Source of the DNA: a virus
IMG/VR virus record: IMGVR_UViG_3300036828_000389
Location: 1 to 64,000 of that record
Length of the DNA stretch: 64,000 nt
Strand: one strand, 5' to 3'
Shown here: positions 1 to 64,000 of the stretch, piece by piece
Numbering within the stretch: the first letter of the stretch is position 1
How the letters are laid out: each line of letters opens with the position of its first letter
The notes under the pieces: model-generated
Seen by the model: only the letters and a program-made list of their open reading frames with translations
Databases searched by the model: none
Told to the model about the DNA's origin: nothing
Made by a program: the position numbers and the translations under genes

Positions 1-96
1 GGCGTTCACCCGGCGAGCCTCAGTGAGTAGCTCCACGTAGCGCATCTTCTCCAGCCTGCGCTGATAGCCCACCAGGTCGTGGATGTCGTCACTCAT
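1..96 (-). CDS. hypothetical protein, partial (runs off window)
   Basis: ATG at 96 overlaps the end of the 89-331 gene; MSDDIHDLVGYQRRLEKMRYVELL... Confidence 0.55.
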   Translation of the reverse strand, partial: MSDDIHDLVGYQRRLEKMRYVELLTEARRVNA

Positions 97-331
97 GAGT
101 GTGTTCGACCCAGTCGAAGCCGCCATCCCGGCCGATGATGAATCCGTGGTGGACGGGCTCATCCGATGCCTCATGGACGACGATGCAGCAGTCGCAGTTG
201 GCCCGGTGCCAGGTGGCTTCCTTGCCCTTGAACTTCAGCTTCTCGATGCACTTGCCCACAGCCTCTGCCTGGGCCCAGGGCATGGTCACGTCCCCGTAGG
301 GGGTAGGGATGGTGACCTGTAGCTCACTCAT
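89..331 (-). CDS. hypothetical protein
   Basis: Start moved to MSELQV (GAGG upstream); part of a tightly overlapping minus-strand operon. Confidence 0.7.
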   Translation of the reverse strand: MSELQVTIPTPYGDVTMPWAQAEAVGKCIEKLKFKGKEATWHRANCDCCIVVHEASDEPVHHGFIIGRDGGFDWVEHTHE

Positions 332-818
332 CCTCTGCTCCAATCTGGCGAGCATCCTGCTTGTAGGCGGCGTAGGCGGCGTTCTTACCCTCTGGAGCGG
401 CTTCTGGATCGTAAATGTTCATGACCCACTCTAGGAGCCCACAGACCTCGTCTATTCGGCCCTCGTCGGCGCGGTACTCATGGAGCAGCGAGATGGCCTG
501 CTCCAGGGCAGCCATAGGCCCCTCGACCCAGACCTGACCCTCCACCCAGTACTGACCGTCGTGGGTGTAGGTGTTACCGGAGGTGGTGAAGGACTCTTCG
601 ATGGGCTCGACCTGCCAGTCCTCGACGGCACTCATGGCGTACTCCAGGCCATTCACCACGCCCCGGCGAAACTGGCGCACCTTCTGGGTCAGGGACTCGT
701 CCTGGGCCAGGGCCGCGTCCTGATCCAACTTCTCCTTGAGGTGACCCAGGAAGGCTTCCTTGTCACCCCACAGCTTGCGGTCGAACCCCATGGTGCGGGG
801 TCCCTCAGTCTCACTCAT
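324..818 (-). CDS. hypothetical protein
   Basis: Start moved to MSETEG at 818, overlapping the end of the upstream gene. Confidence 0.75.
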   Translation of the reverse strand: MSETEGPRTMGFDRKLWGDKEAFLGHLKEKLDQDAALAQDESLTQKVRQFRRGVVNGLEYAMSAVEDWQVEPIEESFTTSGNTYTHDGQYWVEGQVWVEGPMAALEQAISLLHEYRADEGRIDEVCGLLEWVMNIYDPEAAPEGKNAAYAAYKQDARQIGAEDE

Positions 819-1647
819 CGCGGGCGTCCATGACGGTCTTGAGTTCGGCGTCGTAGTCGAAGGAGATGCTGATCGCATTGATCTCATCCATGACCTCGCC
901 CCGGCGCTCCCGCAGGGCCAGCCATGCCTCTGCATCCTCCTTGGTCTTGAACACATCGCCCCATTGGACTTGGGTGGACGACACGACCTCGTCCTCCTCC
1001 ACGGCCCAGGGGAAGATGTGAATCTTGACCATGCGGTCCAGTTCCTTGTTGACCTCCAGGATGTCGTTGTGGACGGAGTGGAAGTTGACCCCCTCGTAGG
1101 TGACCATCCCGGCGAAGTCATCGGTATCGCTCCGGTATCTGATCTCGCCCGTCAGGTCGATGCGGTCCACCTCGTAGAAGGAATGCTCCAGGTCATCCAT
1201 CTGGTCGGTCAGGATCCGATGCTGCTCGTAGAGAGCCTGGAGGCGGCCCAGGTCACTCCGGATGCTGTAGAGGCGACTCCGCTCGACGTTGTCCTTCTGA
1301 CCGTTGTCGTAGGTGATCAGCATCTTGCTGGGGTCACCGGCATGGCGGCCACGCACCTGAATGATCTCGGTCCGGAAGATGGCGGGCACCAGGATGGGGT
1401 TCTTCTTGAAGGCCCGGCGGACGGCCTCCTCGCGGCGCTCCTCCTCCTTCTGCTCATGCCAGGCCACCACGTTGATCTTCAGCTGCCCCATGTTGGGAGC
1501 GTGGACCGTGCTGCTCAGGTTGGATGCAGCTGCGCCACGCCCCTCCATGACCCGGGCGGAAAAGTAGCGCCCGTTCCAGGTCACCCGGTGGCGGCCATCG
1601 ACCCAGATGTCACTGTCTTCGGGTATCCCCGTGATGTTGAATTCCAT
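811..1647 (-). CDS. hypothetical protein (278 aa)
   Basis: Long ORF with GAAGGA SD and protein-like composition. Confidence 0.85.
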   Translation of the reverse strand: MEFNITGIPEDSDIWVDGRHRVTWNGRYFSARVMEGRGAAASNLSSTVHAPNMGQLKINVVAWHEQKEEERREEAVRRAFKKNPILVPAIFRTEIIQVRGRHAGDPSKMLITYDNGQKDNVERSRLYSIRSDLGRLQALYEQHRILTDQMDDLEHSFYEVDRIDLTGEIRYRSDTDDFAGMVTYEGVNFHSVHNDILEVNKELDRMVKIHIFPWAVEEDEVVSSTQVQWGDVFKTKEDAEAWLALRERRGEVMDEINAISISFDYDAELKTVMDARDE

Positions 1648-1657
1648 GATTCCTTCT

Positions 1658-2053
1658 CTAGTTGATTACGAATCCCCAGCCATTGGCGGTCCAGTCGGCC
1701 GCATAGCCCAGGAGCTTGTTTGCTGTTTCCTTGGCGCCCTCAGGGTCACCCGACCAGGTACCAGGCATCTCCCAACGCCAGCCACCACCCTTGTGGCTGA
1801 TGTTCAGCACCCAGTTGCGATCCTGGTTGCGGGATGCACTGGGGTTCTTCGGCGGACACAGAAAGATGTGGTACTCGATCTGATCGGTGCCCATGGTCAT
1901 GCCGGTGGGCTGGTGCCCGTGGGTTAGTCGACGGTTGTCGTGGTGATCCTTGTGGCGCAGCACCAGCTTCTGATGGGGCAGGCGCATGGCCTTGCCGGTG
2001 TCATCACCATGCTGGATGGCGAGGTGGGAGACCAGCTTCTGCTTCGGCGTCAT
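1658..2053 (-). CDS. hypothetical His-rich protein
   Basis: LxxHLxxxHG...HxxHH motif; ATGA overlap. Confidence 0.75.
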   Translation of the reverse strand: MTPKQKLVSHLAIQHGDDTGKAMRLPHQKLVLRHKDHHDNRRLTHGHQPTGMTMGTDQIEYHIFLCPPKNPSASRNQDRNWVLNISHKGGGWRWEMPGTWSGDPEGAKETANKLLGYAADWTANGWGFVIN

Positions 2054-2247
2054 CGCTCCGGCACATTCGGGTTGTCGGGCGAGTCCTCGATCCAGCCGTA
2101 GTCGTCGCGCTCGTAGTCGCGCTCATCCTCAGCCTGATCGATGCGGGGATCCTCATCGACGGGCCCCAGTGGCACTAGCTGCGAGCAGCCGTGCTTGTGA
2201 AACTCGATGGTGCCGATCTTCTCGGCGCCGCACTCAGGACAGGTCAT
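2050..2247 (-). CDS. small Zn-ribbon protein
   Basis: CPECG...HxxGC; ATGA overlaps on both sides. Confidence 0.7.
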   Translation of the reverse strand: MTCPECGAEKIGTIEFHKHGCSQLVPLGPVDEDPRIDQAEDERDYERDDYGWIEDSPDNPNVPER

Positions 2248-2429
2248 GACCGGCCTCGCAGGCTGGGCATGGTATGCCCGACGTGGTAACCACCGCAGTA
2301 CTTGCAGAGGTACACCGTGGCCTGGGAGGGCAGCGAGCCGTACATACGTTGCAGGCGCCGGGAGTGGCTCATGGCCTGACCCCGGCTCCTGTAGCGCCGC
2401 TTCTTGCCGCAGCTGCGTACCTTTCCCAT
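2244..2429 (-). CDS. small basic Zn-finger protein
   Basis: CGKKRRY...YLCKYCGGYHVGH. Confidence 0.75.
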   Translation of the reverse strand: MGKVRSCGKKRRYRSRGQAMSHSRRLQRMYGSLPSQATVYLCKYCGGYHVGHTMPSLRGRS

Positions 2430-2433
2430 GCCA

Positions 2434-2754
2434 TCACCTTACACCCTCTGGAGGAGGAGTGCAACTCATCTCCAGAAGTGCCTTGTGTTGCGCCTGAAGT
2501 GCGGGCACCGCATCGAAACGGGTGCGGAAATAGCCCAGGAAGGCTGTCTCGCGGTCGATGGCGTGCCACTTCAGCTGCATCTCAGGCGTGTCTGAGGGGT
2601 GCCAGGGGGCCCGCTGAATGAGCCAGCCCACGAATATGTCGTTGACGTACACCCGCTCCACCCGGCCGTTGCCACAGCGCTCAAACCGCCAGTGGTCACC
2701 AGGGGGGACGCCATCCCAGTGCATGGCGTCCCCGAAGTCGTCGTCCCAGGTCAT
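2434..2754 (-). CDS. hypothetical protein
   Basis: Operon position, ATGA overlap. Confidence 0.7.
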   Translation of the reverse strand: MTWDDDFGDAMHWDGVPPGDHWRFERCGNGRVERVYVNDIFVGWLIQRAPWHPSDTPEMQLKWHAIDRETAFLGYFRTRFDAVPALQAQHKALLEMSCTPPPEGVR

Positions 2755-3104
2755 GACTTCGGCACCTTGACGTAGTCCTCTTTAGAGGCTGGCGCACCGA
2801 AGTAGTTTCGGTAGCACGCCGGACACATGAACATGGGCTCGCCGTTCCACATCATGCCCACCCGGCGAGGGCTGTGGAATGGCGGCGTGCCGCACTGGTC
2901 GTAGTTCCTGTCGTAGCGCAGGGGCGGCGGCTCCCACGCCTTGATCTCAGCCCGGTCAGCGGGCGTGATGTCGTCACGGTAGACCCAGCCCTTGGAGGGC
3001 ACCCAGTAGGGGCACTTGCCGGGATCTGAGCATGCGTGGAACTGTGTTGCCGCCACGCACCCGCAGTTGGGGCATGCGGCGGTCTGTGGGTCGAGATCGG
3101 TCAT
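2751..3104 (-). CDS. Cys-rich hypothetical protein
   Basis: CPNCG, CPAC; ATGA overlaps. Confidence 0.7.
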   Translation of the reverse strand: MTDLDPQTAACPNCGCVAATQFHACSDPGKCPYWVPSKGWVYRDDITPADRAEIKAWEPPPLRYDRNYDQCGTPPFHSPRRVGMMWNGEPMFMCPACYRNYFGAPASKEDYVKVPKS

Positions 3105-3406
3105 TTGCGAAGCCTCCAGACTTCATCGGCGCCCAGCTGCTCCGCGGCCTTCAGCGACTCACAGACCTGGGCGTTGATGAGCCCGGAGCCCAGGCGATCC
3201 ACGCACCACTGGGTCATGTCCCGGGGCACCACCGCGACCCACACTGGGTCATCCTCGTACACCGCGGAAATGGTGCAGAGGTCCGGCAGGTAGCGGGCGA
3301 TCTTCGTGGTCGTGTCGACGCGGGGCGTACCGCTGACCAGGAGGTAGCTCACGCCCCCCTGGTACAGCTGGTCGAACAGTTCCTGTTGGTCTTTGTCGAG
3401 GATCAT
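3101..3406 (-). CDS. hypothetical protein
   Basis: ATGA overlaps on both sides. Confidence 0.75.
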   Translation of the reverse strand: MILDKDQQELFDQLYQGGVSYLLVSGTPRVDTTTKIARYLPDLCTISAVYEDDPVWVAVVPRDMTQWCVDRLGSGLINAQVCESLKAAEQLGADEVWRLRK

Positions 3407-3690
3407 GGCTGCGGCATCCCCAGGGCTTCAGCCCCACTCGATCCGACGGCCCGCAGGGCCACCGCGAGCCTGCTCTGTACGTCTGACAGTTCGCCGTCGC
3501 TGGGCCGGTCCTTGTCCAGGCTGCGATACACAGCCACGTAGGCGGCAGCGAGAGCCTGGCGGACAACCTCTTGGCTCCCATACACCCGCAGCACCTCGAT
3601 GGCCCGGATCAGACCGGCTCGCTCCTGGTGAGGGGTGGGCAGCTGCTGGAGCAGTTCCTCCAGCACCATGATGTTGGCGCTCTTGCTCAT
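3403..3690 (-). CDS. hypothetical protein
   Basis: ATGA overlaps on both sides. Confidence 0.75.
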   Translation of the reverse strand: MSKSANIMVLEELLQQLPTPHQERAGLIRAIEVLRVYGSQEVVRQALAAAYVAVYRSLDKDRPSDGELSDVQSRLAVALRAVGSSGAEALGMPQP

Positions 3691-3989
3691 GCCTGCACCC
3701 CGTTGATCTGCACCTTCCAGCCGAAGCTGGCCCAGCGGGCGGGCGTGGGGGGCTTAAGACCCTTCAGCTTGATGCCGTGGACTGACACCCGGTTGGTGAA
3801 CGTGGCTGCGAGGGTGGTGGCGTTGAGTTCGCTGGCGGGCCAGCACAGGTCGTAGCGCAGCATGTCGATGGGGAATGGCCCCTCACCGAACACATCGAAT
3901 TCGATGGCGTCCTGGGCGGCCTCGATCAGCTTGTCCAGCTGACGCTGGCTCTTGCGGATCATCTTGATGCTCCTGCTTGGAGTGGTCAT
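3687..3989 (-). CDS. conserved phage hypothetical protein
   Basis: GxGxFPIDMLRYDxCWP...PTPARWASFGW motif. Confidence 0.8.
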   Translation of the reverse strand: MTTPSRSIKMIRKSQRQLDKLIEAAQDAIEFDVFGEGPFPIDMLRYDLCWPASELNATTLAATFTNRVSVHGIKLKGLKPPTPARWASFGWKVQINGVQA

Positions 3990-4174
3990 GACGGTGTCCT
4001 CTCTATGTTGAGATCCTCGCCCCAGCCGATCCCGACGGTGACTTCACAATCGAAGGTGTAACGGAACATGCGAACCTCGATGATGCTCGCACCGATGCGA
4101 ACCTCTCGGACGCTGCCATTCCATTCCTGGACGTAGTCCCCGGCACGGAGCTTCTGGGCCTTGATCTTCTGCAT
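3986..4174 (-). CDS. small hypothetical protein (leaderless)
   Basis: ATG 6 nt after TATGAT of the conserved promoter. Confidence 0.7.
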   Translation of the reverse strand: MQKIKAQKLRAGDYVQEWNGSVREVRIGASIIEVRMFRYTFDCEVTVGIGWGEDLNIERTPS

Positions 4175-4220
4175 ACCCCCATCATACACCCGGGCTGAGA
4201 CAATGCAAGTCATTTCTAGA
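4175..4220 (-). promoter_or_regulatory. conserved promoter copy 1
   Basis: TCTAGAAATGAC-TTGCAT-N16-TATGAT-GGGGGT-ATG. Confidence 0.85.
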
Positions 4221-4569
4221 CGAGGACTGCTTCCCTGGCAGCTGTCTTGGCCGCTCTGGGCTTGTACGTCCTGATCAACAGCGAGCGCCGGATCAGTTCA
4301 CCGCGTAGGTTGGGGCGGCTGCCCTGGCCCACGATGGTGTTGTACAGCCGGGGGTAGCGGTAATAGCGCTGGAGGATACGCATGTTCGGCCCGATGTAAT
4401 CGAACCGCTCCGTGGTACACCTGGTGCAACGCAGGCACAGCACGCCCGTGGCGGTCCGGAACAGGTCTGAGTTCACCTCCGCGGTGGGGTTGTCATCCCA
4501 GCTGTGGCCCACGGTCCGGCACAGGACGTAGTCATCGGCCAGTTCCGTGATATCAACGCGCTCAAGCAT
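4216..4569 (-). CDS. Zn-binding conserved phage protein
   Basis: LCRTVGHSW...CLRCTRC...RYYRYP. Confidence 0.8.
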   Translation of the reverse strand: MLERVDITELADDYVLCRTVGHSWDDNPTAEVNSDLFRTATGVLCLRCTRCTTERFDYIGPNMRILQRYYRYPRLYNTIVGQGSRPNLRGELIRRSLLIRTYKPRAAKTAAREAVLV

Positions 4570-4879
4570 CTCTCACCTTTTCTGCTATCCAAATGGCTCC
4601 CTCTTCGTCCACGATGACCTTCATGCCGTCAATCTCCTTGAAGCTGGCGGACTTCGGCCGGGCGGGCTTGGGGATGGGGACTAGCTCCTGGGACGTGACC
4701 CGCTCAGCTGCCTGGATCTCCTTGATGGTCGACGCCTTGCGCTTGTGGTCGTAGCGGGGGTCGCGGCGCTTGATGCCGGTGGCGCCCCCGTAGAGCTTGT
4801 GCGTTTCTCGCATGTGCTGATACAGGTACGGCACGCCCAGTACGCGACCGCATGCTGGGCATGGCTCCTTCGTGGCCAC
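4562..4879 (-). CDS. C2H2-type Zn-finger protein
   Basis: CPACG...LYQHMRETH. Confidence 0.75.
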   Translation of the reverse strand: MATKEPCPACGRVLGVPYLYQHMRETHKLYGGATGIKRRDPRYDHKRKASTIKEIQAAERVTSQELVPIPKPARPKSASFKEIDGMKVIVDEEGAIWIAEKVRDA

Positions 4880-5092
4880 TCACTCACCCCACAGTTCTGG
4901 GTTCTTGGCCCTGCTCAATGCAGTCTCCATCGCCCGCTCAGCCTGGTTGGCGTGGTCGTATGCCTCAGCGATATCGGAGTCCAGTAGAGCCTCCCCGTCG
5001 AGTGCCTCCAGGGCAGCGATCAGGGTGACGGTCTTGCGGTGGATGGCGCCCACTTGGGCGCGGATGGCGACAATCTCAGGTCCGGTCACCAC
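4880..5092 (-). CDS. small helical hypothetical protein
   Basis: Fills the operon gap; amphipathic helices. Confidence 0.65.
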   Translation of the reverse strand: MVTGPEIVAIRAQVGAIHRKTVTLIAALEALDGEALLDSDIAEAYDHANQAERAMETALSRAKNPELWGE

Positions 5093-5424
5093 GCCACCTT
5101 GTCCCCGTCGTACCAGCGCAGCGAGTAGGTGGTCCCACAGCCCTTGCGGACGGCCTCAGCGGTGTCGTGATCGCCCTGGGCCTCGTATTCATCAGCGAGC
5201 CGGTCCTCACCCGAGCAGCGAGCCACATAGCCAGCGGGTGCGTCCCTGCGCCCCAGTTGGTTGGCCTTGCGCTCGATGGTGTAAGCGGAGCAGCCGCAGC
5301 TATCGCACTGCTCGCCCCCCCACTCCTCGCCCACCATGCCCAACAGCTGCTCCATGTCCTCAGCGACCAGCTGAGGGGAGTCCACCTTGCGGACGTGTAC
5401 CCCTATGACCAGGTCTTCACTCAT
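5086..5424 (-). CDS. hypothetical protein with CxxC
   Basis: Start at MSEDLV with GGAG SD, downstream of the leftward promoter. Confidence 0.75.
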   Translation of the reverse strand: MSEDLVIGVHVRKVDSPQLVAEDMEQLLGMVGEEWGGEQCDSCGCSAYTIERKANQLGRRDAPAGYVARCSGEDRLADEYEAQGDHDTAEAVRKGCGTTYSLRWYDGDKVAW

Positions 5425-5463
5425 TACTCTCCAGTTCCTCTCTTGGTTGACGGTTCGCCCCCC

Positions 5464-5537
5464 ACTATACACCCATGACGGGCCTGTGCAAGCCAAATCT
5501 AGAAATGACTTGCGGATGGCGTCGCCGGGTGTATAGT
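5464..5537. promoter_or_regulatory. back-to-back divergent promoters (copies 2 and 3) sharing TCTAGA at 5498-5503
   Basis: Minus: TCTAGATTTGGC-TTGCAC-N16-TATAGT; plus: TCTAGAAATGAC-TTGCGG-N16-TATAGT. Confidence 0.85.
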
Positions 5538-5571
5538 GGGGGCACATCGTCAACGAGTAAGGAGCATGGCA

Positions 5572-6006
5572 ATGGCAGTGAGCTACGAGGCCCAGGTGGA
5601 GCGCCGGGCGGGACAGAACTACATGGTGATCAAGCGCACCGTGACCATCACGCCCAAGAGCGGGCGTGGGCGGGAGTGGAGCAAGCAGGAACGGGAACAC
5701 CAGATCCAGGTGCTGCCCCTGCTGGAGGTCAGCGACCTCATGACTGCGCTCAGCAATGGCTTTCTCTTCGCTGTGCCCGACCCTGCTGGCCACCCGGATG
5801 AGAGCGGCCCTACCGACCTGGGTACTGAGCCCAGCTACCTGCTGCGGGACACGGCGGACAGCGAGCCTATGCCCTTCTGGTCTTACGACGAGGCTATGGC
5901 CCACGTCTTTGAGATGCGCCGCGAGGGCCGTCATACCAAGGGCTGGCGTATCAGCCGCATCGAGGCGGACGGCAGCGAGGACATGCTGAACGTGGTGCAG
6001 GCATGA
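5572..6006 (+). CDS. hypothetical protein
   Basis: AAGGAG SD 7 nt before ATG 5572. Confidence 0.8.
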   Translation: MAVSYEAQVERRAGQNYMVIKRTVTITPKSGRGREWSKQEREHQIQVLPLLEVSDLMTALSNGFLFAVPDPAGHPDESGPTDLGTEPSYLLRDTADSEPMPFWSYDEAMAHVFEMRREGRHTKGWRISRIEADGSEDMLNVVQA

Positions 6007-6284
6007 CCAGGCGCACCAGGCGTGGCACGGGCACCAAGCGTCCGTGGCACGTCTTCGTGCGGGACATCGGACCCACGTTCACCTACGCCACGGAGGAGCG
6101 GGCCCGCGCCAAGGTGGAGGAACTGCGTGGGGAGTACGGGTTCATCGTCCTCACGGGCCCGTGCCCCCGCGCCGTGTATGGCTGGGAGCGCACCAACTTC
6201 GTGTACGGGCGGGAGCCCTACGTCGAGGTGCTGACCGATGGCGAGGGCTGGGTCCAGGTCCGTACAGGTCAGATCCAGAAATGA
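6003..6284 (+). CDS. hypothetical protein
   Basis: ATGA overlap; stop lies inside the next promoter box. Confidence 0.75.
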   Translation: MTRRTRRGTGTKRPWHVFVRDIGPTFTYATEERARAKVEELRGEYGFIVLTGPCPRAVYGWERTNFVYGREPYVEVLTDGEGWVQVRTGQIQK

Positions 6285-6319
6285 CTTGCAACACAGAGCC
6301 AGAGGGGTATGATGGGGGT
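6274..6319 (+). promoter_or_regulatory. conserved promoter copy 4
   Basis: TCCAGAAATGAC-TTGCAA-N16-TATGAT-GGGGGT-ATG. Confidence 0.85.
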
Positions 6320-7219
6320 ATGAGTAAAGACCTGACCACGCAAACCCCTGTCGAGATCGACACCGAACTGGCCCGCATCTGGAGCCTGATCGACCGGGCC
6401 GATGAGGCCATCGCCCACATCAAGCACGACCTGGCCCGCAAGCTGACCTACGGGCTCCGCAAGGGTGAACTGGCCCTGGTCGGGGCGAATCGGGAACTGG
6501 CTGAGGCCAACCTGGCCCGCTACCAGGAGGCTCTGGTTGCCCTCCGGGCCGAAGCTGCCCCCTTCAACGCTGAGTACGACCGCCGGGGTCGCTGGCACCG
6601 GTACTTCCTGGTGGACAACACCAACGGCCATGTCCATCGTGACATGGGCTGCTCAACCTGCTTCCCCACCACCCGCTACAAGTGGCTCATCGAACTGGCT
6701 GACTGCAACGAGGACGCCATGATCGAGGAGTGGGGCGAGATGGCCTGCACCGTTTGCTTCCCCTCCGCTCCCACCAACCCCCTGTACAACCGGCCCAGCC
6801 GTCGTGACCGCGAGGCCCAGGAGGCCCGTGCCGCCGAGAAGGCTGCTCGCCAGGCCGTCAAGGATGCCAAGGGCATCACCGATGTCGACGGCTCGCCCCT
6901 CCGGGGTGAGTACGGGGTCATCAAGACCAAGGTGGCCGCTCGCAACGAACTGTCCAGTGCCTTCAGCAGCCTGGCCTGGTACGGCCTGGATCACCCCCAG
7001 GACTTCGCTGCCAAGATCCGCCACCTCATCCCTGCCCTGGAGGCAGCTGGTGTCGATTGGCGCAAGGCGGCCACCAACGCGATCAAGAGGACCGCCAAGG
7101 AGATCAACCAGCCCAACCCCTATGCCCACCAGCTGACCGCTGAGCAGGTCGCTGAGACCGCCGCCAAGCAGGCTCGCAGCCTGGCCCAGGCCCAGGCTCT
7201 GCTGGCAGAGGTGCTGTGA
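6320..7219 (+). CDS. coiled-coil plus Zn-binding conserved phage protein (leaderless)
   Basis: GHVHxxxxCSTC...ACTVCFPSAP; start set by promoter. Confidence 0.85.
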   Translation: MSKDLTTQTPVEIDTELARIWSLIDRADEAIAHIKHDLARKLTYGLRKGELALVGANRELAEANLARYQEALVALRAEAAPFNAEYDRRGRWHRYFLVDNTNGHVHRDMGCSTCFPTTRYKWLIELADCNEDAMIEEWGEMACTVCFPSAPTNPLYNRPSRRDREAQEARAAEKAARQAVKDAKGITDVDGSPLRGEYGVIKTKVAARNELSSAFSSLAWYGLDHPQDFAAKIRHLIPALEAAGVDWRKAATNAIKRTAKEINQPNPYAHQLTAEQVAETAAKQARSLAQAQALLAEVL

Positions 7220-7491
7220 TGACCGGGCCCCGCCATTGCGGCATCCATGGTGACGACACCACCAGTGGACGCTGTGCGTCCTGTGACGCCGCTGAGGCGC
7301 ACAACCACATCTTCCGCACCTTTCTCGGTCTGCCCCCCACCAAGGGGGACAGGCCGGTCTGTGGCGCCCTCCTGCCCGACAGCTGGGACTTCCCAGGTCA
7401 TGAGCGCCCAGCATGCCCCCACTGCATGACCTGGGCCACCTCACAACTCTCGTCTGGAAATGACTTGCAAGTCACTGAGCCAGGGGTATGA
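7219..7491 (+). CDS. small Cys-rich hypothetical protein
   Basis: TGATG overlap; CGIH, CASC, CPHC; 3' end runs into the next promoter. Confidence 0.55.
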   Translation: MTGPRHCGIHGDDTTSGRCASCDAAEAHNHIFRTFLGLPPTKGDRPVCGALLPDSWDFPGHERPACPHCMTWATSQLSSGNDLQVTEPGV

Positions 7492-7498
7492 TGGGGGT
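7453..7498 (+). promoter_or_regulatory. conserved promoter copy 5
   Basis: TCTGGAAATGAC-TTGCAA-N16-TATGAT-GGGGGT-ATG. Confidence 0.85.
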
Positions 7499-8497
7499 AT
7501 GGACTTGAGCAAGGAGATCGAGATGACGCCCGAGCAGGAGTACGAACTGGTGTACCAGGGCATCGTGGCCGTGGCCGCCCACTGTGACGGGGCCCAGAGC
7601 CTCGACTACATGGGCTTCGATGGCCAGGACACGCACTACGGGCGCCGGGTGGCCGCGGCCACCTTCGATGCCTGGACCCCTGACGTTCGCCAGGAGTGCG
7701 CCCGCATCGCCAACAAGTATCAAAAGCAGATCCTGCGCTGGACCGGCATCGACGTGACCACTCTCCAGGTGGTCAGGGATGCCCTGGGCAAAGACACCAA
7801 CCGCGCCGCCCGCGACATGGCTCGCACCTACGAGCGCCGGGCCCAGGGCGCCTCCGAGATGTCCAAGCGTCGCGTCCAGGTCGAGAACGGCAAGCTGACC
7901 GTGTCCTGGGCCAGCCGGGGCCCGGGGAGCAAGGGTGATCCTGATTTCTTCGCCCTGGTGGATCTGGTCAAGAAGCTGCCGGGCCGGTTCTGGAATGGCC
8001 ACAGCAACGAGGTCAGTGTCTCAGCTGAGCTTGAGGTCTTCATCAACGAGTGGGACTTCACCGTGAGCCCGGAGGCTGAGGCCATCCTGAGCCAGCCCGT
8101 GGCGCCTCACTTCGACGTGGATGTCCACCCGAACGGTGAGCAGATCGTGATCGACACTCAGCTGACCGCATACGAGCCCGGCCTGAGCATGGTCAAGGCT
8201 CTGCCTGGTCGAGCCTTCAATCCGGCCAACCGCACCAACCACGCGGCCATCAATCCCGCCGTGATCCCCTTCGCCCAGCGTCTGGGGCTCTCCATCAGCC
8301 CTGAGGCTCTCCAGGCGTGTCAGAACGCGGAGGCAGCCCTCCGGGCCACGGAGACTCGCAAGCTGGCTGAGGGTGACATCAAGACCGTTATGGCTCATGT
8401 GAGCCGGGCCGAAGGGCCCCAGGATCTACCGCCAGCATTCATCGAGATGCTCCGTCCGGTGCTGGCCCGCTACGGAGCAGAAGGAGCAATCCAATGA
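7499..8497 (+). CDS. protein with CDGA-type N-terminal domain and two HARP-like repeats
   Basis: HCDGAQSLDYMGFDGQD...KYQKQI; LVKKLPGRFWN and MVKALPGRAFN. Confidence 0.7.
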   Translation: MDLSKEIEMTPEQEYELVYQGIVAVAAHCDGAQSLDYMGFDGQDTHYGRRVAAATFDAWTPDVRQECARIANKYQKQILRWTGIDVTTLQVVRDALGKDTNRAARDMARTYERRAQGASEMSKRRVQVENGKLTVSWASRGPGSKGDPDFFALVDLVKKLPGRFWNGHSNEVSVSAELEVFINEWDFTVSPEAEAILSQPVAPHFDVDVHPNGEQIVIDTQLTAYEPGLSMVKALPGRAFNPANRTNHAAINPAVIPFAQRLGLSISPEALQACQNAEAALRATETRKLAEGDIKTVMAHVSRAEGPQDLPPAFIEMLRPVLARYGAEGAIQ

Positions 8498-8985
8498 TTG
8501 GGAAGGTGTATTGGCAGCCTGGTGGAGTAACACCACACAACACCATGGCTGATGGCCCCTGTGGCATGTGCTACGCCCGGGGCTTCATCTACGAAGAGGA
8601 CGCCTGGGGCCGCCCCCTGGGCCAGATGCCATGCCCGTACTGCCACGGCACCAGGGACAACTCCTGGGAGAAGGAGCAAGCCTGGCAGGAGCAGCAGAAG
8701 CGGGACAAGAACAAGGGCATCCGCGTTGGTGTCCTGGTGGGTGCCGTCTGCTTGTCCGTGATGGGCTGGCAGCATGACTGGAATGGCTGGGGTGCCGTGG
8801 TCTGGTTCCTTGGCCTGGTTGTCGCCTACTGCGCCCTCCGCTACCACATGGCCCGGTCGCGCTCCGAACAGCCGCCGGATCCCTTCATGACTGAGAACGA
8901 GGCCAAGAAGGTGCAGCAGGCCCACATGGCCGCCAACCTGGGCGTGCTGCTGTCCATCATCCTGCACCAGCACCGACGCCGGTAG
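8494..8985 (+). CDS. membrane protein with DnaJ-like Zn ribbon
   Basis: CGMCYARG / CPYCHGT and two hydrophobic segments. Confidence 0.75.
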   Translation: MIGKVYWQPGGVTPHNTMADGPCGMCYARGFIYEEDAWGRPLGQMPCPYCHGTRDNSWEKEQAWQEQQKRDKNKGIRVGVLVGAVCLSVMGWQHDWNGWGAVVWFLGLVVAYCALRYHMARSRSEQPPDPFMTENEAKKVQQAHMAANLGVLLSIILHQHRRR

Positions 8986-8995
8986 ACAAGGCTCG

Positions 8996-9043
8996 TCTGG
9001 AAATGACTTGCATGTCTACACCCATGGGGGTACTGTGATGGTG
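8996..9043 (+). promoter_or_regulatory. conserved promoter copy 6
   Basis: TCTGGAAATGAC-TTGCAT-N17-TACTGT-N7-ATG. Confidence 0.8.
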
Positions 9044-10516
9044 ATGACTTACACCGTGAACTTCGACAGCTGGCTTCCCGACAAGGTGAGCCTGTACGAC
9101 TACCAGACCGCAGGCGTGGCCTACGCCCTGTACGCCACCGCTGGTGGCAAGGGCGCCTGGATCGCGGATGAGCAGGGGCTGGGCAAGACCATGCAGGCCA
9201 TCGTGGCCGCCAAGGTGCGGGGCTGCAAGAAGATCGGCATCTTCGTCAAGGCCAGCCTGAAGGCTGTGTGGGTCCGTGAGCTTGAGCGCTGTGCCCCTGA
9301 GTGGAACGTCCAGGTGCTGACCGGCAAGCGGCCCTACGAGGCCACCGCTGAGGTCTGCATCATCCAGTTTGACCTGCTGCATACCTGGGCCGACGCCCTC
9401 GTTGCGGAGCAGTTCGATTGCCTCATCATCGATGAGAGCCACTACGTCAAGGACACCAAGGCGCAGCGGACGCGGGCCGCTCTCAAGGTGGCCGCGGATG
9501 TCCGCAGCCGCCGGGGCATGCTCCTGCTGCTCACCGGCACCCCGCTGCTCAATCGTCCAGTGGAACTGGTGCCCCAGCTGATGATGATGGGCCGCCTCCA
9601 GGACGTGTCCCCCCCGCCCCGCTACGGCACCTCCGAGCGCGACTGGGAGTACGCCTTCAAGAACACCTACTGCTTCAGTGAGCAGAACAGCTACGGGACC
9701 AAGTACAACGGGGCCCGCTGGACCGACCTGCTGAACACCCGCATGCGGAACAGCTGCTTCGTCCGCCGTCTGCGCCGCGACGTGCTGGACATGGCTGACG
9801 CTCACCGCGTCGCCACCCCGCTGAGCCTCAACGGCGCCCTGGACCGCTACTGGGATCTGGAGAAGCACTTCGTGTCCAAGAAGCCGGAGAGCTACTGGCT
9901 GGAGCTTCTGGGCGCCCTCCGCAAGGAGGTGGGCCGGGCCAAGGTGGCCGGTGCGGTCGACTGGGTCAAGGACTTCCTGGAGGAGACCGAAGAGGATGGC
10001 AAGAAGGTGGTGGTCTGGACGTGGCATGTCGCCGTAGGTGACAGCATCGCCAAGGCTTTCCCGGGCTGCGCCAACATGCGGGAGTTCCGCTCCGGCAGCC
10101 CTGAGTTCATGGCTGAGATGGACCGGTTCAACACCGACCCTGAGTGCCGGGTGATCGTCTGCTCGCTCAATGCTCACCGCGAGGGCCTGACCCTCGTCGG
10201 CAACGGTCACAACGTCACCGACACGCTGTTCTGTGAGCAGCCCTGGCACCCTGGTGCTGTGTCCCAGGCAGAGGATCGGATCAGCCGCATCGGCCAGCTG
10301 GCCCAGGAGCGCTTCACCACCACGCTGCAAGTCCCCGGCACCGTGGATGAGTGGCTGGCCAACCTCATCGCTGAGAAGTGGGAGACCTTCAAGGGCGCCA
10401 TCGATGGCACCGTGGTCGAGGCCCAGTCCGACAACATGCAGGCCATCGTGGCTGCCCAGCTGAGGGACTCTGTGCTGGCCAAGGTGGGCCCCAACCCCGA
10501 GATCGGCCGAGTGTGA
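9044..10516 (+). CDS. SNF2-family (SMARCAL1/HARP-type) helicase/ATPase
   Basis: Q motif LYDYQ, ADEQGLGKT, IIDESH, LTGTPLLNRP, QAEDRISRIGQ. Confidence 0.92.
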   Translation: MTYTVNFDSWLPDKVSLYDYQTAGVAYALYATAGGKGAWIADEQGLGKTMQAIVAAKVRGCKKIGIFVKASLKAVWVRELERCAPEWNVQVLTGKRPYEATAEVCIIQFDLLHTWADALVAEQFDCLIIDESHYVKDTKAQRTRAALKVAADVRSRRGMLLLLTGTPLLNRPVELVPQLMMMGRLQDVSPPPRYGTSERDWEYAFKNTYCFSEQNSYGTKYNGARWTDLLNTRMRNSCFVRRLRRDVLDMADAHRVATPLSLNGALDRYWDLEKHFVSKKPESYWLELLGALRKEVGRAKVAGAVDWVKDFLEETEEDGKKVVVWTWHVAVGDSIAKAFPGCANMREFRSGSPEFMAEMDRFNTDPECRVIVCSLNAHREGLTLVGNGHNVTDTLFCEQPWHPGAVSQAEDRISRIGQLAQERFTTTLQVPGTVDEWLANLIAEKWETFKGAIDGTVVEAQSDNMQAIVAAQLRDSVLAKVGPNPEIGRV

Positions 10517-10776
10517 GCCCCATACCCCCAGCAGCCCCCCAGGAGCCCCTCAGGGGGCTTCTGGCGCGTCTGGAGCCCATCCTGGTCAGCTTCTCTGTCC
10601 TGCTCACGCCACGCCGGGGCTCGCCGGGCCCAGGGCTGGTGGACCGTGACCATGTGGAGGTGCGCCCCACCTACGCCTCCCAGATTCCCAGGATCATGCG
10701 CCTGCTGGAGCAGGAGGGCTGGCAGACCTACGACCAGGGCTGGTGCGTGACCACCTGGCCCCAGACACAGTTCTGA
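10513..10776 (+). CDS. possible small hypothetical protein
   Basis: GTGA overlap; ends just before the next promoter, but contains a hairpin. Confidence 0.4.
   Translation: MSPIPPAAPQEPLRGLLARLEPILVSFSVLLTPRRGSPGPGLVDRDHVEVRPTYASQIPRIMRLLEQEGWQTYDQGWCVTTWPQTQF
10539..10564 (+). terminator. GC hairpin, putative terminator
   Basis: CCAGGAGCCCC-TCAG-GGGGCTTCTGG after the SNF2 gene; no U-tract. Confidence 0.55.
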
Positions 10777-10825
10777 TCCAGATATGACTTGTGCAACCAT
10801 CCCATGGGGGTATAGCATGCCTGAC
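10777..10825 (+). promoter_or_regulatory. conserved promoter, divergent copy
   Basis: TCCAGATATGAC-TTGTGC-N18-TAGCAT-N7-ATG (alternative -10 TATAGC). Confidence 0.75.
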
Positions 10826-11788
10826 ATGACATCGATTCCCGAGACCTTCACGGTCAAGCTGACACCCAACCAGGCGTACCTCCTGGACGACATGCGCGTG
10901 GCTGGCTCCGACAGCTACCACGAAGCCCTGGACGCCGGGGCCCGGGTCGAGGGGCTCAAGCTGATCATCCCGGTCGCGGCCGTCGAGCCCCTGGGCACTG
11001 CCATTGGCATCCGGGCCGACATTGCCGACGAGGGCAACTACGACATCGGGGAGCGGTCCAGCTGGCTGGGCCTGGCCAAGAAGGTAGCCAAGGCCACCGG
11101 CAATCGCCGGGCTCTGCCCCTCCAGCCTGCTGATGTCATGCCCGCCTCCCAGCCTGCTGAGTGGGACGACAACGAGCAGCCGCCCCCTGGCTACGGCCCC
11201 TCAGTCGTCCTGCATCGCCTGGCCGATGAGCCTGAGGCCCAGGACGAGCGTGAGTTCGAGATCACCCACGGCATGTGGACCGCCAGCCAGATGCAGGCTG
11301 AGCCGGAAGTCGTCGCTCAGGCCCAGGCCCATCGCATGATGGATCGCCTGGATGTCGAGGAGGACGACGCCATCCGCGGTGACCTGATCACCGACCTCCA
11401 GGACATGGCCGACGCCCACCCTGAACTCAAGGACGAGATCCGGGCCTACGGCATCCCGGTCGAGTCCGCTCCTGAGCCCACTCAGCCCAGGCCAGCCCAC
11501 TTCCGGGCCCCGGCCAAGGCATTCGACGCCCAGGGTCGCCACACGGGCCCAGGGGAGTGGCTGAACCTCATCCACGCTGTGAACCGGGCCGCCAAGGAGG
11601 CCAACCTGCCCATGCTGTTCGGCACCCCTGACTCCACGGGTGACTGGTGGGCCGGTGGCTACGTCGAGGAGTACTTCGACGCCCGTGTCCTGCACCGCAC
11701 CGATGAGACCGTGTCCATCATCAGCAAGACCGACCGCGGCGCCCACTTCATGCGGCTCGTCGCCCAGGCCAATGGCTGGGAGGTCTGA
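10826..11788 (+). CDS. hypothetical protein (acidic, multi-domain)
   Basis: Long ORF with phage codon usage, between promoter and hairpin. Confidence 0.85.
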   Translation: MTSIPETFTVKLTPNQAYLLDDMRVAGSDSYHEALDAGARVEGLKLIIPVAAVEPLGTAIGIRADIADEGNYDIGERSSWLGLAKKVAKATGNRRALPLQPADVMPASQPAEWDDNEQPPPGYGPSVVLHRLADEPEAQDEREFEITHGMWTASQMQAEPEVVAQAQAHRMMDRLDVEEDDAIRGDLITDLQDMADAHPELKDEIRAYGIPVESAPEPTQPRPAHFRAPAKAFDAQGRHTGPGEWLNLIHAVNRAAKEANLPMLFGTPDSTGDWWAGGYVEEYFDARVLHRTDETVSIISKTDRGAHFMRLVAQANGWEV

Positions 11789-11824
11789 TGACCACATGAC
11801 CCCACCAGCACCCCACAGCTGACC

Positions 11825-11850
11825 ACAGGAGCCCCTCCGGGGGCTCCTGT
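11825..11850 (+). terminator. GC hairpin, putative terminator
   Basis: ACAGGAGCCCC-TCCG-GGGGCTCCTGT, perfect 11-bp stem. Confidence 0.7.
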
Positions 11851-11894
11851 TGCATGTCCGGGCCCGGGTCACACTGGGAGGCACACAGGTCTCG

Positions 11895-11941
11895 TCCAGA
11901 GATGGCTTGCATAGCAGTCAGCCTGGGGGTACGGTGGGGGT
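11895..11941 (+). promoter_or_regulatory. conserved promoter copy 7
   Basis: TCCAGAGATGGC-TTGCAT-N17-TACGGT-GGGGGT-ATG. Confidence 0.8.
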
Positions 11942-12892
11942 ATGACATCGATACCGGCTCCCAACGCCGACGCCATGGCCGCCCTGCCCAATGCTGACTG
12001 GATCGTGGTCAACACCAGTGCTGGCAAGGACTCGTCCGTGACCCTGGACTACACCCTGGAACTGGCCGACAGCCTGGGCATCGACCACAGCCACATCGTG
12101 GCCGTCCACTGTGACCTGGGCCGGGTGGAGTGGGAGGGCACGCCGGAGTTGGCCGAGCGCCAGGTGGACCGCTACGCCGACATCCGCTTCTTCAAGGTGG
12201 CTCGCGACGGCACGGTCCGCAAGGATGGCAAGGTGCTGGGTGACCTGGTCGACCAGGTCTGGGAGCGCCATGAGGCCAACCAGGAGAAGGCCAAGACCGA
12301 CCCCCGCTACGCCAACCGCTCGCCCTGGCCCACGACCGCCAACCGCTGGTGTACCAGTGACCAGAAGGAGAGCCAGGTCACCAAGCTGATCACCCAGCTG
12401 GTGGACGACATCCTGGTGGGTGGCACCCGGAAGGACCGCAAGGACGCCTGGGTCCGCGAGGCCGACGGCACCTACACCCAACGCCCCATCCGCATCATCA
12501 ACGTGATGGGCATGCGGGCTGAGGAGTCCGAGAAGAGGAGCCAGATGCCCGAGTGGAGCCTGGACGAGTCCGCCAGCAACGGCAAGCGCACCATCTGGAA
12601 CTGGCTGGCCATCAAGGACTGGTCTGAGGAGCAGGTCTGGGACCGCATCCATGCCCAGGGCATTGAGTACCACTGGGCCTACGACAAGGGCATGGAGCGG
12701 CTCAGCTGCTGCTTCTGCGTCCTGGCCAGCCCCAAGAACTGGGCCATCGCCCTCCCTCACAACCGCCAGCTGGCTGAGTCCTACGCCGAGATGGAGCGCC
12801 GCACCGGCCATGCCATGGTGGAGCGGGCCAACGGCACCAAGGTCAGCATCCAGGACATCATCGACGCCGCTGATCGAGCAGCTGCCGCCTGA
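11942..12892 (+). CDS. PAPS-reductase-family PP-loop protein (DndC/SspD-like superfamily)
   Basis: PP-loop SAGKDS, RWCTxxxK, GMRAEESxxR, IKDWSEEQVW, RLSCCFC. Confidence 0.88.
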   Translation: MTSIPAPNADAMAALPNADWIVVNTSAGKDSSVTLDYTLELADSLGIDHSHIVAVHCDLGRVEWEGTPELAERQVDRYADIRFFKVARDGTVRKDGKVLGDLVDQVWERHEANQEKAKTDPRYANRSPWPTTANRWCTSDQKESQVTKLITQLVDDILVGGTRKDRKDAWVREADGTYTQRPIRIINVMGMRAEESEKRSQMPEWSLDESASNGKRTIWNWLAIKDWSEEQVWDRIHAQGIEYHWAYDKGMERLSCCFCVLASPKNWAIALPHNRQLAESYAEMERRTGHAMVERANGTKVSIQDIIDAADRAAAA

Positions 12893-12914
12893 GCCCTCCA
12901 GCCAGCTGTACCCC

Positions 12915-12941
12915 CGGAGCCCCCCACCACGGGGGGCTCTG
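12915..12941 (+). terminator. GC hairpin, putative terminator
   Basis: CGGAGCCCCCC-ACCAC-GGGGGGCTCTG. Confidence 0.65.
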
Positions 12942-13399
12942 TCGCGTCCAGGGCTCACCGGTCCACCAGCCAGCCCAGGAGAGGCCAGCCGCCCCGCCAG
13001 TCGCCATGAGCCCGGCAGAACCAGCCTGGCTCCGTGAAGCAGTGCCAGACCGCCACCAGCTGGCCACAGTCCCGACACCGGAGCATGCCCCCAAGCTACC
13101 CCCAGAGAGCCCGAATCGCTCCCAAGGCTCCAGGAGGCCATAGCCGGGCCGGAATGGGTGCATGTACCCCTATGGGGGTATAGACGCTCCTGGAGCCCTA
13201 CAGGCCCCTCTCCTGGCCGCCAGCACCCAACCTGGCCTGGAATCCGGCCCCCAGAGCCCTCCCACACGTCTGAGGGGGTATGGAATGCGCCCATAATCAA
13301 GTGGTCATTTCGCAAAACAGCCTCCAGAGAGCCCAAAAACGGCCTCGCGACCCTCCCCAGGACCGGACAATCGGGCCCGATCCGACGTACAGCCAGGGC

Positions 13400-13597
13400 A
13401 TGTACACCGAAGCCAAGACCCTCATCCCGCACGGCATCGACGCCCAGGAGCTACGCCTCCTCCTCAGACGCGTCCAGCAGCAGGGCATGCCCTACACCAA
13501 CCGGGCCACACGTCGCAGAGCCAGCCAGGCCGCCCGCCAGGCCCGAGCCAAGAAAGCGGCCCAGCACCCCCATGTAGAGAGCTACCCAGTCAGCTGA
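13400..13597 (+). CDS. small basic protein
   Basis: MYTEAKTL...NRATRRRA; TACAGC-N6-ATG suggests a leaderless start. Confidence 0.55.
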   Translation: MYTEAKTLIPHGIDAQELRLLLRRVQQQGMPYTNRATRRRASQAARQARAKKAAQHPHVESYPVS

Positions 13598-14005
13598 CCA
13601 GGCCATGCATGCACGCACCCATGCACCCATGCCAGCACCAGGTAGCAACTACCCCAGCACTCCACTCCCTCTCTAGCCTGGCAGCCCCCACGCAGAGTGA
13701 CCACCACTGTGGGTGTACACAGGGTGTATGCATATGCAGGGGTATGCAGGGGGGATACTCCAAACCATAAACTACACCCATGGGGGCATAAACACAGCCA
13801 CCAGGGAGAAACCCTTACGTAGCAAGGGAAACAGGGCTCAGGGAGGGGGATTAGCAAACGAGTTTATGAGTTTATGGGGGTACGCCATACACCTATTCAC
13901 GCCAGTGCATACCCATGGGGGTACAACCACCCAGAGTACCCCCACCCTTAACCACGCAGAGTGGCCAGGGGGGTCCAGGACACAGGCTCTCGTAGGAGGA
14001 AGAAG

Positions 14006-14044
14006 GGGTCGTAGTACCTGGGAGAGAGGGTCGTAGTACCTGGG
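14006..14044 (+). repeat. 17-bp direct repeat x2, 22-bp period
   Basis: GGGTCGTAGTACCTGGG at 14006-14022 and 14028-14044. Confidence 0.85.
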
Positions 14045-14139
14045 GGCGATGGGGTTCTTCTACATAAGTGCTGGTCAGAGCAGGTAAACAGCGCTACAGG
14101 CGTGCTGTGAAGGCTGCCAAGCGGGGGTATGCTCGGGGT

Positions 14140-14403
14140 ATGAAACCACTGGATGAAGAGGCTGCTGACTACCTGGGTACGCACCCGGAGGCTCGCCACG
14201 CCATGCTCAAGCACAACCACCGGCTGCTCTACCGCATCAACCCGGACGGCAGCGTGACCCGGGGCCGGGAGCTTCTGGCTGAGGTGGTGAAGGGTGCAGT
14301 GCCGGAGGGCGGGGTGTACCAGTTCGATACCGACGAGGAGCATCGGCGGCTCTCGGAGCATCTGGACGTGGCCTTCAAGCGTCAGGAGGGGCGCAGCAAC
14401 TAG
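14140..14403 (+). CDS. hypothetical protein (leaderless)
   Basis: TATGCT-N6-ATG at 14128-14142. Confidence 0.7.
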   Translation: MKPLDEEAADYLGTHPEARHAMLKHNHRLLYRINPDGSVTRGRELLAEVVKGAVPEGGVYQFDTDEEHRRLSEHLDVAFKRQEGRSN

Positions 14404-14444
14404 GTGTACGGTGTACGGCGTACCTGCGAGAAAGAGGTGACGCT

Positions 14445-14801
14445 ATGGAGGCGAATCAGCTGCCAGGGGAACTGGCGCCCCTGGTGAAGGCGTGGGACGA
14501 CGACTGCTGGGCCCAGCAGGCCCGGGTGAACCGGGAGAAGGGCTACCCGGCTCCCTGGTGGTGCAACGCCATGCGAGCCCGGGGGGCGCTCCAGGCCGCT
14601 CTCAACCTCCTGCGGGAGGGGGAGAGGGCCGGGCAGCCCCAGCAGGGCTATCTGCACATGCTGGAGATCGGGGAGGTGAAGGCCAGCGTGGAGTACGGGG
14701 TATGCCGGGAGGAGTGGGCGCCGATCTGGGCCTACTTCCCCGCTGAGGTGCGTTGGGCCCGGAAGGTGTTGCGCTTGAGCGGCATCGACCCGCCGTCATG
14801 A
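14445..14801 (+). CDS. hypothetical protein
   Basis: GAGGTGA SD; ends at a hairpin. Confidence 0.7.
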   Translation: MEANQLPGELAPLVKAWDDDCWAQQARVNREKGYPAPWWCNAMRARGALQAALNLLREGERAGQPQQGYLHMLEIGEVKASVEYGVCREEWAPIWAYFPAEVRWARKVLRLSGIDPPS

Positions 14802-14805
14802 AAGT

Positions 14806-14837
14806 CGAGAGCCCCCCTGGCGGGAGGGGGGCTCTCG
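14806..14837 (+). terminator. GC hairpin, putative terminator
   Basis: CGAGAGCCCCCCT-GGCGGG-AGGGGGGCTCTCG, perfect 13-bp stem. Confidence 0.7.
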
Positions 14838-14926
14838 TAGCGCCCGGGAACTGGTCCCAGCGCAGGTCGCGGGGCGGTTCCGCGACGCCGCATAGCATAC
14901 ACCCACGGGGGTGTAGGATCCCGGTC

Positions 14927-15121
14927 ATGGCGAGGTATCGGGTCCAACAGAACCGCTCGGGCTGGCTGGTGCTGGACGGCAACACCCCGGTCAACTTCTT
15001 CTCAGCTGTAGATCCGGATCAGGGTCACGCCTCTGCCACCAGGTGGAACGTGGCCTACCAGCGGGCCCAGGACGAGGTCGACTGGCTGAATGCCCAGGAG
15101 GCGCCAGCCCGTGATCGGTGA
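14927..15121 (+). CDS. small hypothetical protein (leaderless)
   Basis: TAGGAT-N7-ATG. Confidence 0.7.
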   Translation: MARYRVQQNRSGWLVLDGNTPVNFFSAVDPDQGHASATRWNVAYQRAQDEVDWLNAQEAPARDR

Positions 15122-16079
15122 GAGCCTGCGGCCCCGGGATGTAGCGTATCTCCGCGGTCAACTACGGGACTGGTGGGCCATCCCGGGCGAGTTACAGTAC
15201 AAGCTGGCCATGCACGGGCGCCGGGACATGCCCGGCTGGAAGATGTCCGGCGACGAGACCGAACAGACCCGCCAGCACTACGCCTACGCCCTGGCCAAGG
15301 CCGATCTGTACTGGATATCGCCCGACATGAGTGACATGGTGGCCACTCTGGCTCCTTCTATACCGGATTGCATGCCCTACCCGCCCTGCCCCTGCGGCTT
15401 CGCCCTGTTCGCTCGCTCCATCCCCGGCATCGACGCCGTGGACGGCAACCAGATCTACACCACCGGCTTCCTGTGGGCCCAGATCAACCTGGCCAACCTG
15501 GGTGACTGCCTGGCCGTCACCACCTACAGCTGGCGGGGCCTGGTGAAAGCCTTCGACCAGCTGAAGAAGGAGAACCGGCGCCGGGAGGCGGAACTGGATC
15601 GCAAGCTGTCGGAGGTCATGCCCACCCAGCTGTTCCCGACCGGGGGCTGGGAGTGGCCGGAGGGGCACATGATGGAGGACTTCTCCAGCCTGCCCCCCAG
15701 TAGCGCCATCATGGAGGCGTCGATCCTGGAGGATCGCCGGATCCTGTCAACCTTCTGGACCCTCTGCTCGCAGAAAATCACCGTCGAAACAAGAGCCCAG
15801 CCCTCCAGGAATGAAATACGGGCAGCCACCCGGAAACGGCTCCCCGTACCAGTCGATGAGGTCCGCGTCATCAACCTGCGAGAGGTCGAGACGCGGCATC
15901 CAGGTCAGAATGGGCGGGATATCGATTGGCAGTATCGCTGGATCGTGTCGTCGCATTGGCGGAACCAGTATTACCCTTCCCGGGGCGAGCATATGCCCAA
16001 ACTGATCGACGCTTACCAGAAGGGGCCGCCGGATCGCCCCCTCAAGGTCCGCGACACCGTGAAAGCGCTGGTGCGCTGA
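15111..16079 (+). CDS. conserved phage hypothetical protein
   Basis: C-terminal VxxHWRNQYY...KxIDAYQKGP motif; GGAGG SD before GTG 15111. Confidence 0.85.
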   Translation: MIGESLRPRDVAYLRGQLRDWWAIPGELQYKLAMHGRRDMPGWKMSGDETEQTRQHYAYALAKADLYWISPDMSDMVATLAPSIPDCMPYPPCPCGFALFARSIPGIDAVDGNQIYTTGFLWAQINLANLGDCLAVTTYSWRGLVKAFDQLKKENRRREAELDRKLSEVMPTQLFPTGGWEWPEGHMMEDFSSLPPSSAIMEASILEDRRILSTFWTLCSQKITVETRAQPSRNEIRAATRKRLPVPVDEVRVINLREVETRHPGQNGRDIDWQYRWIVSSHWRNQYYPSRGEHMPKLIDAYQKGPPDRPLKVRDTVKALVR

Positions 16080-16109
16080 TCATGATCGATCCAAAAGAAA
16101 GGAAGCACC

Positions 16110-16793
16110 ATGACCACCACCCCTGAACCATCCGTTAACGACCTGAGTCCGATCTCCAAGGCGGGCCCAGCCAACCTGGAACCGGCCTTCCTGATCGACA
16201 CCAGCGGCTCCATGAGCTATCCCACCACCGCTGATGGCAAGGTGGAGCGCCGGGAACTGGTCGGAGAGGCCATCCCCTTGATCGTGGCCGGGCTGGAGGG
16301 CTTCGACGCCCAGGCGGCCAAGGAGACTGAGGCTGCGGGCGAGGAGGAGGGCGGCGTGATGACCGTCACCTTCGCGTCGGAGGCCGTGGTGGTGGGCGAC
16401 ATCAACTCCGGCAACGTCCGCGACCAGTGGAAGGCCATCCGCTGGGGCGGGGGCACCAACATCGTGCCCGGCTACCAGCTGGTCTTGTCCAACTATATGG
16501 AGGAGTTTGGCGACGAAGACCCGACCTCGCGGCCCGCTCTGCTGTGCATGGTCATCACCGACGGCGAGGCCGCCGACGAGGCCGAGTTTGAGCAGCTGCT
16601 GGAGAAGTCCAAGGGCGGCACCTACGTGGCCGTAGCGGTGGTGGGCTACGGTCCGGAGCATGATGCTGCCTTCAGTCAGTACCAGCGCATCGCCGGTAAC
16701 AACAACCACGTCCGGGCCCTGTCCTTCGCGGACGCCACCGACCCCAACAGCCTGGCTACCTCTCTGCTGGCCATGTTCGGCGGCACCCCCTGA
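16110..16793 (+). CDS. von Willebrand factor A (VWA) domain protein
   Basis: MIDAS DTSGSM, GGT, VITDGE; AAGGAAG SD. Confidence 0.9.
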   Translation: MTTTPEPSVNDLSPISKAGPANLEPAFLIDTSGSMSYPTTADGKVERRELVGEAIPLIVAGLEGFDAQAAKETEAAGEEEGGVMTVTFASEAVVVGDINSGNVRDQWKAIRWGGGTNIVPGYQLVLSNYMEEFGDEDPTSRPALLCMVITDGEAADEAEFEQLLEKSKGGTYVAVAVVGYGPEHDAAFSQYQRIAGNNNHVRALSFADATDPNSLATSLLAMFGGTP

Positions 16794-16796
16794 CGT

Positions 16797-17153
16797 ATGA
16801 GTGAGCCTCCCCATCGTTGGTGGTACTGCGTCAGCTGCTTTGCCATCAACGATGGCCTGGAGGAGGCCCGGTGCTGGAACTGCCAGACCGCTTTCCCTAG
16901 TCGCCACAAGCACAAGCCCTGGTGCGAGATGGGCCGCCAGCGCTGCGACGTGTGCCGTAAGTACTACGTGACCTGGACGCTTCCGGCCGGGACCACCTTG
17001 ACCATCCCTGACGTGTTGGGATTCTGCCCCTTCTATTTTGAGCATTACGGCGACGACGCCTATTTCCCACCCATGCTCCCAGCCATCTACGTCCTAGAGG
17101 CCAATGGTTACAGCTACAACGAGAAGCGAAAGAAGCTGGAGAAGATCAGGTGA
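16797..17153 (+). CDS. Cys-rich Zn-binding protein
   Basis: CVSC, CWNC, CDVC. Confidence 0.7.
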   Translation: MSEPPHRWWYCVSCFAINDGLEEARCWNCQTAFPSRHKHKPWCEMGRQRCDVCRKYYVTWTLPAGTTLTIPDVLGFCPFYFEHYGDDAYFPPMLPAIYVLEANGYSYNEKRKKLEKIR

Positions 17154-17353
17154 GCGACCTGCCGCTTGAAGGAGATAACGAGGTGGTGGTCACGGGCGCT
17201 TTGTTGATGCTCGTCGGCGCACGCTTCAAGACCGAACCTGTAACTACGGAGGAGAGACAGGCCACCAATGAGCTTTACGTTTGGCCTGAATTTATGAAGT
17301 CCCGTTACCGCATCACAGTCACACTTGATCCCGAAGGAAAGGAAGAGCAATGA
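17150..17353 (+). CDS. small hypothetical protein
   Basis: GTGA/ATGA overlaps. Confidence 0.65.
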   Translation: MSDLPLEGDNEVVVTGALLMLVGARFKTEPVTTEERQATNELYVWPEFMKSRYRITVTLDPEGKEEQ

Positions 17354-17619
17354 CAACACTGGTGCAAGAGGCCAACCGTATCGAGGACAGCGAGGTTGGC
17401 GTGCTGGTCATCCTGGACCGCAGCGGCGACACCCGGCACACCTGGGACCGGCGCAACGAGGACGAGGTGCAGGTCATCCGCGACCTGTTCGGCCGCATGA
17501 TCGACAAGGGCTACCAGGCGTGGTCGGTGACCCGTAAGGGCGACAAGGATCAGCGCATCACTGAGTTCGACCCCCAGGCTGAGAAGGTGATCTTCGCCCC
17601 AGCGCTGGTGGGTGGTTGA
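17350..17619 (+). CDS. 89-aa protein ending in C-terminal Gly-Gly (candidate ubiquitin-like modifier)
   Basis: ...FDPQAEKVIFAPALVGG-stop; coupled to the next gene by TGATG. Confidence 0.75.
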   Translation: MTTLVQEANRIEDSEVGVLVILDRSGDTRHTWDRRNEDEVQVIRDLFGRMIDKGYQAWSVTRKGDKDQRITEFDPQAEKVIFAPALVGG

Positions 17620-18233
17620 TGCCCCAGCAGCTGTACTACCAGCAGTACTGCAACACCACCGCGACCACGAACTACTACGTCCCCACCTGGGGGAGCAACA
17701 ACGCCACCATCACCTATCAGCAGGGCATTCCAACCAATCAGTACTACGCGCCCATCATCACCAGCACCAGCACTGATCAGATCTGGCAGCAGTGGGTGAT
17801 CATGGGGAACGGCACCATAACCACCAGCGGTACGCCCACCACCTTCTGGCAGGAGACTGCGGAGCAGATGGAGGCTCATCGCGAGCAGCGGGAGCGGGAG
17901 CGGGAGGAGCGGGTGGCCGCTCGGACCCGGGCCCGGGTGCTGCTGGAGGACTTCCTCAACGACGAGCAGAAGGTGGAGTTGGAGCGCCATAGTCGCTTCC
18001 ACGTCACCGGGTCGCGGGGACGGCGCTACTGCATCCGCACCACCGGCCAGGCTGGCAACGTCGACCTGCTCAAGGACGATGGACAAGTCCAGGCTCAGCT
18101 GTGTTGCCATCCCCGGGGCTACCTGCCCGATGGGGACGCCTGGTTGATGCAGATGATCGAGCTACGTCACGACGAGGATCACTTCCTGGCCACGGCCAAC
18201 GTCCACCGGGGGGCGCTCCCCGCAGCCGCATGA
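17619..18233 (+). CDS. partner of the Gly-Gly protein; C-terminal domain with Cys/His/Asp motif
   Basis: T/Q/Y-rich N-terminus, charged helix, then GxxYxI...GNV...LCCHP...LPDGD...Q...DExxFLxxAN. Confidence 0.75.
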   Translation: MPQQLYYQQYCNTTATTNYYVPTWGSNNATITYQQGIPTNQYYAPIITSTSTDQIWQQWVIMGNGTITTSGTPTTFWQETAEQMEAHREQREREREERVAARTRARVLLEDFLNDEQKVELERHSRFHVTGSRGRRYCIRTTGQAGNVDLLKDDGQVQAQLCCHPRGYLPDGDAWLMQMIELRHDEDHFLATANVHRGALPAAA

Positions 18234-18472
18234 GCGATGAACTCGACCCTGGCTTCATCGCCATTGAGCAGCAGGTAGATCTCGGTGGCCAGGTGCTGAG
18301 CCTGACCGGCAAGGTGAACCTGATCGGCCTGTCCGCGGCCCAGCGTGAGGTGCTGCTCGACATCCTGGACGCCTTCGCTCGCCTGGGCTCCAAGACCCGC
18401 ACGCGAGAGAGGGTGCGAGCCACGCGGGCCCGTACTGCCGTTCCTCAGGAGGAAGAGGAGGGAGGGGAGTGA
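18230..18472 (+). CDS. hypothetical protein
   Basis: Start at MSDELD, ATGA overlap. Confidence 0.7.
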   Translation: MSDELDPGFIAIEQQVDLGGQVLSLTGKVNLIGLSAAQREVLLDILDAFARLGSKTRTRERVRATRARTAVPQEEEEGGE

Positions 18473-18609
18473 CTTGCGGTCACCGCTGGCCGCTCCTCGA
18501 CCCCAACGAGGATGACCGGGTCAATGGCGTCACCCATAAGTGCAGTCGTGAGCCTGGACATGGTGATGATCATCTGTGCGTCTGTGGGGCCCGGCCGGGG
18601 GACGACTGA
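18469..18609 (+). CDS. 46-aa Cys/His protein (not in ORF track)
   Basis: MTCGHRW...HKCSREPGHGDDHLCVCG; strong SD, GTGA and TGATG overlaps. Confidence 0.65.
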   Translation: MTCGHRWPLLDPNEDDRVNGVTHKCSREPGHGDDHLCVCGARPGDD

Positions 18610-18803
18610 TGCCCCCCCACTTCGACAACCCCACCAACGCCCTGGCCGAAGATATCGCCATCTGGCTTGCTGACGGGCACGGGGACGTGGAGGATTACAT
18701 CCAGGATGCCTACGACCTCATCAGAACCCTGCGGGCCCGGGGGTGGCAGTTCTCTGTCGCTCTCGGGCGCGCTGACTCCACCGGACGAGTCCCGCTGCGG
18801 TGA
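18609..18803 (+). CDS. small hypothetical protein
   Basis: Start at MPPHFD, TGATG overlap. Confidence 0.65.
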   Translation: MPPHFDNPTNALAEDIAIWLADGHGDVEDYIQDAYDLIRTLRARGWQFSVALGRADSTGRVPLR

Positions 18804-19039
18804 AGAACTGCGCTGGTCCCTGGCGTTGGTATTGCCGGTGGTGTGGGGCGAAAGAGCAATATGACGATCCCGCTGAACGGGATCGTTCTGCGTATGAACA
18901 CGTTGTCTTGATTCACCCTGGCCCTGACTATGTGGTCAGATCAGCCTCATTTGGGCACCTTCTGCATGTGTGGCCCATCCCTTCAAGTCTTTCTGACGGC
19001 ACAGAGCGTGCCTACCCTGGCGTCGATGCCCCTGAGTAA
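18800..19039 (+). CDS. small Zn-finger-like protein
   Basis: WYCRWCG...HVVLIH. Confidence 0.6.
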   Translation: MKNCAGPWRWYCRWCGAKEQYDDPAERDRSAYEHVVLIHPGPDYVVRSASFGHLLHVWPIPSSLSDGTERAYPGVDAPE

Positions 19040-19496
19040 CCTGCCCGGTCCCTGGCGTTGGGAGAAGCGCAACGGGTTCTGGTGGCGGATTCACGATGAA
19101 CTGAGGATCGAGGACGGGCCCCATGAGTGGAACGAACTCAACATCGGCCTGGGTGGCTACGGGGAGGGCAGCCGTTGGCTCGACCGGGACGGCGAACCTA
19201 TTCCAGTCATAGTGGCGAGCGACCTCCTGGCTGACCCGGACTACAAGGTCATCGCCAAGGACGTGTTCATCTACGACGACACCCCCATGGAGGTCTCCAC
19301 CGTCTGGCTCGGGCTGGATCACAACTGGTGGCCTGATCGCTCTCCTCAGATCTTTGAGACCATGATCTTCGCCCCTGGCACTGACTGGGATCTCAACCTG
19401 TGGCGCTACAGCACCGAAGCTGAGGCTCGCGAAGGACATACTGAGGTGTTGGCTATGGTAAAAGACGCGGAGCAGCACCGAAGGAGGAACTTGTGA
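19026..19496 (+). CDS. conserved phage hypothetical protein
   Basis: VSTVWLGLDH...IFETMIF...RYSTEAEAREGH motif. Confidence 0.8.
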   Translation: MPLSNLPGPWRWEKRNGFWWRIHDELRIEDGPHEWNELNIGLGGYGEGSRWLDRDGEPIPVIVASDLLADPDYKVIAKDVFIYDDTPMEVSTVWLGLDHNWWPDRSPQIFETMIFAPGTDWDLNLWRYSTEAEAREGHTEVLAMVKDAEQHRRRNL

Positions 19497-19529
19497 GTCA
19501 GTATTCGGACATGACCGGGGAGGGCTGAC

Positions 19530-19796
19530 ATGGCCAAGGTGGATGCGGTCAGCTGCGATACGTGCCAGCGGGTCGAGCGTCCCGCAGAGGGGGCCCAGCT
19601 GCCCCTGGAGTGGTATCAGGCCACGGTCTTCCAGCAGGGCTCCGGCGAGGTGCTGAGCGACAGCACCTTCTGCTCCTGGGACTGTGTGAACCTGGCCATG
19701 AAGCAGGAGCCGGAGGTCAAGGTCCGCCGGAAGCGTCGGACCCGGGAGCAGATGGAGGCGGACGCGGCGGCAGCTGCTGCGACCGCCAGTGCCTAG
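19530..19796 (+). CDS. Zn-binding protein
   Basis: CDTC...FCSWDC; GGGAGG SD. Confidence 0.75.
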   Translation: MAKVDAVSCDTCQRVERPAEGAQLPLEWYQATVFQQGSGEVLSDSTFCSWDCVNLAMKQEPEVKVRRKRRTREQMEADAAAAAATASA

Positions 19797-20112
19797 TGAC
19801 CCCTGGCAGGATGCCAGTGCTAAAGCCTGGGTTCGCAACGTCCTCAAGAACATGCTGCCCAAGCTGGAGGGTTCCTCCTGCACCATCTCCCTGGTGCCAC
19901 AGGACAGGGAGGGTGATGTCAAGTTCTGGGTGGAGCTAGGGGCCTCGATCATGCTCGACAAGCCCTTGATCGCCGTCCTGTTGGGCGACGCCCCCTGTCC
20001 CCGCAAGCTGGCCCTGGTCGCGGATGAGATCGTCAGGTGCCCGGATGGCATCGATCCGGCCAGTAGCGAGGAATTGGCTGCGGCCCTCAGGCGAGTGTTG
20101 GGTGATGAGTGA
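19789..20112 (+). CDS. nucleoside 2-deoxyribosyltransferase/TIR-like small protein
   Basis: DVKFWVELGASIMLDKPLIAV resembles the ExGxAxxxxKP signature. Confidence 0.6.
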   Translation: MPSDPWQDASAKAWVRNVLKNMLPKLEGSSCTISLVPQDREGDVKFWVELGASIMLDKPLIAVLLGDAPCPRKLALVADEIVRCPDGIDPASSEELAAALRRVLGDE

Positions 20113-20278
20113 CACCCCGGAGAACCTGGAGGCATTCCCCCCGGTCCCCGAACTGGGGGGCGCCATCGGCCGGACAGCGTCTGACGCCTGTCGTCAGGGC
20201 CAGCATGATCTGTGCAAGGACGACACATGCATGTGTCGTCACCATGAGCGCTTGTGGTACGACCAGGTACTGAGGTGA
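20105..20278 (+). CDS. small Cys/His protein
   Basis: ACRQGQHDLC...CMCRHH. Confidence 0.6.
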   Translation: MSDTPENLEAFPPVPELGGAIGRTASDACRQGQHDLCKDDTCMCRHHERLWYDQVLR

Positions 20279-20790
20279 ACCACCAGGACACCTTTGATGA
20301 CCTGTGCATCCTGCTGGAGCAGCACCTGGGTCGCGGCATCGATGACGTGGCCACCGAGATCATGGCCTTCCTGGACATCACCAGCGAGGTGATCCTCTCG
20401 GAGCGGGATCCGCCGCCGGGCCTACGCCGCTGGCTGGCCTCTCACGGACTTGTCCTGGTGGCCGCCGCCGAACCCACGCCCACCCACGTCATGGATCTGA
20501 TCGATGAGGACGACGACGTGGTCGAGGCTGAGGTGTCCACCCAGGAGAGGGCGGGGGGGAGTAGCCCTCTCCTGGGCGTGGGGGACTACGTACAGTACCG
20601 CACCGCTCCGATGGGTCCGAACAACATGAGCCAGCTGGGCTCGGGCACCGTCGTCGGCGTCCACACCGAGAGCATCGAGGTGGAGTTCTCCCCGAACGGG
20701 GGCCGGATCGTGCTGTTCCTTGAAGCCGACACCATCCAGGTGATCCGGTCTAGCCGCGACGAAGACGCCGGGTCGGAGCAGCTGCTGTAG
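20275..20790 (+). CDS. hypothetical protein with C-terminal SH3/KOW-like segment
   Basis: LGVGDYV...GTVVGV...IEVEF; GTGA overlap. Confidence 0.65.
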   Translation: MNHQDTFDDLCILLEQHLGRGIDDVATEIMAFLDITSEVILSERDPPPGLRRWLASHGLVLVAAAEPTPTHVMDLIDEDDDVVEAEVSTQERAGGSSPLLGVGDYVQYRTAPMGPNNMSQLGSGTVVGVHTESIEVEFSPNGGRIVLFLEADTIQVIRSSRDEDAGSEQLL

Positions 20791-21700
20791 CTGGCTCGGG
20801 AGCCGGAGCAGGCGCCCCGCCTTGGCGAGGGACGGCCACCTGGATCTCCACCTTGTCCAGGCGGGTCAGGAAGTCATCGAATTTGCCGCCCAGCTGGTTG
20901 GCCCACTCATCCAGACCTGACAGGAAGCTCTGTAGGGTGGCGGACACGTCCACCGCTGTCTCTACCACGGCAACGGCAGCTATGGGCTCCCCTGGGGGTA
21001 CAGGCGCCTCCTGGGCCTCCTCAGGCTCTCCCTGGGCGGCCAGGATGAGATCCACCATGGCCTGGCGGGTCTTCTTCGGCGGCACGCCCAGCTGGGCCCC
21101 GATGTCCTTCAGATCGTCCATGGACATCTTCTCCAGGTCGGTGCGAGCGAAGATCTCCATCTCCTCCGTGGCCTCGCCCTCGTCCTCGTCGGCAGCTGCC
21201 GCGGGCTCAGCCTCCTCCCCGCCTTCAAAGCTCATGGGGATGAGCCCCTCCGTCAGTTCCCGCACGTCGAGCCCGGCGTCGATGAAGCTGGAGAACATCT
21301 CCTCCTGCTCGGACGTGTCCCGCTCCTTGTCCCACAGCAGGAACAGGGCGGACCGGGGCGCCTCCTTGAGGCTCTGCTCCAGCTGGAGGATGGGATCCTC
21401 GACGTTGATGACCTTGGCGGCGTCGTTGGCCATCTCCACGAAGGCCCGCTTGGAGGTGTCGCTGGAGCGGGTGATGACCTCGTAGACGATGTCGGAGGAC
21501 TTGGCGATGGCGACGTACTCCGTCAGGGTGGCTGTGAACTCGCCGTCCACCAAGACGAACATCCACTTGACCGACTCTGAGGGCTTGATGTTGGCGTCCA
21601 GGTACTCCTGGATCAGCACCATCCCGGCATCCACGTCCATGGCTCCTGTGCCCAGGAAGCCGATGGTGATGCCTTCGGGTGTACCGCGGCGGGGGGGCAT
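20750..21700 (-). CDS. hypothetical protein with Rho-N/HeH-like helical domain
   Basis: AGGAGAAGGAG SD before ATG 21700; DLEKMSMDDLKDIGAQLGV...RQAMVDLIL. Confidence 0.8.
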   Translation of the reverse strand: MPPRRGTPEGITIGFLGTGAMDVDAGMVLIQEYLDANIKPSESVKWMFVLVDGEFTATLTEYVAIAKSSDIVYEVITRSSDTSKRAFVEMANDAAKVINVEDPILQLEQSLKEAPRSALFLLWDKERDTSEQEEMFSSFIDAGLDVRELTEGLIPMSFEGGEEAEPAAAADEDEGEATEEMEIFARTDLEKMSMDDLKDIGAQLGVPPKKTRQAMVDLILAAQGEPEEAQEAPVPPGEPIAAVAVVETAVDVSATLQSFLSGLDEWANQLGGKFDDFLTRLDKVEIQVAVPRQGGAPAPAPEPATAAAPTRRLRRG

Positions 21701-21769
21701 GCGTTCTCCTTCTCCTAGCTCAGGAGGACACCCAAGCAGCCCCAGTCCGCCAGACCAAGCCGAAGTGAG

Positions 21770-21806
21770 AAGAAAAAACAGCGCCCCGGGATCAGCCCCG
21801 GGGCAC
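21770..21806 (-). terminator. intrinsic terminator
   Basis: GTGCCCCGGG-GCTGAT-CCCGGGGCGC followed by TGTTTTTTCT. Confidence 0.8.
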
Positions 21807-21835
21807 CGTTCTGACACCGTCAACGCGTCGGGGTC

Positions 21836-21864
21836 AGTGTAAACTACATCCGCCCTGAACGCAA
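21836..21864 (-). promoter_or_regulatory. sigma-A-like promoter
   Basis: TTGCGT-N17-TACACT. Confidence 0.55.
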
Positions 21865-21868
21865 ATAA

Positions 21869-22177
21869 TCACCTTGTTCTTCGGGGCTGGCGCCCGACCA
21901 CCTCAGATATCGCCTCATCTCTGTACCCACGCATCAGCGACTCCAAACCATGTGCCAGCATGGCCAAGCCCGACGCGGCCAGGGCGATGAAGATGCGGGC
22001 CTCAGCTGACCGGTTCTGGACGAGCAGCACCAGGAGGACACAGCAGAGCAGGTTGATGAAGCTCTTCCACCAGGCTGGTTGGAAAAGCCCGATCCGGCGG
22101 GTGATCTCTTTGTACAGCTGCGTAATTCGTACCGACCCCAGCCCGATCAGGATCACGTACCCCAGGTCTACGGCCAT
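21869..22177 (-). CDS. small membrane protein (holin-like topology)
   Basis: Two to three hydrophobic helices, basic C-terminus, last gene of the tail operon. Confidence 0.65.
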   Translation of the reverse strand: MAVDLGYVILIGLGSVRITQLYKEITRRIGLFQPAWWKSFINLLCCVLLVLLVQNRSAEARIFIALAASGLAMLAHGLESLMRGYRDEAISEVVGRQPRRTR

Positions 22178-24681
22178 AGGGTCTGATCGATGGGCGGGAT
22201 GACGTTGCCGGACTCAAAGGTCAGGGTGTAGGTGGAGGCCATCGGCAGCCAACGGTACAACTCGGTCCGTAGGCGGAAGGACCGGTTGGTCATGCCCCGA
22301 AAGTAGTAGCTGGAGCCGTCGTTGCCCACCTGGTAGTCGAAGTTGCCGTAGTAGGCCGGGAGGTGGGCGTCGAGGAAGGGCGGCGGGCCCGTGGTGAAAC
22401 TGCCGGGCGCGAGCATGGCCGAGTTGAACACGAAGTTGGCGGACTGGGCGGTCGGGAACCGGATGAAGGGGTAGAAGAAGACCGCCGGGAGACCAGTGGA
22501 CTGCTCGACCGGCGTGATGCTGCGGATGCTTTGGCCTGCGGGCGGGAAGCTGAACCGCTGCCAGTCGTTGGTCAGGTAGTCGGTGTCCCAGTCCTCGTAG
22601 AAGGTGCCGTCAGGGAAGTACCAGCGCAGGCCGATCTGGATCTGGGCGTTGGAGGGATCCTGGACGATCATGTACCGGCCGTAGACGCTGAAATTGAGCA
22701 TCTGACCCGGGAAGGCCGTGAAGTAGAAGACATTTCCGGCTTGGGGTGGCTGAGGCTGGGCGAACCAGTCTCCACCTCCGACCACACCGGACAGGAGGTT
22801 GAAGTACAGCAGGTTGATGAAGAACCAGCTGTTGGCCGGGCGGGACGTGTCCGGGGGATCCATCCAGGGTCGTGGCGGGCCCAGCTGAGGCACGGCGCCG
22901 TTGAACCAGTCCGGCGGCTGAGCCGGAGTGGAGTTGGTGTAGTCGATGAACCAGCCGCTGGGGATGGACACAGGCGGGGAGAAGCTGGTGACGGTGCCGC
23001 CCCAGATCACAGCGTTGGCGCCCTGAGTCGGGCTGACCTGTAGTGAAGCCCAGCCGTTGACGGCGAAGAGGGCAGAGGGGTCGTCCGGAGTTTCGTAGTG
23101 GATGTACATGCTGGTGCTGTAGTTCTGCGTGGGATGGGTCGGATCGTTCGCAGAAGTCCAGCCATCGAAGCCGTTCGGGAACGTGGTCAGCGGGTTGGCC
23201 ATCAGGTTGGTGGCCTGGGGCGCCAGGGCGATCTTCACGTCGCGGGGATAGTCGTAGGTGGTCGGGATCTCCTGGCCGATCTGACTCGGCTTGGCCGCCC
23301 ATATCATGCCGAAGGTCAGGTAGCAGCTGACCCCAAACGCCGGGCCATAGATCCGCACCCGGGGATAGATCCAGTAGTAGGCCGGGATCTGGGCGTTGGC
23401 CGGGGGGGTCACGTTCTGGTAGTAGGGGTTGATGTTGGCGGTACAGGTGTACTGCTTCCAGTTATTGGCCGTCATCGCGGTCGTGGTCGTAGCCGCGATC
23501 TGGATGGGAGTGCCGTTGCCCGCGTCCCCCCACAGGGAGATGTCCATGGTGTACGCAGCAGTACTGAGTACCTGGATCTGGAAGGTGATGTTGCCGGGCC
23601 CGTCGGTCTGTGACAGGAAGTCCAGGACCGGAATGGCTCCGGTGCAGATATCGATGTTGCTGGCCGGATGACCGCTGGCGGGGTTGGCGGTATAGACCCC
23701 GATGCCGGTGTTGTTGTACGGCGGCGGGTTGGGGACGAATCCGATGATGGTCGCGGGGTTGGGCCCGTTGGCCAGCAGGTTGGGGATCTGGGCGAAGTGG
23801 AGGCCCACGTTGGCCCCAGCTGGGGCGGGGAAGCTGGTTCCTGGTGGTGGCCAGGCTTGCCAGGTGCCAGTGCCCTGAGCCCCCACGCTGTCGTCCAGGG
23901 TCAGCATGAGGTTGTAGCCCTTGTGGGCCGTGATGGCGGCCGGGTAGCCGGTCATGATGCTGGAGAAGTCGGTGATGCCTCGCGACGAGCCCTTGAGCTT
24001 GTAGAGGTGCATGGCGTTGCTGATCAGGATGCGTTCCTGGGCCATGCCGATCTCGGGATCGTTGGGTAGCCCGAACTGGTAGGCCAAGAGCGGCAGCAGG
24101 GCCCCGGAGACATGCTTGGCGTCATTGACGGAGAGCAGTGACTCAAGCTCGGTGCGGATGAAGTCCATCTCAAACCCCAGCAAATTCAGGAAGCTTTGCA
24201 GGGGTGGCGTGGGCAGGTTCGGCGTGATCCAGGGGTTGTACGGGTTGACCAGGATGGAGTCGAGGTCGCGATAGGCGAGGGGCAGGAGGTTGTAGTACCT
24301 GTTCCCATAGCCCCACGGCAGCGGCAGCAACGCGATCAGGTCGGTGCAGCGGATCCACAGCTGATCATGGGTCGAGAACCCCCACATGGTGTAGTAGTTG
24401 AATCCGGGCGAGCAACCGTCGTCGGTGAAGCTCTGCAACGAAGAGGTGGGCAGGGTGAAAAGGATGGTCCCGTCGGTCTCATCCTGGGGGATGTTGAAGA
24501 CATTCCTGACCAGCTGAAGGTTGACGCAGTCATCGGATGGGGGCTTGCTCCAGGTTAGGAACAGGCTCTGGTAGTCCAGGGGAGTGAACTCAAATGGTGA
24601 CACCGAGAAGTCTGGCCGTGACAGCGTGGGGTCGCGTCCGAACCTGGTGAGTGAGTAGTAGTCGATGCCGTAGACGCCCAT
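22168..24681 (-). CDS. baseplate/tail protein with P2 gpI-like domain and beta-sandwich modules
   Basis: LQSFL...LLPLLAYQFG...YKLKGSSRGI; next to the baseplate J cluster. Confidence 0.8.
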   Translation of the reverse strand: MGVYGIDYYSLTRFGRDPTLSRPDFSVSPFEFTPLDYQSLFLTWSKPPSDDCVNLQLVRNVFNIPQDETDGTILFTLPTSSLQSFTDDGCSPGFNYYTMWGFSTHDQLWIRCTDLIALLPLPWGYGNRYYNLLPLAYRDLDSILVNPYNPWITPNLPTPPLQSFLNLLGFEMDFIRTELESLLSVNDAKHVSGALLPLLAYQFGLPNDPEIGMAQERILISNAMHLYKLKGSSRGITDFSSIMTGYPAAITAHKGYNLMLTLDDSVGAQGTGTWQAWPPPGTSFPAPAGANVGLHFAQIPNLLANGPNPATIIGFVPNPPPYNNTGIGVYTANPASGHPASNIDICTGAIPVLDFLSQTDGPGNITFQIQVLSTAAYTMDISLWGDAGNGTPIQIAATTTTAMTANNWKQYTCTANINPYYQNVTPPANAQIPAYYWIYPRVRIYGPAFGVSCYLTFGMIWAAKPSQIGQEIPTTYDYPRDVKIALAPQATNLMANPLTTFPNGFDGWTSANDPTHPTQNYSTSMYIHYETPDDPSALFAVNGWASLQVSPTQGANAVIWGGTVTSFSPPVSIPSGWFIDYTNSTPAQPPDWFNGAVPQLGPPRPWMDPPDTSRPANSWFFINLLYFNLLSGVVGGGDWFAQPQPPQAGNVFYFTAFPGQMLNFSVYGRYMIVQDPSNAQIQIGLRWYFPDGTFYEDWDTDYLTNDWQRFSFPPAGQSIRSITPVEQSTGLPAVFFYPFIRFPTAQSANFVFNSAMLAPGSFTTGPPPFLDAHLPAYYGNFDYQVGNDGSSYYFRGMTNRSFRLRTELYRWLPMASTYTLTFESGNVIPPIDQTLWP

Positions 24682-25548
24682 TTACCGTCCTATCGCCAAC
24701 CAAACCATGCAGACCAGGGCCCGCCGATCCACCTGGATGTCTTCAATGAACTGGATCCAGGCGCCCTGGTTGTTGAGTCCGACCAGGGTCAGCTGATCCT
24801 CCATGTACTGATAGGCGTACCAGCCCAGCATGGAGAGCCCCGGGAAGGGCATCTTCATGTAGACGAAGCTGTACAGCTGATGGAACCCGGCCCCGAAGGG
24901 CACATAGAGGTTGCCATAGCCGTCGGTGTAGCCCTGCGCCACCCCGCCCATGAGAACCAGGGGGCCCCCTCTGGCCTCGTTGACCAACTCTGCGTTGATC
25001 ATCGCCTCGATCTGGCCGATGGTGAGACCTTGCGGTACGTCCATGAGCCGGATCAGCTGGTTGACGTGGATGTTGGGGTAGCCGGAACCAGTCCTGGGAT
25101 CGGGGTAGAAGCCCTGCACGGGCCTGGTGAAGCCCCGGCTGGCGTTTCTCGGGACGTACACAGGATGACTGTCGGCGCTCAGGTCAGTCAGGAAGTGATG
25201 AACGTGGTTGTGCCCGATCCACGCCTTGTAGAGATAGAGGTACTGGATGGTGGCGCCCAGAGTGGCCTTGGCAACGGTGGTGCCGGTTACTGGGAGCTTG
25301 CCAGTTAGGGGGATGAGAACCCAGGGATTGATCCCCAGGGTGGTCTCGATGCTCCTGATCTCGGTGTGCAGATCGTTGGTGATGGTGGCCGCGTCGATGG
25401 TCAGGTCGATCATGTTGGGCGTGCCGTCAGGATTGACGCCAGCCTGGATCCACTTCGTGCCGTCCTGAGGCTGATCGGCGTAGGTGCAGAAGTCGCGGAT
25501 CGCTACGGGGTAACGCTGGGTGGAGTCAACCGGCGGCGGGACTGGCAT
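24682..25548 (-). CDS. tail fibre-like structural protein (paralog A1)
   Basis: YPxAI...IETTLG; HNHVHH...DSHPVY; gp53-like C-terminus. Confidence 0.75.
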   Translation of the reverse strand: MPVPPPVDSTQRYPVAIRDFCTYADQPQDGTKWIQAGVNPDGTPNMIDLTIDAATITNDLHTEIRSIETTLGINPWVLIPLTGKLPVTGTTVAKATLGATIQYLYLYKAWIGHNHVHHFLTDLSADSHPVYVPRNASRGFTRPVQGFYPDPRTGSGYPNIHVNQLIRLMDVPQGLTIGQIEAMINAELVNEARGGPLVLMGGVAQGYTDGYGNLYVPFGAGFHQLYSFVYMKMPFPGLSMLGWYAYQYMEDQLTLVGLNNQGAWIQFIEDIQVDRRALVCMVWLAIGR

Positions 25549-26358
25549 CTACCATCCAATCGCCAACCAGGTCAGAGCTACGTTCATGTAGGGCTGCCAG
25601 GAGTAGTCGTGGGAGAACTGCACCACGGCTCCTCCCAGAGAGGCGCCCAGGAGGGTGATCTGGGTCTCGATGTGGTTGTAGTCCCCGTTGGGCGCCGGGG
25701 CGTAGCCGGGGCCGGGACGGACCGGGATCTTGGTGCAGGCCACGGCTACCACGCCGCTCGGGTAGCCGGAGCCGAAGGAGAGATGGATGATGCCGCTACC
25801 GTCGGTCCAGCCGAATGGAAAGATGCCACCCTTGATGATCCAGTTCGGGTGAGGTGGCGGGTAGCCGAAGGGAGCGTAAAGGGGTGGGCCTCCATAGGCG
25901 CCCGTCACCAGGTTGGCGACGGCGTTGTCGATCAGCTGCTCGACCAACGCCGTGTTGGCGTAGTTCAGGCTTTGCAGCTGGCCCAGAGTCACCAGGTCGT
26001 TGGGGTTGTTGCCTGCCACCCCCGTAACCGGCGCCGTGAAGGACCGGGCGCCGTCGGCGCGGATGTAGAGGACGTGGTCATCGATGAGCAGGTCTTGCAG
26101 GAGGTGATGGTCGTGAGTGTGGTTCGACGGAGCCTTGTTCACCCAGAGATCCTGGACGGCCCCACCGAAGGTGCTGTAGGGCGTGCCCTGGAAGGGATTG
26201 GTCCCCAGGGTCCGCTCGATGACTGAGACCTCCACGTTGACCTCGTTGATGCTGCGGGCCCAGATGATGTCCGTATAGTCCTGGTAGGTCGTGAAGACCT
26301 TGATGGCTCGCGGATATATAGGCGTAACGGGGATGTTGGTCGGAGGTACAGCCGTCAT
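25549..26358 (-). CDS. tail fibre-like structural protein (paralog A2)
   Basis: YPRAI...IERTLG; HTHDHH...DDHVLY; gp53-like C-terminus. Confidence 0.75.
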   Translation of the reverse strand: MTAVPPTNIPVTPIYPRAIKVFTTYQDYTDIIWARSINEVNVEVSVIERTLGTNPFQGTPYSTFGGAVQDLWVNKAPSNHTHDHHLLQDLLIDDHVLYIRADGARSFTAPVTGVAGNNPNDLVTLGQLQSLNYANTALVEQLIDNAVANLVTGAYGGPPLYAPFGYPPPHPNWIIKGGIFPFGWTDGSGIIHLSFGSGYPSGVVAVACTKIPVRPGPGYAPAPNGDYNHIETQITLLGASLGGAVVQFSHDYSWQPYMNVALTWLAIGW

Positions 26359-28280
26359 TAAGGAATTCCTCCGGATGGGGTCACAGTGACGGTGTTGGCC
26401 TGGGGGATCTCGTAGGCAGCGCAGACGATGTCACCAGCTGAGGGCACTGCCTCGTTGCGAGCCAGCACGCTGATATTGACGTAGTCCACTCCTTCGACAG
26501 CCTGGATGGCGTGATAAACGCTCGACAGACTGATGCGGGTGCCGAAGTCCACCCCGTCGAAGCGGAACAGGTTCCGAATGATCGACTGGACGTTTTGCTG
26601 GACCGTGGTCATCTTGTATTGGGTCAGTACCTGGATGCCGACACTCACGTTGACCGGCACATAACCCAGGGAGAGGATCCCATTCTTGTTGTACTGGGGC
26701 CCCAGGATGGCCACGGAGACCGTGGCCACCTTCCTGGTGTCGAGGTAGCCGGTCATAGCTGAGTTGGTGATCAACGGGGTGATGTTGTTGACGGCTGACT
26801 GGAGAGCCGCGAGCCCAGCTGGGGTGTTGGGCCAGAAGGATCCCGATGGGTGGATGTAAAGGTTGACGGCGTTGTGGTAGAGCGCAGAGGCGGCGGCCTT
26901 GGCGATCTGGGGGATGTTCAGGATGAGCGCTGCGTAGTCGTCCAGGGTCACGGCGCGGTTGATGGCAGTGATGGATAGTGGGGCATGGATCCGGATGTGG
27001 TCAATGCTCTCGGCATCGGCACCACCGAGAGCCGGAGCCGTGTTCGTTACGGCCAGGACTCCTGGAATGGCTATGCCCACGTTCACCAGGGTGTTGGTCG
27101 CCACGTTCCCAGATGAGCCGCCGCCCGCGACGTAGCTGGCTGTGATCTGGGCGCCGGAGATCGGGACACGTCCGTTCGTGTTGTCACCGAAGATGATCGA
27201 CACGATCCCATTGGCGTCAGTGTTGGTGGTATATGCCATGTCGGTGGCCATGGAGTCCACCAGTCGCTGGAAATACTGCCAGACGTTGTTGGTGCCGCCC
27301 TCGTTCACAGAGATGATCACGCTGCCGTCCAGGACCGGAGTCCGGTACAGGGTGAATGTCTGAGCGGGGGTGCCGGAAGAGGTTCCCACGTTCTCATTAC
27401 TGACCTGGTTCCCGTGGACCGCAGGTACCGATCCGCCGTACATTCCGGGTGCCGCCGGTTGGTACGTGATCACGATGGCTGCGCCTACCGCAGGAGCCAT
27501 TCCCTGGCCTGCCCCGCTGAGGCCGTTGCCGAACTGGACCGTGTTGCCGTTGATGACGGTGTAGACCTGGGCGTTCCACAGCTGACCAGCGAAGGGGGGT
27601 GTGTTCGCGGGCGGCGGCGGCACATACGTCCAGGGTGTGCCGTTGACCGTGACATGCTGGTTCACGGACCCCAACCAGATGTAGGTGGGGTAGGGCTTGC
27701 CCCCCATGTAGGGGAAGCCGTCGGTGCCCAGCAGGATCTGTTGGTAGGCCAGCCCCGTCCCGGTCGTATTGATCGTGCCGCTGACCGCGTCACCGTAGAT
27801 CCACAGGCTCTGAGTGGTCTGGAAGGTGATGGGGCTGGCGCCGTTGGTGTTGGTGGTGACCAGTGTTGGGCCACCAGAGTCTCCAGGGCCCGGGATCAGT
27901 ACCGGTGGAGAAGGGTTGGTAATGGTGAACTGCAATGTGGTCGTAGCGGCGGTATTTCCATGCGGGGTGTAGTCCAGCATGCTGGCGATGTTCAGGACCG
28001 ACTGTCGCTGCTGAGCCGTGGCCAGGAAGGCTTCGTTGGCGATGCGGTCGCTGTAGAAGTTGATGATGTCGCCTACGTAGCAGAACAACTCCATCAGCAC
28101 GATGCCGAAGTCCCCGGGGCTACGGTCAGTCCACTCGGGCAGATAGGTCGGGATCAGGTTGACCAGGTCGTTGAGGATCGAGGCGTAGTCACGGCTGGTG
28201 TAGTCAACCGACGGTATAGAGAGGGTGCTGGGGACGACATCGGAAATGGTGCCGCTGATGGAACTCGGGACCATGGTCAT
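26358..28280 (-). CDS. baseplate J-like wedge protein
   Basis: DYTSRDY...PEWTDRSPGDFG; FGDNTNGRVP; GGADAES; RAVTLDDY. Confidence 0.92.
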   Translation of the reverse strand: MTMVPSSISGTISDVVPSTLSIPSVDYTSRDYASILNDLVNLIPTYLPEWTDRSPGDFGIVLMELFCYVGDIINFYSDRIANEAFLATAQQRQSVLNIASMLDYTPHGNTAATTTLQFTITNPSPPVLIPGPGDSGGPTLVTTNTNGASPITFQTTQSLWIYGDAVSGTINTTGTGLAYQQILLGTDGFPYMGGKPYPTYIWLGSVNQHVTVNGTPWTYVPPPPANTPPFAGQLWNAQVYTVINGNTVQFGNGLSGAGQGMAPAVGAAIVITYQPAAPGMYGGSVPAVHGNQVSNENVGTSSGTPAQTFTLYRTPVLDGSVIISVNEGGTNNVWQYFQRLVDSMATDMAYTTNTDANGIVSIIFGDNTNGRVPISGAQITASYVAGGGSSGNVATNTLVNVGIAIPGVLAVTNTAPALGGADAESIDHIRIHAPLSITAINRAVTLDDYAALILNIPQIAKAAASALYHNAVNLYIHPSGSFWPNTPAGLAALQSAVNNITPLITNSAMTGYLDTRKVATVSVAILGPQYNKNGILSLGYVPVNVSVGIQVLTQYKMTTVQQNVQSIIRNLFRFDGVDFGTRISLSSVYHAIQAVEGVDYVNISVLARNEAVPSAGDIVCAAYEIPQANTVTVTPSGGIP

Positions 28281-28957
28281 GAGGAGATCTCGACTCCTTG
28301 GCCTCCCAGTGAGAAGCTGATGTTGTGGACGGATTGGCTGACGCCGACGCTGAACTGGATCTCTATCTGGAAGATGCCGGTATAGGGCTCCTGGGCCACC
28401 AGGTCACACCTCTGGATGGTGATGCTCGGCTCGTAGAGGCCGATCTGGGCCTGGACGTTGGCCACGATGGTCTGCTCGGTGAAGAGGTCGTTGGACTCAA
28501 AGACGTACCGGAGCATCCCGGCGCCATAGCCGGGCCGCATGACGCGCTCTCCTGGGCTGGTCAACAGGATTGACAGGATGTGGTTGCGAGCCCAGATGAC
28601 TGGATCCAGGTCGGAGGCAACGGATCCGGAACTGACCACTGGAGGGATATTCGTCCAGGGGTAGATCGGATTACCGTTCTGGTCCGGCAGGACATTACCG
28701 GTGCTGTCGGTGAGGGGCGTACCCGGAGCGGTGCCGATATTGCCGATCAGGCACTGCCAGCCCATGTTGAGGTAGTACACCGCGTCGTTCTGGTTGTACC
28801 CGATGGTGGGATCCCACCCTGATGGTGAGTACCAGTTGAAGCCAGGGCTGGTATTAGGCCCGACTGTCGATCCACTGGCGTCGATGCGGAACGGCAGGGA
28901 TAGCTCTTCCGACTGAGGCAGGAAGCGGAAGGCCGGAATGGTGGTGAGGAAGGTCAT
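28277..28957 (-). CDS. gp25/GPW-like baseplate wedge protein with inserted CBM5/12-like module
   Basis: LSLPF...ILLTSPGERVMRPGYG...YEP; insert WDPTIGYNQNDAVYY...WQC...PG. Confidence 0.85.
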   Translation of the reverse strand: MTFLTTIPAFRFLPQSEELSLPFRIDASGSTVGPNTSPGFNWYSPSGWDPTIGYNQNDAVYYLNMGWQCLIGNIGTAPGTPLTDSTGNVLPDQNGNPIYPWTNIPPVVSSGSVASDLDPVIWARNHILSILLTSPGERVMRPGYGAGMLRYVFESNDLFTEQTIVANVQAQIGLYEPSITIQRCDLVAQEPYTGIFQIEIQFSVGVSQSVHNISFSLGGQGVEISS

Positions 28958-29868
28958 CTCGACAATGCCCTCACTGAGAAGAAGGCACGATCCATACCTG
29001 TCAGTCCTTGCAGCCCAGTGGTGGAACACCAGTGCTGGATGTAGATCGGGTCGCCCCCTTTACAGGCGACGATGTCACTGACCGGCAAAGTTAGTACATT
29101 ACCTGCGTAGGGAGCGTTACAGCCATACGTAGCGACGACGGTGCTGCCGTGGACGATTCTTACATTCGCCCACTGATTCGGACCGGTGGAAACGAAGCCT
29201 ATCTGGGCCTTCACGAAATAATCGTCGGAGTAGGGGCAGTAAAAAATATAGCTACTGAAGAACTCTGCTCCGAAGGACACCGTGTCGAAGCCATAGTTGT
29301 TCAGGGCAGTGCTTGTGCTATAGGCACCGTAACGCCATAACCGGCCTCTGGCGCAGTAGTTGCTGTTGCTGTATGGACGAGTTGCATTAGCCCCCGCAGG
29401 ACCGGTGGGAACTGGTGGGCGGTAGTTGTCGTTGGTGGCGGTAGCCCACTGGCGCACGTCGTTGAATGCCGTAGCGGTGGTGATGTAGTACAGCGGGATC
29501 TCGTAGGTGCCGGTTGACACGTTTGGTGCTGGTTGGTGCGGTAGTACGGTTCCTTGAGCGCCAGGCAGATAGAAGAAGCCGATGGTTCTGGCCGCCGGGT
29601 CTGCCCGCAGCACGACCAAGCCTGGCCCCAGCCCCGCGCTGCTGACGGTGTGGTTGATAGTGGTCTCACCGTAGAAGCCGTCAACCCATACTGCTCCAGG
29701 CTGGATGGTAATGACGCCGACTGCGATAGTGGCAGCGAACTGGGTGGCGAAGCCGGGGATGATGCCATTCCACTGGAAGTCTCTCGACATGGAACGCCAG
29801 CGCGGCAGGGTGGCGTTTACGCCCGGCCCTGCATCGAATGGGATGTAGGTCTCGGTTAGGTTGCTCAT
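28954..29868 (-). CDS. tail fibre/receptor-binding protein with C1q-like C-terminus (paralog B1)
   Basis: PFDAG...W...GAVWVDGFY...YEIPL; FYCPxxxxY...GDxIYI. Confidence 0.75.
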   Translation of the reverse strand: MSNLTETYIPFDAGPGVNATLPRWRSMSRDFQWNGIIPGFATQFAATIAVGVITIQPGAVWVDGFYGETTINHTVSSAGLGPGLVVLRADPAARTIGFFYLPGAQGTVLPHQPAPNVSTGTYEIPLYYITTATAFNDVRQWATATNDNYRPPVPTGPAGANATRPYSNSNYCARGRLWRYGAYSTSTALNNYGFDTVSFGAEFFSSYIFYCPYSDDYFVKAQIGFVSTGPNQWANVRIVHGSTVVATYGCNAPYAGNVLTLPVSDIVACKGGDPIYIQHWCSTTGLQGLTGMDRAFFSVRALSR

Positions 29869-29965
29869 TCGACCGGCCTCCCCAGGTGTTGTGTCCAGAG
29901 ACTTGCAGGCAGTGTGTCGCTAACCATGGGTTCGCTGGGGGGTTGTTCTGTGTCCAGGTCGATGC

Positions 29966-30811
29966 TTACGACGCTGTTTGTGTTCCCAGGTGAACCTGGT
30001 TGATCAGCATCGTCAGCGGACCGAACAGAATCTGCGGGCCGGTCCCCGCTGTCACTAGACATCCAATGCTCTTCTTTCCTGTGGTCACGGGTAAGGAGGC
30101 TGACAGTGAGATCGGCACGGAGATGGGCACACCCGACGGACCGCCACCAGCTGAGGCTGGGGTGACTACCGGTGTGAGGCTGGTCTGGTTGTCAGACTGT
30201 CCGTACTCATAGCTGATCTGACAGATGGCTGACTGCGCCGAACTGGCGTCGGTGAAGGTGATGGCTCCCGTAGCTCGCAGCTGTACCTGGGCCGGGTAGG
30301 AGAACCGCGGGTACATGAAGTTGAAATTGATCGTGAGTCCGCTGTTGACCGGCTGCTGGGTCATGGTCCCAGACCAGCCCACAGCACCCCCGCCACTGAT
30401 AAAGCAACGCAGGTCTGTCAGCGAGCCGGAGCTAACCAACCAGAGTGGGATCTCCCAGGCATGAACATCTTGCTGGTAGCCGTTGTAGTCCACGGCACCG
30501 CTGTGGAAGATGATGGAGCAAACCTCGTTGTCGAGATCGGCCCTGGCCACGATGGTGCCACTGGCTCCCACAGGGACGGCTTGTTGGGCGAAGATCTCGG
30601 CGTAGTACCCGTGAATGAAGCAGGCACCTGGGGTGACTGTGGCAGTTCCGCCAGACAGGGTGGCGCCCAGTCCCCAACCACTCTGGCCGACGGGATAGTT
30701 GGCTACGACACCATCAGGGGCCCACAGCTGTGCCATCTTGCGCCAGCGCGCCGAGTTGGCTGCCGAACCGAAGCCCTTGTCCCAGGGATAGTACTCATCG
30801 AAAGTCCCCAT
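29966..30811 (-). CDS. tail fibre-like protein (paralog B2)
   Basis: PWDKG...RWRKM...GACFIHGYY...WEIPLW. Confidence 0.75.
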   Translation of the reverse strand: MGTFDEYYPWDKGFGSAANSARWRKMAQLWAPDGVVANYPVGQSGWGLGATLSGGTATVTPGACFIHGYYAEIFAQQAVPVGASGTIVARADLDNEVCSIIFHSGAVDYNGYQQDVHAWEIPLWLVSSGSLTDLRCFISGGGAVGWSGTMTQQPVNSGLTINFNFMYPRFSYPAQVQLRATGAITFTDASSAQSAICQISYEYGQSDNQTSLTPVVTPASAGGGPSGVPISVPISLSASLPVTTGKKSIGCLVTAGTGPQILFGPLTMLINQVHLGTQTAS

Positions 30812-30812
30812 C

Positions 30813-31517
30813 TCAGTCTGGTGACCCCTGGACTCCCGGCGGCCCTGGTGGCAGCTGCTTGGTCAAGGTCTGCCAGGCATAGCGGTGCTGGGCCCTCACG
30901 TCCGTGCGGCCCTGAGGCGCGGTGGGCGGCATGGGTGACCCTCCCCCGGGCGTTGGTGCGCCGTGACCAAGCAGATCGTCCAGGGTCCGGGGCGCTGCGT
31001 GGGCGGGCCCGGGTGGCTTCGCTCCTGCTGTCTGATCTCTCTGCTGTTGGTTCTGTAAGGAGTTGATGTAGTCGTTGACGTGAGAGGGCACCGCTTCCAT
31101 CCCGATGGTGTGTCGTAAAGCGGCGGCGATACCGGCGTTTTTGAAGTGAGTGTGGTACATATTCGTTAAAAGGATCTTTCGCATCGCAGCCATGGCGGCG
31201 TTGGTCCCGGTCTGTTTCCAGTTGAGGGTCCAGTTCGCCCCAGCTGGTGGCGGGTTCGGACCCATGGGCCTCGTCGGACCCCAACGAGGTGGTGCCCCTG
31301 GTTGTGGTCGCCAACCGGGCCCTGGGCCACTCGGACCTCTCGGGCCGCTTCCACGCCCACCCCCACCTGGAGGAGGTCCGTTTCGACCTGGCATTGGGGG
31401 CATTGTTGCCGGGGGCGCTCCCCTGGGAGGAAACAGGGGAGGCATTCCGCCCCCTCCACCCGGAGCGGTCCGCGGAATGGTCCGCGACTTAACGGTGATG
31501 GGGTCTTGCTTGGCCAT
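30813..31517 (-). CDS. Pro/Gly-rich protein
   Basis: Start at MAKQDP with GAGG SD. Confidence 0.7.
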   Translation of the reverse strand: MAKQDPITVKSRTIPRTAPGGGGGMPPLFPPRGAPPATMPPMPGRNGPPPGGGGRGSGPRGPSGPGPGWRPQPGAPPRWGPTRPMGPNPPPAGANWTLNWKQTGTNAAMAAMRKILLTNMYHTHFKNAGIAAALRHTIGMEAVPSHVNDYINSLQNQQQRDQTAGAKPPGPAHAAPRTLDDLLGHGAPTPGGGSPMPPTAPQGRTDVRAQHRYAWQTLTKQLPPGPPGVQGSPD

Positions 31518-31522
31518 GTTCC

Positions 31523-32065
31523 TCAGTACCTTCCTCGCAACCAGGAGATGTGAGCTATCCGCGCATCGGCTGCTTCTTGGTAAGGAGTCTTGCGATCCAT
31601 CTCGGTCGCCACCGCTCCTACCGCCGCTGCCGCACGTATGAATCCTCTGGCGAATGGGCGTTTCCACCGTGGCATAGCAGAAATCTGCTCATGAACACCC
31701 TGCATGCGCTCACCCACTGGGTCGTACTGAGGCTGGGGTGGAGGTTGCTGGGGCTGGTTGAACTGGGGCCCCAGGTTGGGGTTGACCCTGTCAGATCCCG
31801 GCACGTTCCGAGTCTCAGAGCCCGCTCCGGTCCGCGAATAAACGCCCCGGTTCGGTGGCCTGGGCACGTTCTGAGTCTCCTGGTCTACTCCGGTTCGTGC
31901 ATAGGTGCCCTGCCGCGCTCCGGGCACGTTCTGAGTCTCCGGATCTCCACCAGCCCGTGCATAGGTGGTCCGGGGACCGGCCTTAGCTCGGGATGCCCTG
32001 GGTGGCTTGGTGCTGTACTCGCCCCACTTCACACCACCGGGGATCCTGGGTTGTCGAGTCGGCAT
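31523..32065 (-). CDS. Arg/Pro-rich protein with three internal repeats
   Basis: Y(A/S)RxGxxxET(Q/R)NVP x3. Confidence 0.7.
   Translation of the reverse strand: MPTRQPRIPGGVKWGEYSTKPPRASRAKAGPRTTYARAGGDPETQNVPGARQGTYARTGVDQETQNVPRPPNRGVYSRTGAGSETRNVPGSDRVNPNLGPQFNQPQQPPPQPQYDPVGERMQGVHEQISAMPRWKRPFARGFIRAAAAVGAVATEMDRKTPYQEAADARIAHISWLRGRY
31798..31967 (-). repeat. three in-frame 60-63 bp tandem repeats
   Basis: GGCACGTTC(T/C)GAGTCTC recurs near 31800, 31863 and 31923. Confidence 0.85.
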
Positions 32066-32067
32066 GG

Positions 32068-32571
32068 CTATCTCCAGGGCGGCGCGAGCTTGCGTAGCTG
32101 GGTGGTGCGCCCGATGCCAGGATCGGCGCCCATCATGGACTGCTGGCGTGGACTGTACATGGGCATCAGCTGAGACTTGGGTGCCGCCCGGGGCACCAGG
32201 ATCACCGTGTCGAAGGGAACCCCCTGGGACTCCCGGGTCAGCCCATCGGTGGGCTGCAACTCGGCCGGGAAGTAGTAGTCAGCCGGGTCTATGCGCTCAC
32301 CCTTATGAACACCCCGAACGTAGGAGCGTTGGTTCTGCCGCGTCTTGAGGCTGTCGAGGAGCCGGTCTCCGCGCCTGGTGTTGATCGTCCCCAGGTACCC
32401 GTCGGGGTACATGGCCTCTGGCGTGCGGTTGTACATGGACCGCCGGGCGTCCATAGCATCCCGAAAGTACGGCCCGATTCCGCCGCCGCCCCCGACGGTG
32501 TTCGCATTGCCAGGCGCCCCCTGGTTGTACGGAGGCAGGAACTCCCATGGCGTGAAGACACCGCGGGGCAT
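32068..32571 (-). CDS. conserved phage protein (possible virion component)
   Basis: TPEAxYPDGYLGTI...RRxDRLL...RGVHKGERID. Confidence 0.8.
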   Translation of the reverse strand: MPRGVFTPWEFLPPYNQGAPGNANTVGGGGGIGPYFRDAMDARRSMYNRTPEAMYPDGYLGTINTRRGDRLLDSLKTRQNQRSYVRGVHKGERIDPADYYFPAELQPTDGLTRESQGVPFDTVILVPRAAPKSQLMPMYSPRQQSMMGADPGIGRTTQLRKLAPPWR

Positions 32572-32813
32572 TACCCGATCACGCTCGTAGCGTCAAAGAA
32601 GGAGCGCACCTCCTCAGAGCGCGAGTGTGACACTGGCAGCAGCTGGCCGGTCCAGTGTGGATCCTGGGCGTCGGGCACCTCGCCGGTCTTCTCGGACATG
32701 ACCATGTCGTAGGTGGGCCCGTGCGGCTCCTTGAGGACGTGATCGGCGTACTCATAGCCACCCTGGCCACCGCTGGTGGGAGCCGGGCCCTGGAAGACGC
32801 CGCGGTTACCCAC
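32571..32813 (-). CDS. small hypothetical protein
   Basis: GTG 32813 overlaps the upstream gene end; TAATG coupling downstream. Confidence 0.6.
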   Translation of the reverse strand: MGNRGVFQGPAPTSGGQGGYEYADHVLKEPHGPTYDMVMSEKTGEVPDAQDPHWTGQLLPVSHSRSEEVRSFFDATSVIG

Positions 32814-33279
32814 TGTAGGCACTCTGCTGCCCGGCCCCGAACATCGCCGTGCGCCCAGGAGAGGACGGAACCGGATACCCACCACCCTGGGTCGGAACCG
32901 GCGACTCCTGGGGCATTTTCATGCTAGGAGACACGGTGAGCCGGGCACCAGCTGATTCGCCAGCAGACAACCGACCGCGATGGGCAGTCGGTTCGTGGAC
33001 GGTGTCACGCACACCGCTGACAAAAGCTGCGTTGTCGCGAGCCAACGGTGGCCCGCTTCCCCGGCCGTAAGTGTCGCTGCCGGTCTCATACGTGTCAGGA
33101 ACGCCCTTGAGGCGCCCACCGGTCGCACCCACCTCCCCGCCCAGGCCGGTCGGCGTACCGACCATGCCCGGTTGGGGCCCAGGAGGATACCAGATGCCCG
33201 ACCGGGCCTGACCCAGGTGACTTGAATTGGCACCCATCCGACGCCGAATGGCGTGCCCGACTCTTCGCTGATCAGCCAT
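32806..33279 (-). CDS. Gly-rich hypothetical protein (leaderless)
   Basis: TAGCAT-N7-ATG at 33279. Confidence 0.7.
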   Translation of the reverse strand: MADQRRVGHAIRRRMGANSSHLGQARSGIWYPPGPQPGMVGTPTGLGGEVGATGGRLKGVPDTYETGSDTYGRGSGPPLARDNAAFVSGVRDTVHEPTAHRGRLSAGESAGARLTVSPSMKMPQESPVPTQGGGYPVPSSPGRTAMFGAGQQSAYSG

Positions 33280-33300
33280 GACGCCCATGCTAGGGCTGGG

Positions 33301-33897
33301 CTACTTGGCGGGCCGGACCAGGCGACGCCCGCTCAGTGGTACCCATTCCGTATGTCCCTGGAGCGCGGCGATGACATCCTGCTGGAACCGCGGCATTTCC
33401 GGTTCAGCTGCAAAGGCGTAGGCGAGGCGAGCCAGGGCGTAGGCGTCGGCCTTGTTGGGGTCACTGAAGTCCTCGTTCCACCGCTTGAGGATCTCCTTGG
33501 TCATCTGATCCTTGCGGGTGTTGCCGTTGCCGGTGGCGAACTTCTTCAGCTGCTGAGGCTGGACGATGAGGGGGTAGGCCCGCCGGTCCTGGGAGTCGAA
33601 GAGAGCCAGGATGGTCATCTTGATGCAGGCCCCCACCTCGCCGGAGGCGTGCTGGCCGTACTTCTCAGCCATGCTGTAGCCCTCCATGGCGATCTGGAGG
33701 ACTTGTCCCCCTGGCTCCAGACTGGCCAGCCTGGTGAACTCGTTAGTGATGCCCACCATGAGCATGCGGAGCCGTAGCACTCCCTTTGGGATCTGGCCTT
33801 TGGGCTTCCAGCTGCTGACGATGCCCCGGGTGGGGCTCCAGGTCACCATGGCGCAATTGGCCACCCCGGGATCGATGCCCACGTAGAGATCAGTCAC
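33301..33897 (-). CDS. RuvC-like Holliday junction resolvase
   Basis: VGIDPG, IAMEGY, LKKFATGNGN, NKADAYALA; GTGA overlap. Confidence 0.88.
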   Translation of the reverse strand: MTDLYVGIDPGVANCAMVTWSPTRGIVSSWKPKGQIPKGVLRLRMLMVGITNEFTRLASLEPGGQVLQIAMEGYSMAEKYGQHASGEVGACIKMTILALFDSQDRRAYPLIVQPQQLKKFATGNGNTRKDQMTKEILKRWNEDFSDPNKADAYALARLAYAFAAEPEMPRFQQDVIAALQGHTEWVPLSGRRLVRPAK

Positions 33898-34115
33898 GTC
33901 TTGTGCCAGCGCTCTCGCATCTCGGTGGTGGCCGCAGGCTCGGGTGGGGCCTTCTTCGGCTTTCGCCGTTCGGCGGGCAAGTAGCCCTGATAGAGCCGCT
34001 CTCCACAATCAGCGCAGTACACGCACCGGCCGGTCTGTTGCCAGGTGTGGTCTTCATGGAGAGCTAGTTGCTGATCGAAAGCCTCCAGCGCTTGCCTGAT
34101 CTGGGTCTCATCCAT
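33894..34115 (-). CDS. small Zn-binding protein
   Basis: H...CVYCADCG. Confidence 0.7.
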   Translation of the reverse strand: MDETQIRQALEAFDQQLALHEDHTWQQTGRCVYCADCGERLYQGYLPAERRKPKKAPPEPAATTEMRERWHKT

Positions 34116-34329
34116 GAAGGTTGCGAGCGATGTGGGCGTGAACCCAGAACGTGCATTCCTCCAGTGTGGTTAGTGCCAGAGCCTTCTCCCGCGTGTCGCC
34201 ACCTGGAAGATCATTGATGTGATCGGCGTACCAGCGTTCGTGGGTGCGCCACTCATCGTGGAGGGCGCGGGTGACCTCGTCCGGCGCATGGTAGGTATAT
34301 CGGCTGTCAAGTTCCTCGCTGTTCGGCAT
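34108..34329 (-). CDS. Acb2/Tad1-like helical-hairpin protein (putative anti-defence nucleotide sponge)
   Basis: RYTYHAP...REKALALTTLEECTFWVHAHIAR. Confidence 0.72.
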   Translation of the reverse strand: MPNSEELDSRYTYHAPDEVTRALHDEWRTHERWYADHINDLPGGDTREKALALTTLEECTFWVHAHIARNLHG

Positions 34330-34570
34330 TCGTTATCCTTTCGACCTCCCGGTTGACGTACCAGGCTGCCTTTTTGAGATCCTCCACCGGGTCAGTGCCC
34401 TTCTTGAGGCCCGCCCGCCACAGGTATTTGATGGCGTTGCCCACGTTGAAGTTGTACTGCTCAGCGATGACGATGCACTCCACCCCGGAGGGATGGGCGC
34501 TGTAGTGATGCGGGTGGTAAACAGCGTCGAACTCTTCGTCGGTCACTTCGGTGTAGTGAGGGTGATTCAC
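34307..34570 (-). CDS. DUF3310 family protein
   Basis: HPxHY...ECI...FNVGNAIKYLWRAGLK...EDLKKAAWY. Confidence 0.9.
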   Translation of the reverse strand: MNHPHYTEVTDEEFDAVYHPHHYSAHPSGVECIVIAEQYNFNVGNAIKYLWRAGLKKGTDPVEDLKKAAWYVNREVERITNAEQRGT

Positions 34571-34737
34571 TTCTTCACCGGGGGTGGGCCCACCTCTTTG
34601 ATGGCGGCGATCAGGGCGTCGATCTCATCCTGGGGCCGGTCGAAGAGCAGCTGGGTGAGACAGCGCCCTCCGTCCACGTCATCACGAATGACCCGTAGTA
34701 GCTCCAGCAGAAGTCGGTGTTCTGAGTCACCAGCCAC
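34567..34737 (-). CDS. 56-aa hypothetical protein (not in ORF track)
   Basis: MAGDSEHRLLLELL...; GTGA coupling to DUF3310. Confidence 0.6.
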   Translation of the reverse strand: MAGDSEHRLLLELLRVIRDDVDGGRCLTQLLFDRPQDEIDALIAAIKEVGPPPVKK

Positions 34738-34876
34738 GCTGACTCCGTAGCTCTTCGGTGTCCTGCTCAGTTTGTGGCACTAGTCGGCGTACCGTCGACA
34801 CGTCCTCCCGCTCGATCACCACCAGGATCGGTCCCTGGCAGTGCGGGCAGTTGATCTCCACCTCGCTCTTGTTCAT
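34727..34876 (-). CDS. 49-aa Zn-ribbon protein (not in ORF track)
   Basis: MNKSEVEINCPHCQG; GAGGAG SD, ATGA overlap. Confidence 0.6.
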   Translation of the reverse strand: MNKSEVEINCPHCQGPILVVIEREDVSTVRRLVPQTEQDTEELRSQRGW

Positions 34877-35439
34877 GGCGCTCCTCGATCTGCTCGCGCC
34901 CAGCCCGGGTTCTTGGCATCGGTCCGCCGGGTGAGTTCGCGGCTCACCACGGACGCGTCCCGCTCAGCTGACTCGTAGAGCATCTGCTTGAGCTTCCTCC
35001 TGGCGTAGATGATCTTGGCTGAGTCCCGGGCCCGCTGGATCTCGGGGTCGGACTCCATCTGGGCCCGCACCCAGGTGACAGCTTCAGTGACCCGGTCCGG
35101 CTTGTTGGCTGCCATGTACAGCCCTTCCAGGCGACGGACCTCAGCTTCGGCGTAGCGCTCGGACACGTCCTCCCCGGCGAACTGGGCCTGGAAGAAGTCG
35201 GTCCAGCGTGTCAGCTGCACGAAGAGGTTCATCAGCTGCTTGTCGGTCAGGTCATCGATGTCCTGGGGCAGCGGAGGCAGACCGAACTCTGGCGAGGAAA
35301 TCGGCTCGACCTGTAGCTCTTCGTAGGCCCGATCCCAGAGTTTCCCCCGTAGATCGCTCAGATGTTCTTGCAGGGTTCTAGGACGCTGAAGTCGATGGCC
35401 TTCGGAGGATTCTCCGCTGCGGCTGGGGGCTTTCTTCAT
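34873..35439 (-). CDS. helical protein, possibly a UvsY-like recombination mediator
   Basis: Long helices, LPxDIDDL...SRELTRR; close to recA and the exonuclease. Confidence 0.6.
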   Translation of the reverse strand: MKKAPSRSGESSEGHRLQRPRTLQEHLSDLRGKLWDRAYEELQVEPISSPEFGLPPLPQDIDDLTDKQLMNLFVQLTRWTDFFQAQFAGEDVSERYAEAEVRRLEGLYMAANKPDRVTEAVTWVRAQMESDPEIQRARDSAKIIYARRKLKQMLYESAERDASVVSRELTRRTDAKNPGWARADRGAP

Positions 35440-36337
35440 ACCGTTGACAGTCTGGGCACCCATCGAAGGGGCATCGGGGGATCTTGCCACCGTCCAGAGC
35501 AGAGCAGATGGCACGGCACTGATCCAGCCGATCTGAGATGCGCTCCTCCTCGTAATGCACGACCATCTCCTTGACCCGCTGGTTCCACTTGCACTCGTAC
35601 AGGTAGATGAAGGTCTCCGGCGCTCCCAGGTAGCTGTAGAAGTGCCCCTGGCGGATGTGGGAGGGGAACGGGATGCGGATGGCGCTCCACAGGGCGTCGA
35701 GGTCGATGAAGGTGCGATCCTTGCCGTTGAGCCGGACCTTGTAGGTGTGTTCCTCCAGCAGCCGGGGGTTCTCAAACCGCAGGGTGTTGATGCCCACGGA
35801 CTTGATCTCGATACCGGCCTGGTCCCCGTCGAGCCCGTCGGCGTGCCCGGCCATACGGAGGTGCTGGTTGTAGAGCGGCACCTCGTCAAAGCGAAGGAAG
35901 CTGCGGTCAGCCTGGCACTCCTCGCACTTCTCCGGTGCGGTACCCATCCAGGCTGAGTGACAGCTGGTGCAATAGAATTGCCCCCTGAGGCGGCCCAGAT
36001 CCCAGATCCGGCTCTGCCATTTACGGTGGATCTCCTTGCCCTCATCGAAGATCATCTGCATCTGCCAGTGGGTGATCGGCGCCTCACTGGCGGGGCGGTA
36101 CCCGGCTAGTTCGTAGTAGTTAGCTCGCGGGCACCAGTCGTTGTGGGAGACCCGGGAGGGATGCAGTACACCGCTCCTGGGCCCGTCGTCGTAGGACGGC
36201 TGCAACAAGAGCCTTTGAATGTCCCCAAGGAGCCGGGTCTCTTGCTTGGACGTTTCCAGCAACGCCCGCAGGTTGGGATCGATCAGCGGCGGCCTGAGAG
36301 ATCGCGATGATCTTGCCGGTGGCGAGGGCATCTTCAC
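35378..36337 (-). CDS. Cas4-like PD-(D/E)XK exonuclease
   Basis: HPS...WCPR; GKEIH; GHADG...IEIKS; Q..FY; C-terminal Cys cluster. Confidence 0.85.
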   Translation of the reverse strand: MKMPSPPARSSRSLRPPLIDPNLRALLETSKQETRLLGDIQRLLLQPSYDDGPRSGVLHPSRVSHNDWCPRANYYELAGYRPASEAPITHWQMQMIFDEGKEIHRKWQSRIWDLGRLRGQFYCTSCHSAWMGTAPEKCEECQADRSFLRFDEVPLYNQHLRMAGHADGLDGDQAGIEIKSVGINTLRFENPRLLEEHTYKVRLNGKDRTFIDLDALWSAIRIPFPSHIRQGHFYSYLGAPETFIYLYECKWNQRVKEMVVHYEEERISDRLDQCRAICSALDGGKIPRCPFDGCPDCQRYEESPQPQRRILRRPSTSAS

Positions 36338-36641
36338 GACGGCGTTGCCGCTTGATCCGGCGTCTTTCTCTTTCGCTTGATCCCCCCCAGACGCCCCACT
36401 TCTCGCCGTTGGCGAGGGCGTACTCTAGGCACTCGGTCAGGACCGGGCACGCTCCGGGGTGGTCCGGGTGGGTTCCCAGGCAGACGGCCTTGGCTTCCTG
36501 CACCTGACCGTTGTGCTGGTGATCGGCGTAGAAGAGGTTCCCCGTGTCGAATGCGTTGACGCCCAAGCACTTTGCCCTGTCGAACCACTCCGGCCGGGCC
36601 CGTTCGTGGACCGGCGGCAGCACCAGATCCACGTCCACCAT
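36120..36641 (-). CDS. whiB: WhiB-family transcription factor (overlapping)
   Basis: W..RAKC...FY...AKAVC-(10 aa)-CPVLTEC...WGVWGG..ERER. Confidence 0.85.
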   Translation of the reverse strand: MVDVDLVLPPVHERARPEWFDRAKCLGVNAFDTGNLFYADHQHNGQVQEAKAVCLGTHPDHPGACPVLTECLEYALANGEKWGVWGGSSERERRRIKRQRRREDALATGKIIAISQAAADRSQPAGVAGNVQARDPAPWGHSKALVAAVLRRRAQERCTASLPGLPQRLVPAS

Positions 36642-36942
36642 CAGCCAGTTGGAAGTACTCCCGTTCTGGGAGTACGACAAAGTCTCGGCCTCCCAGCTGA
36701 AATCCGAGAACAGGGCGGCGAGACTCTGCCAGGGCGTGCCGCTCCAGGTCGATGAGGTCGTCAAGTTGGAGCGTAATTGAGCTTCGGTTATCGGTGCGCT
36801 TGAACTCGATAAGTTCAGAATCGGTGCGACCGTCGTTGCGACGGTCCCAACGCGCTCCCGAACGAGGATTACACGCCCCGTCGAACCGCTCCATTCCTTC
36901 CCGCTCCTGCTGCCGCGACAACAGAAGGCGCCGATCCCTCAC
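36334..36942 (-). CDS. PD-(D/E)XK Holliday junction resolvase-like nuclease (C-terminal half overlaps whiB)
   Basis: QE...SGA...ND...LIEFKRT...RRPVLGF in the first ~100 aa; GTGA overlaps at both ends. Confidence 0.7.
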   Translation of the reverse strand: MRDRRLLLSRQQEREGMERFDGACNPRSGARWDRRNDGRTDSELIEFKRTDNRSSITLQLDDLIDLERHALAESRRPVLGFQLGGRDFVVLPEREYFQLADGGRGSGAAAGPRTGPAGVVRQGKVLGRQRIRHGEPLLRRSPAQRSGAGSQGRLPGNPPGPPRSVPGPDRVPRVRPRQRREVGRLGGIKRKRKTPDQAATPS

Positions 36943-38039
36943 GCTCGTCGGAGGCGTCGGCCGGAGGCAGGAGGACTGACCTCAGGGCGGCGTCCCTTAG
37001 TAACTACGTCCATGACAGCATCCTGCAAGGTCTGCCTCAGAGTCAAGTCCCATCTGACCTGCTCTTCCAGGGCCGTCCGGCCATGCCAGGACTCGTCCCC
37101 GTGGTAGTAATAGGCGCCCTTGGTGGTGATCACATCGTAATAGATAGCCAAGTTAAGTATCTCCTTGGCCGGATCATACGAGCCGGGTGAGACACCCACC
37201 TCGTTGTGGTCGAAGTAGAAGTCGAAGGCTGCCACGCGCTCGGGTGGGAACCCCTTGTTCTTCTTGATCAGGCACTTGATGGAGAGCCCGACCTTGCGCT
37301 GGTTTCGCTTTTCGCCCTCTGTGAGCCATTCGTCCCGCTTTAGCTCCACTCGCGTGAAGTACCAGTAGTTCTTGGCCCTCCCACCAGGAGTTACGCGAGG
37401 ATCGCCCCAGGTCAGGCCGATCTTCTCCCGCCACTGGTTGACCATGAAGCAAGTCACCGGCCGGTCGGTCTCCACCATGGACCGCTTCATAGCGGTGTAC
37501 GCCTTGCGGAAGAACTTGCCCAGGAGCCGCGCTGCCAGACCCACCTGGGTGTCGTCCATGGAGCCCTCCGACTCGCTGACGGGGCTGAGGGCGGGCAGGC
37601 TGTCGATCACCAGGGCGTCGACCGTGCGGCTCTCCAGCACCCGGACGGCGGCGTTGGTGGCCTCCTCCAGGACGTTGGTCTGCATGACCACGATGCGGTC
37701 GGTGTCGCAGCCAAGCTCGCGGGCCCAGCTGGGCACGAAGTCCTCCGCGGCGATCCAGAAGACCGTCCAGTTGGGGTCGGTGGCCTGGTGGGCGGCGATG
37801 GTCTTCAGGATGATGGTGGTCTTCCCGCTGGACTCGTCCCCGTAGATCTCATGCCAGCTGTTCACCGTCCAGCCGCCACCCAGGGCCACGTCGAGGGCCA
37901 GGGAGCCGGAGGAGATCCTGGGGATCTCGGAGAACCGGATCTGGCTGCCCAGCACCACGGTCTCGGGCCCGTACTCCTTGTTGATCTCGTCTATGACGGC
38001 GCCGATCTGGCTCTTGGGGTCCGCCTTCTTGGTTGGCAT
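36939..38039 (-). CDS. recA: RecA-family recombinase
   Basis: SSGSLALDVALGGG, GDESSGKT, LVIDS, NQWREKIG, TPGGRA; start MPTKKA after GAGGAG. Confidence 0.93.
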   Translation of the reverse strand: MPTKKADPKSQIGAVIDEINKEYGPETVVLGSQIRFSEIPRISSGSLALDVALGGGWTVNSWHEIYGDESSGKTTIILKTIAAHQATDPNWTVFWIAAEDFVPSWARELGCDTDRIVVMQTNVLEEATNAAVRVLESRTVDALVIDSLPALSPVSESEGSMDDTQVGLAARLLGKFFRKAYTAMKRSMVETDRPVTCFMVNQWREKIGLTWGDPRVTPGGRAKNYWYFTRVELKRDEWLTEGEKRNQRKVGLSIKCLIKKNKGFPPERVAAFDFYFDHNEVGVSPGSYDPAKEILNLAIYYDVITTKGAYYYHGDESWHGRTALEEQVRWDLTLRQTLQDAVMDVVTKGRRPEVSPPASGRRLRRA

Positions 38040-38581
38040 CACTCTCCTCGTCGGTCGTGGAAGATGTCGCGCCATGCGCTGATCTCGTTTTCGCCCTCCT
38101 CAGGACTCCAGCGCATGGCGTCCGGACTATCCAGTTCGGCGGGTGGAGCGTGTACCGGTCTGGCAGGGCCCCATCCGCGCCCCGGGGTCCAGGCCGCGGG
38201 GGCACCCTCAGTGACACGACGGAGCGCTCGGGCACTGGGGCTTCGGTACTGATCGAACCCTCGTTCGCTGGCCTGCTCGGCTCTGGCTCGATATGTGTTA
38301 CGGGGAGTTAGCTCACCCCGGGCGATGACGCCCATGTTGCCCTCCGCATCTCGCACGGTGGTAAATCGCCGGGACCAGCCCCTCACCCCGGAGTTCATCT
38401 GCCGGTTGTGTTCACTCAGCTGCTGGACCGGAGATCCCGGTGGGATGCGGGTACGGCCCATGCCGACGACATCAGGGGAGTAGTCGTGGCTGTGCCGGAA
38501 GGGCCGGGCTAGTTCGTTCTGAAGCCGCTCCGCGGTCTCTTCCCGGGCGGTACGCGGTCTGCGTCGGGGCTCGTCAGGCAC
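38039..38581 (-). CDS. Arg-rich protein with shared C-terminal tag (copy 1)
   Basis: GGAGGAG SD; ends DAMRWSPEEGENEISAWRDIFHDRRGE. Confidence 0.75.
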   Translation of the reverse strand: MPDEPRRRPRTAREETAERLQNELARPFRHSHDYSPDVVGMGRTRIPPGSPVQQLSEHNRQMNSGVRGWSRRFTTVRDAEGNMGVIARGELTPRNTYRARAEQASERGFDQYRSPSARALRRVTEGAPAAWTPGRGWGPARPVHAPPAELDSPDAMRWSPEEGENEISAWRDIFHDRRGE

Positions 38582-38906
38582 CTCTCCTCCGATCATGAAA
38601 GATGTCGCCCCAGGCACCGATCTCATGCTCCCCAGCTGCGGGGCTCCAGGACATGGCATCGCCTGGGTCGGGCTCGGCAGGCAGGTTCCACCGCATGGGA
38701 TCGCGGCCCGGGTGGCCGTGAGCGGTCTCCATGTAGGTGTCCATGCCCAGCCGGTCACTGGCTACATACTCGGGATCGTGTTGCAGGTCGTGGATCATCT
38801 CGGCGTAGCCCCGGGAGACACGGAAGGCGGGGTTGGTCGAGCGGGGCGGCTTGTACCCGTGCATCTCACCCAGATGCGCCAGCAGATCCTTCTTGTTCCT
38901 AGCCAC
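38574..38906 (-). CDS. His-motif protein with shared C-terminal tag (copy 2)
   Basis: ends DAMSWSPAAGEHEIGAWGDIFHDRRRGA. Confidence 0.75.
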   Translation of the reverse strand: MARNKKDLLAHLGEMHGYKPPRSTNPAFRVSRGYAEMIHDLQHDPEYVASDRLGMDTYMETAHGHPGRDPMRWNLPAEPDPGDAMSWSPAAGEHEIGAWGDIFHDRRRGA

Positions 38907-38909
38907 GGT

Positions 38910-39152
38910 TCATTTCTTCTTGGCGGGCTTGCTCACCTGGATGCTGGGGTACTTCTTCGACACCCTGGACCGGACAGAGGACTTCTCAGCTGAGGTGCCG
39001 TGCTGGCTCACCCGGGAGAGGGCGTTGGCGGCCCGCTTCTTGGTGTCGATGGGGTAGTTGCCGGGCTCCCCCTTCTCCTTGCCCTTGGCCTTGGACGGGA
39101 CGCCGAAGTCGCTCTTGGGCAGGCTCTCACGCTTCGCCTTGCTGATCGCCAC
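38910..39152 (-). CDS. small Lys-rich protein
   Basis: R.SLPKSDFG.P...YPID...AANALSRV, a motif familiar from phage head-region proteins. Confidence 0.8.
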   Translation of the reverse strand: MAISKAKRESLPKSDFGVPSKAKGKEKGEPGNYPIDTKKRAANALSRVSQHGTSAEKSSVRSRVSKKYPSIQVSKPAKKK

Positions 39153-39286
39153 TACTTCCCCCTGCTGGTCTTCTTGGCTGCCTTCTTCGCCGGGGCCTTC
39201 TTGGCCTTGTCGTCCTTGTCGTCATCCTTTTGGCCGAACGGCTTGGCCTGCTTGCCCCCGAACGGATCCTTCTTCGTGGTTGCCAT
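39152..39286 (-). CDS. 44-aa Lys/Ala-rich peptide (not in ORF track)
   Basis: MATTKKDPFGGKQAKPFGQKDDDKDDKAKKAPAKKAAKKTSRGK; GAGG SD. Confidence 0.7.
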   Translation of the reverse strand: MATTKKDPFGGKQAKPFGQKDDDKDDKAKKAPAKKAAKKTSRGK

Positions 39287-39679
39287 CTATTCCTCTCTTC
39301 TGTCGTGAAAGACTGACTGCCACTCTCCCATTTCCTTCTCACCGGCCTCAGGGCTCCAGCGAGCCGCATCGCTACCCGACTCCGTCCATCGACGCTGACG
39401 GCCGACGGTGGGGTCATGTCCGCCCGGGTCGTGCCCCATCAAGTCGGTGTACTCCTGACGGTTGGCCCGGTGCCGCCAGAGCCCGTAGCGGATGGTCTGG
39501 CGCCGGATGGCTGGGGTCCAGGACTCGCCCTGCTTCCCACTAGCCGCTTGGTCGATAGCTCCCTGGATCTTTTCATGGACTTCGGCATCGGGTGTGCCGA
39601 CGTGGGTGCGCCCCAGCATGCGGTCGATTGATCTGGTGGGGACCAGGGGGTCCACCTGGGGCTTACGTGGCTTTGCCAC
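39287..39679 (-). CDS. protein with shared C-terminal tag (copy 3)
   Basis: ends DAARWSPEAGEKEMGEWQSVFHDRREE. Confidence 0.75.
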   Translation of the reverse strand: MAKPRKPQVDPLVPTRSIDRMLGRTHVGTPDAEVHEKIQGAIDQAASGKQGESWTPAIRRQTIRYGLWRHRANRQEYTDLMGHDPGGHDPTVGRQRRWTESGSDAARWSPEAGEKEMGEWQSVFHDRREE

Positions 39680-39872
39680 GCTTGGGCTGGGGTTCGCGCC
39701 CGGTCTCCCGGGTCTTGGCGGCCTTCTTGGCCATTTGGCTACGTCGCTTGGGGCCCTGGGCGGATGCGTTGGAGATGGCGGCAGCCTTGGACTTGGAGTA
39801 GCCCTCGTCCTTTAAATCCTCGTACAACTTTGGCCGTTTAATGCTGGGCCCAGGATCTTTACCGCCCGGCAT
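39663..39872 (-). CDS. small basic protein (DUF7218-like)
   Basis: GPSIK.P.LYE.L..EG.SK.KAA.ISNA; AGGAGG SD. Confidence 0.75.
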   Translation of the reverse strand: MPGGKDPGPSIKRPKLYEDLKDEGYSKSKAAAISNASAQGPKRRSQMAKKAAKTRETGREPQPKRGKAT

Positions 39873-40182
39873 GATTCCTCCTAAGGATGATTCGTCTAGG
39901 GGGTGTGGCTTTCCAGACCCTTTGGCCCCGACCAGATAGTCCTTGGCGTTTTCGATCCGTTTCGATCACGAAGCCCTTACGAACCAAGGGCCGGAGCCGT
40001 GGAGATATCGTCACCTTGTCCAGGCCAGTTGCTCGGGTGATGTCGTCCAAGATGGCACCCTGCTCGCCGGTCGCTTGCACGACATCGAACACCATGTTCT
40101 CCAGGTAAGTGGCGTTGACTGACTGAGCAGCGTCAACCGCTGTCTCTATATCGCGACGCCGATACGCTCCCGGTTCGCTCAT
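39859..40182 (-). CDS. winged-helix DNA-binding protein
   Basis: GA..DDI...TISPRLRPLVRKGFV...R...SGR.Q.VW. Confidence 0.8.
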   Translation of the reverse strand: MSEPGAYRRRDIETAVDAAQSVNATYLENMVFDVVQATGEQGAILDDITRATGLDKVTISPRLRPLVRKGFVIETDRKRQGLSGRGQRVWKATPPRRIILRRNHAGR

Positions 40183-40691
40183 CTCACGTTGGCCCAGCTG
40201 AAGTCGGTGTTCCCGGCCAGGCTGGCGTCGACCTCAAAGTGCTGATCGCCCCTGGGATTGTCACTGCGAGCGAACTGGGTGGGCCCGGAGGACTTCATGC
40301 CGATGGCGTTGAGCATCCGGCCCGACTGCTCAAACAGGTCGCCGTTGTAGCCGCAATCGGTGCAGAGCGGGGCGCACTCGGCGTTGGCCCAGCGTCGACT
40401 GAAGTAGTTGCCACCACCGCACTCCGGGCAGCGACTGACCTTGCCGATGTTGCCTGGCGCCTTGGCGACGTATCCCTGGGTGTGGACCCGTTGCCAGTTA
40501 GCGTCGTCACTGCCCTCCGGCTGGACGTTACCCACCTCCTGGCGCGGACCAGTCGGAGGGTACGACTCCCGCCAGCGCACGGCTTTGGCAGGATAGGAGC
40601 CCGGTACAGGGGCAGCTGGGGGCGTCGTGACCGGTGCCTCCGGCGCTCCTGTCCGCCCCAGGTGTCGTTGCCACCAACCGTTATCACTCAT
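40179..40691 (-). CDS. Zn-ribbon protein
   Basis: CPECGGGNYF...CTDCGY. Confidence 0.75.
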   Translation of the reverse strand: MSDNGWWQRHLGRTGAPEAPVTTPPAAPVPGSYPAKAVRWRESYPPTGPRQEVGNVQPEGSDDANWQRVHTQGYVAKAPGNIGKVSRCPECGGGNYFSRRWANAECAPLCTDCGYNGDLFEQSGRMLNAIGMKSSGPTQFARSDNPRGDQHFEVDASLAGNTDFSWANVR

Positions 40692-40697
40692 AAATCG

Positions 40698-42935
40698 TCA
40701 CTTACACTCGGCCCAGTTGTTTCCAACACTGATATTTGCGATCAGAGGTATGTCGAGGACCGGGTGGCCATCCAGCCGGACATCCTCCATAGCCTCACGC
40801 ACCAAGGGTAAAGCCTGGTCGACCACGTCTTCGGCACACTCGATGACGAACTCATCGTGGATCTGGAGAACCAGGTGGGCGTCGAGCCCGGCCAGGGCCC
40901 GGTGTACCTGGACAAGTCCGATCTTGGCTATGTCCGCGGCCGTGCCCTGGATGGGGTGATTGACGGCCTGGCGCTCGCTGTAGAACTTGAGTCCGTTATC
41001 GGAGGAGTTGATCTCTGGCAGCCGCCGTTTGCGGCCATATAAGGTCTCGACGTAGCCATTCGACCGGCAGAACCGCTTGACCGAATAGCCCCAGCGCTTG
41101 ACCCCTGGGTAGGCCCGGTGCCAGGCTTCCCAGACGGCTTCAGCCTCTCGCTCAGAGATGCCGGACATCTCCATGACCCGGCCGGGGCCGCCCTCAAAGG
41201 CGAAGTTGAAGTTGCTGTTCTTGGCGATGGCCCGCTGCTCGCCGGAGACCTGGGTCTCGGGGATCCCCCAGATCAGAGCGGCGGTCTGGAGGTGCAAGTC
41301 CAGGTCATGGGTGTAGGCGTAGAGCAGGCGCGGGTCTCGGGTCTGGTAGGCCAGGATCCGTAGCTCGATCTGGGAGTAGTCGGCCACGATCAGCCTCTTG
41401 CCCGGTGGGGCCACGAACAGCTGGCGGATCATGGTGGCCTCAAAGCTCTCCTTGTGGCGCGCCGGGATGTTCTGGAGGTTCGGACCGCTACAGCTGAGCC
41501 GCCCGGTCTTGGCCACGGCCTGGTTGAAGCTGGCCCGGATGCGGGCGTCCTCACCGATGTGAGGCATGAACCCGACCACGTAGGTGGACAGCAGCTTGTT
41601 CACGTCCTTGTACTCCAGGAGCCGCCTGGGTTCCTTGTGGCGTCTTGCCAGGCTCTTGAGAGCGGGAGCCGCGGTGGAACGCTGGCCCGTATCAGTCAGG
41701 ACGGTGCAGCGCAGGGGAGGGTCCAGTTCGTCATAGAGCCACTTGCCCAGCTGCTGGGTGCTGTTCAGGTTGATCTCATGGCCCACCATGGACCGGATGT
41801 CGTCACCGATCTCGGTCAGCTGGGCCTCCAGCTGGGGTCGCAGGATTCCGAATCCCGTGACATCAACATGGGCTCCCTGCTGACGCATGTCGAGCAGTAC
41901 CCGGAGTACATCCATCTCCAGGTCGAAAAGACTGGCCAGCTTCGGCTTCTTCTTCAGGACGCGATGGATTTTCCACCACAGCATCCAGGCCATCTTGGCG
42001 TCGGTGATCGAGTACCTCATGGCCCGCCGCCACTCGACGTTGTACGCCTCCTCACCCAACTTCTCGACGTAGGTGAATCCGATGTAGGTCTGGGCCAGAG
42101 CCCCCAACTTGTAGCTATCCAGGTTCTCGTTGAGTAGGAACACCATCATCATCACGTCGGCGTAGGGCGGCGGCGGGATTTCGCCGTAATACTTGGCGAT
42201 GGATAGCAGGTCGAAGGCCACGTTCTGATTGATCTTGCGCCGGTCGGAGAAGAACAGCGGCTTCAGGGCGGCTAAGACTTCGGTGCGGTCCAGCTGACGG
42301 CGTTTGTCGGGATGTCCCATGGGTATGACGTGCGACACGCCCGGACCCGCGAGGGATAGGCACCAGACTTTGTTGGTCCGGGTGTCCAGGGCCGGTTTAT
42401 CCTTATCAGCTGCCTTCCGGCAGAGATCAGAGCAGTAGGCGCGGCGCTTGGAAGGGATGGGTAGGCCACAGGCCAGGCAGGGAGTGGTCCCCTCCCGGTG
42501 CCTCGTCAGCACCTTGCGACCGGATTGCAGCATGCGGACCGGTCGGTCCCCACGGGTCTCGACATCGAAGGCGAACTCCGAAAAAGCCGAGTAGACGCTG
42601 ACGACTTCTTCTAGCTCATCCCTGGTGGTGATGGTCTTAACGGGACTGACGTTCTGATCAGTCTGGCGCAGCACCCAGGATTCAAACTGCTCGTAACCGG
42701 CGACGTGGCCAGGCGGCTGAGGGCTGCCCAGCCGCCTCCACGTCTTCTCCACCTTCGTGGAATACTCGATGTCGGCGTCAGTGAATTTGCGGCCGCCATG
42801 GGTGCCATCGGTCTTCTCGGTGCGATGTGCTTCCTCATGGTCAGCGTCGAGGGCGCACAGCCAGGTGCCCCGGTAGTCCCAGCGACCGTCCTTCTCCTTG
42901 CGGGGTTCCCTGCGCCGGGCAGGGCATTTGGCCAC
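40698..42935 (-). CDS. family A DNA polymerase with 3'-5' exonuclease
   Basis: ExoI FDVET, ExoII NVAFDL, ExoIII YSITDA, TGRLS..PNLQNIP, motif A DYSQIELR, motif C IHDE. Confidence 0.95.
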   Translation of the reverse strand: MAKCPARRREPRKEKDGRWDYRGTWLCALDADHEEAHRTEKTDGTHGGRKFTDADIEYSTKVEKTWRRLGSPQPPGHVAGYEQFESWVLRQTDQNVSPVKTITTRDELEEVVSVYSAFSEFAFDVETRGDRPVRMLQSGRKVLTRHREGTTPCLACGLPIPSKRRAYCSDLCRKAADKDKPALDTRTNKVWCLSLAGPGVSHVIPMGHPDKRRQLDRTEVLAALKPLFFSDRRKINQNVAFDLLSIAKYYGEIPPPPYADVMMMVFLLNENLDSYKLGALAQTYIGFTYVEKLGEEAYNVEWRRAMRYSITDAKMAWMLWWKIHRVLKKKPKLASLFDLEMDVLRVLLDMRQQGAHVDVTGFGILRPQLEAQLTEIGDDIRSMVGHEINLNSTQQLGKWLYDELDPPLRCTVLTDTGQRSTAAPALKSLARRHKEPRRLLEYKDVNKLLSTYVVGFMPHIGEDARIRASFNQAVAKTGRLSCSGPNLQNIPARHKESFEATMIRQLFVAPPGKRLIVADYSQIELRILAYQTRDPRLLYAYTHDLDLHLQTAALIWGIPETQVSGEQRAIAKNSNFNFAFEGGPGRVMEMSGISEREAEAVWEAWHRAYPGVKRWGYSVKRFCRSNGYVETLYGRKRRLPEINSSDNGLKFYSERQAVNHPIQGTAADIAKIGLVQVHRALAGLDAHLVLQIHDEFVIECAEDVVDQALPLVREAMEDVRLDGHPVLDIPLIANISVGNNWAECK

Positions 42936-42942
42936 GGGGCGC

Positions 42943-43683
42943 CTACTGGGTCGACTGGTTGGCTACGTCCTGAAGCTCGGCCCGGGTGGACTTCTCCACC
43001 GACTCCTCGTCCCAGCACTTCTGTTGCCAGGCCACGATGTCGTCGTCGGTCAGGGGCTCGACCTTCCAGTCCTCCAGCACGTCGCGCCGCTTCACCTGGT
43101 GGATCTGGGTGCGCTTGCTCTTCTTCGGGCCCTTCATGGCGATGGCCCAGTACGTCCCGGCCAGCCCCCTCTCACCAATGTCATCCTCGATGGTCTGGGC
43201 GATGGTGATGCCGGTCTCCAGGGTCTCCAGCAGCGGTGGCTCAGCTGACATATTCATGACGTTGAACCGCACTCGGGCTGAGGGATCCTGCACCTTGCAC
43301 AGCGGGCAGTCATCCGGCCGGAGGCAGACGTAGCTCATCTTCACTCCCCGGGCCACCCAGTCGGCCCAGTGCTGAAGGAAGCTGGCGTAGGGGGCATCCT
43401 CCAGGAACAAAATTAATTGCTCCTGGTCTTGTACCTTGTACATCTTCGTCCATTTACTGGGCGCCGCCGCCTTGGTGCGGTTGTAGCCACCCCAGCCGGT
43501 GGCGACGGTACCGACCTTCAGGTCGTCGTCATCGTCACCAGGACGGGCCGTCGGGTGGGGGTGAGGAGAGCGGAGGGTGGTCGATGGCTCATGCCGTCTG
43601 AGAGTCGGCCGGGCCTCTTCTTCGTATTCTTCGGCTGGCCGGGGCCGCCGTATGAGTCGTCTTCCCGTCTGTTGATCTGGCAC
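42943..43683 (-). CDS. single-stranded DNA-binding protein (gp32-like, Zn)
   Basis: FLED.PYAS..QHW...YVCL...CPLC; acidic C-terminal region; next to the polymerase. Confidence 0.7.
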   Translation of the reverse strand: MPDQQTGRRLIRRPRPAEEYEEEARPTLRRHEPSTTLRSPHPHPTARPGDDDDDLKVGTVATGWGGYNRTKAAAPSKWTKMYKVQDQEQLILFLEDAPYASFLQHWADWVARGVKMSYVCLRPDDCPLCKVQDPSARVRFNVMNMSAEPPLLETLETGITIAQTIEDDIGERGLAGTYWAIAMKGPKKSKRTQIHQVKRRDVLEDWKVEPLTDDDIVAWQQKCWDEESVEKSTRAELQDVANQSTQ

Positions 43684-43954
43684 GTTGGTCCCTTTGCACG
43701 TAGGTAGATAGGTAATTGTCAGCAAGATTGGGGTGGATCTCCGACCACCGGGTGGCATTCTCCAGTTCGGCCCGGAGCAGTGTGTCCAGCTGGCGGCTGA
43801 GGATCAGCTGCATGTGGTTCATGGTCGTGTCCAGGTCAGCCGGTCTCTTGTCGAGATCCTCGTCGCTGATCTCGGCGCCCACCTCTACCTGGACGGTCTC
43901 GTAGTCGCGGATCCGCACCAGGATCCGGAGGTGCTTCTCAAGCTTCATGTCCAT
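43589..43954 (-). CDS. hypothetical protein
   Basis: Operon position; RIRDYETVQVEVGAEI. Confidence 0.65.
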   Translation of the reverse strand: MDMKLEKHLRILVRIRDYETVQVEVGAEISDEDLDKRPADLDTTMNHMQLILSRQLDTLLRAELENATRWSEIHPNLADNYLSTYVQRDQRARSTDGKTTHTAAPASRRIRRRGPADSQTA

Positions 43955-44421
43955 TCCCTCCAGCTGGCGATGACCCGTTCGGTGAATCTGGTGTTGGTCA
44001 TTAATGGTGGGATCTCGTCAAGCAGTCCCTCCTCCTCCGCTATTTTCTGCATGCCTTCGATCTGCTTGCGGTTCCACAGCCGCAGTCCGGCGTCGCCGCG
44101 GGTTCCAGCCCTGCCCCTGGTGACGTACCCGGCCTTGGGGATCCAGCCCTTGTCGATCCAGCTGCGGATGGTGACCGACCGCCGTCCCAGAGCCTTGGCC
44201 AGGGCGCCGATGTAGAACAGTTCCAGGCTCTCACCGGTCGCCGGGTTCGTCCACACCTTCGGGTGGGCGTCCCAACCCTCTTCGGCGCGGATGGCCTTCC
44301 TCTCCTGCTTCATGCGAGCCCGCCGCATGTCGCGGGACTCGCGGCGCCGCTGGGTCGAGTGGGGGTAGAACTCGTCCTCCATGCCCTTGAGGTCTTCAAA
44401 GCCTCGCAAGAGGTCGCTCAC
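43945..44421 (-). CDS. MerR-like HTH DNA-binding protein
   Basis: FYIGALAKALGR..VTIRSW..KGWIP...RLW. Confidence 0.85.
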   Translation of the reverse strand: MSDLLRGFEDLKGMEDEFYPHSTQRRRESRDMRRARMKQERKAIRAEEGWDAHPKVWTNPATGESLELFYIGALAKALGRRSVTIRSWIDKGWIPKAGYVTRGRAGTRGDAGLRLWNRKQIEGMQKIAEEEGLLDEIPPLMTNTRFTERVIASWREWT

Positions 44422-44885
44422 GACACCGGCTTCCCGTTGTCATCCAGGAGGATGAAGCTGAAGCTGACGGTCTCGGGGAACATCATCTTCAACTCGTCTT
44501 CGGTGATGTCGCCGTCGTAGAACCCGGCAAAGATAGCGTCGGAGTCGGGGACCACGATGGTCTTGGTCATCTTCTCCCACAGCCCCTTCTTCTGGAGGAT
44601 CTTCTGTATGACCTCCTCGTTGGCGCTCGGGGTGACGGCCCGCTGGTTCTTCAGCTGGCTGATCTTGCGGTCGCCTACCGGCTCACCCAGGTCGAGGAAC
44701 AGGGAGCCGGTGGTGGGATCCTTCTGGCCGAACCGCTGCACCAGTTCCTTGAGCTTGCCCTTACCCTCGTTCAGCTTGGACTGGATGAGGGCGCCCTGAC
44801 GCTTGACCGCGTACCAGGCGTCCACCTGGTCGCGGAGTTGCTCCAGGTCGAGGTCATCAGCAGCTGGCCTGCGTAGCGTCGGCAT
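44418..44885 (-). CDS. hypothetical protein (Gam/gp157-like coiled coil)
   Basis: Helical N-terminus; TACCCT-N7-ATG leaderless start. Confidence 0.7.
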   Translation of the reverse strand: MPTLRRPAADDLDLEQLRDQVDAWYAVKRQGALIQSKLNEGKGKLKELVQRFGQKDPTTGSLFLDLGEPVGDRKISQLKNQRAVTPSANEEVIQKILQKKGLWEKMTKTIVVPDSDAIFAGFYDGDITEDELKMMFPETVSFSFILLDDNGKPVS

Positions 44886-44915
44886 ACCCACCAGGGTAAG
44901 CCGGGGGTGTGACCG

Positions 44916-45305
44916 TTATGAAGCCGGTGTGCGATCCCGGGGGGGCGGCTTCGGCCGATGGTAGGTGCTGACGCAGTAGACGGGGATACCGGCCCAGCTG
45001 GCCTGGTTCAGCCAGTCCTGGACGTGCCGGTCATGCTCCAGCCGGTCCATGAAGGCGAATACGATATTCGCCCGGGTCCACGACCGTACTTGCCGGCGAG
45101 TCAGGTATTTAAAGTGATCGACCTCATGCTCCAGGCCGGGCATGGTGCCGTTGTCCAGGATGGTCAGTTCCTCATTCCACTGCCGGGCCCAGGTGTTGAG
45201 CGACTCCAGCACCAGGCGCGGCATGTAGAGGTCGGTGTCGAGCGGTGTGCCCAGGAAGAGATAGCGCGGCCCCTGCGTAGTCACAGATCGGCCAGGGTAG
45301 CGCAC
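44916..45305 (-). CDS. degenerate SLOG/DUF2493-like protein
   Basis: IVFAF.D.LE.......W.NQA..AGIPVY; true start may be GTG 45284. Confidence 0.55.
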   Translation of the reverse strand: MRYPGRSVTTQGPRYLFLGTPLDTDLYMPRLVLESLNTWARQWNEELTILDNGTMPGLEHEVDHFKYLTRRQVRSWTRANIVFAFMDRLEHDRHVQDWLNQASWAGIPVYCVSTYHRPKPPPRDRTPAS

Positions 45306-45308
45306 GTC

Positions 45309-45337
45309 AAAGAGGCCCCCCCGAAGGGGAGCCTCTT
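45309..45337 (-). terminator. GC hairpin, putative terminator
   Basis: AAGAGGCTCCCC-TTCG-GGGGGCCTCTT-like stem on the minus strand. Confidence 0.65.
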
Positions 45338-45403
45338 GATTGACCAGCCTGCCTGGGGGTCATCCTCTGCGCCGCGTGGGCCTTCAGGAATCAAGCGCAG
45401 GCG

Positions 45404-46225
45404 TCAGCTGACCAAAGCCAGTTCCAGGGCTTCCAGAGCCTTGGAGACAGCAATCGTGGGGCCCAGAAGCATGTTCCGAATTAGCTCCTTGACGGGCCCG
45501 GCGGGCACGCTCTCAAAGAGCATTTTCAAATGGTACGCACCGTCGGTGGTGCTTTCCAGTGTGGCCTGGTAGGTCTTGATCAGTTTCAACATCCACTGAG
45601 TGTCGGACGCATTGGCCAACTCGTCGGCCTCCCGCTTGCGGTCCTGGGCCGCGGCGTGGGCAGCGTTGGCCACGATGGTCAGATTCTTCTTCCGCTGACC
45701 GCGCATGGCGACGCCAACCGCATCGATGACCGCACGGTCGACGTAATCCGACTGGTTCCTCCACATGCGCCGGGCCGCGATCAGCTGCTTGGCATTGAGG
45801 TTTGACTGGGCGAACGGATCAGCGTCCTCCTCGCCCAGCAGGATCCTCAGAGCCTGCTTGACGTTGTAGTGATCACGCTGGGGGTCGCTGGCGTACAACG
45901 CCCTCCTGTGTTCCTCCCAGGACTTATCCGGCACCACCAGGTCGGGGGTGAAGTGCCAACCTACGATCCACCACTCCTTCATCCGGTTGATGGATATCTC
46001 CCGGCCCAAAGCGGCCTGATCTACGGCCAGCTGCTGGAGCCGGGTGCGCTGCTCGGTCTTGGCCGCCCGGCTGGTGTCCAGGGGCGTGCAGGGGTGCATC
46101 AAGGGAACCAGGGCGTGGTGGCCCAGGCTCCAGGTGGCGCCGCTATCGGGCGGAAGGCCCGTGGTGCTGAGAACACCACGGGCCCCCACTAGCCCTGGGC
46201 GATCCGGAAGATCGCCGGTACTCAC
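45404..46225 (-). CDS. hypothetical protein
   Basis: 273-aa ORF, GTGA coupling. Confidence 0.75.
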   Translation of the reverse strand: MSTGDLPDRPGLVGARGVLSTTGLPPDSGATWSLGHHALVPLMHPCTPLDTSRAAKTEQRTRLQQLAVDQAALGREISINRMKEWWIVGWHFTPDLVVPDKSWEEHRRALYASDPQRDHYNVKQALRILLGEEDADPFAQSNLNAKQLIAARRMWRNQSDYVDRAVIDAVGVAMRGQRKKNLTIVANAAHAAAQDRKREADELANASDTQWMLKLIKTYQATLESTTDGAYHLKMLFESVPAGPVKELIRNMLLGPTIAVSKALEALELALVS

Positions 46226-47094
46226 CCGTTCAGCTTGCCCTTCGGAGCCTTCTCCAGTTCACCGGATGACCAGCTGGCGGGAGTCAAGCTGAGCCCGGCC
46301 TGCTGATAGACCGGCGCCAGAACCCCACTCACCTGGGTGGTGGTTGCCTGCAACAGGCCGATGAACATGGCCTGGTCCGCAGGATCAGGGAAGGTGCCCA
46401 GGTCCGCCGTGATCTGCTTGGCGAATCTGAGCAGGCTGCCCACGGCGCGCTGGGCCGCCGGATTGGAAACGTAGCTGAGCGCCCGTTCCGGCACGTTGGT
46501 GGCAAACCGGACCTGGACTTTCATCGAGGTCTTGGTGCCATCGGGGTTCACCACGATCCGGGTCAGCGCCCCGGTCACGTTCGGCGCCTTGCTCTTCAGG
46601 TGCTTCGGTGACTCCACCATCACGGTGTGTGCCGGGAGCTTCCCCGACTTGGCCAGGGCGCCCTTGTTGGTCAGGAGGGGCCAGACCAGATCGGTGAGGA
46701 AATCCCACTCGACCGGGAAGTCTGACTTGTCCTCCTCAGACAGTCCCCAGAAGGTGCCGTTGACATCCTCCTGATCGATGCCAAGCTCGGCCACCAGGGG
46801 CAGATTGGCATCAGTGACCATCCGGGGCAGCACGATCCCGGCAACGTGGTCGAGCATCCGCTCACCGTTGATCATGATGGGCTGGTCCCCGTTGGCGGGG
46901 ATGTCCAGCAGACCCCGGCTCTCCAGCACGAACCGCGTCATCTGGGAATCGCGCCAGATGAACCTGGCCGGTGGTGTCGGCAACGGGAATGCCGTGCCCT
47001 GGAACTCGGACAGATCCAGTTCCAGGGGTGGGGGTGGGGCTCCGGGCGTCGCCGCCGGAACCTCCTCCTCCACCGTAGTGGGTGTATCGGTCAT
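46222..47094 (-). CDS. hypothetical protein
   Basis: Start at MTDTPT after AAGGAG. Confidence 0.8.
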   Translation of the reverse strand: MTDTPTTVEEEVPAATPGAPPPPLELDLSEFQGTAFPLPTPPARFIWRDSQMTRFVLESRGLLDIPANGDQPIMINGERMLDHVAGIVLPRMVTDANLPLVAELGIDQEDVNGTFWGLSEEDKSDFPVEWDFLTDLVWPLLTNKGALAKSGKLPAHTVMVESPKHLKSKAPNVTGALTRIVVNPDGTKTSMKVQVRFATNVPERALSYVSNPAAQRAVGSLLRFAKQITADLGTFPDPADQAMFIGLLQATTTQVSGVLAPVYQQAGLSLTPASWSSGELEKAPKGKLNG

Positions 47095-47212
47095 GCTGTT
47101 CTTCTCCTTTACCTTGTCCCCTATGAGCCGTAGCTGGCGGGGTTGTGGTCTGCGTTTGATGACCCAGCCGCAAACTGGGTGACAACACTTATACTCCCAT
47201 TGTGGGGTGCCG

Positions 47213-48772
47213 TCAAGGCGTGTGGTCAACCAGGTATCCCGACAGGCTCTGGAGGTCGAGCTTCAGGCGCCCCCGGGCGTCGATGCCCTGGCCGTCGATC
47301 ACCGCGGCCGCCACCTTCGCCTTCTGCTTCAGCAGGGCATGCTGATACTGCTCGATGCTGTCCTCGACCTGGAGGCTGATCAGGGTGACGGTGCGGAACC
47401 GGGAGGACAGCCGGATGATGCGCGCCTGGCGTTGGGCGTAGGCACCAGCGCTCCAGGGCAAGTCATATGAAATGAGGTAGTTAGCCATGGGAAGGTCTAG
47501 ACCGACACCACCAGCATCAGAACTCAGGAAGAGCCGGGTCTCGGGGTCGACGGCGAACTGAGCCTTGGCGGCGTCGCGGTCCCGCTGGCTGACTCGGCCG
47601 GTGAACATCACCGACTTGGTCAGGGTGGCGGTCTCGGCCGCCAGCATGTCGAGGGCGTCTATAAAGAAGGAGAAGAGGACAACCTTGTTCCGGGGGCTGG
47701 CCCCCAGGATGTCGATCAGCATCTCCATGGTGGCCCGGAGCTTCGGGGACTCGTCCAGGCCGTCCAGGTGGCCGCCCTCCCATAGCTCCTGGGCGTACTC
47801 GGAGCCGCCCCGGCGCCCGTCCCTGATCGCACCGCGGAACCGACCGGCCGAGTTGGCCAGCAGCTGGGGATGATCGCACAGCATCCTGAGGGCCAGCAGC
47901 TTGGCCATGATCCGGCCGCGGGCGTCGCCGCTGTCGTCACCGTGGTAGAAGGCGAACACGTTGAAATTCCCGAACGTGTACATCACCTCTTCGATATCGT
48001 GCTGGAGGTCGGACACAATGTGCCGGTAGAGCTTGGCCCCCGCCCGGTCGAGTTCTACCGGCACGACCTGTTCGGTCACGGCGGGCAATTGATCGGCTAC
48101 CTCGTCCCTGGTGTGGCGGATCATGTTGTCCGACAACAGCTTGTGCAACGTCGGCAGGTTCCGGTAGGTGCGGACGCGGCCCCAGTGATCCCGAACGATA
48201 AATGCGCGGTCGAAGATGTCCCACCGGCCCAGCGCATCCGGCTTTACCCATTGCATGATGCTGAAGACCTCTTCGGCGCGATTCTCAACGGGCTGGCCGG
48301 TCAAGCCCCATTGAAACGTGGCCTTCAGCTGCTTGAGGCGGCGCGACCGCTTGGCCTTGAACCCCTTGGCCCAGGTCACCTCGTCCGCGATGATGAAGTC
48401 GCGCGGCAGCTTGGAGATGACCTGCCAGTCCGACAGGAACAGGTCGGGGTTGAAGATCAAGTACTCACCGCGCCCGGCCTTGTAGTCGCTGTAGTAGCTC
48501 AGCCGCTCCCGGGGGTCGCCCTCCACCAGGATGACCTTGGCGTCGCCTCCGGTGAACTCCTCCAGCATCTGGCGCCACTGTCGCTTGAGGCTGGCCGGGC
48601 AGATGATGAAGCCGCCGCCGATGTCACCCTGGTCGAACAGCTGCTCCGTGGCCGCGATGGACACGACCGTTTTGCCCAGACCCATGTCCATGGCCAGGAG
48701 CAGCTGCCGTGCCGCGATCATACGCTCGACGGCGGCAGCCTGGAAGGGGTACAGCTGGCCCTTGAAGCTCAC
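47213..48772 (-). CDS. SNF2-family helicase
   Basis: LYPFQ, MDMGLGKT, IIADE, LTGQPVEN, GGVGLDL, QRQARIIR. Confidence 0.92.
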   Translation of the reverse strand: MSFKGQLYPFQAAAVERMIAARQLLLAMDMGLGKTVVSIAATEQLFDQGDIGGGFIICPASLKRQWRQMLEEFTGGDAKVILVEGDPRERLSYYSDYKAGRGEYLIFNPDLFLSDWQVISKLPRDFIIADEVTWAKGFKAKRSRRLKQLKATFQWGLTGQPVENRAEEVFSIMQWVKPDALGRWDIFDRAFIVRDHWGRVRTYRNLPTLHKLLSDNMIRHTRDEVADQLPAVTEQVVPVELDRAGAKLYRHIVSDLQHDIEEVMYTFGNFNVFAFYHGDDSGDARGRIMAKLLALRMLCDHPQLLANSAGRFRGAIRDGRRGGSEYAQELWEGGHLDGLDESPKLRATMEMLIDILGASPRNKVVLFSFFIDALDMLAAETATLTKSVMFTGRVSQRDRDAAKAQFAVDPETRLFLSSDAGGVGLDLPMANYLISYDLPWSAGAYAQRQARIIRLSSRFRTVTLISLQVEDSIEQYQHALLKQKAKVAAAVIDGQGIDARGRLKLDLQSLSGYLVDHTP

Positions 48773-49689
48773 CAGAATCCAGCCAGGATGGCGTCATCGA
48801 CGGCCTTGGCCACCTGGTCAGCATCGCACTCACCCGGATCCTTCTTCCCCGGGGCGTGGATGTAGTTGAAGACGGTGGTGGGCAAGCGGTGATGCCAGCG
48901 CTCGTCCAGGATGGCTCGGGTGGCCTTGATGCCAGCGGTGTCGTTGTCGAGCGCCAGGATCACCGAGTGGAAGTGTTCCACGATCAGGTACATCTGCCGG
49001 TCGCTCACGCTGGCGCCGAAGCTGGCCACGGCGGGGAAGCCCAGGCCATGAAGGTAGACCACGTCCAACGGCGACTCGACCAGTAGTACCTGGTGGGTCT
49101 CGTCCTGCTCCAGGCGATGGAGCCCGAACAGGGTGCGGCTCTTCTTGATGCCGGGCGGGTGGTTGCGGACGTTCTCCCCCTTGGCCTGGTAGCCCCACAA
49201 GTCCCCTACCGGCCCGAAGATAGGTAGTACCCACTCGGCCAGTTCGTAGTTCCAGAGCAGCCCGAAGTGGATGCACGCCTCCAGGGTCAGCTGGCGCCGA
49301 TCCCGGGCCCGGCGCGGCGGCTCCGAGAAAGCGCGCAGCTGATCCTCGATGTCTGTACTCTCCGGCGGCTGCCAGGTCTCCCAGTTGCTGTCCGAGACCA
49401 GATCTACGTCGTGGTCGCGCAGGAGCTTATGGGCCTCCCACACGCCCAGCTGGGTCTGCTCGATGATGAGCCGGACCAGGGAGCCCTTGTACTCGCAGCT
49501 GAAGCAATGGTGCTGGCCGGTGCGCCTGTTGATCGACCAGTGCCGCGGCCTCTGCTCCCGCTGGCCGGTCCGGCGCTCATGCTCTGGGCACCGGCCCTGG
49601 ATCTCGTCCCCCATGGAATGAAGATCCAGGATGCCGATCTGATACAAGAGATCCTCAAGCATTGTTTTCGTCGTCCTCGTCAACGACAT
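48769..49689 (-). CDS. DNA primase (Zn finger + TOPRIM)
   Basis: CPEH...HHCFSC; LLVESPLD; LALDNDTAG; KDPGE. Confidence 0.92.
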   Translation of the reverse strand: MSLTRTTKTMLEDLLYQIGILDLHSMGDEIQGRCPEHERRTGQREQRPRHWSINRRTGQHHCFSCEYKGSLVRLIIEQTQLGVWEAHKLLRDHDVDLVSDSNWETWQPPESTDIEDQLRAFSEPPRRARDRRQLTLEACIHFGLLWNYELAEWVLPIFGPVGDLWGYQAKGENVRNHPPGIKKSRTLFGLHRLEQDETHQVLLVESPLDVVYLHGLGFPAVASFGASVSDRQMYLIVEHFHSVILALDNDTAGIKATRAILDERWHHRLPTTVFNYIHAPGKKDPGECDADQVAKAVDDAILAGFW

Positions 49690-50914
49690 CGTCGCGCCCG
49701 TAGACCACCTCGTCCATCTCCGTGATGGTGCCGTTGTCCCAGTCGAACCGGAGCCGGATCTCCTTGGTCGATGAGTGGCGCGCCGCGATGATCTTCAGCA
49801 CCCGCTCCTCCGGGTTGTCGCCCTTCTCGACCCCGAAGATCACGTCGGAGTCCTGGCCGAAGCTGCTGCTGTAGCCCACCGAGTTAAGGCTCAGCTTGCC
49901 CTTACGGGCCTTCCAGGTTAGAGCCTGGGTGGTGATCACGATGGGGATATGGGCCCGCTGAGCCAGCCGCTTGAGGCTCCTGGTGATGCTGGTAAGAGCC
50001 TGGGCGGACCCTGGCTCCGTGTCGGTTAGTTCGGCGTCCATCATGTAGGCGCCATCCACGAAGACCACGTCGGGCTTGTGCTGGGCCACTTTGGCGGCCA
50101 GGCCGGACACTGTGGTGGTGCTGCTGGCGTCGTGGACGAAGACCATGGGCGCCATGTCCTGCATGGCATGCATCGTCTTCCGCAGTCGTGACCACTCCTG
50201 GCCGGTCAGCTTGCCGTTGGCCAGTCGGTTGTAACTGACCCCGGCGCGGAAGGCACTGTGGCGCATGGCCTGCTCCTCGTTGCTCATCTCAAAGGTGACG
50301 AAGAGGGTCTTCCGTCGAGCGTTATGGGCGGCGATGGCCATACACAGCAGGATCATGGACTTGCCGTCCTTGGGCAGCCCCACCAGGGACACCAGCTGCT
50401 CCGGCTGGAGTCCGGCGGTAGCCAGATCCATGCTGGGGAACCCGGTGGTGATGCCACGGAGCCCGTGGTCGCTGGTCAAGGTCTTGCAGTAGGCCAACCA
50501 TGCCTCCGTGGTCTGGGTGAAGTCGGTGTCGGACAAGTCCGAGACCTCCGTGTGGGCGGTCTCGACCCCGTGCGCCATGATCCGCAGGACCGTGGCCGCG
50601 TCACCTTGCTTGAGGGGATCCTTGACCTGGTCGAGCATCTCTGCCACCAGGGAGTAACGGTGCCGGGCCCGTAGCTCCTGGAGATACCAGGACATGGGCT
50701 CCGGCGTTTCGATCAGGTCATAGGCCGGGAACAGGTGGTGTAGGACAGCCTCTGTGGGGCTGGCGTTGTGTTCGGACCAGTAGTCCAGCATGGCGTTGAA
50801 GACATGCACGTTGTCCAGGTCTGAGAAGTAGCTGGCCGTGATCCTGGCGTCCAGTAGTGACCGGAAATCACTGGTCTCTACCGCTTTACAGAGGGCGGCC
50901 CATTCGATATCCAT
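49655..50914 (-). CDS. DnaB-like replicative helicase
   Basis: GITTGF, GLPKDGKS, FEMS, VFVDG, QDSDVIF. Confidence 0.92.
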   Translation of the reverse strand: MDIEWAALCKAVETSDFRSLLDARITASYFSDLDNVHVFNAMLDYWSEHNASPTEAVLHHLFPAYDLIETPEPMSWYLQELRARHRYSLVAEMLDQVKDPLKQGDAATVLRIMAHGVETAHTEVSDLSDTDFTQTTEAWLAYCKTLTSDHGLRGITTGFPSMDLATAGLQPEQLVSLVGLPKDGKSMILLCMAIAAHNARRKTLFVTFEMSNEEQAMRHSAFRAGVSYNRLANGKLTGQEWSRLRKTMHAMQDMAPMVFVHDASSTTTVSGLAAKVAQHKPDVVFVDGAYMMDAELTDTEPGSAQALTSITRSLKRLAQRAHIPIVITTQALTWKARKGKLSLNSVGYSSSFGQDSDVIFGVEKGDNPEERVLKIIAARHSSTKEIRLRFDWDNGTITEMDEVVYGRDDVVDEDDENNA

Positions 50915-51363
50915 CAGCTGACCGTGATGGGTTGGTCGGGATCGAGGTAGTACCCGCGCGGCCCGTAGCTCCAGCGTTGCTCCTCGACGCCGTAGTACAC
51001 CCGGTCGACATCCGGCATCTGGGGCAGCATGCGGCCCAGGTCAGACGGGGTCTCGCTGTAGACGTAGCGGACTGGTAGGTTGCGCCGCTCTATCCATCTG
51101 GCTACGGCCAGGGCGAAGTTCGGGCCCCGGGTGGTGAGGCACACGTCCAGGCGCATGTCGGTGCGCTGGAAGAGTGACCACATGAGGGCGACGGTGCGCT
51201 CCTGGATCTCCCAGTAGCCCACGGCGGCGTCCCAGAGCGCCATGCGACGTTTGATGTCCTCCAGCAGCCGGATCGTCCTGCTGTCGGGCAGGATGGCTAT
51301 CGTGCCCTCCCAGATAAAGATGATCCGGCGCGGGCTGAAGATGCCTAGCTGTCCTTTTTCCAC
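50914..51363 (-). CDS. HAD-like hypothetical protein
   Basis: IIFIWEGTI at the N-terminus; conserved position before the helicase. Confidence 0.65.
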   Translation of the reverse strand: MEKGQLGIFSPRRIIFIWEGTIAILPDSRTIRLLEDIKRRMALWDAAVGYWEIQERTVALMWSLFQRTDMRLDVCLTTRGPNFALAVARWIERRNLPVRYVYSETPSDLGRMLPQMPDVDRVYYGVEEQRWSYGPRGYYLDPDQPITVS

Positions 51364-52007
51364 TGTTCGATCTTGTTGTTCATAGCGATCTGGTCCCGGT
51401 AGTCGTCACCTACGATCCCGACCATAAAGGAGCATTCGGTCAGCACACTGGTGAGTCCTTCGGTGTAGCGGTTGTCCAGTTCACTGAGGCGTAGGTTGCA
51501 GGTCACCAGAGTGGGTAGGCGGCGGTTGTAGCGAAACCGGACCAAGTCGAAGAGTTGCTGACCTGACCAACCGGACTCAGAGGCGTACTCCCGGCCCACG
51601 TCGTCCAGGAGCAACCAGTCGGCACCTTGCTTGGGGGAGCGCCCCTGCCCCTGGATATAGCGCAGACGGTCATGCACCTCATCTGCTTGCTCGCAGTATT
51701 CCTCGTAGTCCTCTCTCGTCAGGTTGTCGAGCCGCCAGCTGTCCTTGATCAGCTGCACGTAGGCGGACATCTCGATGGACTCCACCCGGTAACCCTTCTC
51801 CCGGGCGGCGCTAATCACCACACTGGCCAGCGTGGTCTTGCCCACGCCGATGGGGCCCATGAAGGTAATCCCTTGACCTGCTACACGGTGGAGTTCTAGG
51901 TCTTCGATATAGACCCGCACTATCTCCTTGGCGTCATGTTGAGTTTCGTGCGTCGGCTGGTAGTCGTCCAGGGTCTGGCCGCGGTACCTTCTGAACACGC
52001 CCTTCAT
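51345..52007 (-). CDS. DnaC/IstB-like AAA+ helicase loader
   Basis: GPIGVGKT, LLLDDVGRE, RYNRRLPTLVTCN. Confidence 0.92.
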   Translation of the reverse strand: MKGVFRRYRGQTLDDYQPTHETQHDAKEIVRVYIEDLELHRVAGQGITFMGPIGVGKTTLASVVISAAREKGYRVESIEMSAYVQLIKDSWRLDNLTREDYEEYCEQADEVHDRLRYIQGQGRSPKQGADWLLLDDVGREYASESGWSGQQLFDLVRFRYNRRLPTLVTCNLRLSELDNRYTEGLTSVLTECSFMVGIVGDDYRDQIAMNNKIEQWKKDS

Positions 52008-52384
52008 CGTTTCCCCTTTCGTCGGTCCACGCCTGGCGTCCGGCTACGACGTTCCCTCAGCCTGGCGATAATGGTGGTGTAGGTAGCGGTTGACCAGTTC
52101 TGCCTCCAATCCTTAAAGCGCTTCTTGCCGGTGGCGATGCGGTGCCGCTCCTGTTCGGTATAACCGGCGAAGATGCCAGCCTCTTCTGGGTGAGCGATGC
52201 CGTACCGGGCACACTGCTCAAACACCGGGCACCTACCACAGGCGTACTGACGGATCCAGGCCAGGTCATCGATCTCGTAGCTGAACCAGAGCCCGGGGTG
52301 ATCCTTACATTTCCTGGAGGGATCCGACATGAAGCTGTTGTCAGCCCGGCCGTAGGCCCACAGGTGAGTGGTTGGAGCGGTCAC
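52004..52384 (-). CDS. whiB: WhiB-family transcription factor
   Basis: C...LWF...ACGRCPVFEQC...GIFAG.TEQER. Confidence 0.85.
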   Translation of the reverse strand: MTAPTTHLWAYGRADNSFMSDPSRKCKDHPGLWFSYEIDDLAWIRQYACGRCPVFEQCARYGIAHPEEAGIFAGYTEQERHRIATGKKRFKDWRQNWSTATYTTIIARLRERRSRTPGVDRRKGKR

Positions 52385-52887
52385 CGGTCGAACCAGTACT
52401 CCAGTGAAGACCTGTCCACTCTGACCTGTCCAGCCCTGTTGGGGGTATACTGTACGCCCTCCGTCTGGGCAGACCTCTCGCCGGAAAACCTGAGGCTCCT
52501 TCCGCCTCCGCTGCGCTCCGGCTCAGGAGCAGAAGTGTGCTGGCCACCCCAGTGCCCTGTGGGCACTAGACTATCCTGCCTGCCGAAAAATTTTCTAGTC
52601 GAAGTGAGATTTCGGCCTTTGACCAGGGGTGGAGGAGGGCAGGAACAGGAAACCAGGATCTGAAATCCTCCTGTGTCCAGTCCAATGATGGCGTCGTTGT
52701 CTATTAATTGCTTTATGAGATCCCGGGCTCTGCCCATGGAGTTGTGGGAGTTATAGACGTAGCGAGCCAAATCGTCCGCGACTTCTGATGGCGTCCAACG
52801 CAACACTCCCTTCCGTGTGGCCTTCCGGCTCATGCGGCTCAAAGCGCGGTGGAGCGATGTTTGTTCAAGCTCACGACAGTTCTCCAT
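52381..52887 (-). CDS. hypothetical protein, possible winged-helix replication initiator
   Basis: AAGGAGG SD; first gene of the replication operon; WTPSEVADDL...LIKQLID. Confidence 0.55.
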   Translation of the reverse strand: MENCRELEQTSLHRALSRMSRKATRKGVLRWTPSEVADDLARYVYNSHNSMGRARDLIKQLIDNDAIIGLDTGGFQILVSCSCPPPPLVKGRNLTSTRKFFGRQDSLVPTGHWGGQHTSAPEPERSGGGRSLRFSGERSAQTEGVQYTPNRAGQVRVDRSSLEYWFDR

Positions 52888-53067
52888 GAGCGCCGCCCTC
52901 CTTGATTGTTGACGGTGTTACGTCCCGGTCCCTGCCGGGAGGTGGTTCGGGTGTACTACCGCCAGTCGACCGCGTCAAGCTGATGCGGGAAGTTGTCGGA
53001 GATCCCCAGGTTGTCCCCAGTCAGGGGTGGTCGCGGTGGACAAAGCCTTGGTGCATAGGCTTTTTTC

Positions 53068-54720
53068 GTGACCTATGTGGACGATCCGCGCCTGGACGAG
53101 CCTGAGTCTGATGGTGAGGAGGAGGGGGCTGAGCTTTCCGATGAGCTACAGGATCTGGCCCCTGCTGTCCTCGACCCAGGTGACCAGCAGTTTGTAGATC
53201 GCCTGGTAGATAAAATCTGGCAGTTCACCCTGGAATTCAGCGGCGTCGCCATGTTTCCGTACCAGGCTGCTCTCGGTCGACGCATCATTGAGTCGGTGGT
53301 AGGTAGCGACGGCTCCACCATCACCGGAGAGTTCTCCCGCCAGTCGGGCAAGACGGAGGTGGTGGCCAACGTGGCCGCCAGCCTCATGATCCTGCTGCCC
53401 AGGTTGGCCGCCATGTTCCCAGAGTTCGGGCCCCTCCAGAAGTATCTCCGCGGCGTCATGGTGGGATGCTTCGCTCCAGTTGAACAGCAGGTAGAGACCC
53501 TGTTCGGCCGGGTGGTCGACCGGCTCACCAGCGACCGGGCCCTGGAGCTACTGGAGGATCCGGACATCGATGACGAGGTCCGTCCCGGCTCCCGTAAGGT
53601 CCGCCTGAAGAAGTGCCAGAGCTTCTGCGCCATGCAGACCGCCAACCCCCGGGCCAAGATCGAGTCGAAGAGCTACCACATCATCTTCATCGATGAGTCC
53701 CAGAGTGTGGACGAATATACTCTGAACAAGAGCATCGGACCCATGGGCGCCTTCTATTTAGCAACCATGGTCATGACCGGCACCCCCGATGTGACCAAGG
53801 GCGTGTTCTACAAGACCATCCAGCACAACAAGAGGATGGAGCTACGCCGGGGCGGCCGGAAGAACCACTTCCACTTCGACTGGAAGTACTGCGCCCGGTA
53901 CAACCGTAACTATGCGGCTTATATTCGGGGTGAGGCTCTACGGATTGGTGAGGACTCTGACGAGTTCCGGCTCAACTACAAGCTGGAGTGGCTGCTGGAG
54001 CGGGGCATGCTCATCACCGAGTCCCGGTTGGATGAGCTTGGTGACCCCAGCATGCCCATCGTCCAGAGCTACTGGAAGAGCCCGCTCATCGCCGGGATCG
54101 ACTTCGCCCGCAAGATGGACTCGACCGTCGCCACCGTGGTGTGGGTGGATTGGGACCGGCCCGATGAGTTAGGGCTGTACGACCATCGTATTTTGGGATG
54201 GCTGGAGATGCATGGGGAAGAATGGGAGACCCAGTACTGGCGACTTGTGGACTGGTTCTCCAATTACTCCGTGATGGCTATCGGCGTCGACGCGCAAGGC
54301 GTGGGTGACGTAGCAGCTGACCGGCTGAAGCGACTGCTTCCGAACATCCAGGTGGAACCACTGTCGTCGCAGATCGCGGATCAGTCCATGCGGTGGAAGC
54401 ACCTTCAGCAGCTGCTACAACGTGGCCTGCTGTCCTGGCCCGCCCACCCAAAGGCCAAGAAGACCAAGAACTGGCGCCGGTTCCGCCAGCAGATGATCGA
54501 CGTGGAGAAGAGCTACAAGGGCGCCCACATGATGGTGGAGGCCCCCAACGAGGCCGGGGTCCACGACGACTACGTCGACAGCCTGGCCTGCGCCACCATC
54601 ATGAGCCGGACGTTGATGGTGCCGGAGGTCGAGATCATGACCACTCCGTGGTCGCCGTCACCTCGACACGGAGAACGGGTCCGCCGCCCCCGGGCTAGGG
54701 CCGGAGTAAGCCTGGGCTAG
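53068..54720 (+). CDS. terminase large subunit
   Basis: FPYQ, SRQSGKT, IFIDE, MTGTP, GIDFAR, HDDYVDS. Confidence 0.95.
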   Translation: MTYVDDPRLDEPESDGEEEGAELSDELQDLAPAVLDPGDQQFVDRLVDKIWQFTLEFSGVAMFPYQAALGRRIIESVVGSDGSTITGEFSRQSGKTEVVANVAASLMILLPRLAAMFPEFGPLQKYLRGVMVGCFAPVEQQVETLFGRVVDRLTSDRALELLEDPDIDDEVRPGSRKVRLKKCQSFCAMQTANPRAKIESKSYHIIFIDESQSVDEYTLNKSIGPMGAFYLATMVMTGTPDVTKGVFYKTIQHNKRMELRRGGRKNHFHFDWKYCARYNRNYAAYIRGEALRIGEDSDEFRLNYKLEWLLERGMLITESRLDELGDPSMPIVQSYWKSPLIAGIDFARKMDSTVATVVWVDWDRPDELGLYDHRILGWLEMHGEEWETQYWRLVDWFSNYSVMAIGVDAQGVGDVAADRLKRLLPNIQVEPLSSQIADQSMRWKHLQQLLQRGLLSWPAHPKAKKTKNWRRFRQQMIDVEKSYKGAHMMVEAPNEAGVHDDYVDSLACATIMSRTLMVPEVEIMTTPWSPSPRHGERVRRPRARAGVSLG

Positions 54721-54879
54721 TACGGCAGCCAGGTTCTTCTGAATCTCGTCCTTGCTGTTGCCACCCAGCTTGTCGCCCTGGGCGATATACCGATCAGCTG
54801 GGCCCCGCCGTCGTTTCATCGGCACGGTACCGGTCGCACGCTGCATGGCGCTCAGCTGAGCCCGCTCCTGGGACGCCAT
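54658..54879 (-). CDS. small antisense-oriented protein (leaderless)
   Basis: TACGCT-N6-ATG; overlaps the terminase 3' end. Confidence 0.5.
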   Translation of the reverse strand: MASQERAQLSAMQRATGTVPMKRRRGPADRYIAQGDKLGGNSKDEIQKNLAAVLAQAYSGPSPGAADPFSVSR

Positions 54880-54992
54880 GGCTCAAGCGTAACCGATAGC
54901 AACTACATGGTGCCCTATCGCCGGGTGGCCGCGGTGTGAACCGGAGGCGTCACTAGCGTTCATGGAAACACCATAGAAGGAGCGCGTGCCGT

Positions 54993-55394
54993 ATGAGCAT
55001 TGCCCCCGACCCAGGATTCCCAGAGCGCGGCATGTACCGCTACGAGGAGACCATGGCCCCGGCGCGGCCGGGAGGTCGTGGCCCGCTCCGCTTTGAGGAA
55101 GGTTTGGCCACCGACACTGATGTCCCCGACGACTTCACCAGGGGGATGTTGGAGCCGATGATCCCTGCCCCGGGGAGGCTGAACCACGTCAACCCAGCCA
55201 TACAGTTCAAGATGCCGGAGGAGACCATCCAGGAGCGGGTCCACGTCGGCTCCGCGGCCTGGGTCGACGCCCCCACCATGTTGGGGGAATTTGCTCATGG
55301 GAGCTTCACGGATCAAGCCGAAGTCCGCTACGAAGAGGTGGTCCGCAACGGTCGCAACCAGAAGCGTCGGGCTCCTGAGGTCGTCACCGACTGA
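54993..55394 (+). CDS. conserved phage protein (probable head-associated)
   Basis: RGPLRFEEG.ATDTDVP.DF...ER.HVGSAAW; GAAGGAG SD. Confidence 0.8.
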   Translation: MSIAPDPGFPERGMYRYEETMAPARPGGRGPLRFEEGLATDTDVPDDFTRGMLEPMIPAPGRLNHVNPAIQFKMPEETIQERVHVGSAAWVDAPTMLGEFAHGSFTDQAEVRYEEVVRNGRNQKRRAPEVVTD

Positions 55395-56413
55395 TGCCGC
55401 GGCGGGCGTCCGGCCTGGAGGTGCCGCCCAGCGCTGGGCGGGCCATCGTAACGGCGCGCCCTAACCTATGGATCCCGCCGCCGCCGGAGGAGGCGCCGGT
55501 ACGCACTGCGTCGGGTGGCGTGAGCCATGCGGGCTGGTCGGAGCGCTACCCGAAGTGGGACTTGTCCCAGGAGGAGCAGCGCCAAGCTGCCGTCCAAAAC
55601 CTGACCACCTTTCATGACGTACTCCGGCGCCATGCTCCTGAGAGCTTGGAAGAGGGGCGTCGCTGGCACGAAGAGGCCCACCTGGGCGCCAGCGCAGCCA
55701 TCCGCGGTAGCCGGAAGATCCGCAGTACCAGTCGCCGGAGCGCCCATGAGGCCGCCTCTGGGACGCTGGCCATCCTCAGCCCGGCCATGGACTGGAAGGC
55801 GGGCAACGTCCCGGCCCTGCACGCTGCCCTGCAACTCAGGCCCGAACACTGGAAGACAATTGAGCGGGCCCACAAGGCGGGGGGTGGTCGCTCAGCTGAG
55901 GTCACCGCTATCACCAAGGGCAGCCCTCTCGACCAGGCCACCACCAGTGCGCTCTACAAGACGCACCAGATCCTGCATGGGGGTGCCCATCCCCTGGACG
56001 TGATCAGTGCCCAGACCTCACCCAAGGAGTGGCACTTCTATCACGACCTGGAGTTCCCCACCGAGTCGCACGGGGAAGGCGCCACCATCGACTACCGGGC
56101 CCACGACGTGGCCATCAACCGGATGTACCCGCCTCGCTACGGCCGGGGCCTGGAGGCAGGGTTCACCAAGACCGGTAGGACCGCTACCCGGTACCAGCAC
56201 TTCGCCCGCGCTTACCAGACGGCGAGCGAGGCGAAGGACTTTGAGCATCCGAAGCACTTCCAGGCTGCGACTTGGCTGGGCGGTAAATACGTAGAGACCC
56301 TGCCCCCGAAGAAGGGCGGGGGCCAGCGGAAGGTTGGCGTCCCTCGCCGGAGCCAGCCTTACTTCTTGTCGCCCGGCGAGGAGGGGTATGAGCGTTGGGG
56401 TCATGCTGGATAG
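55394..56413 (+). CDS. DUF7178-like / DNA-glycosylase-fold protein
   Basis: EGRRWH..AH...AILSP..DW...N; PK...F; TID.RAH; Y.....AY..A...QAATW. Confidence 0.65.
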   Translation: MPRRASGLEVPPSAGRAIVTARPNLWIPPPPEEAPVRTASGGVSHAGWSERYPKWDLSQEEQRQAAVQNLTTFHDVLRRHAPESLEEGRRWHEEAHLGASAAIRGSRKIRSTSRRSAHEAASGTLAILSPAMDWKAGNVPALHAALQLRPEHWKTIERAHKAGGGRSAEVTAITKGSPLDQATTSALYKTHQILHGGAHPLDVISAQTSPKEWHFYHDLEFPTESHGEGATIDYRAHDVAINRMYPPRYGRGLEAGFTKTGRTATRYQHFARAYQTASEAKDFEHPKHFQAATWLGGKYVETLPPKKGGGQRKVGVPRRSQPYFLSPGEEGYERWGHAG

Positions 56414-56576
56414 CCAGCGTGTAGCCCTGTTCGTGCGCCGCCTCCTGGAGGGTCGCCCAGAGCCGGTCTCCCATCTTGATGGTCTCGGCCATCTCGCTGG
56501 GATCGCTGAAGCCATGCCGCCGGTCCAGGTAGTCCCAGAGCAGGGCGAAGTACTCGTCCGACAACTCGATACCCAT
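56184..56576 (-). CDS. antisense-oriented hypothetical protein (leaderless)
   Basis: TACGAT-N7-ATG; first ~60 aa protein-like (LSDEYFALLWDYLDRR). Confidence 0.5.
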   Translation of the reverse strand: MGIELSDEYFALLWDYLDRRHGFSDPSEMAETIKMGDRLWATLQEAAHEQGYTLAIQHDPNAHTPPRRATRSKAGSGEGRQPSAGPRPSSGAGSLRIYRPAKSQPGSASDAQSPSPRSPSGKRGRSAGTG

Positions 56577-56595
56577 AGCACCCATCGTACCGTAA

Positions 56596-56868
56596 ATGGC
56601 TGCTCCATGGGCGGGTTCGCCCCACCACCCCGTATTTTCTGTCGGAGGCACCATGGCTGACAAGCCGTACATCCAGAACGTGCCGGTCCCGTACATGGAC
56701 GTGCAGACTCTCTGGAACGACCGCCGCGACCCCCACGCCAGTCCCCTGAGCAGTGCGCCGCGGCGGGAGTCGGCGCGCACGGCGCCCGGCAACCTGCACC
56801 GCATGGTTGACGAGATCTACACGGGCGTCCCTAACCCGGGTGGCAAGCCTGCCGGGAGCGAGAGGTAA
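56596..56868 (+). CDS. hypothetical protein (probable start MADKPY after GGAGG)
   Basis: TAATG coupling to the next gene. Confidence 0.65.
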   Translation: MAAPWAGSPHHPVFSVGGTMADKPYIQNVPVPYMDVQTLWNDRRDPHASPLSSAPRRESARTAPGNLHRMVDEIYTGVPNPGGKPAGSER

Positions 56869-57065
56869 TGGGGACTGACGCCAACCCCATGGCTGTGTCC
56901 CAGCTGCATCGATTCCGGCCCCGGTACGCAGCCAAGGCCGCCGGTACGCCTCAGCAGCGCTATCAGAACTCGGTTGTCGTCCAGTTCCAGTCGACGGCTA
57001 AAAAGCGGCGCCTGCCGAAGACTCAGCAGCAGCTGGAGCAAGAGCGACGGGCGCAGCGACGCTGA
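56868..57065 (+). CDS. small basic protein
   Basis: TAATG/TGATG couplings. Confidence 0.65.
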   Translation: MGTDANPMAVSQLHRFRPRYAAKAAGTPQQRYQNSVVVQFQSTAKKRRLPKTQQQLEQERRAQRR

Positions 57066-57481
57066 TGGCGGGTGAGAGGTTCTTCGGCCGCGCCGCCCAT
57101 GACGGCAAGTACATCACCGGGGTGGAGCGTCATCCGCCTTCCGATATCGAAGGCACGTCCGGGTCTCGCGGCCCAGCTGAAGTCGCCTTTCACCCTGAGT
57201 TCGTCCACCCCAGTGTCTGGCGCTCCCAGGTCTACTGGGACCGGCGAGAGGAGGGACGGCGCCCGAACCCCACCTGGGTCCGTCCGTTCCAGCAGTCCGA
57301 GCATATGCGGGAGTTCCCCCCGGGATCCGAAGAAACGGGGATGCGAGGTGGGAAGCCGGAGCAGAAGTCGGACATTTTTGAGCCCCTAGCTCACCGCTTC
57401 CCGGGAGAAATGAACAAGCTGTACATGCCCTTCCAGCCTGGTATCGACCCACTGCCACCCAACCCACCCATGTACCAGTAA
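57065..57481 (+). CDS. hypothetical protein
   Basis: Coupled upstream; abuts the portal start. Confidence 0.7.
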   Translation: MAGERFFGRAAHDGKYITGVERHPPSDIEGTSGSRGPAEVAFHPEFVHPSVWRSQVYWDRREEGRRPNPTWVRPFQQSEHMREFPPGSEETGMRGGKPEQKSDIFEPLAHRFPGEMNKLYMPFQPGIDPLPPNPPMYQ

Positions 57482-59254
57482 ATGGCCATACAGTTCCAGT
57501 CCCCCAGCTATCGGGCAGCTAGTTCCGACCTCACCATCCAGATCTCTCCCCTGGGTCTGGTGGAGCTTGCCGACGAAGAATTTGAGGTTCACGGTCCCCG
57601 GTTGAACCGGTACGCCATGAACTGGGCCTTCTACCTGGGATACCACTGGGCCCAGCGACCGGACCTGGGCGAGCCCCAGCTGACCTTTAACTATGTGCGC
57701 GCCCTGTCGGACTTCACCACCAACTTCGTCTTCGGTAAGGGCATCGGGTTCCGCACTCCGGACGCCACCGGAGCGATAATACCGACGCGGCTCCAACGTA
57801 TCTGGGAGAAGGACAACAGCAAGGACTCCCTCATCTGGGAGGCCGGGTCCATGGGGTCAGTGTCAGGTGACTGCTTTGTCAAGGTGGCTTACGAGGAGCC
57901 GTGGGAGGATCCCTCCGGCATGCCTCACCCCGGACGTGTCCGTATCCTGCCCCTGAATGCTGCGTTCTGTTTCCCTGAGTGGCATCCCCATGACCGCAAG
58001 CGGCTGATCCGCTTCAAGCTGAAGTACCGCTTCTGGGGCACGACCCAGGAGGGAACAAGGCAGGTATTCACCTACACTGAGTTGTTGACCGAGAACTTCA
58101 TCGAGGAGTACGTCAACGACGAGTTGATCGACCAGCGTGAGAACCCGCTGGGGGAGATCCCCGTCGTTCACATCTCCAACCTGCCCATCGCTGGCTCTCC
58201 CTGGGGGATGCCCGACATACAGGACATCACAGTCCTCAATCGGGAACTGAATGAGAAGGCCACGGATATCAGCGACATCATCAATTATCATGCTGCGCCG
58301 GTCACGGTGATCACGGGCGCGCGTGCCTCCAACCTGGAGAAGGGCACCCACCAGACCTGGTCGATCCCCAACAAGGAGGCCAAGGTCACCAACCTGCTCT
58401 TCGATCCCCAGGGCATCGAGATGTCGCTTAAGTTCCTGGAGTTCGTCAAGCAGGCCATGCACGAAATGACCGGGGTTCCTAAAAGTAGTTTAGGCGACGA
58501 GCAGCCGATTTCTAACACCAGTGGCGTGGCCCTGGCCATTCAGTACCAGCCGTTGATGAACCGGTTCAAGCTCAAGGCCACCCAGTACGGGGAGGGCTTC
58601 GCGGAGGTCAACCGGCTGGCCCTCAAGACCCTGTTCATGAAGGAGCCCGAGACTCTGGTGTACAACCCAGAGTTTGATCCGCCCCTCCAGGATGACCAGC
58701 TGCCGATGTTGGATCCGATGGATCCGATCACCTACGAGTCGACAGTTCACTTCCAGCCGCCCCTGCCGGTCGACCAGCTGGTGAAGCTGAACGAGCTACA
58801 GGTGAAGATGGCCCTGGGCCTGGAGTCGAAGAAGGGGGCCCTGCGTGAACTGGGCGAGGAGCAGCCGGACGAGAAGCTGAGCGAACTCTTCCACGAACTG
58901 ATTGATGATGCCGAGCAGCAAGCTGCTCTGGACTTACTGCGGTCCCAGATCGCTGGCTTCACCGTGATGCAGACCGGCATGGTGCCACCAGAGGGACCAC
59001 AGCCCATGCCCCCGCCCCCGGCTAACGGGAACGGGAACGGCAAGTCCAAGAGCGGCGGTAGCTCCGGAGGAGTGAAGTCAGCTGGTGGGCCTAACGTCAA
59101 CGTGGCCCCCGGATCCAAGCCGCCCCCTGGTGTCCTGCCTGGTCTCGACCTCACCAGTTCGGCGGATGTCAAGAAGATGTTCGACCGAGTGGTGGCTCTG
59201 AGCCACGGCACCGTGTTGCCACAACGACGTAAACCTGAGGAGGATGAACCTTGA
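57482..59254 (+). CDS. portal protein (SPP1-like)
   Basis: NYVRA..D, GD.FVKV, NPLGEIPVVHI.N, G.PDI, SGVAL; between terminase and scaffold. Confidence 0.92.
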   Translation: MAIQFQSPSYRAASSDLTIQISPLGLVELADEEFEVHGPRLNRYAMNWAFYLGYHWAQRPDLGEPQLTFNYVRALSDFTTNFVFGKGIGFRTPDATGAIIPTRLQRIWEKDNSKDSLIWEAGSMGSVSGDCFVKVAYEEPWEDPSGMPHPGRVRILPLNAAFCFPEWHPHDRKRLIRFKLKYRFWGTTQEGTRQVFTYTELLTENFIEEYVNDELIDQRENPLGEIPVVHISNLPIAGSPWGMPDIQDITVLNRELNEKATDISDIINYHAAPVTVITGARASNLEKGTHQTWSIPNKEAKVTNLLFDPQGIEMSLKFLEFVKQAMHEMTGVPKSSLGDEQPISNTSGVALAIQYQPLMNRFKLKATQYGEGFAEVNRLALKTLFMKEPETLVYNPEFDPPLQDDQLPMLDPMDPITYESTVHFQPPLPVDQLVKLNELQVKMALGLESKKGALRELGEEQPDEKLSELFHELIDDAEQQAALDLLRSQIAGFTVMQTGMVPPEGPQPMPPPPANGNGNGKSKSGGSSGGVKSAGGPNVNVAPGSKPPPGVLPGLDLTSSADVKKMFDRVVALSHGTVLPQRRKPEEDEP

Positions 59255-60051
59255 CCGTTACCGAGCCTGATCCGACACCGGACCCCGGGTCTCAGCCGTC
59301 GGATTCTGGTGACCCCAACAGCATCACCATTCCGGCGCCACCGGAAGCCCCCACGCCCCCGCCACGGACCCAGCGCGGCTCCGATCCCCAGTCCTTCACC
59401 CAGGAGGACATCGACCGTATCCGCCAGGAGGAGCGGGCCCGTGTGGCTGCTGAGCAGCAGCGCGCCGACGCCCTGGACGCGGAGTTAGCCAAGTACCGCC
59501 AGTCCGATGAGGAGCGGCAGAAGGCTGAGGTCAAGGCTCAGCGGGATGCGGAGCGGGCCCAGAAGAAGAAGGAAGAGGAGGAGATGGAACTGCGGGATCT
59601 CATGACCCGCAGGGACGCGGAGTGGGAAGAGAAGCTCAACGCCGAGCGGGCAGAGCGGGAAAAGGCTCTGGCCATCCTGGAGCAGGAGCGGCGCCACGCC
59701 CACCTTCAGACCTATCTGGCTGGTCGCATGGCCAGTGAGGCCGAAGAGATCATGCCCGAGCTACGGGACATGGTCAGCGGTAACTCTGAGCAGGAAATCG
59801 ATGCATCCATCGAGTTGGCCAAGAACAAGTCCCAGGCAATTATGGGTCAGTTCAACATGAACATGCAGCAACAGCGGGCCCAGGGTCGCACAGCCAGTGT
59901 GACCTCGCCGCCCGTTGGCCCCCCGGAGATGGCCGGGGGTACGACGCGGTCCTACAACGCTGATGACCTCAAGGCTCTAACTGCTGAGGAATACGCTGCT
60001 ATTCGTGAGGATCTGCACCGGGCTGCTTCGGCGCAATATCGCAACAGGTAG
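59251..60051 (+). CDS. capsid scaffolding protein
   Basis: FTQEDIDRIRQEE, long charged coiled coil, directly before the major capsid gene. Confidence 0.85.
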   Translation: MTVTEPDPTPDPGSQPSDSGDPNSITIPAPPEAPTPPPRTQRGSDPQSFTQEDIDRIRQEERARVAAEQQRADALDAELAKYRQSDEERQKAEVKAQRDAERAQKKKEEEEMELRDLMTRRDAEWEEKLNAERAEREKALAILEQERRHAHLQTYLAGRMASEAEEIMPELRDMVSGNSEQEIDASIELAKNKSQAIMGQFNMNMQQQRAQGRTASVTSPPVGPPEMAGGTTRSYNADDLKALTAEEYAAIREDLHRAASAQYRNR

Positions 60052-60105
60052 TACCCCAAACCCAATGGAAGGCCGGAAATAGGCCCAAACACTAGGAGGT
60101 AGGCA

Positions 60106-61095
60106 ATGCCTTCCGCGATTACCGGCACTCCACTCTTGAGCGCCAGCCCAACCGGGTACCCCGGTACCAACTCACAGCTGTCACCCGCCATTCAGGTCAT
60201 CTGGTCGAAAGAAATTTTGTTCCAGAGCATGCCCGTGCTGAGGTTTGAACAGTTCGCGGTCAAGAAGACCGAGTTGGGCATCCAGCCCGGACTGCAAATC
60301 AACTTCATGCGGTACAACAACCTGGGTGACGCTACGCAGCTGGTCGAGGGTGTCCGCATGCAGACCGCTGCTCTCACGGCCAGCCAGTACGCCATCACGG
60401 TGGCTGAGCAGGGCTTCGCCGTGGCTGTGAGCGAGCTACTGCTCAACTCGTCCTTCGATGACGTGATGGCCTCATCCTCGCGACTCCTGGGCCGCAACAT
60501 GGCCAAGTACCTGGACGGGTCCGCCCGCAACACCTTGATGAACGCGTCGTCACTGCTCTTCGGCTATGCCCTGCCGACTGGCACCATCACCCCGATCTCG
60601 CCTTACGACCAGGGCGTGGTGGCCACCAGCGACGCCGGGCTGACTGGCACCCAGTACATGAGCGTGAACGTCACCAAGGACGCCGTCGAGACATTGGCCA
60701 CCAAGAACGTGCCTCGCATTGGTGAGACCTACGTGGCGTTCATTGACCCTCACCAGTCCCGTAGATTGCGCGATAATCCCGAATTTATCGAGATTACTAA
60801 ATATGCAGCAGCAGGCAACTTTATGCTAGGCGAAATCGGGCGCCTGAATGACACCGTGTACATCGAGACAACCCAGATCGTTCAGGCTCCCTACCAGGGC
60901 ACGCCTGGCAACCCGGTCATCCACACGGCTATCTATCTTGGCGACAATGCCTTCGGACACGCCATCTCTTTGCCGGTTGAATTGAGGGATGGTGGCGTGC
61001 TGGACTTCGGTCGTGAACACGCTCTCTGCTGGTATGCGATTTGGGGCTTCGGACTGATCACAGATCAGGCTGTAGTCCTGGCCCACACCAACTAA
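60106..61095 (+). CDS. major capsid protein (N4-gp56-like HK97 fold)
   Basis: WSKEILFQ..P.LRF, EGV, YVAFI.P.Q, GEIGR, DFGR...WY; AGGAGGT SD. Confidence 0.93.
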   Translation: MPSAITGTPLLSASPTGYPGTNSQLSPAIQVIWSKEILFQSMPVLRFEQFAVKKTELGIQPGLQINFMRYNNLGDATQLVEGVRMQTAALTASQYAITVAEQGFAVAVSELLLNSSFDDVMASSSRLLGRNMAKYLDGSARNTLMNASSLLFGYALPTGTITPISPYDQGVVATSDAGLTGTQYMSVNVTKDAVETLATKNVPRIGETYVAFIDPHQSRRLRDNPEFIEITKYAAAGNFMLGEIGRLNDTVYIETTQIVQAPYQGTPGNPVIHTAIYLGDNAFGHAISLPVELRDGGVLDFGREHALCWYAIWGFGLITDQAVVLAHTN

Positions 61096-61099
61096 ATCT

Positions 61100-61141
61100 G
61101 GGGGGGATGTCGAAATCTCTTGGCAGTTCGGCATCCTCCCC
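61100..61141 (+). terminator. stem-loop after the major capsid gene
   Basis: GGGGGGATGTCGAA...TTCGGCATCCTCCC. Confidence 0.5.
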
Positions 61142-61165
61142 CTCCAAATGCCAAGAGGAGAAGCA

Positions 61166-61696
61166 ATGCCGCGACCCACATCACAAAGAGGTGACTTCAC
61201 TGGCCAGGAGCGCGAGCGGCTGGCCCGCGAGAAGGCGGACGAACTGGTCGAGCGCCAGAAGGAGATCGGCCTGGTGAACCAGGTGGACATCGTGGTGGAG
61301 GAGGAGGGCGTCTTCGACCCGAGCAGCGGGGCCCTCCTGGAGGTGTCAGACCAGGGTAGGCAGCGTATCGGCCAGATCAACGAGCCGGTGATGGTGGACG
61401 AGGATGAGATCTTCGACCCCTCCCAGCCCCAGCCGCCCAAGCCGCCGCCACCCACCCAGGTCACCGAGACCCAGCAGGTTCCCAAGCTGACACGTCCCAA
61501 TGCCCTCCAGGTGGAAGACCTGGGTGCCGAACCCATGGTGGTCGACCAGGAGTGGCGGGTGATCCGGGTCAACACCGACATCGAGCAGATGACCTACGGG
61601 GCCGGGAATGACCTGACCTTCCTGCGAGGGCGCCGCTATAGGGTGCCCCGAGATCTATACGACTGGCTGGAGAGCAGAGGGGTGGTGTACCACTGA
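61166..61696 (+). CDS. conserved head-region protein
   Basis: GAGGAG SD; DFTG.ERE...IRVN.DIE.MTYG...F..G..YRVP. Confidence 0.8.
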   Translation: MPRPTSQRGDFTGQERERLAREKADELVERQKEIGLVNQVDIVVEEEGVFDPSSGALLEVSDQGRQRIGQINEPVMVDEDEIFDPSQPQPPKPPPPTQVTETQQVPKLTRPNALQVEDLGAEPMVVDQEWRVIRVNTDIEQMTYGAGNDLTFLRGRRYRVPRDLYDWLESRGVVYH

Positions 61697-62037
61697 TGAC
61701 GGACGTAGAGCGAGTGGAACGAACGTGTGCGACGTGCGGGGTGACTGATTCGCATGCCCACCACGTTCAGTACGTGGCCTTTAACCATCCGGTTAGCGGC
61801 ATGGGTGTGGACTTGTCCGTGAGCAAGCATGTGCAGTGCTGTGCCGACGACGGTGATCCTATTTGTCAGAGCGCCATGAAGTTTGCCCGTGATGCTCTGG
61901 ACGATTACAGCCCCTCAGACCGGTTCAACGAGTTCATACAGAACCCGCCTCGCGAATACCTACAGGAACTGTTTGAGGTTCACGGCATCACTTCCCCAGA
62001 GTTTGATTATCCGAAGATGGAGGGAGAGAGTGGCTAA
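61696..62037 (+). CDS. Zn-binding hypothetical protein
   Basis: CATCG..D.HAHH...HVQCC...C. Confidence 0.75.
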   Translation: MTDVERVERTCATCGVTDSHAHHVQYVAFNHPVSGMGVDLSVSKHVQCCADDGDPICQSAMKFARDALDDYSPSDRFNEFIQNPPREYLQELFEVHGITSPEFDYPKMEGESG

Positions 62038-62425
62038 CCTGGTCACGACTGAAGCAAATAACCTTCTGAACGCATCGTCTGGACAGGCTGCCTTCACTGC
62101 TGTGTCTGGAGGGGTGGGTACTCAGCTGGTGGCCTTGACGACAACCGCTACCGCCAGCACTGCGACAGCGGCGGGCAGCGAAGTCACGGGCGGCAGCTAT
62201 GCCCGCAAGACCATTACCTTCGCGGCTGCCTCCGCTGGTTCGATCTCGTCAAACATTGCCCTGACGTACACGTCGATGCCTGCCTGTACCGTCGGGGGTG
62301 TGGACGAGTATGACGCCAATGGAACCACTCGTCGTTGGTTCGGGCTGTTGTCAGCGTCGAAGACTGTCAACGCGGGTGACACTTTCAGTATTGCTTCGGG
62401 GTCGTACACCAAGACGCTGTCGTAA
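62030..62425 (+). CDS. small virion structural protein
   Basis: EVTGGSYAR..ITF...KTVNAGDTF; GTG after GGAGGGAG. Confidence 0.8.
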   Translation: MANLVTTEANNLLNASSGQAAFTAVSGGVGTQLVALTTTATASTATAAGSEVTGGSYARKTITFAAASAGSISSNIALTYTSMPACTVGGVDEYDANGTTRRWFGLLSASKTVNAGDTFSIASGSYTKTLS

Positions 62426-62434
62426 GGGGCGGGC

Positions 62435-64000
62435 GTGGCCTACGCCCTCGTCGGAACCATCGGTGCGGTATCGCAGGGGGCTGCATCCGCAGCTGTAACC
62501 GCGGCCTGGGGTACCAGCGAGAACCGCACTGCTAACAATCTGCTGACCTGTTCGGTATCGGGCACAGGCATCGCCACGCTGCCCACCACGCCCGCAGGCT
62601 GGTCGATAGGGGTCCAACGGGCTGGTACCAGCTGTAGCGTCACCGTCTACTACAAGGTGGCTGCTGGAGCGGACGCCGCCCCGACCATTGCTGCTGTTAC
62701 CAGCGCGGTGTGGGCGGTACAACTGGCCGAGTACTCCGGTGGTGCGGCCAGTCCGGCGGACCAGTCGGGTGGTAACAGCGCCACCACCAGCCCGCTGGTG
62801 GCAACCTGTGGTGCTGCGGATGCCGGAGCCGGGGACTTGGTCATTGGTTGCCAGGCTCTCCTCAACTCAGCGGCTCGTACCAACGCCACCTGGTCCCCGG
62901 CCTTCAACAACGGGGCCACAGCCACCAGCAACGTCAACAACGCCGCCACCTCCACCGCTAACCACTACGGGTTCGTCTACGGCACTACCACTGGTAACGC
63001 TGCCGCCGACACCCATACCCTGACCTTCACCACCACCAGCGTCACTGGCTGCGCGGTGGCCATGGCCAGCTTCAAGCTGACGCCTGTGCAGGCCGGTACG
63101 GCGACGCTGTCAGCTACAGCTGGTATGACGGTCGCTGGTACGAGCCCTCGTCCCTACCTGGTGGCTCAGGGCCCGATCAATCAGGGTACGGGGACACTCG
63201 CTCCGACCTTCGGGCAGCCCACCACCGCAGGCAACCTGCTGGTGTGCCTGATCTCTGAAAACGCCAACTCGCCCATTGTCACCAACCCCAATGGTGCCTG
63301 GGTGCTGGCAGGTAGACAGGCTCAGAACTACGGCATCATCTACTACCGGCCGAACTGTCTGGCCAGTGAGTCGCCGCCCACCTTCACTGATGGTTCATGT
63401 GGTGGCCAGGGCACAGCCATATTGCTGGAGTTCGGGAACGTAGCTACCAGTAGTCCTCTTGACTTGACTACTAACACTCAAGGCTCATCAAACCCCTACA
63501 CCCTTACCCAGGGGGCTCCTAGCGCAGCCCCAGGTGAGCTTCTAATAGCTGTCGCTGGTGCTAGTGCTTCCGAAGCCTCAGGCAGCCTTACGTTCAACAA
63601 CGCCACGGCTGTCAACATCGCCAGCAATACGGCTCACGTAGTGAACTACCAGATGGTCTACGGCATTGGCACCACTAACGCCACCGCAGACTCGACCACG
63701 GTCACCTACTCCGCTACCCCTGGGGTGTATGGAGCCGTTTTCGTTTCGTTCAAAGGGACCGGCCCGTCCACAATTGTAGGTGCAGTTGCACTACACGCTA
63801 CTGCTGGGATGACGGCGATTGCCACGACGGTGTCCGGCTCAGCATCGTTCAGCACTCTGGCGGATGACTTCAACTCCGGATCAATCAACAGCACCACCTG
63901 GACGAACGGATCACCTAGCCAGATCAGCGTGGTGGCTGGGCAACTTCAGGTAGCCACTGTGACGGCGGCGCAAGAGAACCAGTTATATACGAACAGTTTC
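62435..64000 (+). CDS. large Ala/Thr/Gly-rich beta-domain virion protein, partial (not in ORF track)
   Basis: Frame open from GTG 62435 to the window end (522 codons): MAYALVGTIGAVSQG...; two similar ~210-aa units, then FSTLADDFN. Confidence 0.8.
   Translation, partial: MAYALVGTIGAVSQGAASAAVTAAWGTSENRTANNLLTCSVSGTGIATLPTTPAGWSIGVQRAGTSCSVTVYYKVAAGADAAPTIAAVTSAVWAVQLAEYSGGAASPADQSGGNSATTSPLVATCGAADAGAGDLVIGCQALLNSAARTNATWSPAFNNGATATSNVNNAATSTANHYGFVYGTTTGNAAADTHTLTFTTTSVTGCAVAMASFKLTPVQAGTATLSATAGMTVAGTSPRPYLVAQGPINQGTGTLAPTFGQPTTAGNLLVCLISENANSPIVTNPNGAWVLAGRQAQNYGIIYYRPNCLASESPPTFTDGSCGGQGTAILLEFGNVATSSPLDLTTNTQGSSNPYTLTQGAPSAAPGELLIAVAGASASEASGSLTFNNATAVNIASNTAHVVNYQMVYGIGTTNATADSTTVTYSATPGVYGAVFVSFKGTGPSTIVGAVALHATAGMTAIATTVSGSASFSTLADDFNSGSINSTTWTNGSPSQISVVAGQLQVATVTAAQENQLYTNSF

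Follow-up and report, generated by a model that had tools for sequence, protein, structure and literature searches.

The window analysed here is a 64,000-nt stretch of virus DNA (positions 1 to 64,000 of IMG/VR record IMGVR_UViG_3300036828_000389). It carries two overlapping genes, called A and B below, whose features are collected in Table 1; the stretch was present in two soil-metagenome DNA runs, with no RNA run listed. An earlier note on this DNA had described an 89-aa protein ending in Gly-Gly whose TGA overlaps the next ATG, and both features were recovered in the sequence: A terminates in ...KVIFAPALVGG and is followed by TGA at 17617-17619. B might also begin at an in-frame TTG (17616), though this is less likely. 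Related loci carry TGATG, TAATG or GTGA overlaps, or near-abutting A and B genes. Co-translation of A and B from overlapping genes is strongly supported.

Table 1. Positions of the features of the A-B locus in the window.
Feature	Positions	Strand	Description
Ribosome-binding site of gene A	17333..17347	+	Purine-rich GAAGGAAAGGAAGAG, AGGAAG-type; 2-16 nt 5' of the gene A ATG; read from the sequence
Gene A	17350..17619	+	89 aa; ubiquitin-like beta-grasp, free Gly-Gly end
A tail codons, A85-L-V-G-G89	17602..17616	+	In the predicted complex, located on the Cys loop of B; residues 83-89 in the interface
TGATG stop/start overlap, A-B	17617..17621	+	1-nt overlap, translational coupling; B ATG at 17619
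Gene B	17619..18233	+	204 aa; partner protein
B residues 1-75	17619..17843	+	Uncharged Thr/Ser/Gln/Asn/Tyr/Trp-rich low-confidence region; starts Met-Pro; [IV]WxxW motif is IWQQWV, residues 55-60
B residues 81-124	17859..17990	+	Long charged helix 81-112 and short helix 115-124, running into the globular domain; DSSP of the model
B residues 113-204	17955..18230	+	Conserved globular domain: helix, four strands, two helices, final strand; tentatively UBC/RWD superfold
B Asn147 codon (GNV motif)	18057..18059	+	Invariant, 141/141 representatives
B C162-C163-H164-P165-R166 codons	18102..18116	+	Invariant Cys ending strand 4, then x-His-Pro
B P170...D173...Q178 codons	18126..18154	+	Invariant Pro-x-x-Asp and Gln; start of the helix packing on A

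The model of A has the topology strand-strand-helix-strand-strand-strand, which is that of a ubiquitin-like beta-grasp, and every top match in a Foldseek search with this model was a ubiquitin-superfold domain; MoaD and TtuB were among the fold matches. Sequence searches with A gave no Pfam match at E ≤ 1, ThiS, MoaD and ubiquitin models included, and no NCBIfam match at E ≤ 10. The residues invariant in the A family alignment are G26, D27, W32, E39, F47, A57, G64, I70, F73, D74, P75, A77, E78, K79, G88 and G89; outside this alignment K79 and A77 are substituted in some loci, and distant members have R, Q or E in place of K79. The terminal Gly-Gly was present in 75/75 database homologues and in all 18 of the first 18 IMG/VR loci, where it is written with GGT, GGC, GGA and GGG codons in varied stop contexts. 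Rare distant forms end in AG (loci L047/48) or PG (Rctr197k) and still keep the last Gly. Differences between relatives of A concentrate at third codon positions of the + strand. The possibility that GGTGGT is a mere ribosome-binding site for B was ruled out, as homologues vary the GGN codon, use TGA, TAA or TAG as stop and sometimes have no overlapping start; because all four GGN codons occur and the downstream context varies, the constraint acts on the protein and not on a ribosome-binding site. Judged from these comparisons, the Gly-Gly end of A is more than a chance feature. The beta-grasp model and the terminal Gly kept in homologues bear out the earlier comparison of A with ubiquitin-like modifiers, and there is strong support for A being a ubiquitin-like (Ubl) beta-grasp protein whose Gly-Gly is exposed at the C-terminus from synthesis on.

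All the segments of B quoted in the earlier note (GRRYCI, GQAGNV, LCCHP, LPDGD, DEDHFLATAN, the T/Q/Y-rich N-terminus and the charged helix) are present. The N-terminal region is modelled with a pLDDT below 50 at residues 1-39, 41-49 and 63-69; across 216 family members its composition is 15.5% T, 5.6% W and 0.5% K, and WxxW occurs in 183 of these 216 in one to four copies each. The profile of the C-terminal domain matched 10,523 clusters (at 50% identity), and 75 near homologues of B were found. Conservation was read from an alignment of 141 new representatives, taken from the best 150 of more than 10,000 matching clusters. N147, C162, D173 and Q178 were each kept in 141/141 representatives, P170 in 140/141, P165 in 132/141 and H164 in 131/141. 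Thus, of the Cys, His and Asp of the partner whose invariance the earlier note wanted tested, Cys and Asp hold and are joined by N147 and Q178, and His does not: several distant members (L015, L017, L018, L019 and one L049 paralogue) have Leu or Val there. In LCCHP it is the first Cys only (C162, codon TGT at 18102-18104) that never changes; the second, C163, varies between C, A, I and V. C138 (of RYCI) is kept among close relatives only. A zinc site made of C138, C162 and H164 was ruled out, C138 and C163 not being conserved beyond close relatives, because one invariant Cys alone remains in B. The B family has no invariant Lys; since K79 of A is also replaced in distant members, no conserved acceptor is visible. 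The loss of H164 in several distant members and the lack of a conserved acceptor Lys in A or B are both observations that weigh against conjugation. Combined, the three-part layout of B is strongly supported: an uncharged tail rich in Trp and Thr is followed by a long helix and then by a C-terminal domain with a conserved pocket (N147, C162-x-H164-P165, P170, D173, Q178). The conservation pattern of B looks enzyme-like at the level of sequence.

The globular domain of B was tentatively assigned from its model to the UBC/RWD (E2-like) fold. The RWD structures 2daw and 2yz0 are among its best fold matches, and this assignment rests on weak matches. RWD domains carry a YPxxxP motif after strand 4, where B has a Pro-x(3-4)-Pro loop. 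In classical E2s the Cys lies about ten residues after HPN; B has C-x-H-P and not HPN, with C162 ending strand 4, beside the A tail in the predicted complex, so placed relative to His-Pro that it is unlike classical E2s. This position of Cys162, two residues before His-Pro, also weighs against conjugation. Sequence searches with B gave no Pfam match at E ≤ 1, and no UBC-clan family was among the Pfam matches at E ≤ 10 for 19 B family members; a profile search against PDB sequences returned noise only. An hhalign comparison of the B profile with one Prok-E2_B (Cap2) domain gave a probability of 0.4%, the sole aligned segment pairing both Cys loops without being significant, and a Prok-E2_B search of 301 Planctomycetota genomes gave one match. 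No peptidase fold match was seen in the fold lists of B.

The linkage of the two genes was assessed over every locus with sequence. B was the next gene after A in all the loci reached from A (19/19), and A came immediately before B in all those reached through a B motif (7/7); the genes thus stay adjacent and usually overlap, which answers a question that the earlier note had raised. Natural in-frame A-B fusions occur in L051/L053, and A is fused to an unrelated tail in P0292; in each case the join falls exactly after the Gly-Gly. The pair recurs in unrelated uncultured phages. Four unrelated phage genomes with 49-63% GC were compared (three complete, of 82-235 kb, plus the 75.5-kb fragment, 64% complete, to which the window belongs), and A and B, one copy each, were the sole genes common to them (BLASTP, 1e-5). 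The pair sits among small accessory genes, outside the structural and replication modules. Among GenBank phages, tblastn with B gave no match and tblastn with A found only Virus Rctr197k and an uncultured 595-kb phage; when species-representative genomes were scanned with a single strict peptide pattern, one A-B locus came up, on a Planctomycetaceae MAG contig. Neither A nor B was matched in PHROGs, PADLOC, Pfam or NCBIfam, the PADLOC models including none that matches the B domain. These results are best explained if A-B is a two-gene module of tailed phages that is self-contained and moves horizontally.

No third gene of the module was common to the A-B loci. A VWA protein, a Cys-rich 118-aa protein, a 188-aa protein and a PAPS-reductase-like enzyme were considered as third component and set aside, being conserved among close relatives only. 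A ThiF-type E1 (PF00899) was found in 0/6 genomes, comprising the window's own and five relatives that are 97-100% complete, and a Prok-JAB peptidase (PF14464) in 0/5 genomes, four of them near-complete; the JAB search was made with the PF14464 model. The earlier remark that no ThiF/E1 or JAB gene is recognisable in the window therefore extends to near-complete relatives. With no ThiF-type E1 or JAB found, a free carboxylate without ATP would offer no energy for a bond, a further point against conjugation.

Structure prediction for A with B gave an ipSAE of 0.72, compared to 0.01 for the best control; the same ipSAE mark was reached by 58/80 solved complexes and 2/110 mismatched pairs. Across the runs the contact agreement was at least 91%, the pLDDT of the partners at least 79 and the number of contacts 80-96. 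Residues 83-89 of A contact residues 162-170 of B, the loop after C162, and helix residues 97-112 of B touch A; the lowest expected error was found at the B:A contact pairs 173:22 and 176-178:81-86. A role of WxxW as a Ubl-binding motif was ruled out, as it makes no contact with A in this complex. The earlier note had asked whether the tail of A reaches the LCCHP Cys, and the prediction does set it on the loop following that residue. A and B are thus predicted to form a tight heterodimer, with strand 5 and the ALVGG tail of A running along the loop after C162.

Such a large and confident interface would be just as much in keeping with a permanent non-covalent complex. The tail of A may fill the conserved pocket of B, with A serving as subunit, regulator or pseudo-substrate and with no conjugation, and the pocket may catalyse another reaction, for example as a Gly-specific peptidase or deconjugase directed against Ubl-based host defences, or none. 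An interface of 80-96 contacts is commoner in obligate complexes, translational coupling favours a 1:1 stoichiometry, and both the missing E1 and the missing conserved acceptor Lys fit a plain heterodimer. The rare in-frame fusions that run on after Gly-Gly would require a Gly-specific cleavage, and the lone E2 of E2-only CBASS has cysteine-protease activity (10.1101/2022.05.25.493364). However, an invariant terminal Gly with a free carboxylate is hard to explain by plain binding, since almost all A copies need no processing; an invariant Cys beside the A tail is left unexplained, and the peptidase version has no peptidase fold match of B to draw on. We consider a purely non-covalent pair unlikely.

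The reading that we favour, and to which we give slightly less than an even chance, is that A and B are a minimal E1-less UBL/E2-like pair, in which A is loaded on Cys162 of B and passed to target lysines. B would act as an E2-like carrier or ligase: with the help of His164 and Asp173, a thioester would form between Cys162 and the last Gly of A, and B would then transfer A to lysines on host or phage proteins. As phages with A-B encode no E1, A would have to be activated by something else, either a host E1-like adenylating enzyme of the MoeB/ThiF type or B itself; the latter route is reported for the lone E2 in E2-only CBASS. There, Cys101 and His87 capture a pocket-inserted C-terminal Gly without E1 (10.1101/2022.05.25.493364). 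Some bacterial E2-like proteins conserve a His that lies on the C-terminal side of their Cys (PMC1779556, table row 6d), and Bub operons contain Ubl-E2 fusions cleaved after Gly (PMC11601596). A more specific version, virus-borne Ubl conjugation free of an E1 of its own, in which B alone or with a hijacked host MoeB/ThiF-type enzyme loads the Gly of A on Cys162 and tags host or phage proteins picked out by the Trp/Thr-rich tail or a basic hairpin, is doubtful.

The gene order also recalls sulfur carriers of the ThiS/MoaD/TtuB kind. In that case a thiocarboxylate would form on the last Gly of A, and B would draw on its sulfur via Cys162, the product perhaps being a modified nucleotide or cofactor. 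In moaD-moaE the carrier gene precedes an adjacent, overlapping partner gene and the MoaD tail enters the partner; as in MoaD-MoaE/ThiS carriers, the gene of a GG-ended beta-grasp protein lies just upstream of that of its partner in A-B, and the tail is predicted to insert. The window also encodes a PAPS-reductase-type PP-loop enzyme (11942-12892; PF01507, E 3.2e-16). However, the three A-B phage genomes compared with the window's own lack a homologue of this PP-loop gene, and no E1-like, rhodanese or cysteine-desulfurase partner travels with A-B. No MoeB/ThiF-type gene lies beside A-B, and B matches no MoaE or sulfurtransferase family by sequence (Pfam at E ≤ 1; 19 members at E ≤ 10; PDB), with none in the fold lists. 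A sulfur-carrier role is highly improbable.

Prokaryotic Ubl tagging is known from bacterial defence operons, namely Bil, Bub (PMC11601596) and type II CBASS; these carry an E1 and a peptidase or protease, E2-only CBASS excepted as to E1. Among the systems closest to the favoured reading of A-B as a conjugating pair is E2-only (short type II) CBASS, which likewise has two components and neither E1 nor JAB (10.1101/2022.05.25.493364), and in which, as predicted for A-B, the Gly-ended tail of one partner enters a pocket in the other, a small protein of E2 type. The catalytic Cys of that system has an essential His close by, comparable to the candidate Cys162 and nearby His164 of B. The modified protein is a cGAS/CD-NTase nucleotidyltransferase in the former and a beta-grasp Ubl in A-B, and the former is a bacterial defence whereas A-B is a phage gene pair. 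Next to A-B lie genes for a VWA protein, a Cys-rich protein and small proteins of no assigned function, with no CD-NTase and effector as in E2-only CBASS. The CBASS E2 falls into known E2 families and carries an acceptor Lys, whereas B matches no family and differs in its Cys two residues before His-Pro and in its Trp/Thr-rich tail and long helix.

Type I operons of Bub (6E/DUF6527) encode the Ubl-E2 fusion BubAB, the peptidase-E1 BubCD and BubE (PMC11601596). They share with A-B the order of Ubl then E2, with the C-terminal Gly of the Ubl exactly at the junction, and BubAB is mirrored by the occasional in-frame A-B fusions. However, Bub depends on an E1 and on a JAB peptidase, and the genomes with A-B gave no PF00899 or PF14464 match and no DUF6527 protein was seen; Bub works via oxyesters (serine), whereas the candidate nucleophile in A-B is a Cys. 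Unlike in Bub, A is normally made mature and the carrier is a phage. Bil (BilABCD; class 6d, PMC1779556) also joins a small Ubl with a C-terminal Gly to an E2-like protein, and the E2-like proteins of class 6d are without the His of classical HPN but conserve one on the C-terminal side of the Cys, which resembles the C-x-H of B (PMC1779556). Bil is a host defence of four genes, including an E1 (BilD) and a JAB (BilC), with no detectable sequence relationship to A or B. Finally, the RWD and inactive E2-like domains of polyUbl operons (PMC1779556, row 6e) have, like B, a helix, four strands and two helices, and also associate with Ubl domains; they have no conserved Cys, in contrast to the invariant Cys and enzyme-like invariant polar set of B.

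Conjugation of Ubl proteins by the host is a known defence against phages (PMC11601596, PMC10097602), and A-B may instead be an anti-defence decoy. A would mimic the Ubl or the Gly-ended CD-NTase tail of host Bil, Bub or type II CBASS and B would mimic the E2, so that host E1/E2 would be soaked up or misdirected and phage proteins spared from tagging. The position of the module among small accessory genes and its movement between unrelated phages as an accessory cassette agree with this. The defences concerned are sporadic, however, and the B family is very large; A and B have no sequence similarity to Bil, Bub or Cap2 components, and a decoy would not obviously need an invariant Cys/Asp/Gln/Asn pocket of its own. 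A decoy function is quite improbable.

In conclusion, A-B may be an undescribed minimal protein-tagging module. No family library or paper that was found describes the pair, in agreement with the earlier note, and it differs from the known Ubl-tagging defence operons in being carried by phages, with no E1 and no peptidase found and with families absent from Pfam, NCBIfam, PHROGs and PADLOC. Both proteins are small and soluble and so are easy to test at the bench. If there is no conjugation, A-B would still be a very common, unexplained phage heterodimer with a predicted enzyme-like pocket. If E1-free tagging is true, it would be the smallest known Ubl-tagging machine and among the most widespread (more than 10,000 phage sequence clusters). 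Conjugation by A-B would show how little machinery Ubl tagging needs, would give phages a route to rewriting host or virion proteins, and would bear on the origin of E2 enzymes.

Genes A and B, encoding the 89-aa ubiquitin-like protein and its 204-aa partner, lie inside a plus-strand cluster of small accessory genes (15090-20790) and are surrounded by genes for a VWA-domain protein, a Cys-rich 118-aa protein and several unknowns. The GG-terminated product of A and the overlap of its TGA with the next ATG, as described in the earlier note, are read directly in the sequence, and all the motifs quoted there for B were found; a purine-rich ribosome-binding site is present upstream of A. The source viral contig (75.5 kb, 63% GC, 64% complete according to CheckV) belongs to a tailed phage with genes for a baseplate wedge protein, a terminase large subunit, a portal and a capsid protein, together with a DNA polymerase, helicases, a primase and a UvsX-like recombinase. 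The stretch is present in two soil-metagenome runs and no close known phage was found at the DNA level. One close A homologue is carried by a 1.8-kb contig binned to Ktedonobacteraceae, which is weak evidence on the host. Among the neighbours, the VWA protein is missing from distant A-B loci, and in the related loci L004 and L005 its homologue lies directly downstream of B and not upstream of A. The 118-aa protein probably binds zinc and has no family match. For the PP-loop enzyme, comparison with three further A-B phage genomes gave no homologue. The DNA at 19789-20112 weakly matches a gene of Mycobacterium phage JustASigh annotated as nucleoside deoxyribosyltransferase.

Features of the A-B region and of the accessory genes (L001, a related viral locus)
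Feature	Position	Strand	Details
SNF2-family ATPase	9008-10516		PF00176, E 8.3e-17; left accessory region
Stand-alone PAPS-reductase-family PP-loop enzyme	11942-12892		PF01507, E 3.2e-16
VWA-domain protein	16110-16793		PF00092, E 5.5e-7
Cys-rich 118-aa protein	16797-17153		CxxC pairs; L001 copy 77% identical
A	17350-17619	+	89 aa, C-terminus ...KVIFAPALVGG then TGA
B	17619-18233	+	204 aa; first ATG base is the A of gene A's TGA
Trp/Thr-rich N-terminal region of B	17619-17843
107-aa protein	19789-20112		94% identity to L001 homologue; best-conserved gene of the neighbourhood

The 75 homologues of A in the protein database (identity 54-100%, length 66-97 aa) all end in GG, as do all 18 IMG/VR loci that widen the family down to 37% identity. 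The invariance of this GG, on which the earlier note had made its proposal depend, stands in both sets but not in distant members, where the terminal Gly is retained and the preceding residue varies (AG in two loci, L047/48; PG in Virus Rctr197k). In the 18 loci the GG is written with GGT, GGC, GGA and GGG codons and followed by TGA, TAA or TAG, indicating that the constraint acts on the peptide; the same variation rules out that GG is merely a ribosome-binding site for B. A co-translated pair in which A has a ubiquitin-like fold and an exposed terminal Gly is strongly supported.

Protein B can be divided into three parts. Residues 1 to ~75 are modelled with low confidence, uncharged and rich in Thr, Ser, Gln, Asn, Tyr and Trp; among 216 family members this region contains 0.5% Lys and, in 183, one to four copies of an [IV]WxxW motif, and at least 96 of these 216 sequences start with Met-Pro. 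Residues 81-112 form a long charged helix, and residues 113-204 a globular domain (model pLDDT about 84-97) built of a helix, four strands, two helices and a final strand. The profile of this domain matches 10,523 clusters (50% identity) at E<=1e-3 and 6,348 at E<=1e-10. N147, C162, D173 and Q178 are invariant in 141/141 aligned representatives, and P170 (140), N194 (138), E186 (133), P165 (132) and H164 (131) are nearly so. In the LCCHP motif singled out by the earlier note, the first Cys (C162) is invariant but C163 is variable; C138 (RYCI) is retained in close relatives only. A pocket of enzyme-like character centred on a single invariant Cys is strongly supported, and from the alignment its invariant polar residues look like an active site. 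A second conserved surface, the strongly basic hairpin G(K/R)RYRIRRG (residues 134-143), makes no contact with A in the predicted complex. In two distant phages (L009:6415-7527 and L014:6284-7474), the Trp-rich region of B is preceded by an extra N-terminal segment (~150 residues) whose Cys pairs, C...SHC / CARC, may form a zinc ribbon.

The two genes stay adjacent, as the earlier note had wished to see established. B is directly downstream of A in 19/19 loci with downstream DNA, and an independent search with the B motif DTMLAQK found an A-family gene directly upstream in 7/7 loci with upstream DNA. In the loci found from A, the junction usually overlaps or abuts within a few bases, a few loci having a short insert or small ORF, and adjacency persists where A is only 37-49% identical as well as in a Planctomycetaceae MAG contig, the single match among 185,579 species-representative genomes. 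No third conserved gene was found near the pair in distant loci. When the window's 75.5-kb fragment was compared with three complete genomes of 82, 190 and 235 kb (49-63% GC for the set), A was the sole ORF cluster found in 4/4 genomes and B the sole cluster found in three (BLASTP 1e-5), B being recognised in the fourth by HMM search and alignment; each genome has one copy of each. Combined, adjacency without other conserved neighbours and the sole common clusters indicate that the pair is an autonomous cassette transferred between unrelated phages. A MoaD/ThiS-like sulfur relay would be possible from the fold of A alone, but no conserved partner gene supports it and we regard it as very improbable.

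In some jumbo phages a single A is accompanied by two or three paralogues of B (L049:1260-4513, on a 436-kb phage contig; L057, KX853510.1 Virus Rctr197k, genes _113, _112 and _110). Among these paralogues, one is extended at the C-terminus and is missing the Trp-rich tail; in another, the N-terminus is Cys-rich and there is no His-Pro. The A/B copies of Rctr197k are located near a CRISPR array and transposase-like genes.

The complex of A with B(50-204), each with its own alignment, was predicted with an ipSAE of 0.72 compared to 0.01 for the best control, a value reached by 58/80 solved complexes and 2/110 mismatched pairs; as our own alignments were supplied for A and B, these counts apply only approximately. 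Contacts agree by at least 91% between model runs, with partner pLDDT of at least 79. The interface involves the strand 1-2 turn (22-27) and strand 5 plus tail (81, 83-89) of A, and residues 162-170, 173, 176-185, 189-194 and helix 97-112 of B. The pairs of lowest expected error (B:A) include 163:86-87, 164:86-87 and 165:84-87, which traces a predicted path of the A tail along the loop following C162. This prediction, the one called for by the earlier note, favours binding in such an arrangement. In this confident model, the tail is predicted to sit at the B pocket. The very large predicted interface would also suit a permanent non-covalent heterodimer, in which the pocket does something else or B is a Gly-specific peptidase or deconjugase; we consider this the less likely situation, though a serious one.

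No Pfam, NCBIfam, PADLOC or PHROG model and no PDB sequence matches B, and Foldseek against the PDB was blank. Exhaustive VIA-align over 48,161 chains returned mostly matches of single helices to the long charged helix of B, and few rows extended over the globular domain. The Mad1 C-terminal domain, in which an RWD domain follows a coiled coil, also appeared weakly. These matches are mutually consistent, each being weak. Alignment of the B profile with a single Cap2 E2 domain (hhalign) was not significant. Directly after strand 4, B has the motif C-x-H-P-x(3-n)-P-x-x-D; at this place E2s have HPN and RWD domains YPxxxP. Some bacterial E2-like proteins are described by Iyer et al. as missing the classical His, a conserved His being located C-terminally of the Cys instead (PMC1779556, table row 6d). 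From the fold matches, a UBC/RWD-like domain is the best available assignment, a tentative but probable one.

B would act in an E2-like manner, the terminal Gly of A being loaded onto Cys162 and then passed on. The main difficulty is the absent E1. The earlier note had recognised neither ThiF/E1 nor JAB, which holds in the window's genome: no ThiF-type adenylation domain was found there or in five relatives 97-100% complete, control genomes being positive, and no Prok-JAB domain in the genomes searched. Firstly, A might be activated by a host MoeB/ThiF-type enzyme; these are near-universal in bacteria and act on GG-ended beta-grasp proteins. Secondly, B might be self-sufficient, for which there is a reported precedent. 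In E2-only CBASS, a lone E2 captures the C-terminal Gly of cGAS via Cys101 and His87, the cGAS tail being inserted in the E2 pocket; as a cysteine protease, this E2 also removes the residue that follows the Gly (10.1101/2022.05.25.493364).

Type I Bub makes its ubiquitin-like protein and E2 as one protein, cut exactly after Gly (PMC11601596). Natural in-frame continuations after GG are rare in the A family, with two cases. A and B share one reading frame in L051:2440-2500 and in L053; these loci, on two jumbo-phage contigs from IMG/VR (435 kb and 231 kb), differ by a single base over 6.3 kb. Their junction is CAG GGG GGT TTA ATG compared to GGT TAA TG in relatives, the extra T abolishing the stop. 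This could be a real BubAB-like fusion, a homopolymer error or a frameshift site. In P0292, an A-family protein (181 aa, ENA contig of 1422 bp), ...AAAMQGG is followed immediately and in frame by an unrelated extension of about 100 residues beginning with Met, an arrangement resembling eukaryotic ubiquitin-fusion precursors. Homopolymer sequencing error could explain such continuations; if they are real, something cleaves after GG.

Among described systems, those nearest to the pair are E2-only CBASS, Bub, Bil, RWD-like inactive E2 domains and MoaD-MoaE. Lacking an E1, a JAB and a CD-NTase, the A-B pair falls outside Bil, Bub and CBASS. No sequence model of ubiquitin-like or E2 families matches A or B, the Rctr197k copies are annotated in GenBank as hypothetical proteins, and no description of a phage ubiquitin-like protein paired with a lone Cys partner was found in the literature searched. 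An anti-defence decoy against host ubiquitin-like systems is a reading of function compatible with either chemistry, and an unlikely primary role. We group the pair with prokaryotic ubiquitin-like modules; E1-free conjugation, if demonstrated, would make it much more than a further one.

Follow-up and report, generated by a model that had tools for sequence, protein, structure and literature searches.

A recA gene of an uncultured soil actinophage is preceded by three small genes whose products look unrelated and end in nearly the same peptide. What does this peptide do, and why is it carried by such different proteins? The window analysed here (64,000 nucleotides, 63% GC) covers the start of an IMG/VR virus record 75.5 kb in length and codes for WhiB, RecA, a family-A DNA polymerase, TerL, a portal, a scaffold and a major capsid protein (MCP). 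The closest cultured relatives are the Streptomyces Borockvirus phages BRock, GiJojo, Alone3, LuckySocke and pSt2308, with portals about 60% identical. No DNA-level match to the region was obtained by blastn against 50,697 phage records, nor any match to protein A by tblastn against cultured phages; neither the full tag nor protein A was found in a cultured phage.

The three genes, A (38039..38581, 180 aa), B (38574..38906, 110 aa) and C (39287..39679), lie on the minus strand, and both the ORFs and their C-terminal sequences are exactly as described in the initial annotation. The start of gene C is uncertain, either GTG 39679 (130 aa) or an ATG near 39619 (110 aa), and the database form of the protein, P0003, has 110 aa. 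The common C-terminus, DAxxWSPxxGExExxxWxx(I/V)FHDRR, belongs to an extended tag which occupies approximately the last 27 residues of A (38042-38122) and is encoded at 38577-38660 in B and 39290-39370 in C. Directly downstream of gene A lies recA (36939..38039, minus strand; Pfam RecA, 8.6e-51). The stop codon of gene A overlaps the recA start in the sequence TGATG, with the recA ATG at 38039-38037. While the longest recA ORF begins within tag A, relatives favour the ATG at 38039, and the ATG of the TGATG overlap is the likely start. The last codons of the tag had been said to supply the Shine-Dalgarno (SD, ribosome-binding) site of the next gene, including recA. As read from the sequence this holds, with GGAGAG ahead of the recA ATG, GGAGGAG ahead of the gene A GTG and GAGAGGAA ahead of the ATG of a 44-aa gene. 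A second, separate tail motif, RRLxR-KK, was noticed on RecA and other DNA-metabolism proteins; it would point to a wider use of short terminal motifs in organising infection.

Outside the tag, the three proteins are dissimilar, as originally proposed. Pairwise Smith-Waterman comparisons of the bodies without the tag gave z-scores of -0.6 to -0.9 (500 shuffles), and BLASTP clustering of a wider set of motif-bearing ORFs (see below) separated their 49 bodies into 31 families. Hidden full-length paralogy of the bodies and membership of a single paralogous protein family were both rejected on these results. A search of the whole 75.5-kb record with the tag profile returned three copies only, those of A, B and C, with E-values from 1e-9 to 1e-20.

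The tag DNA had also been reported to vary at synonymous sites, with selection acting on the peptide. This was borne out by a codon comparison of four sequences, the three window copies and one from a related contig (L023). The 25 core codons show saturation at synonymous positions (pS, the synonymous difference per site, is 0.69-1.26) against a non-synonymous difference (pN) of 0.12-0.26. Twelve of the invariant residues have synonymous codons, and every one of them is encoded in at least two ways within the set of four; the other two invariant residues are tryptophans. With the amino acids conserved in spite of this saturation, selection acts on the peptide and not on the DNA; for the same reason A, B and C are not recent DNA duplicates.

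The initial annotation had called for a search for other carriers of the tag, and profile searches found them, in the form of 13 database proteins and about 31 body families carrying the core motif described below. A four-sequence tag profile matched 18 of 1.84 billion representative proteins at E <=1e-3. Thirteen of these are small (48-202 aa) and carry the tag invariably at the extreme C-terminus, often running on as ...E-G-R-R-D-R-P-x; the remaining five, three LGFP-repeat proteins and two repetitive proteins (P0015 and P0016), were judged spurious. In the shortest tagged proteins (48-65 aa) the tag makes up about half of the length. Most bodies of the 13 are unique, apart from the gene A body family, which is also present in P0007-P0009 and in L092:2817-3206. 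The sole database relative of gene B is a near-identical copy, P0001, and homologue protein searches returned only near-identical relatives. At the DNA level, a degenerate pattern of the tag matched only six contigs, three viral and three metagenomic, and had no hit in about 185,000 prokaryote genomes. Pfam and PHROG scans of A, B, C and ten further motif ORFs returned no family, and a text search of papers for the motif strings gave nothing relevant. No description of the motif was found in the libraries searched, and it is restricted to an uncultured subclade.

In all four other contigs with tag genes in the interval between the polymerase gene and recA (L023, L039, L041 and L042), the last tag gene lies directly upstream of recA, and L041 has two adjacent tag genes there. 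This interval is otherwise highly variable among 32 related loci, and L023 alone among the 32 related recA loci retrieved contains a tag gene. Another contig, L038, carries a full-tag gene between terL and portal, and its product has an A-type body, the same type as found upstream of recA in the window. In L092, an A-type body ends in a homologous but degenerate tag with the G-R-R-D-R-P extension. The presence of A-type bodies at both the recA and the terL-portal sites, with variant tags, implies that the tag is an integral, mobile part of these genes.

The final residues of the tag form part of a core motif of about 16 residues, Φ-F-[H/N]-D-R-R-x-E-G-R-R-x-x-P, in a longer form (P)-D-L-F-[H/N]-D-R-R-x-E-G-R-R-x-x-P. 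In one subclade of uncultured Borockvirus relatives it is borne by about 30 small, mutually unrelated ORFs, either at the C-terminus or close to the N-terminus. The ORFs concerned are concentrated in two variable islands, one between pol and recA and one between terL and portal. We surveyed 50 portal loci for the motif; subclade counts refer to 26 loci with >=3 kb upstream of portal, and seven distant loci served as comparison. One to three core-motif ORFs were present in the terL-portal interval of 18 of the 26 subclade loci and of none of the seven distant ones. The core-motif profile found nothing in three complete Borockvirus genomes and one 100%-complete distant relative. The 27-aa tag is therefore one lineage of this broader subclade peptide.

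Two classes of motif ORFs can be distinguished. ORFs of the first class are small and diverse, a small zinc-ribbon protein among them, and 0-11 residues separate the motif from the C-terminus; they are located in the pol-recA island and also some 2-2.5 kb ahead of portal. In the second, the motif lies upstream of a body of about 45-75 residues in variable small ORFs, most of which end just before the portal gene; in several of them (L054, L055 and L063) a start codon closely precedes the motif. A small motif-bearing ORF of this kind is found directly upstream of portal in about 15 relatives of the subclade. The window has one as well, a plus-strand 138-aa gene (57065..57481) with the core motif internal (VYWDRREEGRRPNP, 57215-57277; profile A7, E 2.8e-11), immediately followed by the portal gene (57482..59254, plus strand). 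In addition, a conserved 90-aa head-module protein (56596..56868, plus strand) contains the related motif LWNDRRDPHA (56710-56739). This L-W-N-D-R-R-D-P-H-A motif was found in 22 of 26 subclade portal loci and in none of the seven distant loci.

A further similarity was found in the tails of large terminases. TerL of the cultured Borockvirus phages BRock, GiJojo and pSt2308 ends in NPFYDRRR, and that of L091, a distant IMG/VR relative, in PFHGRR. By our estimate, any one protein would show such a match by chance in its final seven residues with a probability of about 1e-4. The window TerL (53068..54720, plus strand) has the tail TPWSPSPRHGERVRRPR... (approximately 54643-54717), and since TerL of the window's own subclade ends in TPW...RR.R and not in F.DRR, the likeness rests on the more distant relatives. 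The C-terminal basic tail of P22 TerL is needed to bind the procapsid portal, the same has been reported for T3 and lambda (PMC5290284), and adaptor proteins insert C-terminal tails into the portal (PMC5290284; PMC12407722). The likeness to TerL tails, the P22 precedent and the location of motif genes between terL and portal make the portal vertex the leading candidate partner, and the portal protein itself, annotated as such in the cultured relatives, a putative one. These sequence likenesses are hints that the tag peptide could dock at the portal vertex, where terminase tails dock.

Structure prediction gave information mainly on the tag. The AlphaFold2 model of A, made from a 14-sequence alignment (the 13 full-tag proteins and the degenerate P0017), had a pTM of 0.24 and was confident only for an N-terminal helix (residues 12-25) and for the tag helix (residues 160-179, block-mean pLDDT 81-94). 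The AlphaFold model of B (pTM 0.26) likewise placed a tag helix at residues 89-109. In general, bodies were mostly of low confidence and the tag was confidently predicted as a terminal helix of about 20 residues. The modelled helix starts with an S-P-E-E cap, continues with an acidic first part and ends with a basic D-R-R, the conserved W, I/V and F falling at positions i, i+3 and i+4. A description as amphipathic helix was rejected, the Eisenberg hydrophobic moment being no higher than in shuffled sequences. No usable match was obtained in the ESM Atlas, and all structural matches had TM <0.4.

Taken together, these results lead us to favour, tentatively, a portable docking handle which would bring varied small proteins to one common phage-encoded partner. 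The peptide itself consists of a hydrophobic residue and then F-[H/N]-D-R-R-x-E-(G-R-R-x-x-P), in most cases placed after a helix; it is fused at the C-terminus or close to the N-terminus to about 30 small accessory proteins unrelated to one another, and purifying selection on the peptide maintains it. In the models it forms a free terminal helix on poorly ordered bodies, through which these proteins could be brought to a single phage-encoded partner. More speculatively, this partner may sit at the packaging or portal vertex and offer the peptide the site to which flexible terminase tails attach, as suggested by the motif in the terL-portal interval, by the head-module protein with the related motif and by the F-Y-D-R-R of TerL in cultured relatives. 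Several observations were counted against the docking handle: the three tag genes of the window belong to a replication/recombination block and not to the head block, the smallest members have hardly any space for a 'cargo', and neither the TerL tail of the subclade, the hydrophobic moment nor the scaffold C-terminus, which lacks the motif, speaks for it. A more general address system, in which a terminase-tail-like peptide at either end would direct dozens of interchangeable accessory proteins to the portal vertex or capsid, to act in packaging or to be injected, seems to us unlikely as a whole.

The initial annotation had proposed a portable targeting peptide onto which cargo domains are swapped. 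Its first half stands, in that the peptide is portable, selected as a peptide and attached to unrelated bodies (13 full-tag proteins, about 31 families), while encapsidation, ejection, a degron role and a true cargo role of the bodies are conjectural parts of the proposal. As the bodies are small, without Pfam domain and mostly of low confidence in AlphaFold, the tag may itself be the active part. This leads to a possible, though less probable, explanation in which the helix is an effector, acting for instance as inhibitor or modulator of a host factor or of the neighbouring RecA, and the bodies are variable, largely disordered modulators. It would fit the make-up of the shortest members (about half tag), the domain-free, low-confidence bodies and the abutment of the last extended-tag gene on recA in the four other contigs with the tag in the pol-recA island. 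However, the A-type body is conserved across several clusters, including its confident N-terminal helix, a tag gene accompanies recA in only 1 of 32 related loci, and the core motif is also present on conserved head-module proteins.

A true capsid-loading or ejection signal, by which tagged proteins would enter procapsids and be delivered with the DNA, is in our view improbable. A link to the head module has circumstantial support from the motif in the terL-portal interval, where it is enriched, from L038 and from its resemblance to the TerL tail FYDRRR of cultured relatives. Targeting peptides working at either terminus are also known, e.g. in encapsulins, and this was counted in favour of capsid loading. 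Against it, no prohead protease turned up when the head-module proteins were scanned with PHROG and Pfam, the scaffold of this phage has no such motif at its C-terminus and the three genes of the window lie in an early/replication block.

We consider it distinctly improbable that the peptide is recognised by an enzyme, as a degron or modification site or in the manner of a RiPP leader or follower, many substrates thereby having one regulatory handle. A conserved terminal peptide with a variable remainder, at either end, would be expected of such substrates, but no candidate enzyme accompanies the motif in the loci examined. Still less probable is an arginine-rich nucleic-acid-binding tail in which D-R-R-x-E-G-R-R touches DNA or RNA: the conserved cluster of four arginines is suggestive, yet the interleaved conserved acidic residues, the invariant aromatic residue and the acidic upstream helix are atypical of such tails. 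Finally, although the last codons do provide the following gene with its SD site, a DNA or RNA element, an SD by-product or SD-only constraint, a duplication remnant and chance can be taken as effectively refuted, since synonymous sites are saturated, the motif also occurs near N-termini or internally with no gene start after it, and HMM E-values go down to 1e-20.

It is rare for a short portable peptide to route a large number of unrelated phage proteins to the same place, and such peptides are useful. They point to the hubs of an infection, account for the functional uniformity that hypervariable gene islands can have, and lend themselves to new uses as tags. Here, the motif marks out about 30 families of dark-matter proteins. 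Should the partner of the docking handle be the portal vertex, this would represent a new recruitment of accessory proteins to the packaging machine of actinophages; if it is a host factor, the tagged proteins would form a diversifying host-takeover set. The general address system, if true, would amount to a natural protein-loading tag.

Several known systems were compared with the tag. The LGFP repeat (PF08310) shows a local likeness, WSPxxGxxEI followed by W, and the tag profile weakly matches multi-repeat LGFP proteins; only 18 columns align, and only by summing over repeats. Homology was rejected, as none of the 14 aligned members matches PF08310 at E up to 10, whereas this model does recognise the LGFP proteins that the tag profile had picked up. 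A beta-clamp-binding motif (QL[S/D]LF) was also rejected: the glutamine is absent, position 1 varies between P, G, H, E and others, and only the D-L-F of some copies is similar.

Encapsulin cargo-loading peptides and the C-terminal capsid-binding helices of scaffolds (P22; 80alpha/SaPI1 CpmB) tether proteins to an HK97-fold shell and resemble the tag in being terminal peptides or helices common to unrelated proteins. Encapsulin peptides, which are Gly/Ser/Leu-rich, LxIGSLK-like and encoded beside the shell gene, were rejected, the tag having W...F-H-D-R-R and recA/pol or terL/portal as neighbours. The scaffold-type helices differ in sequence and were likewise set aside, the phage's own scaffold (59251-60051) ending in ...REDLHRAASAQYRNR without F-x-D-R-R.

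The capsid-targeting sequence of T4, of which the tag had been thought to be a C-terminal analogue, is also a portable peptide common to otherwise unrelated small phage proteins. Its defining features are different: in T4 the signal sits at the N-terminus, measures about 10 aa and is cleaved off by the prohead protease, whereas the tags of the window are C-terminal, no protease gene was found and there is no likeness in sequence, and the analogy was abandoned. A partial parallel is offered by terminase tails (P22 gp2 residues 483-499; T3, lambda; PMC5290284). Like the tag, these are short, flexible, basic terminal peptides, the cultured Borockvirus tail NPFYDRRR has the F-x-D-R-R core, and motif genes lie between terL and portal. 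In contrast to terminase tails, the peptide described here is carried by many small non-terminase proteins, at either terminus, and the tail of the window's own TerL is different.

The interval between the DNA polymerase gene and recA (window 38100-40700; related loci L005-L036 from other contigs) is a hypervariable island. Its few conserved small genes encode a 170-aa FSWSNVR protein, DUF7218, a Lys-rich 44-aa protein and a phrog_16160 protein, and scattered among them are accessory genes, the set of which differs in each relative. For a small zinc-ribbon protein (C..C...C.C), we compared the related loci L023:3897-4223 and L020:2167-2340 with L012 and L036. These orthologues carry two alternative ends, either P-D-L-F-H-D-R-R-E-E or an unrelated N-N-P-P-I-x-N. 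The core motif, to which the last part of the shared C-terminal tag belongs, therefore seems to have been gained or lost on one single body.

The plus-strand head operon begins with terL (large terminase, 53068..54720); no recognisable small-terminase gene was found upstream of it (window 52887-53068). Between terL and the portal gene (53068-57481) lie several small genes without annotation, including a DUF7178 gene at 55394-56413. Downstream of the capsid gene, a 182-aa protein (61148-61696) ends in ...F-L-R-G-R-R-Y-R-V-P-R-D-L-Y-D-W..., which may loosely resemble the aromatic plus Arg-Arg theme.

The initiating ATG of the longest recA ORF falls within the coding sequence of tag A, the tag of the gene just upstream (window 38039-38075). 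Because of the relatives and the TGATG overlap, we favour the ATG at 38039, instead of the one inside tag A, as the real recA start.

At its other end, RecA carries a second C-terminal motif, R-R-[I/L]-x-R, unrelated to the tag (36942-36990, as …SGRRLRRA). Further C-termini of this kind occur in genes 35378-36337, 33301-34008 and 20750-21823, and also at 39859-40182. A regex count gives five genes with this C-terminal motif, where shuffled sequences would yield 0.05; the fit is looser for one of them, 14445-14801, which ends in RKVLR. Five of the motif's seven occurrences in the proteome fall inside the final 16 residues. In nearly all related loci, the RecA C-terminus is P-x-R-R-L-x-R-x-K-K or a close variant.
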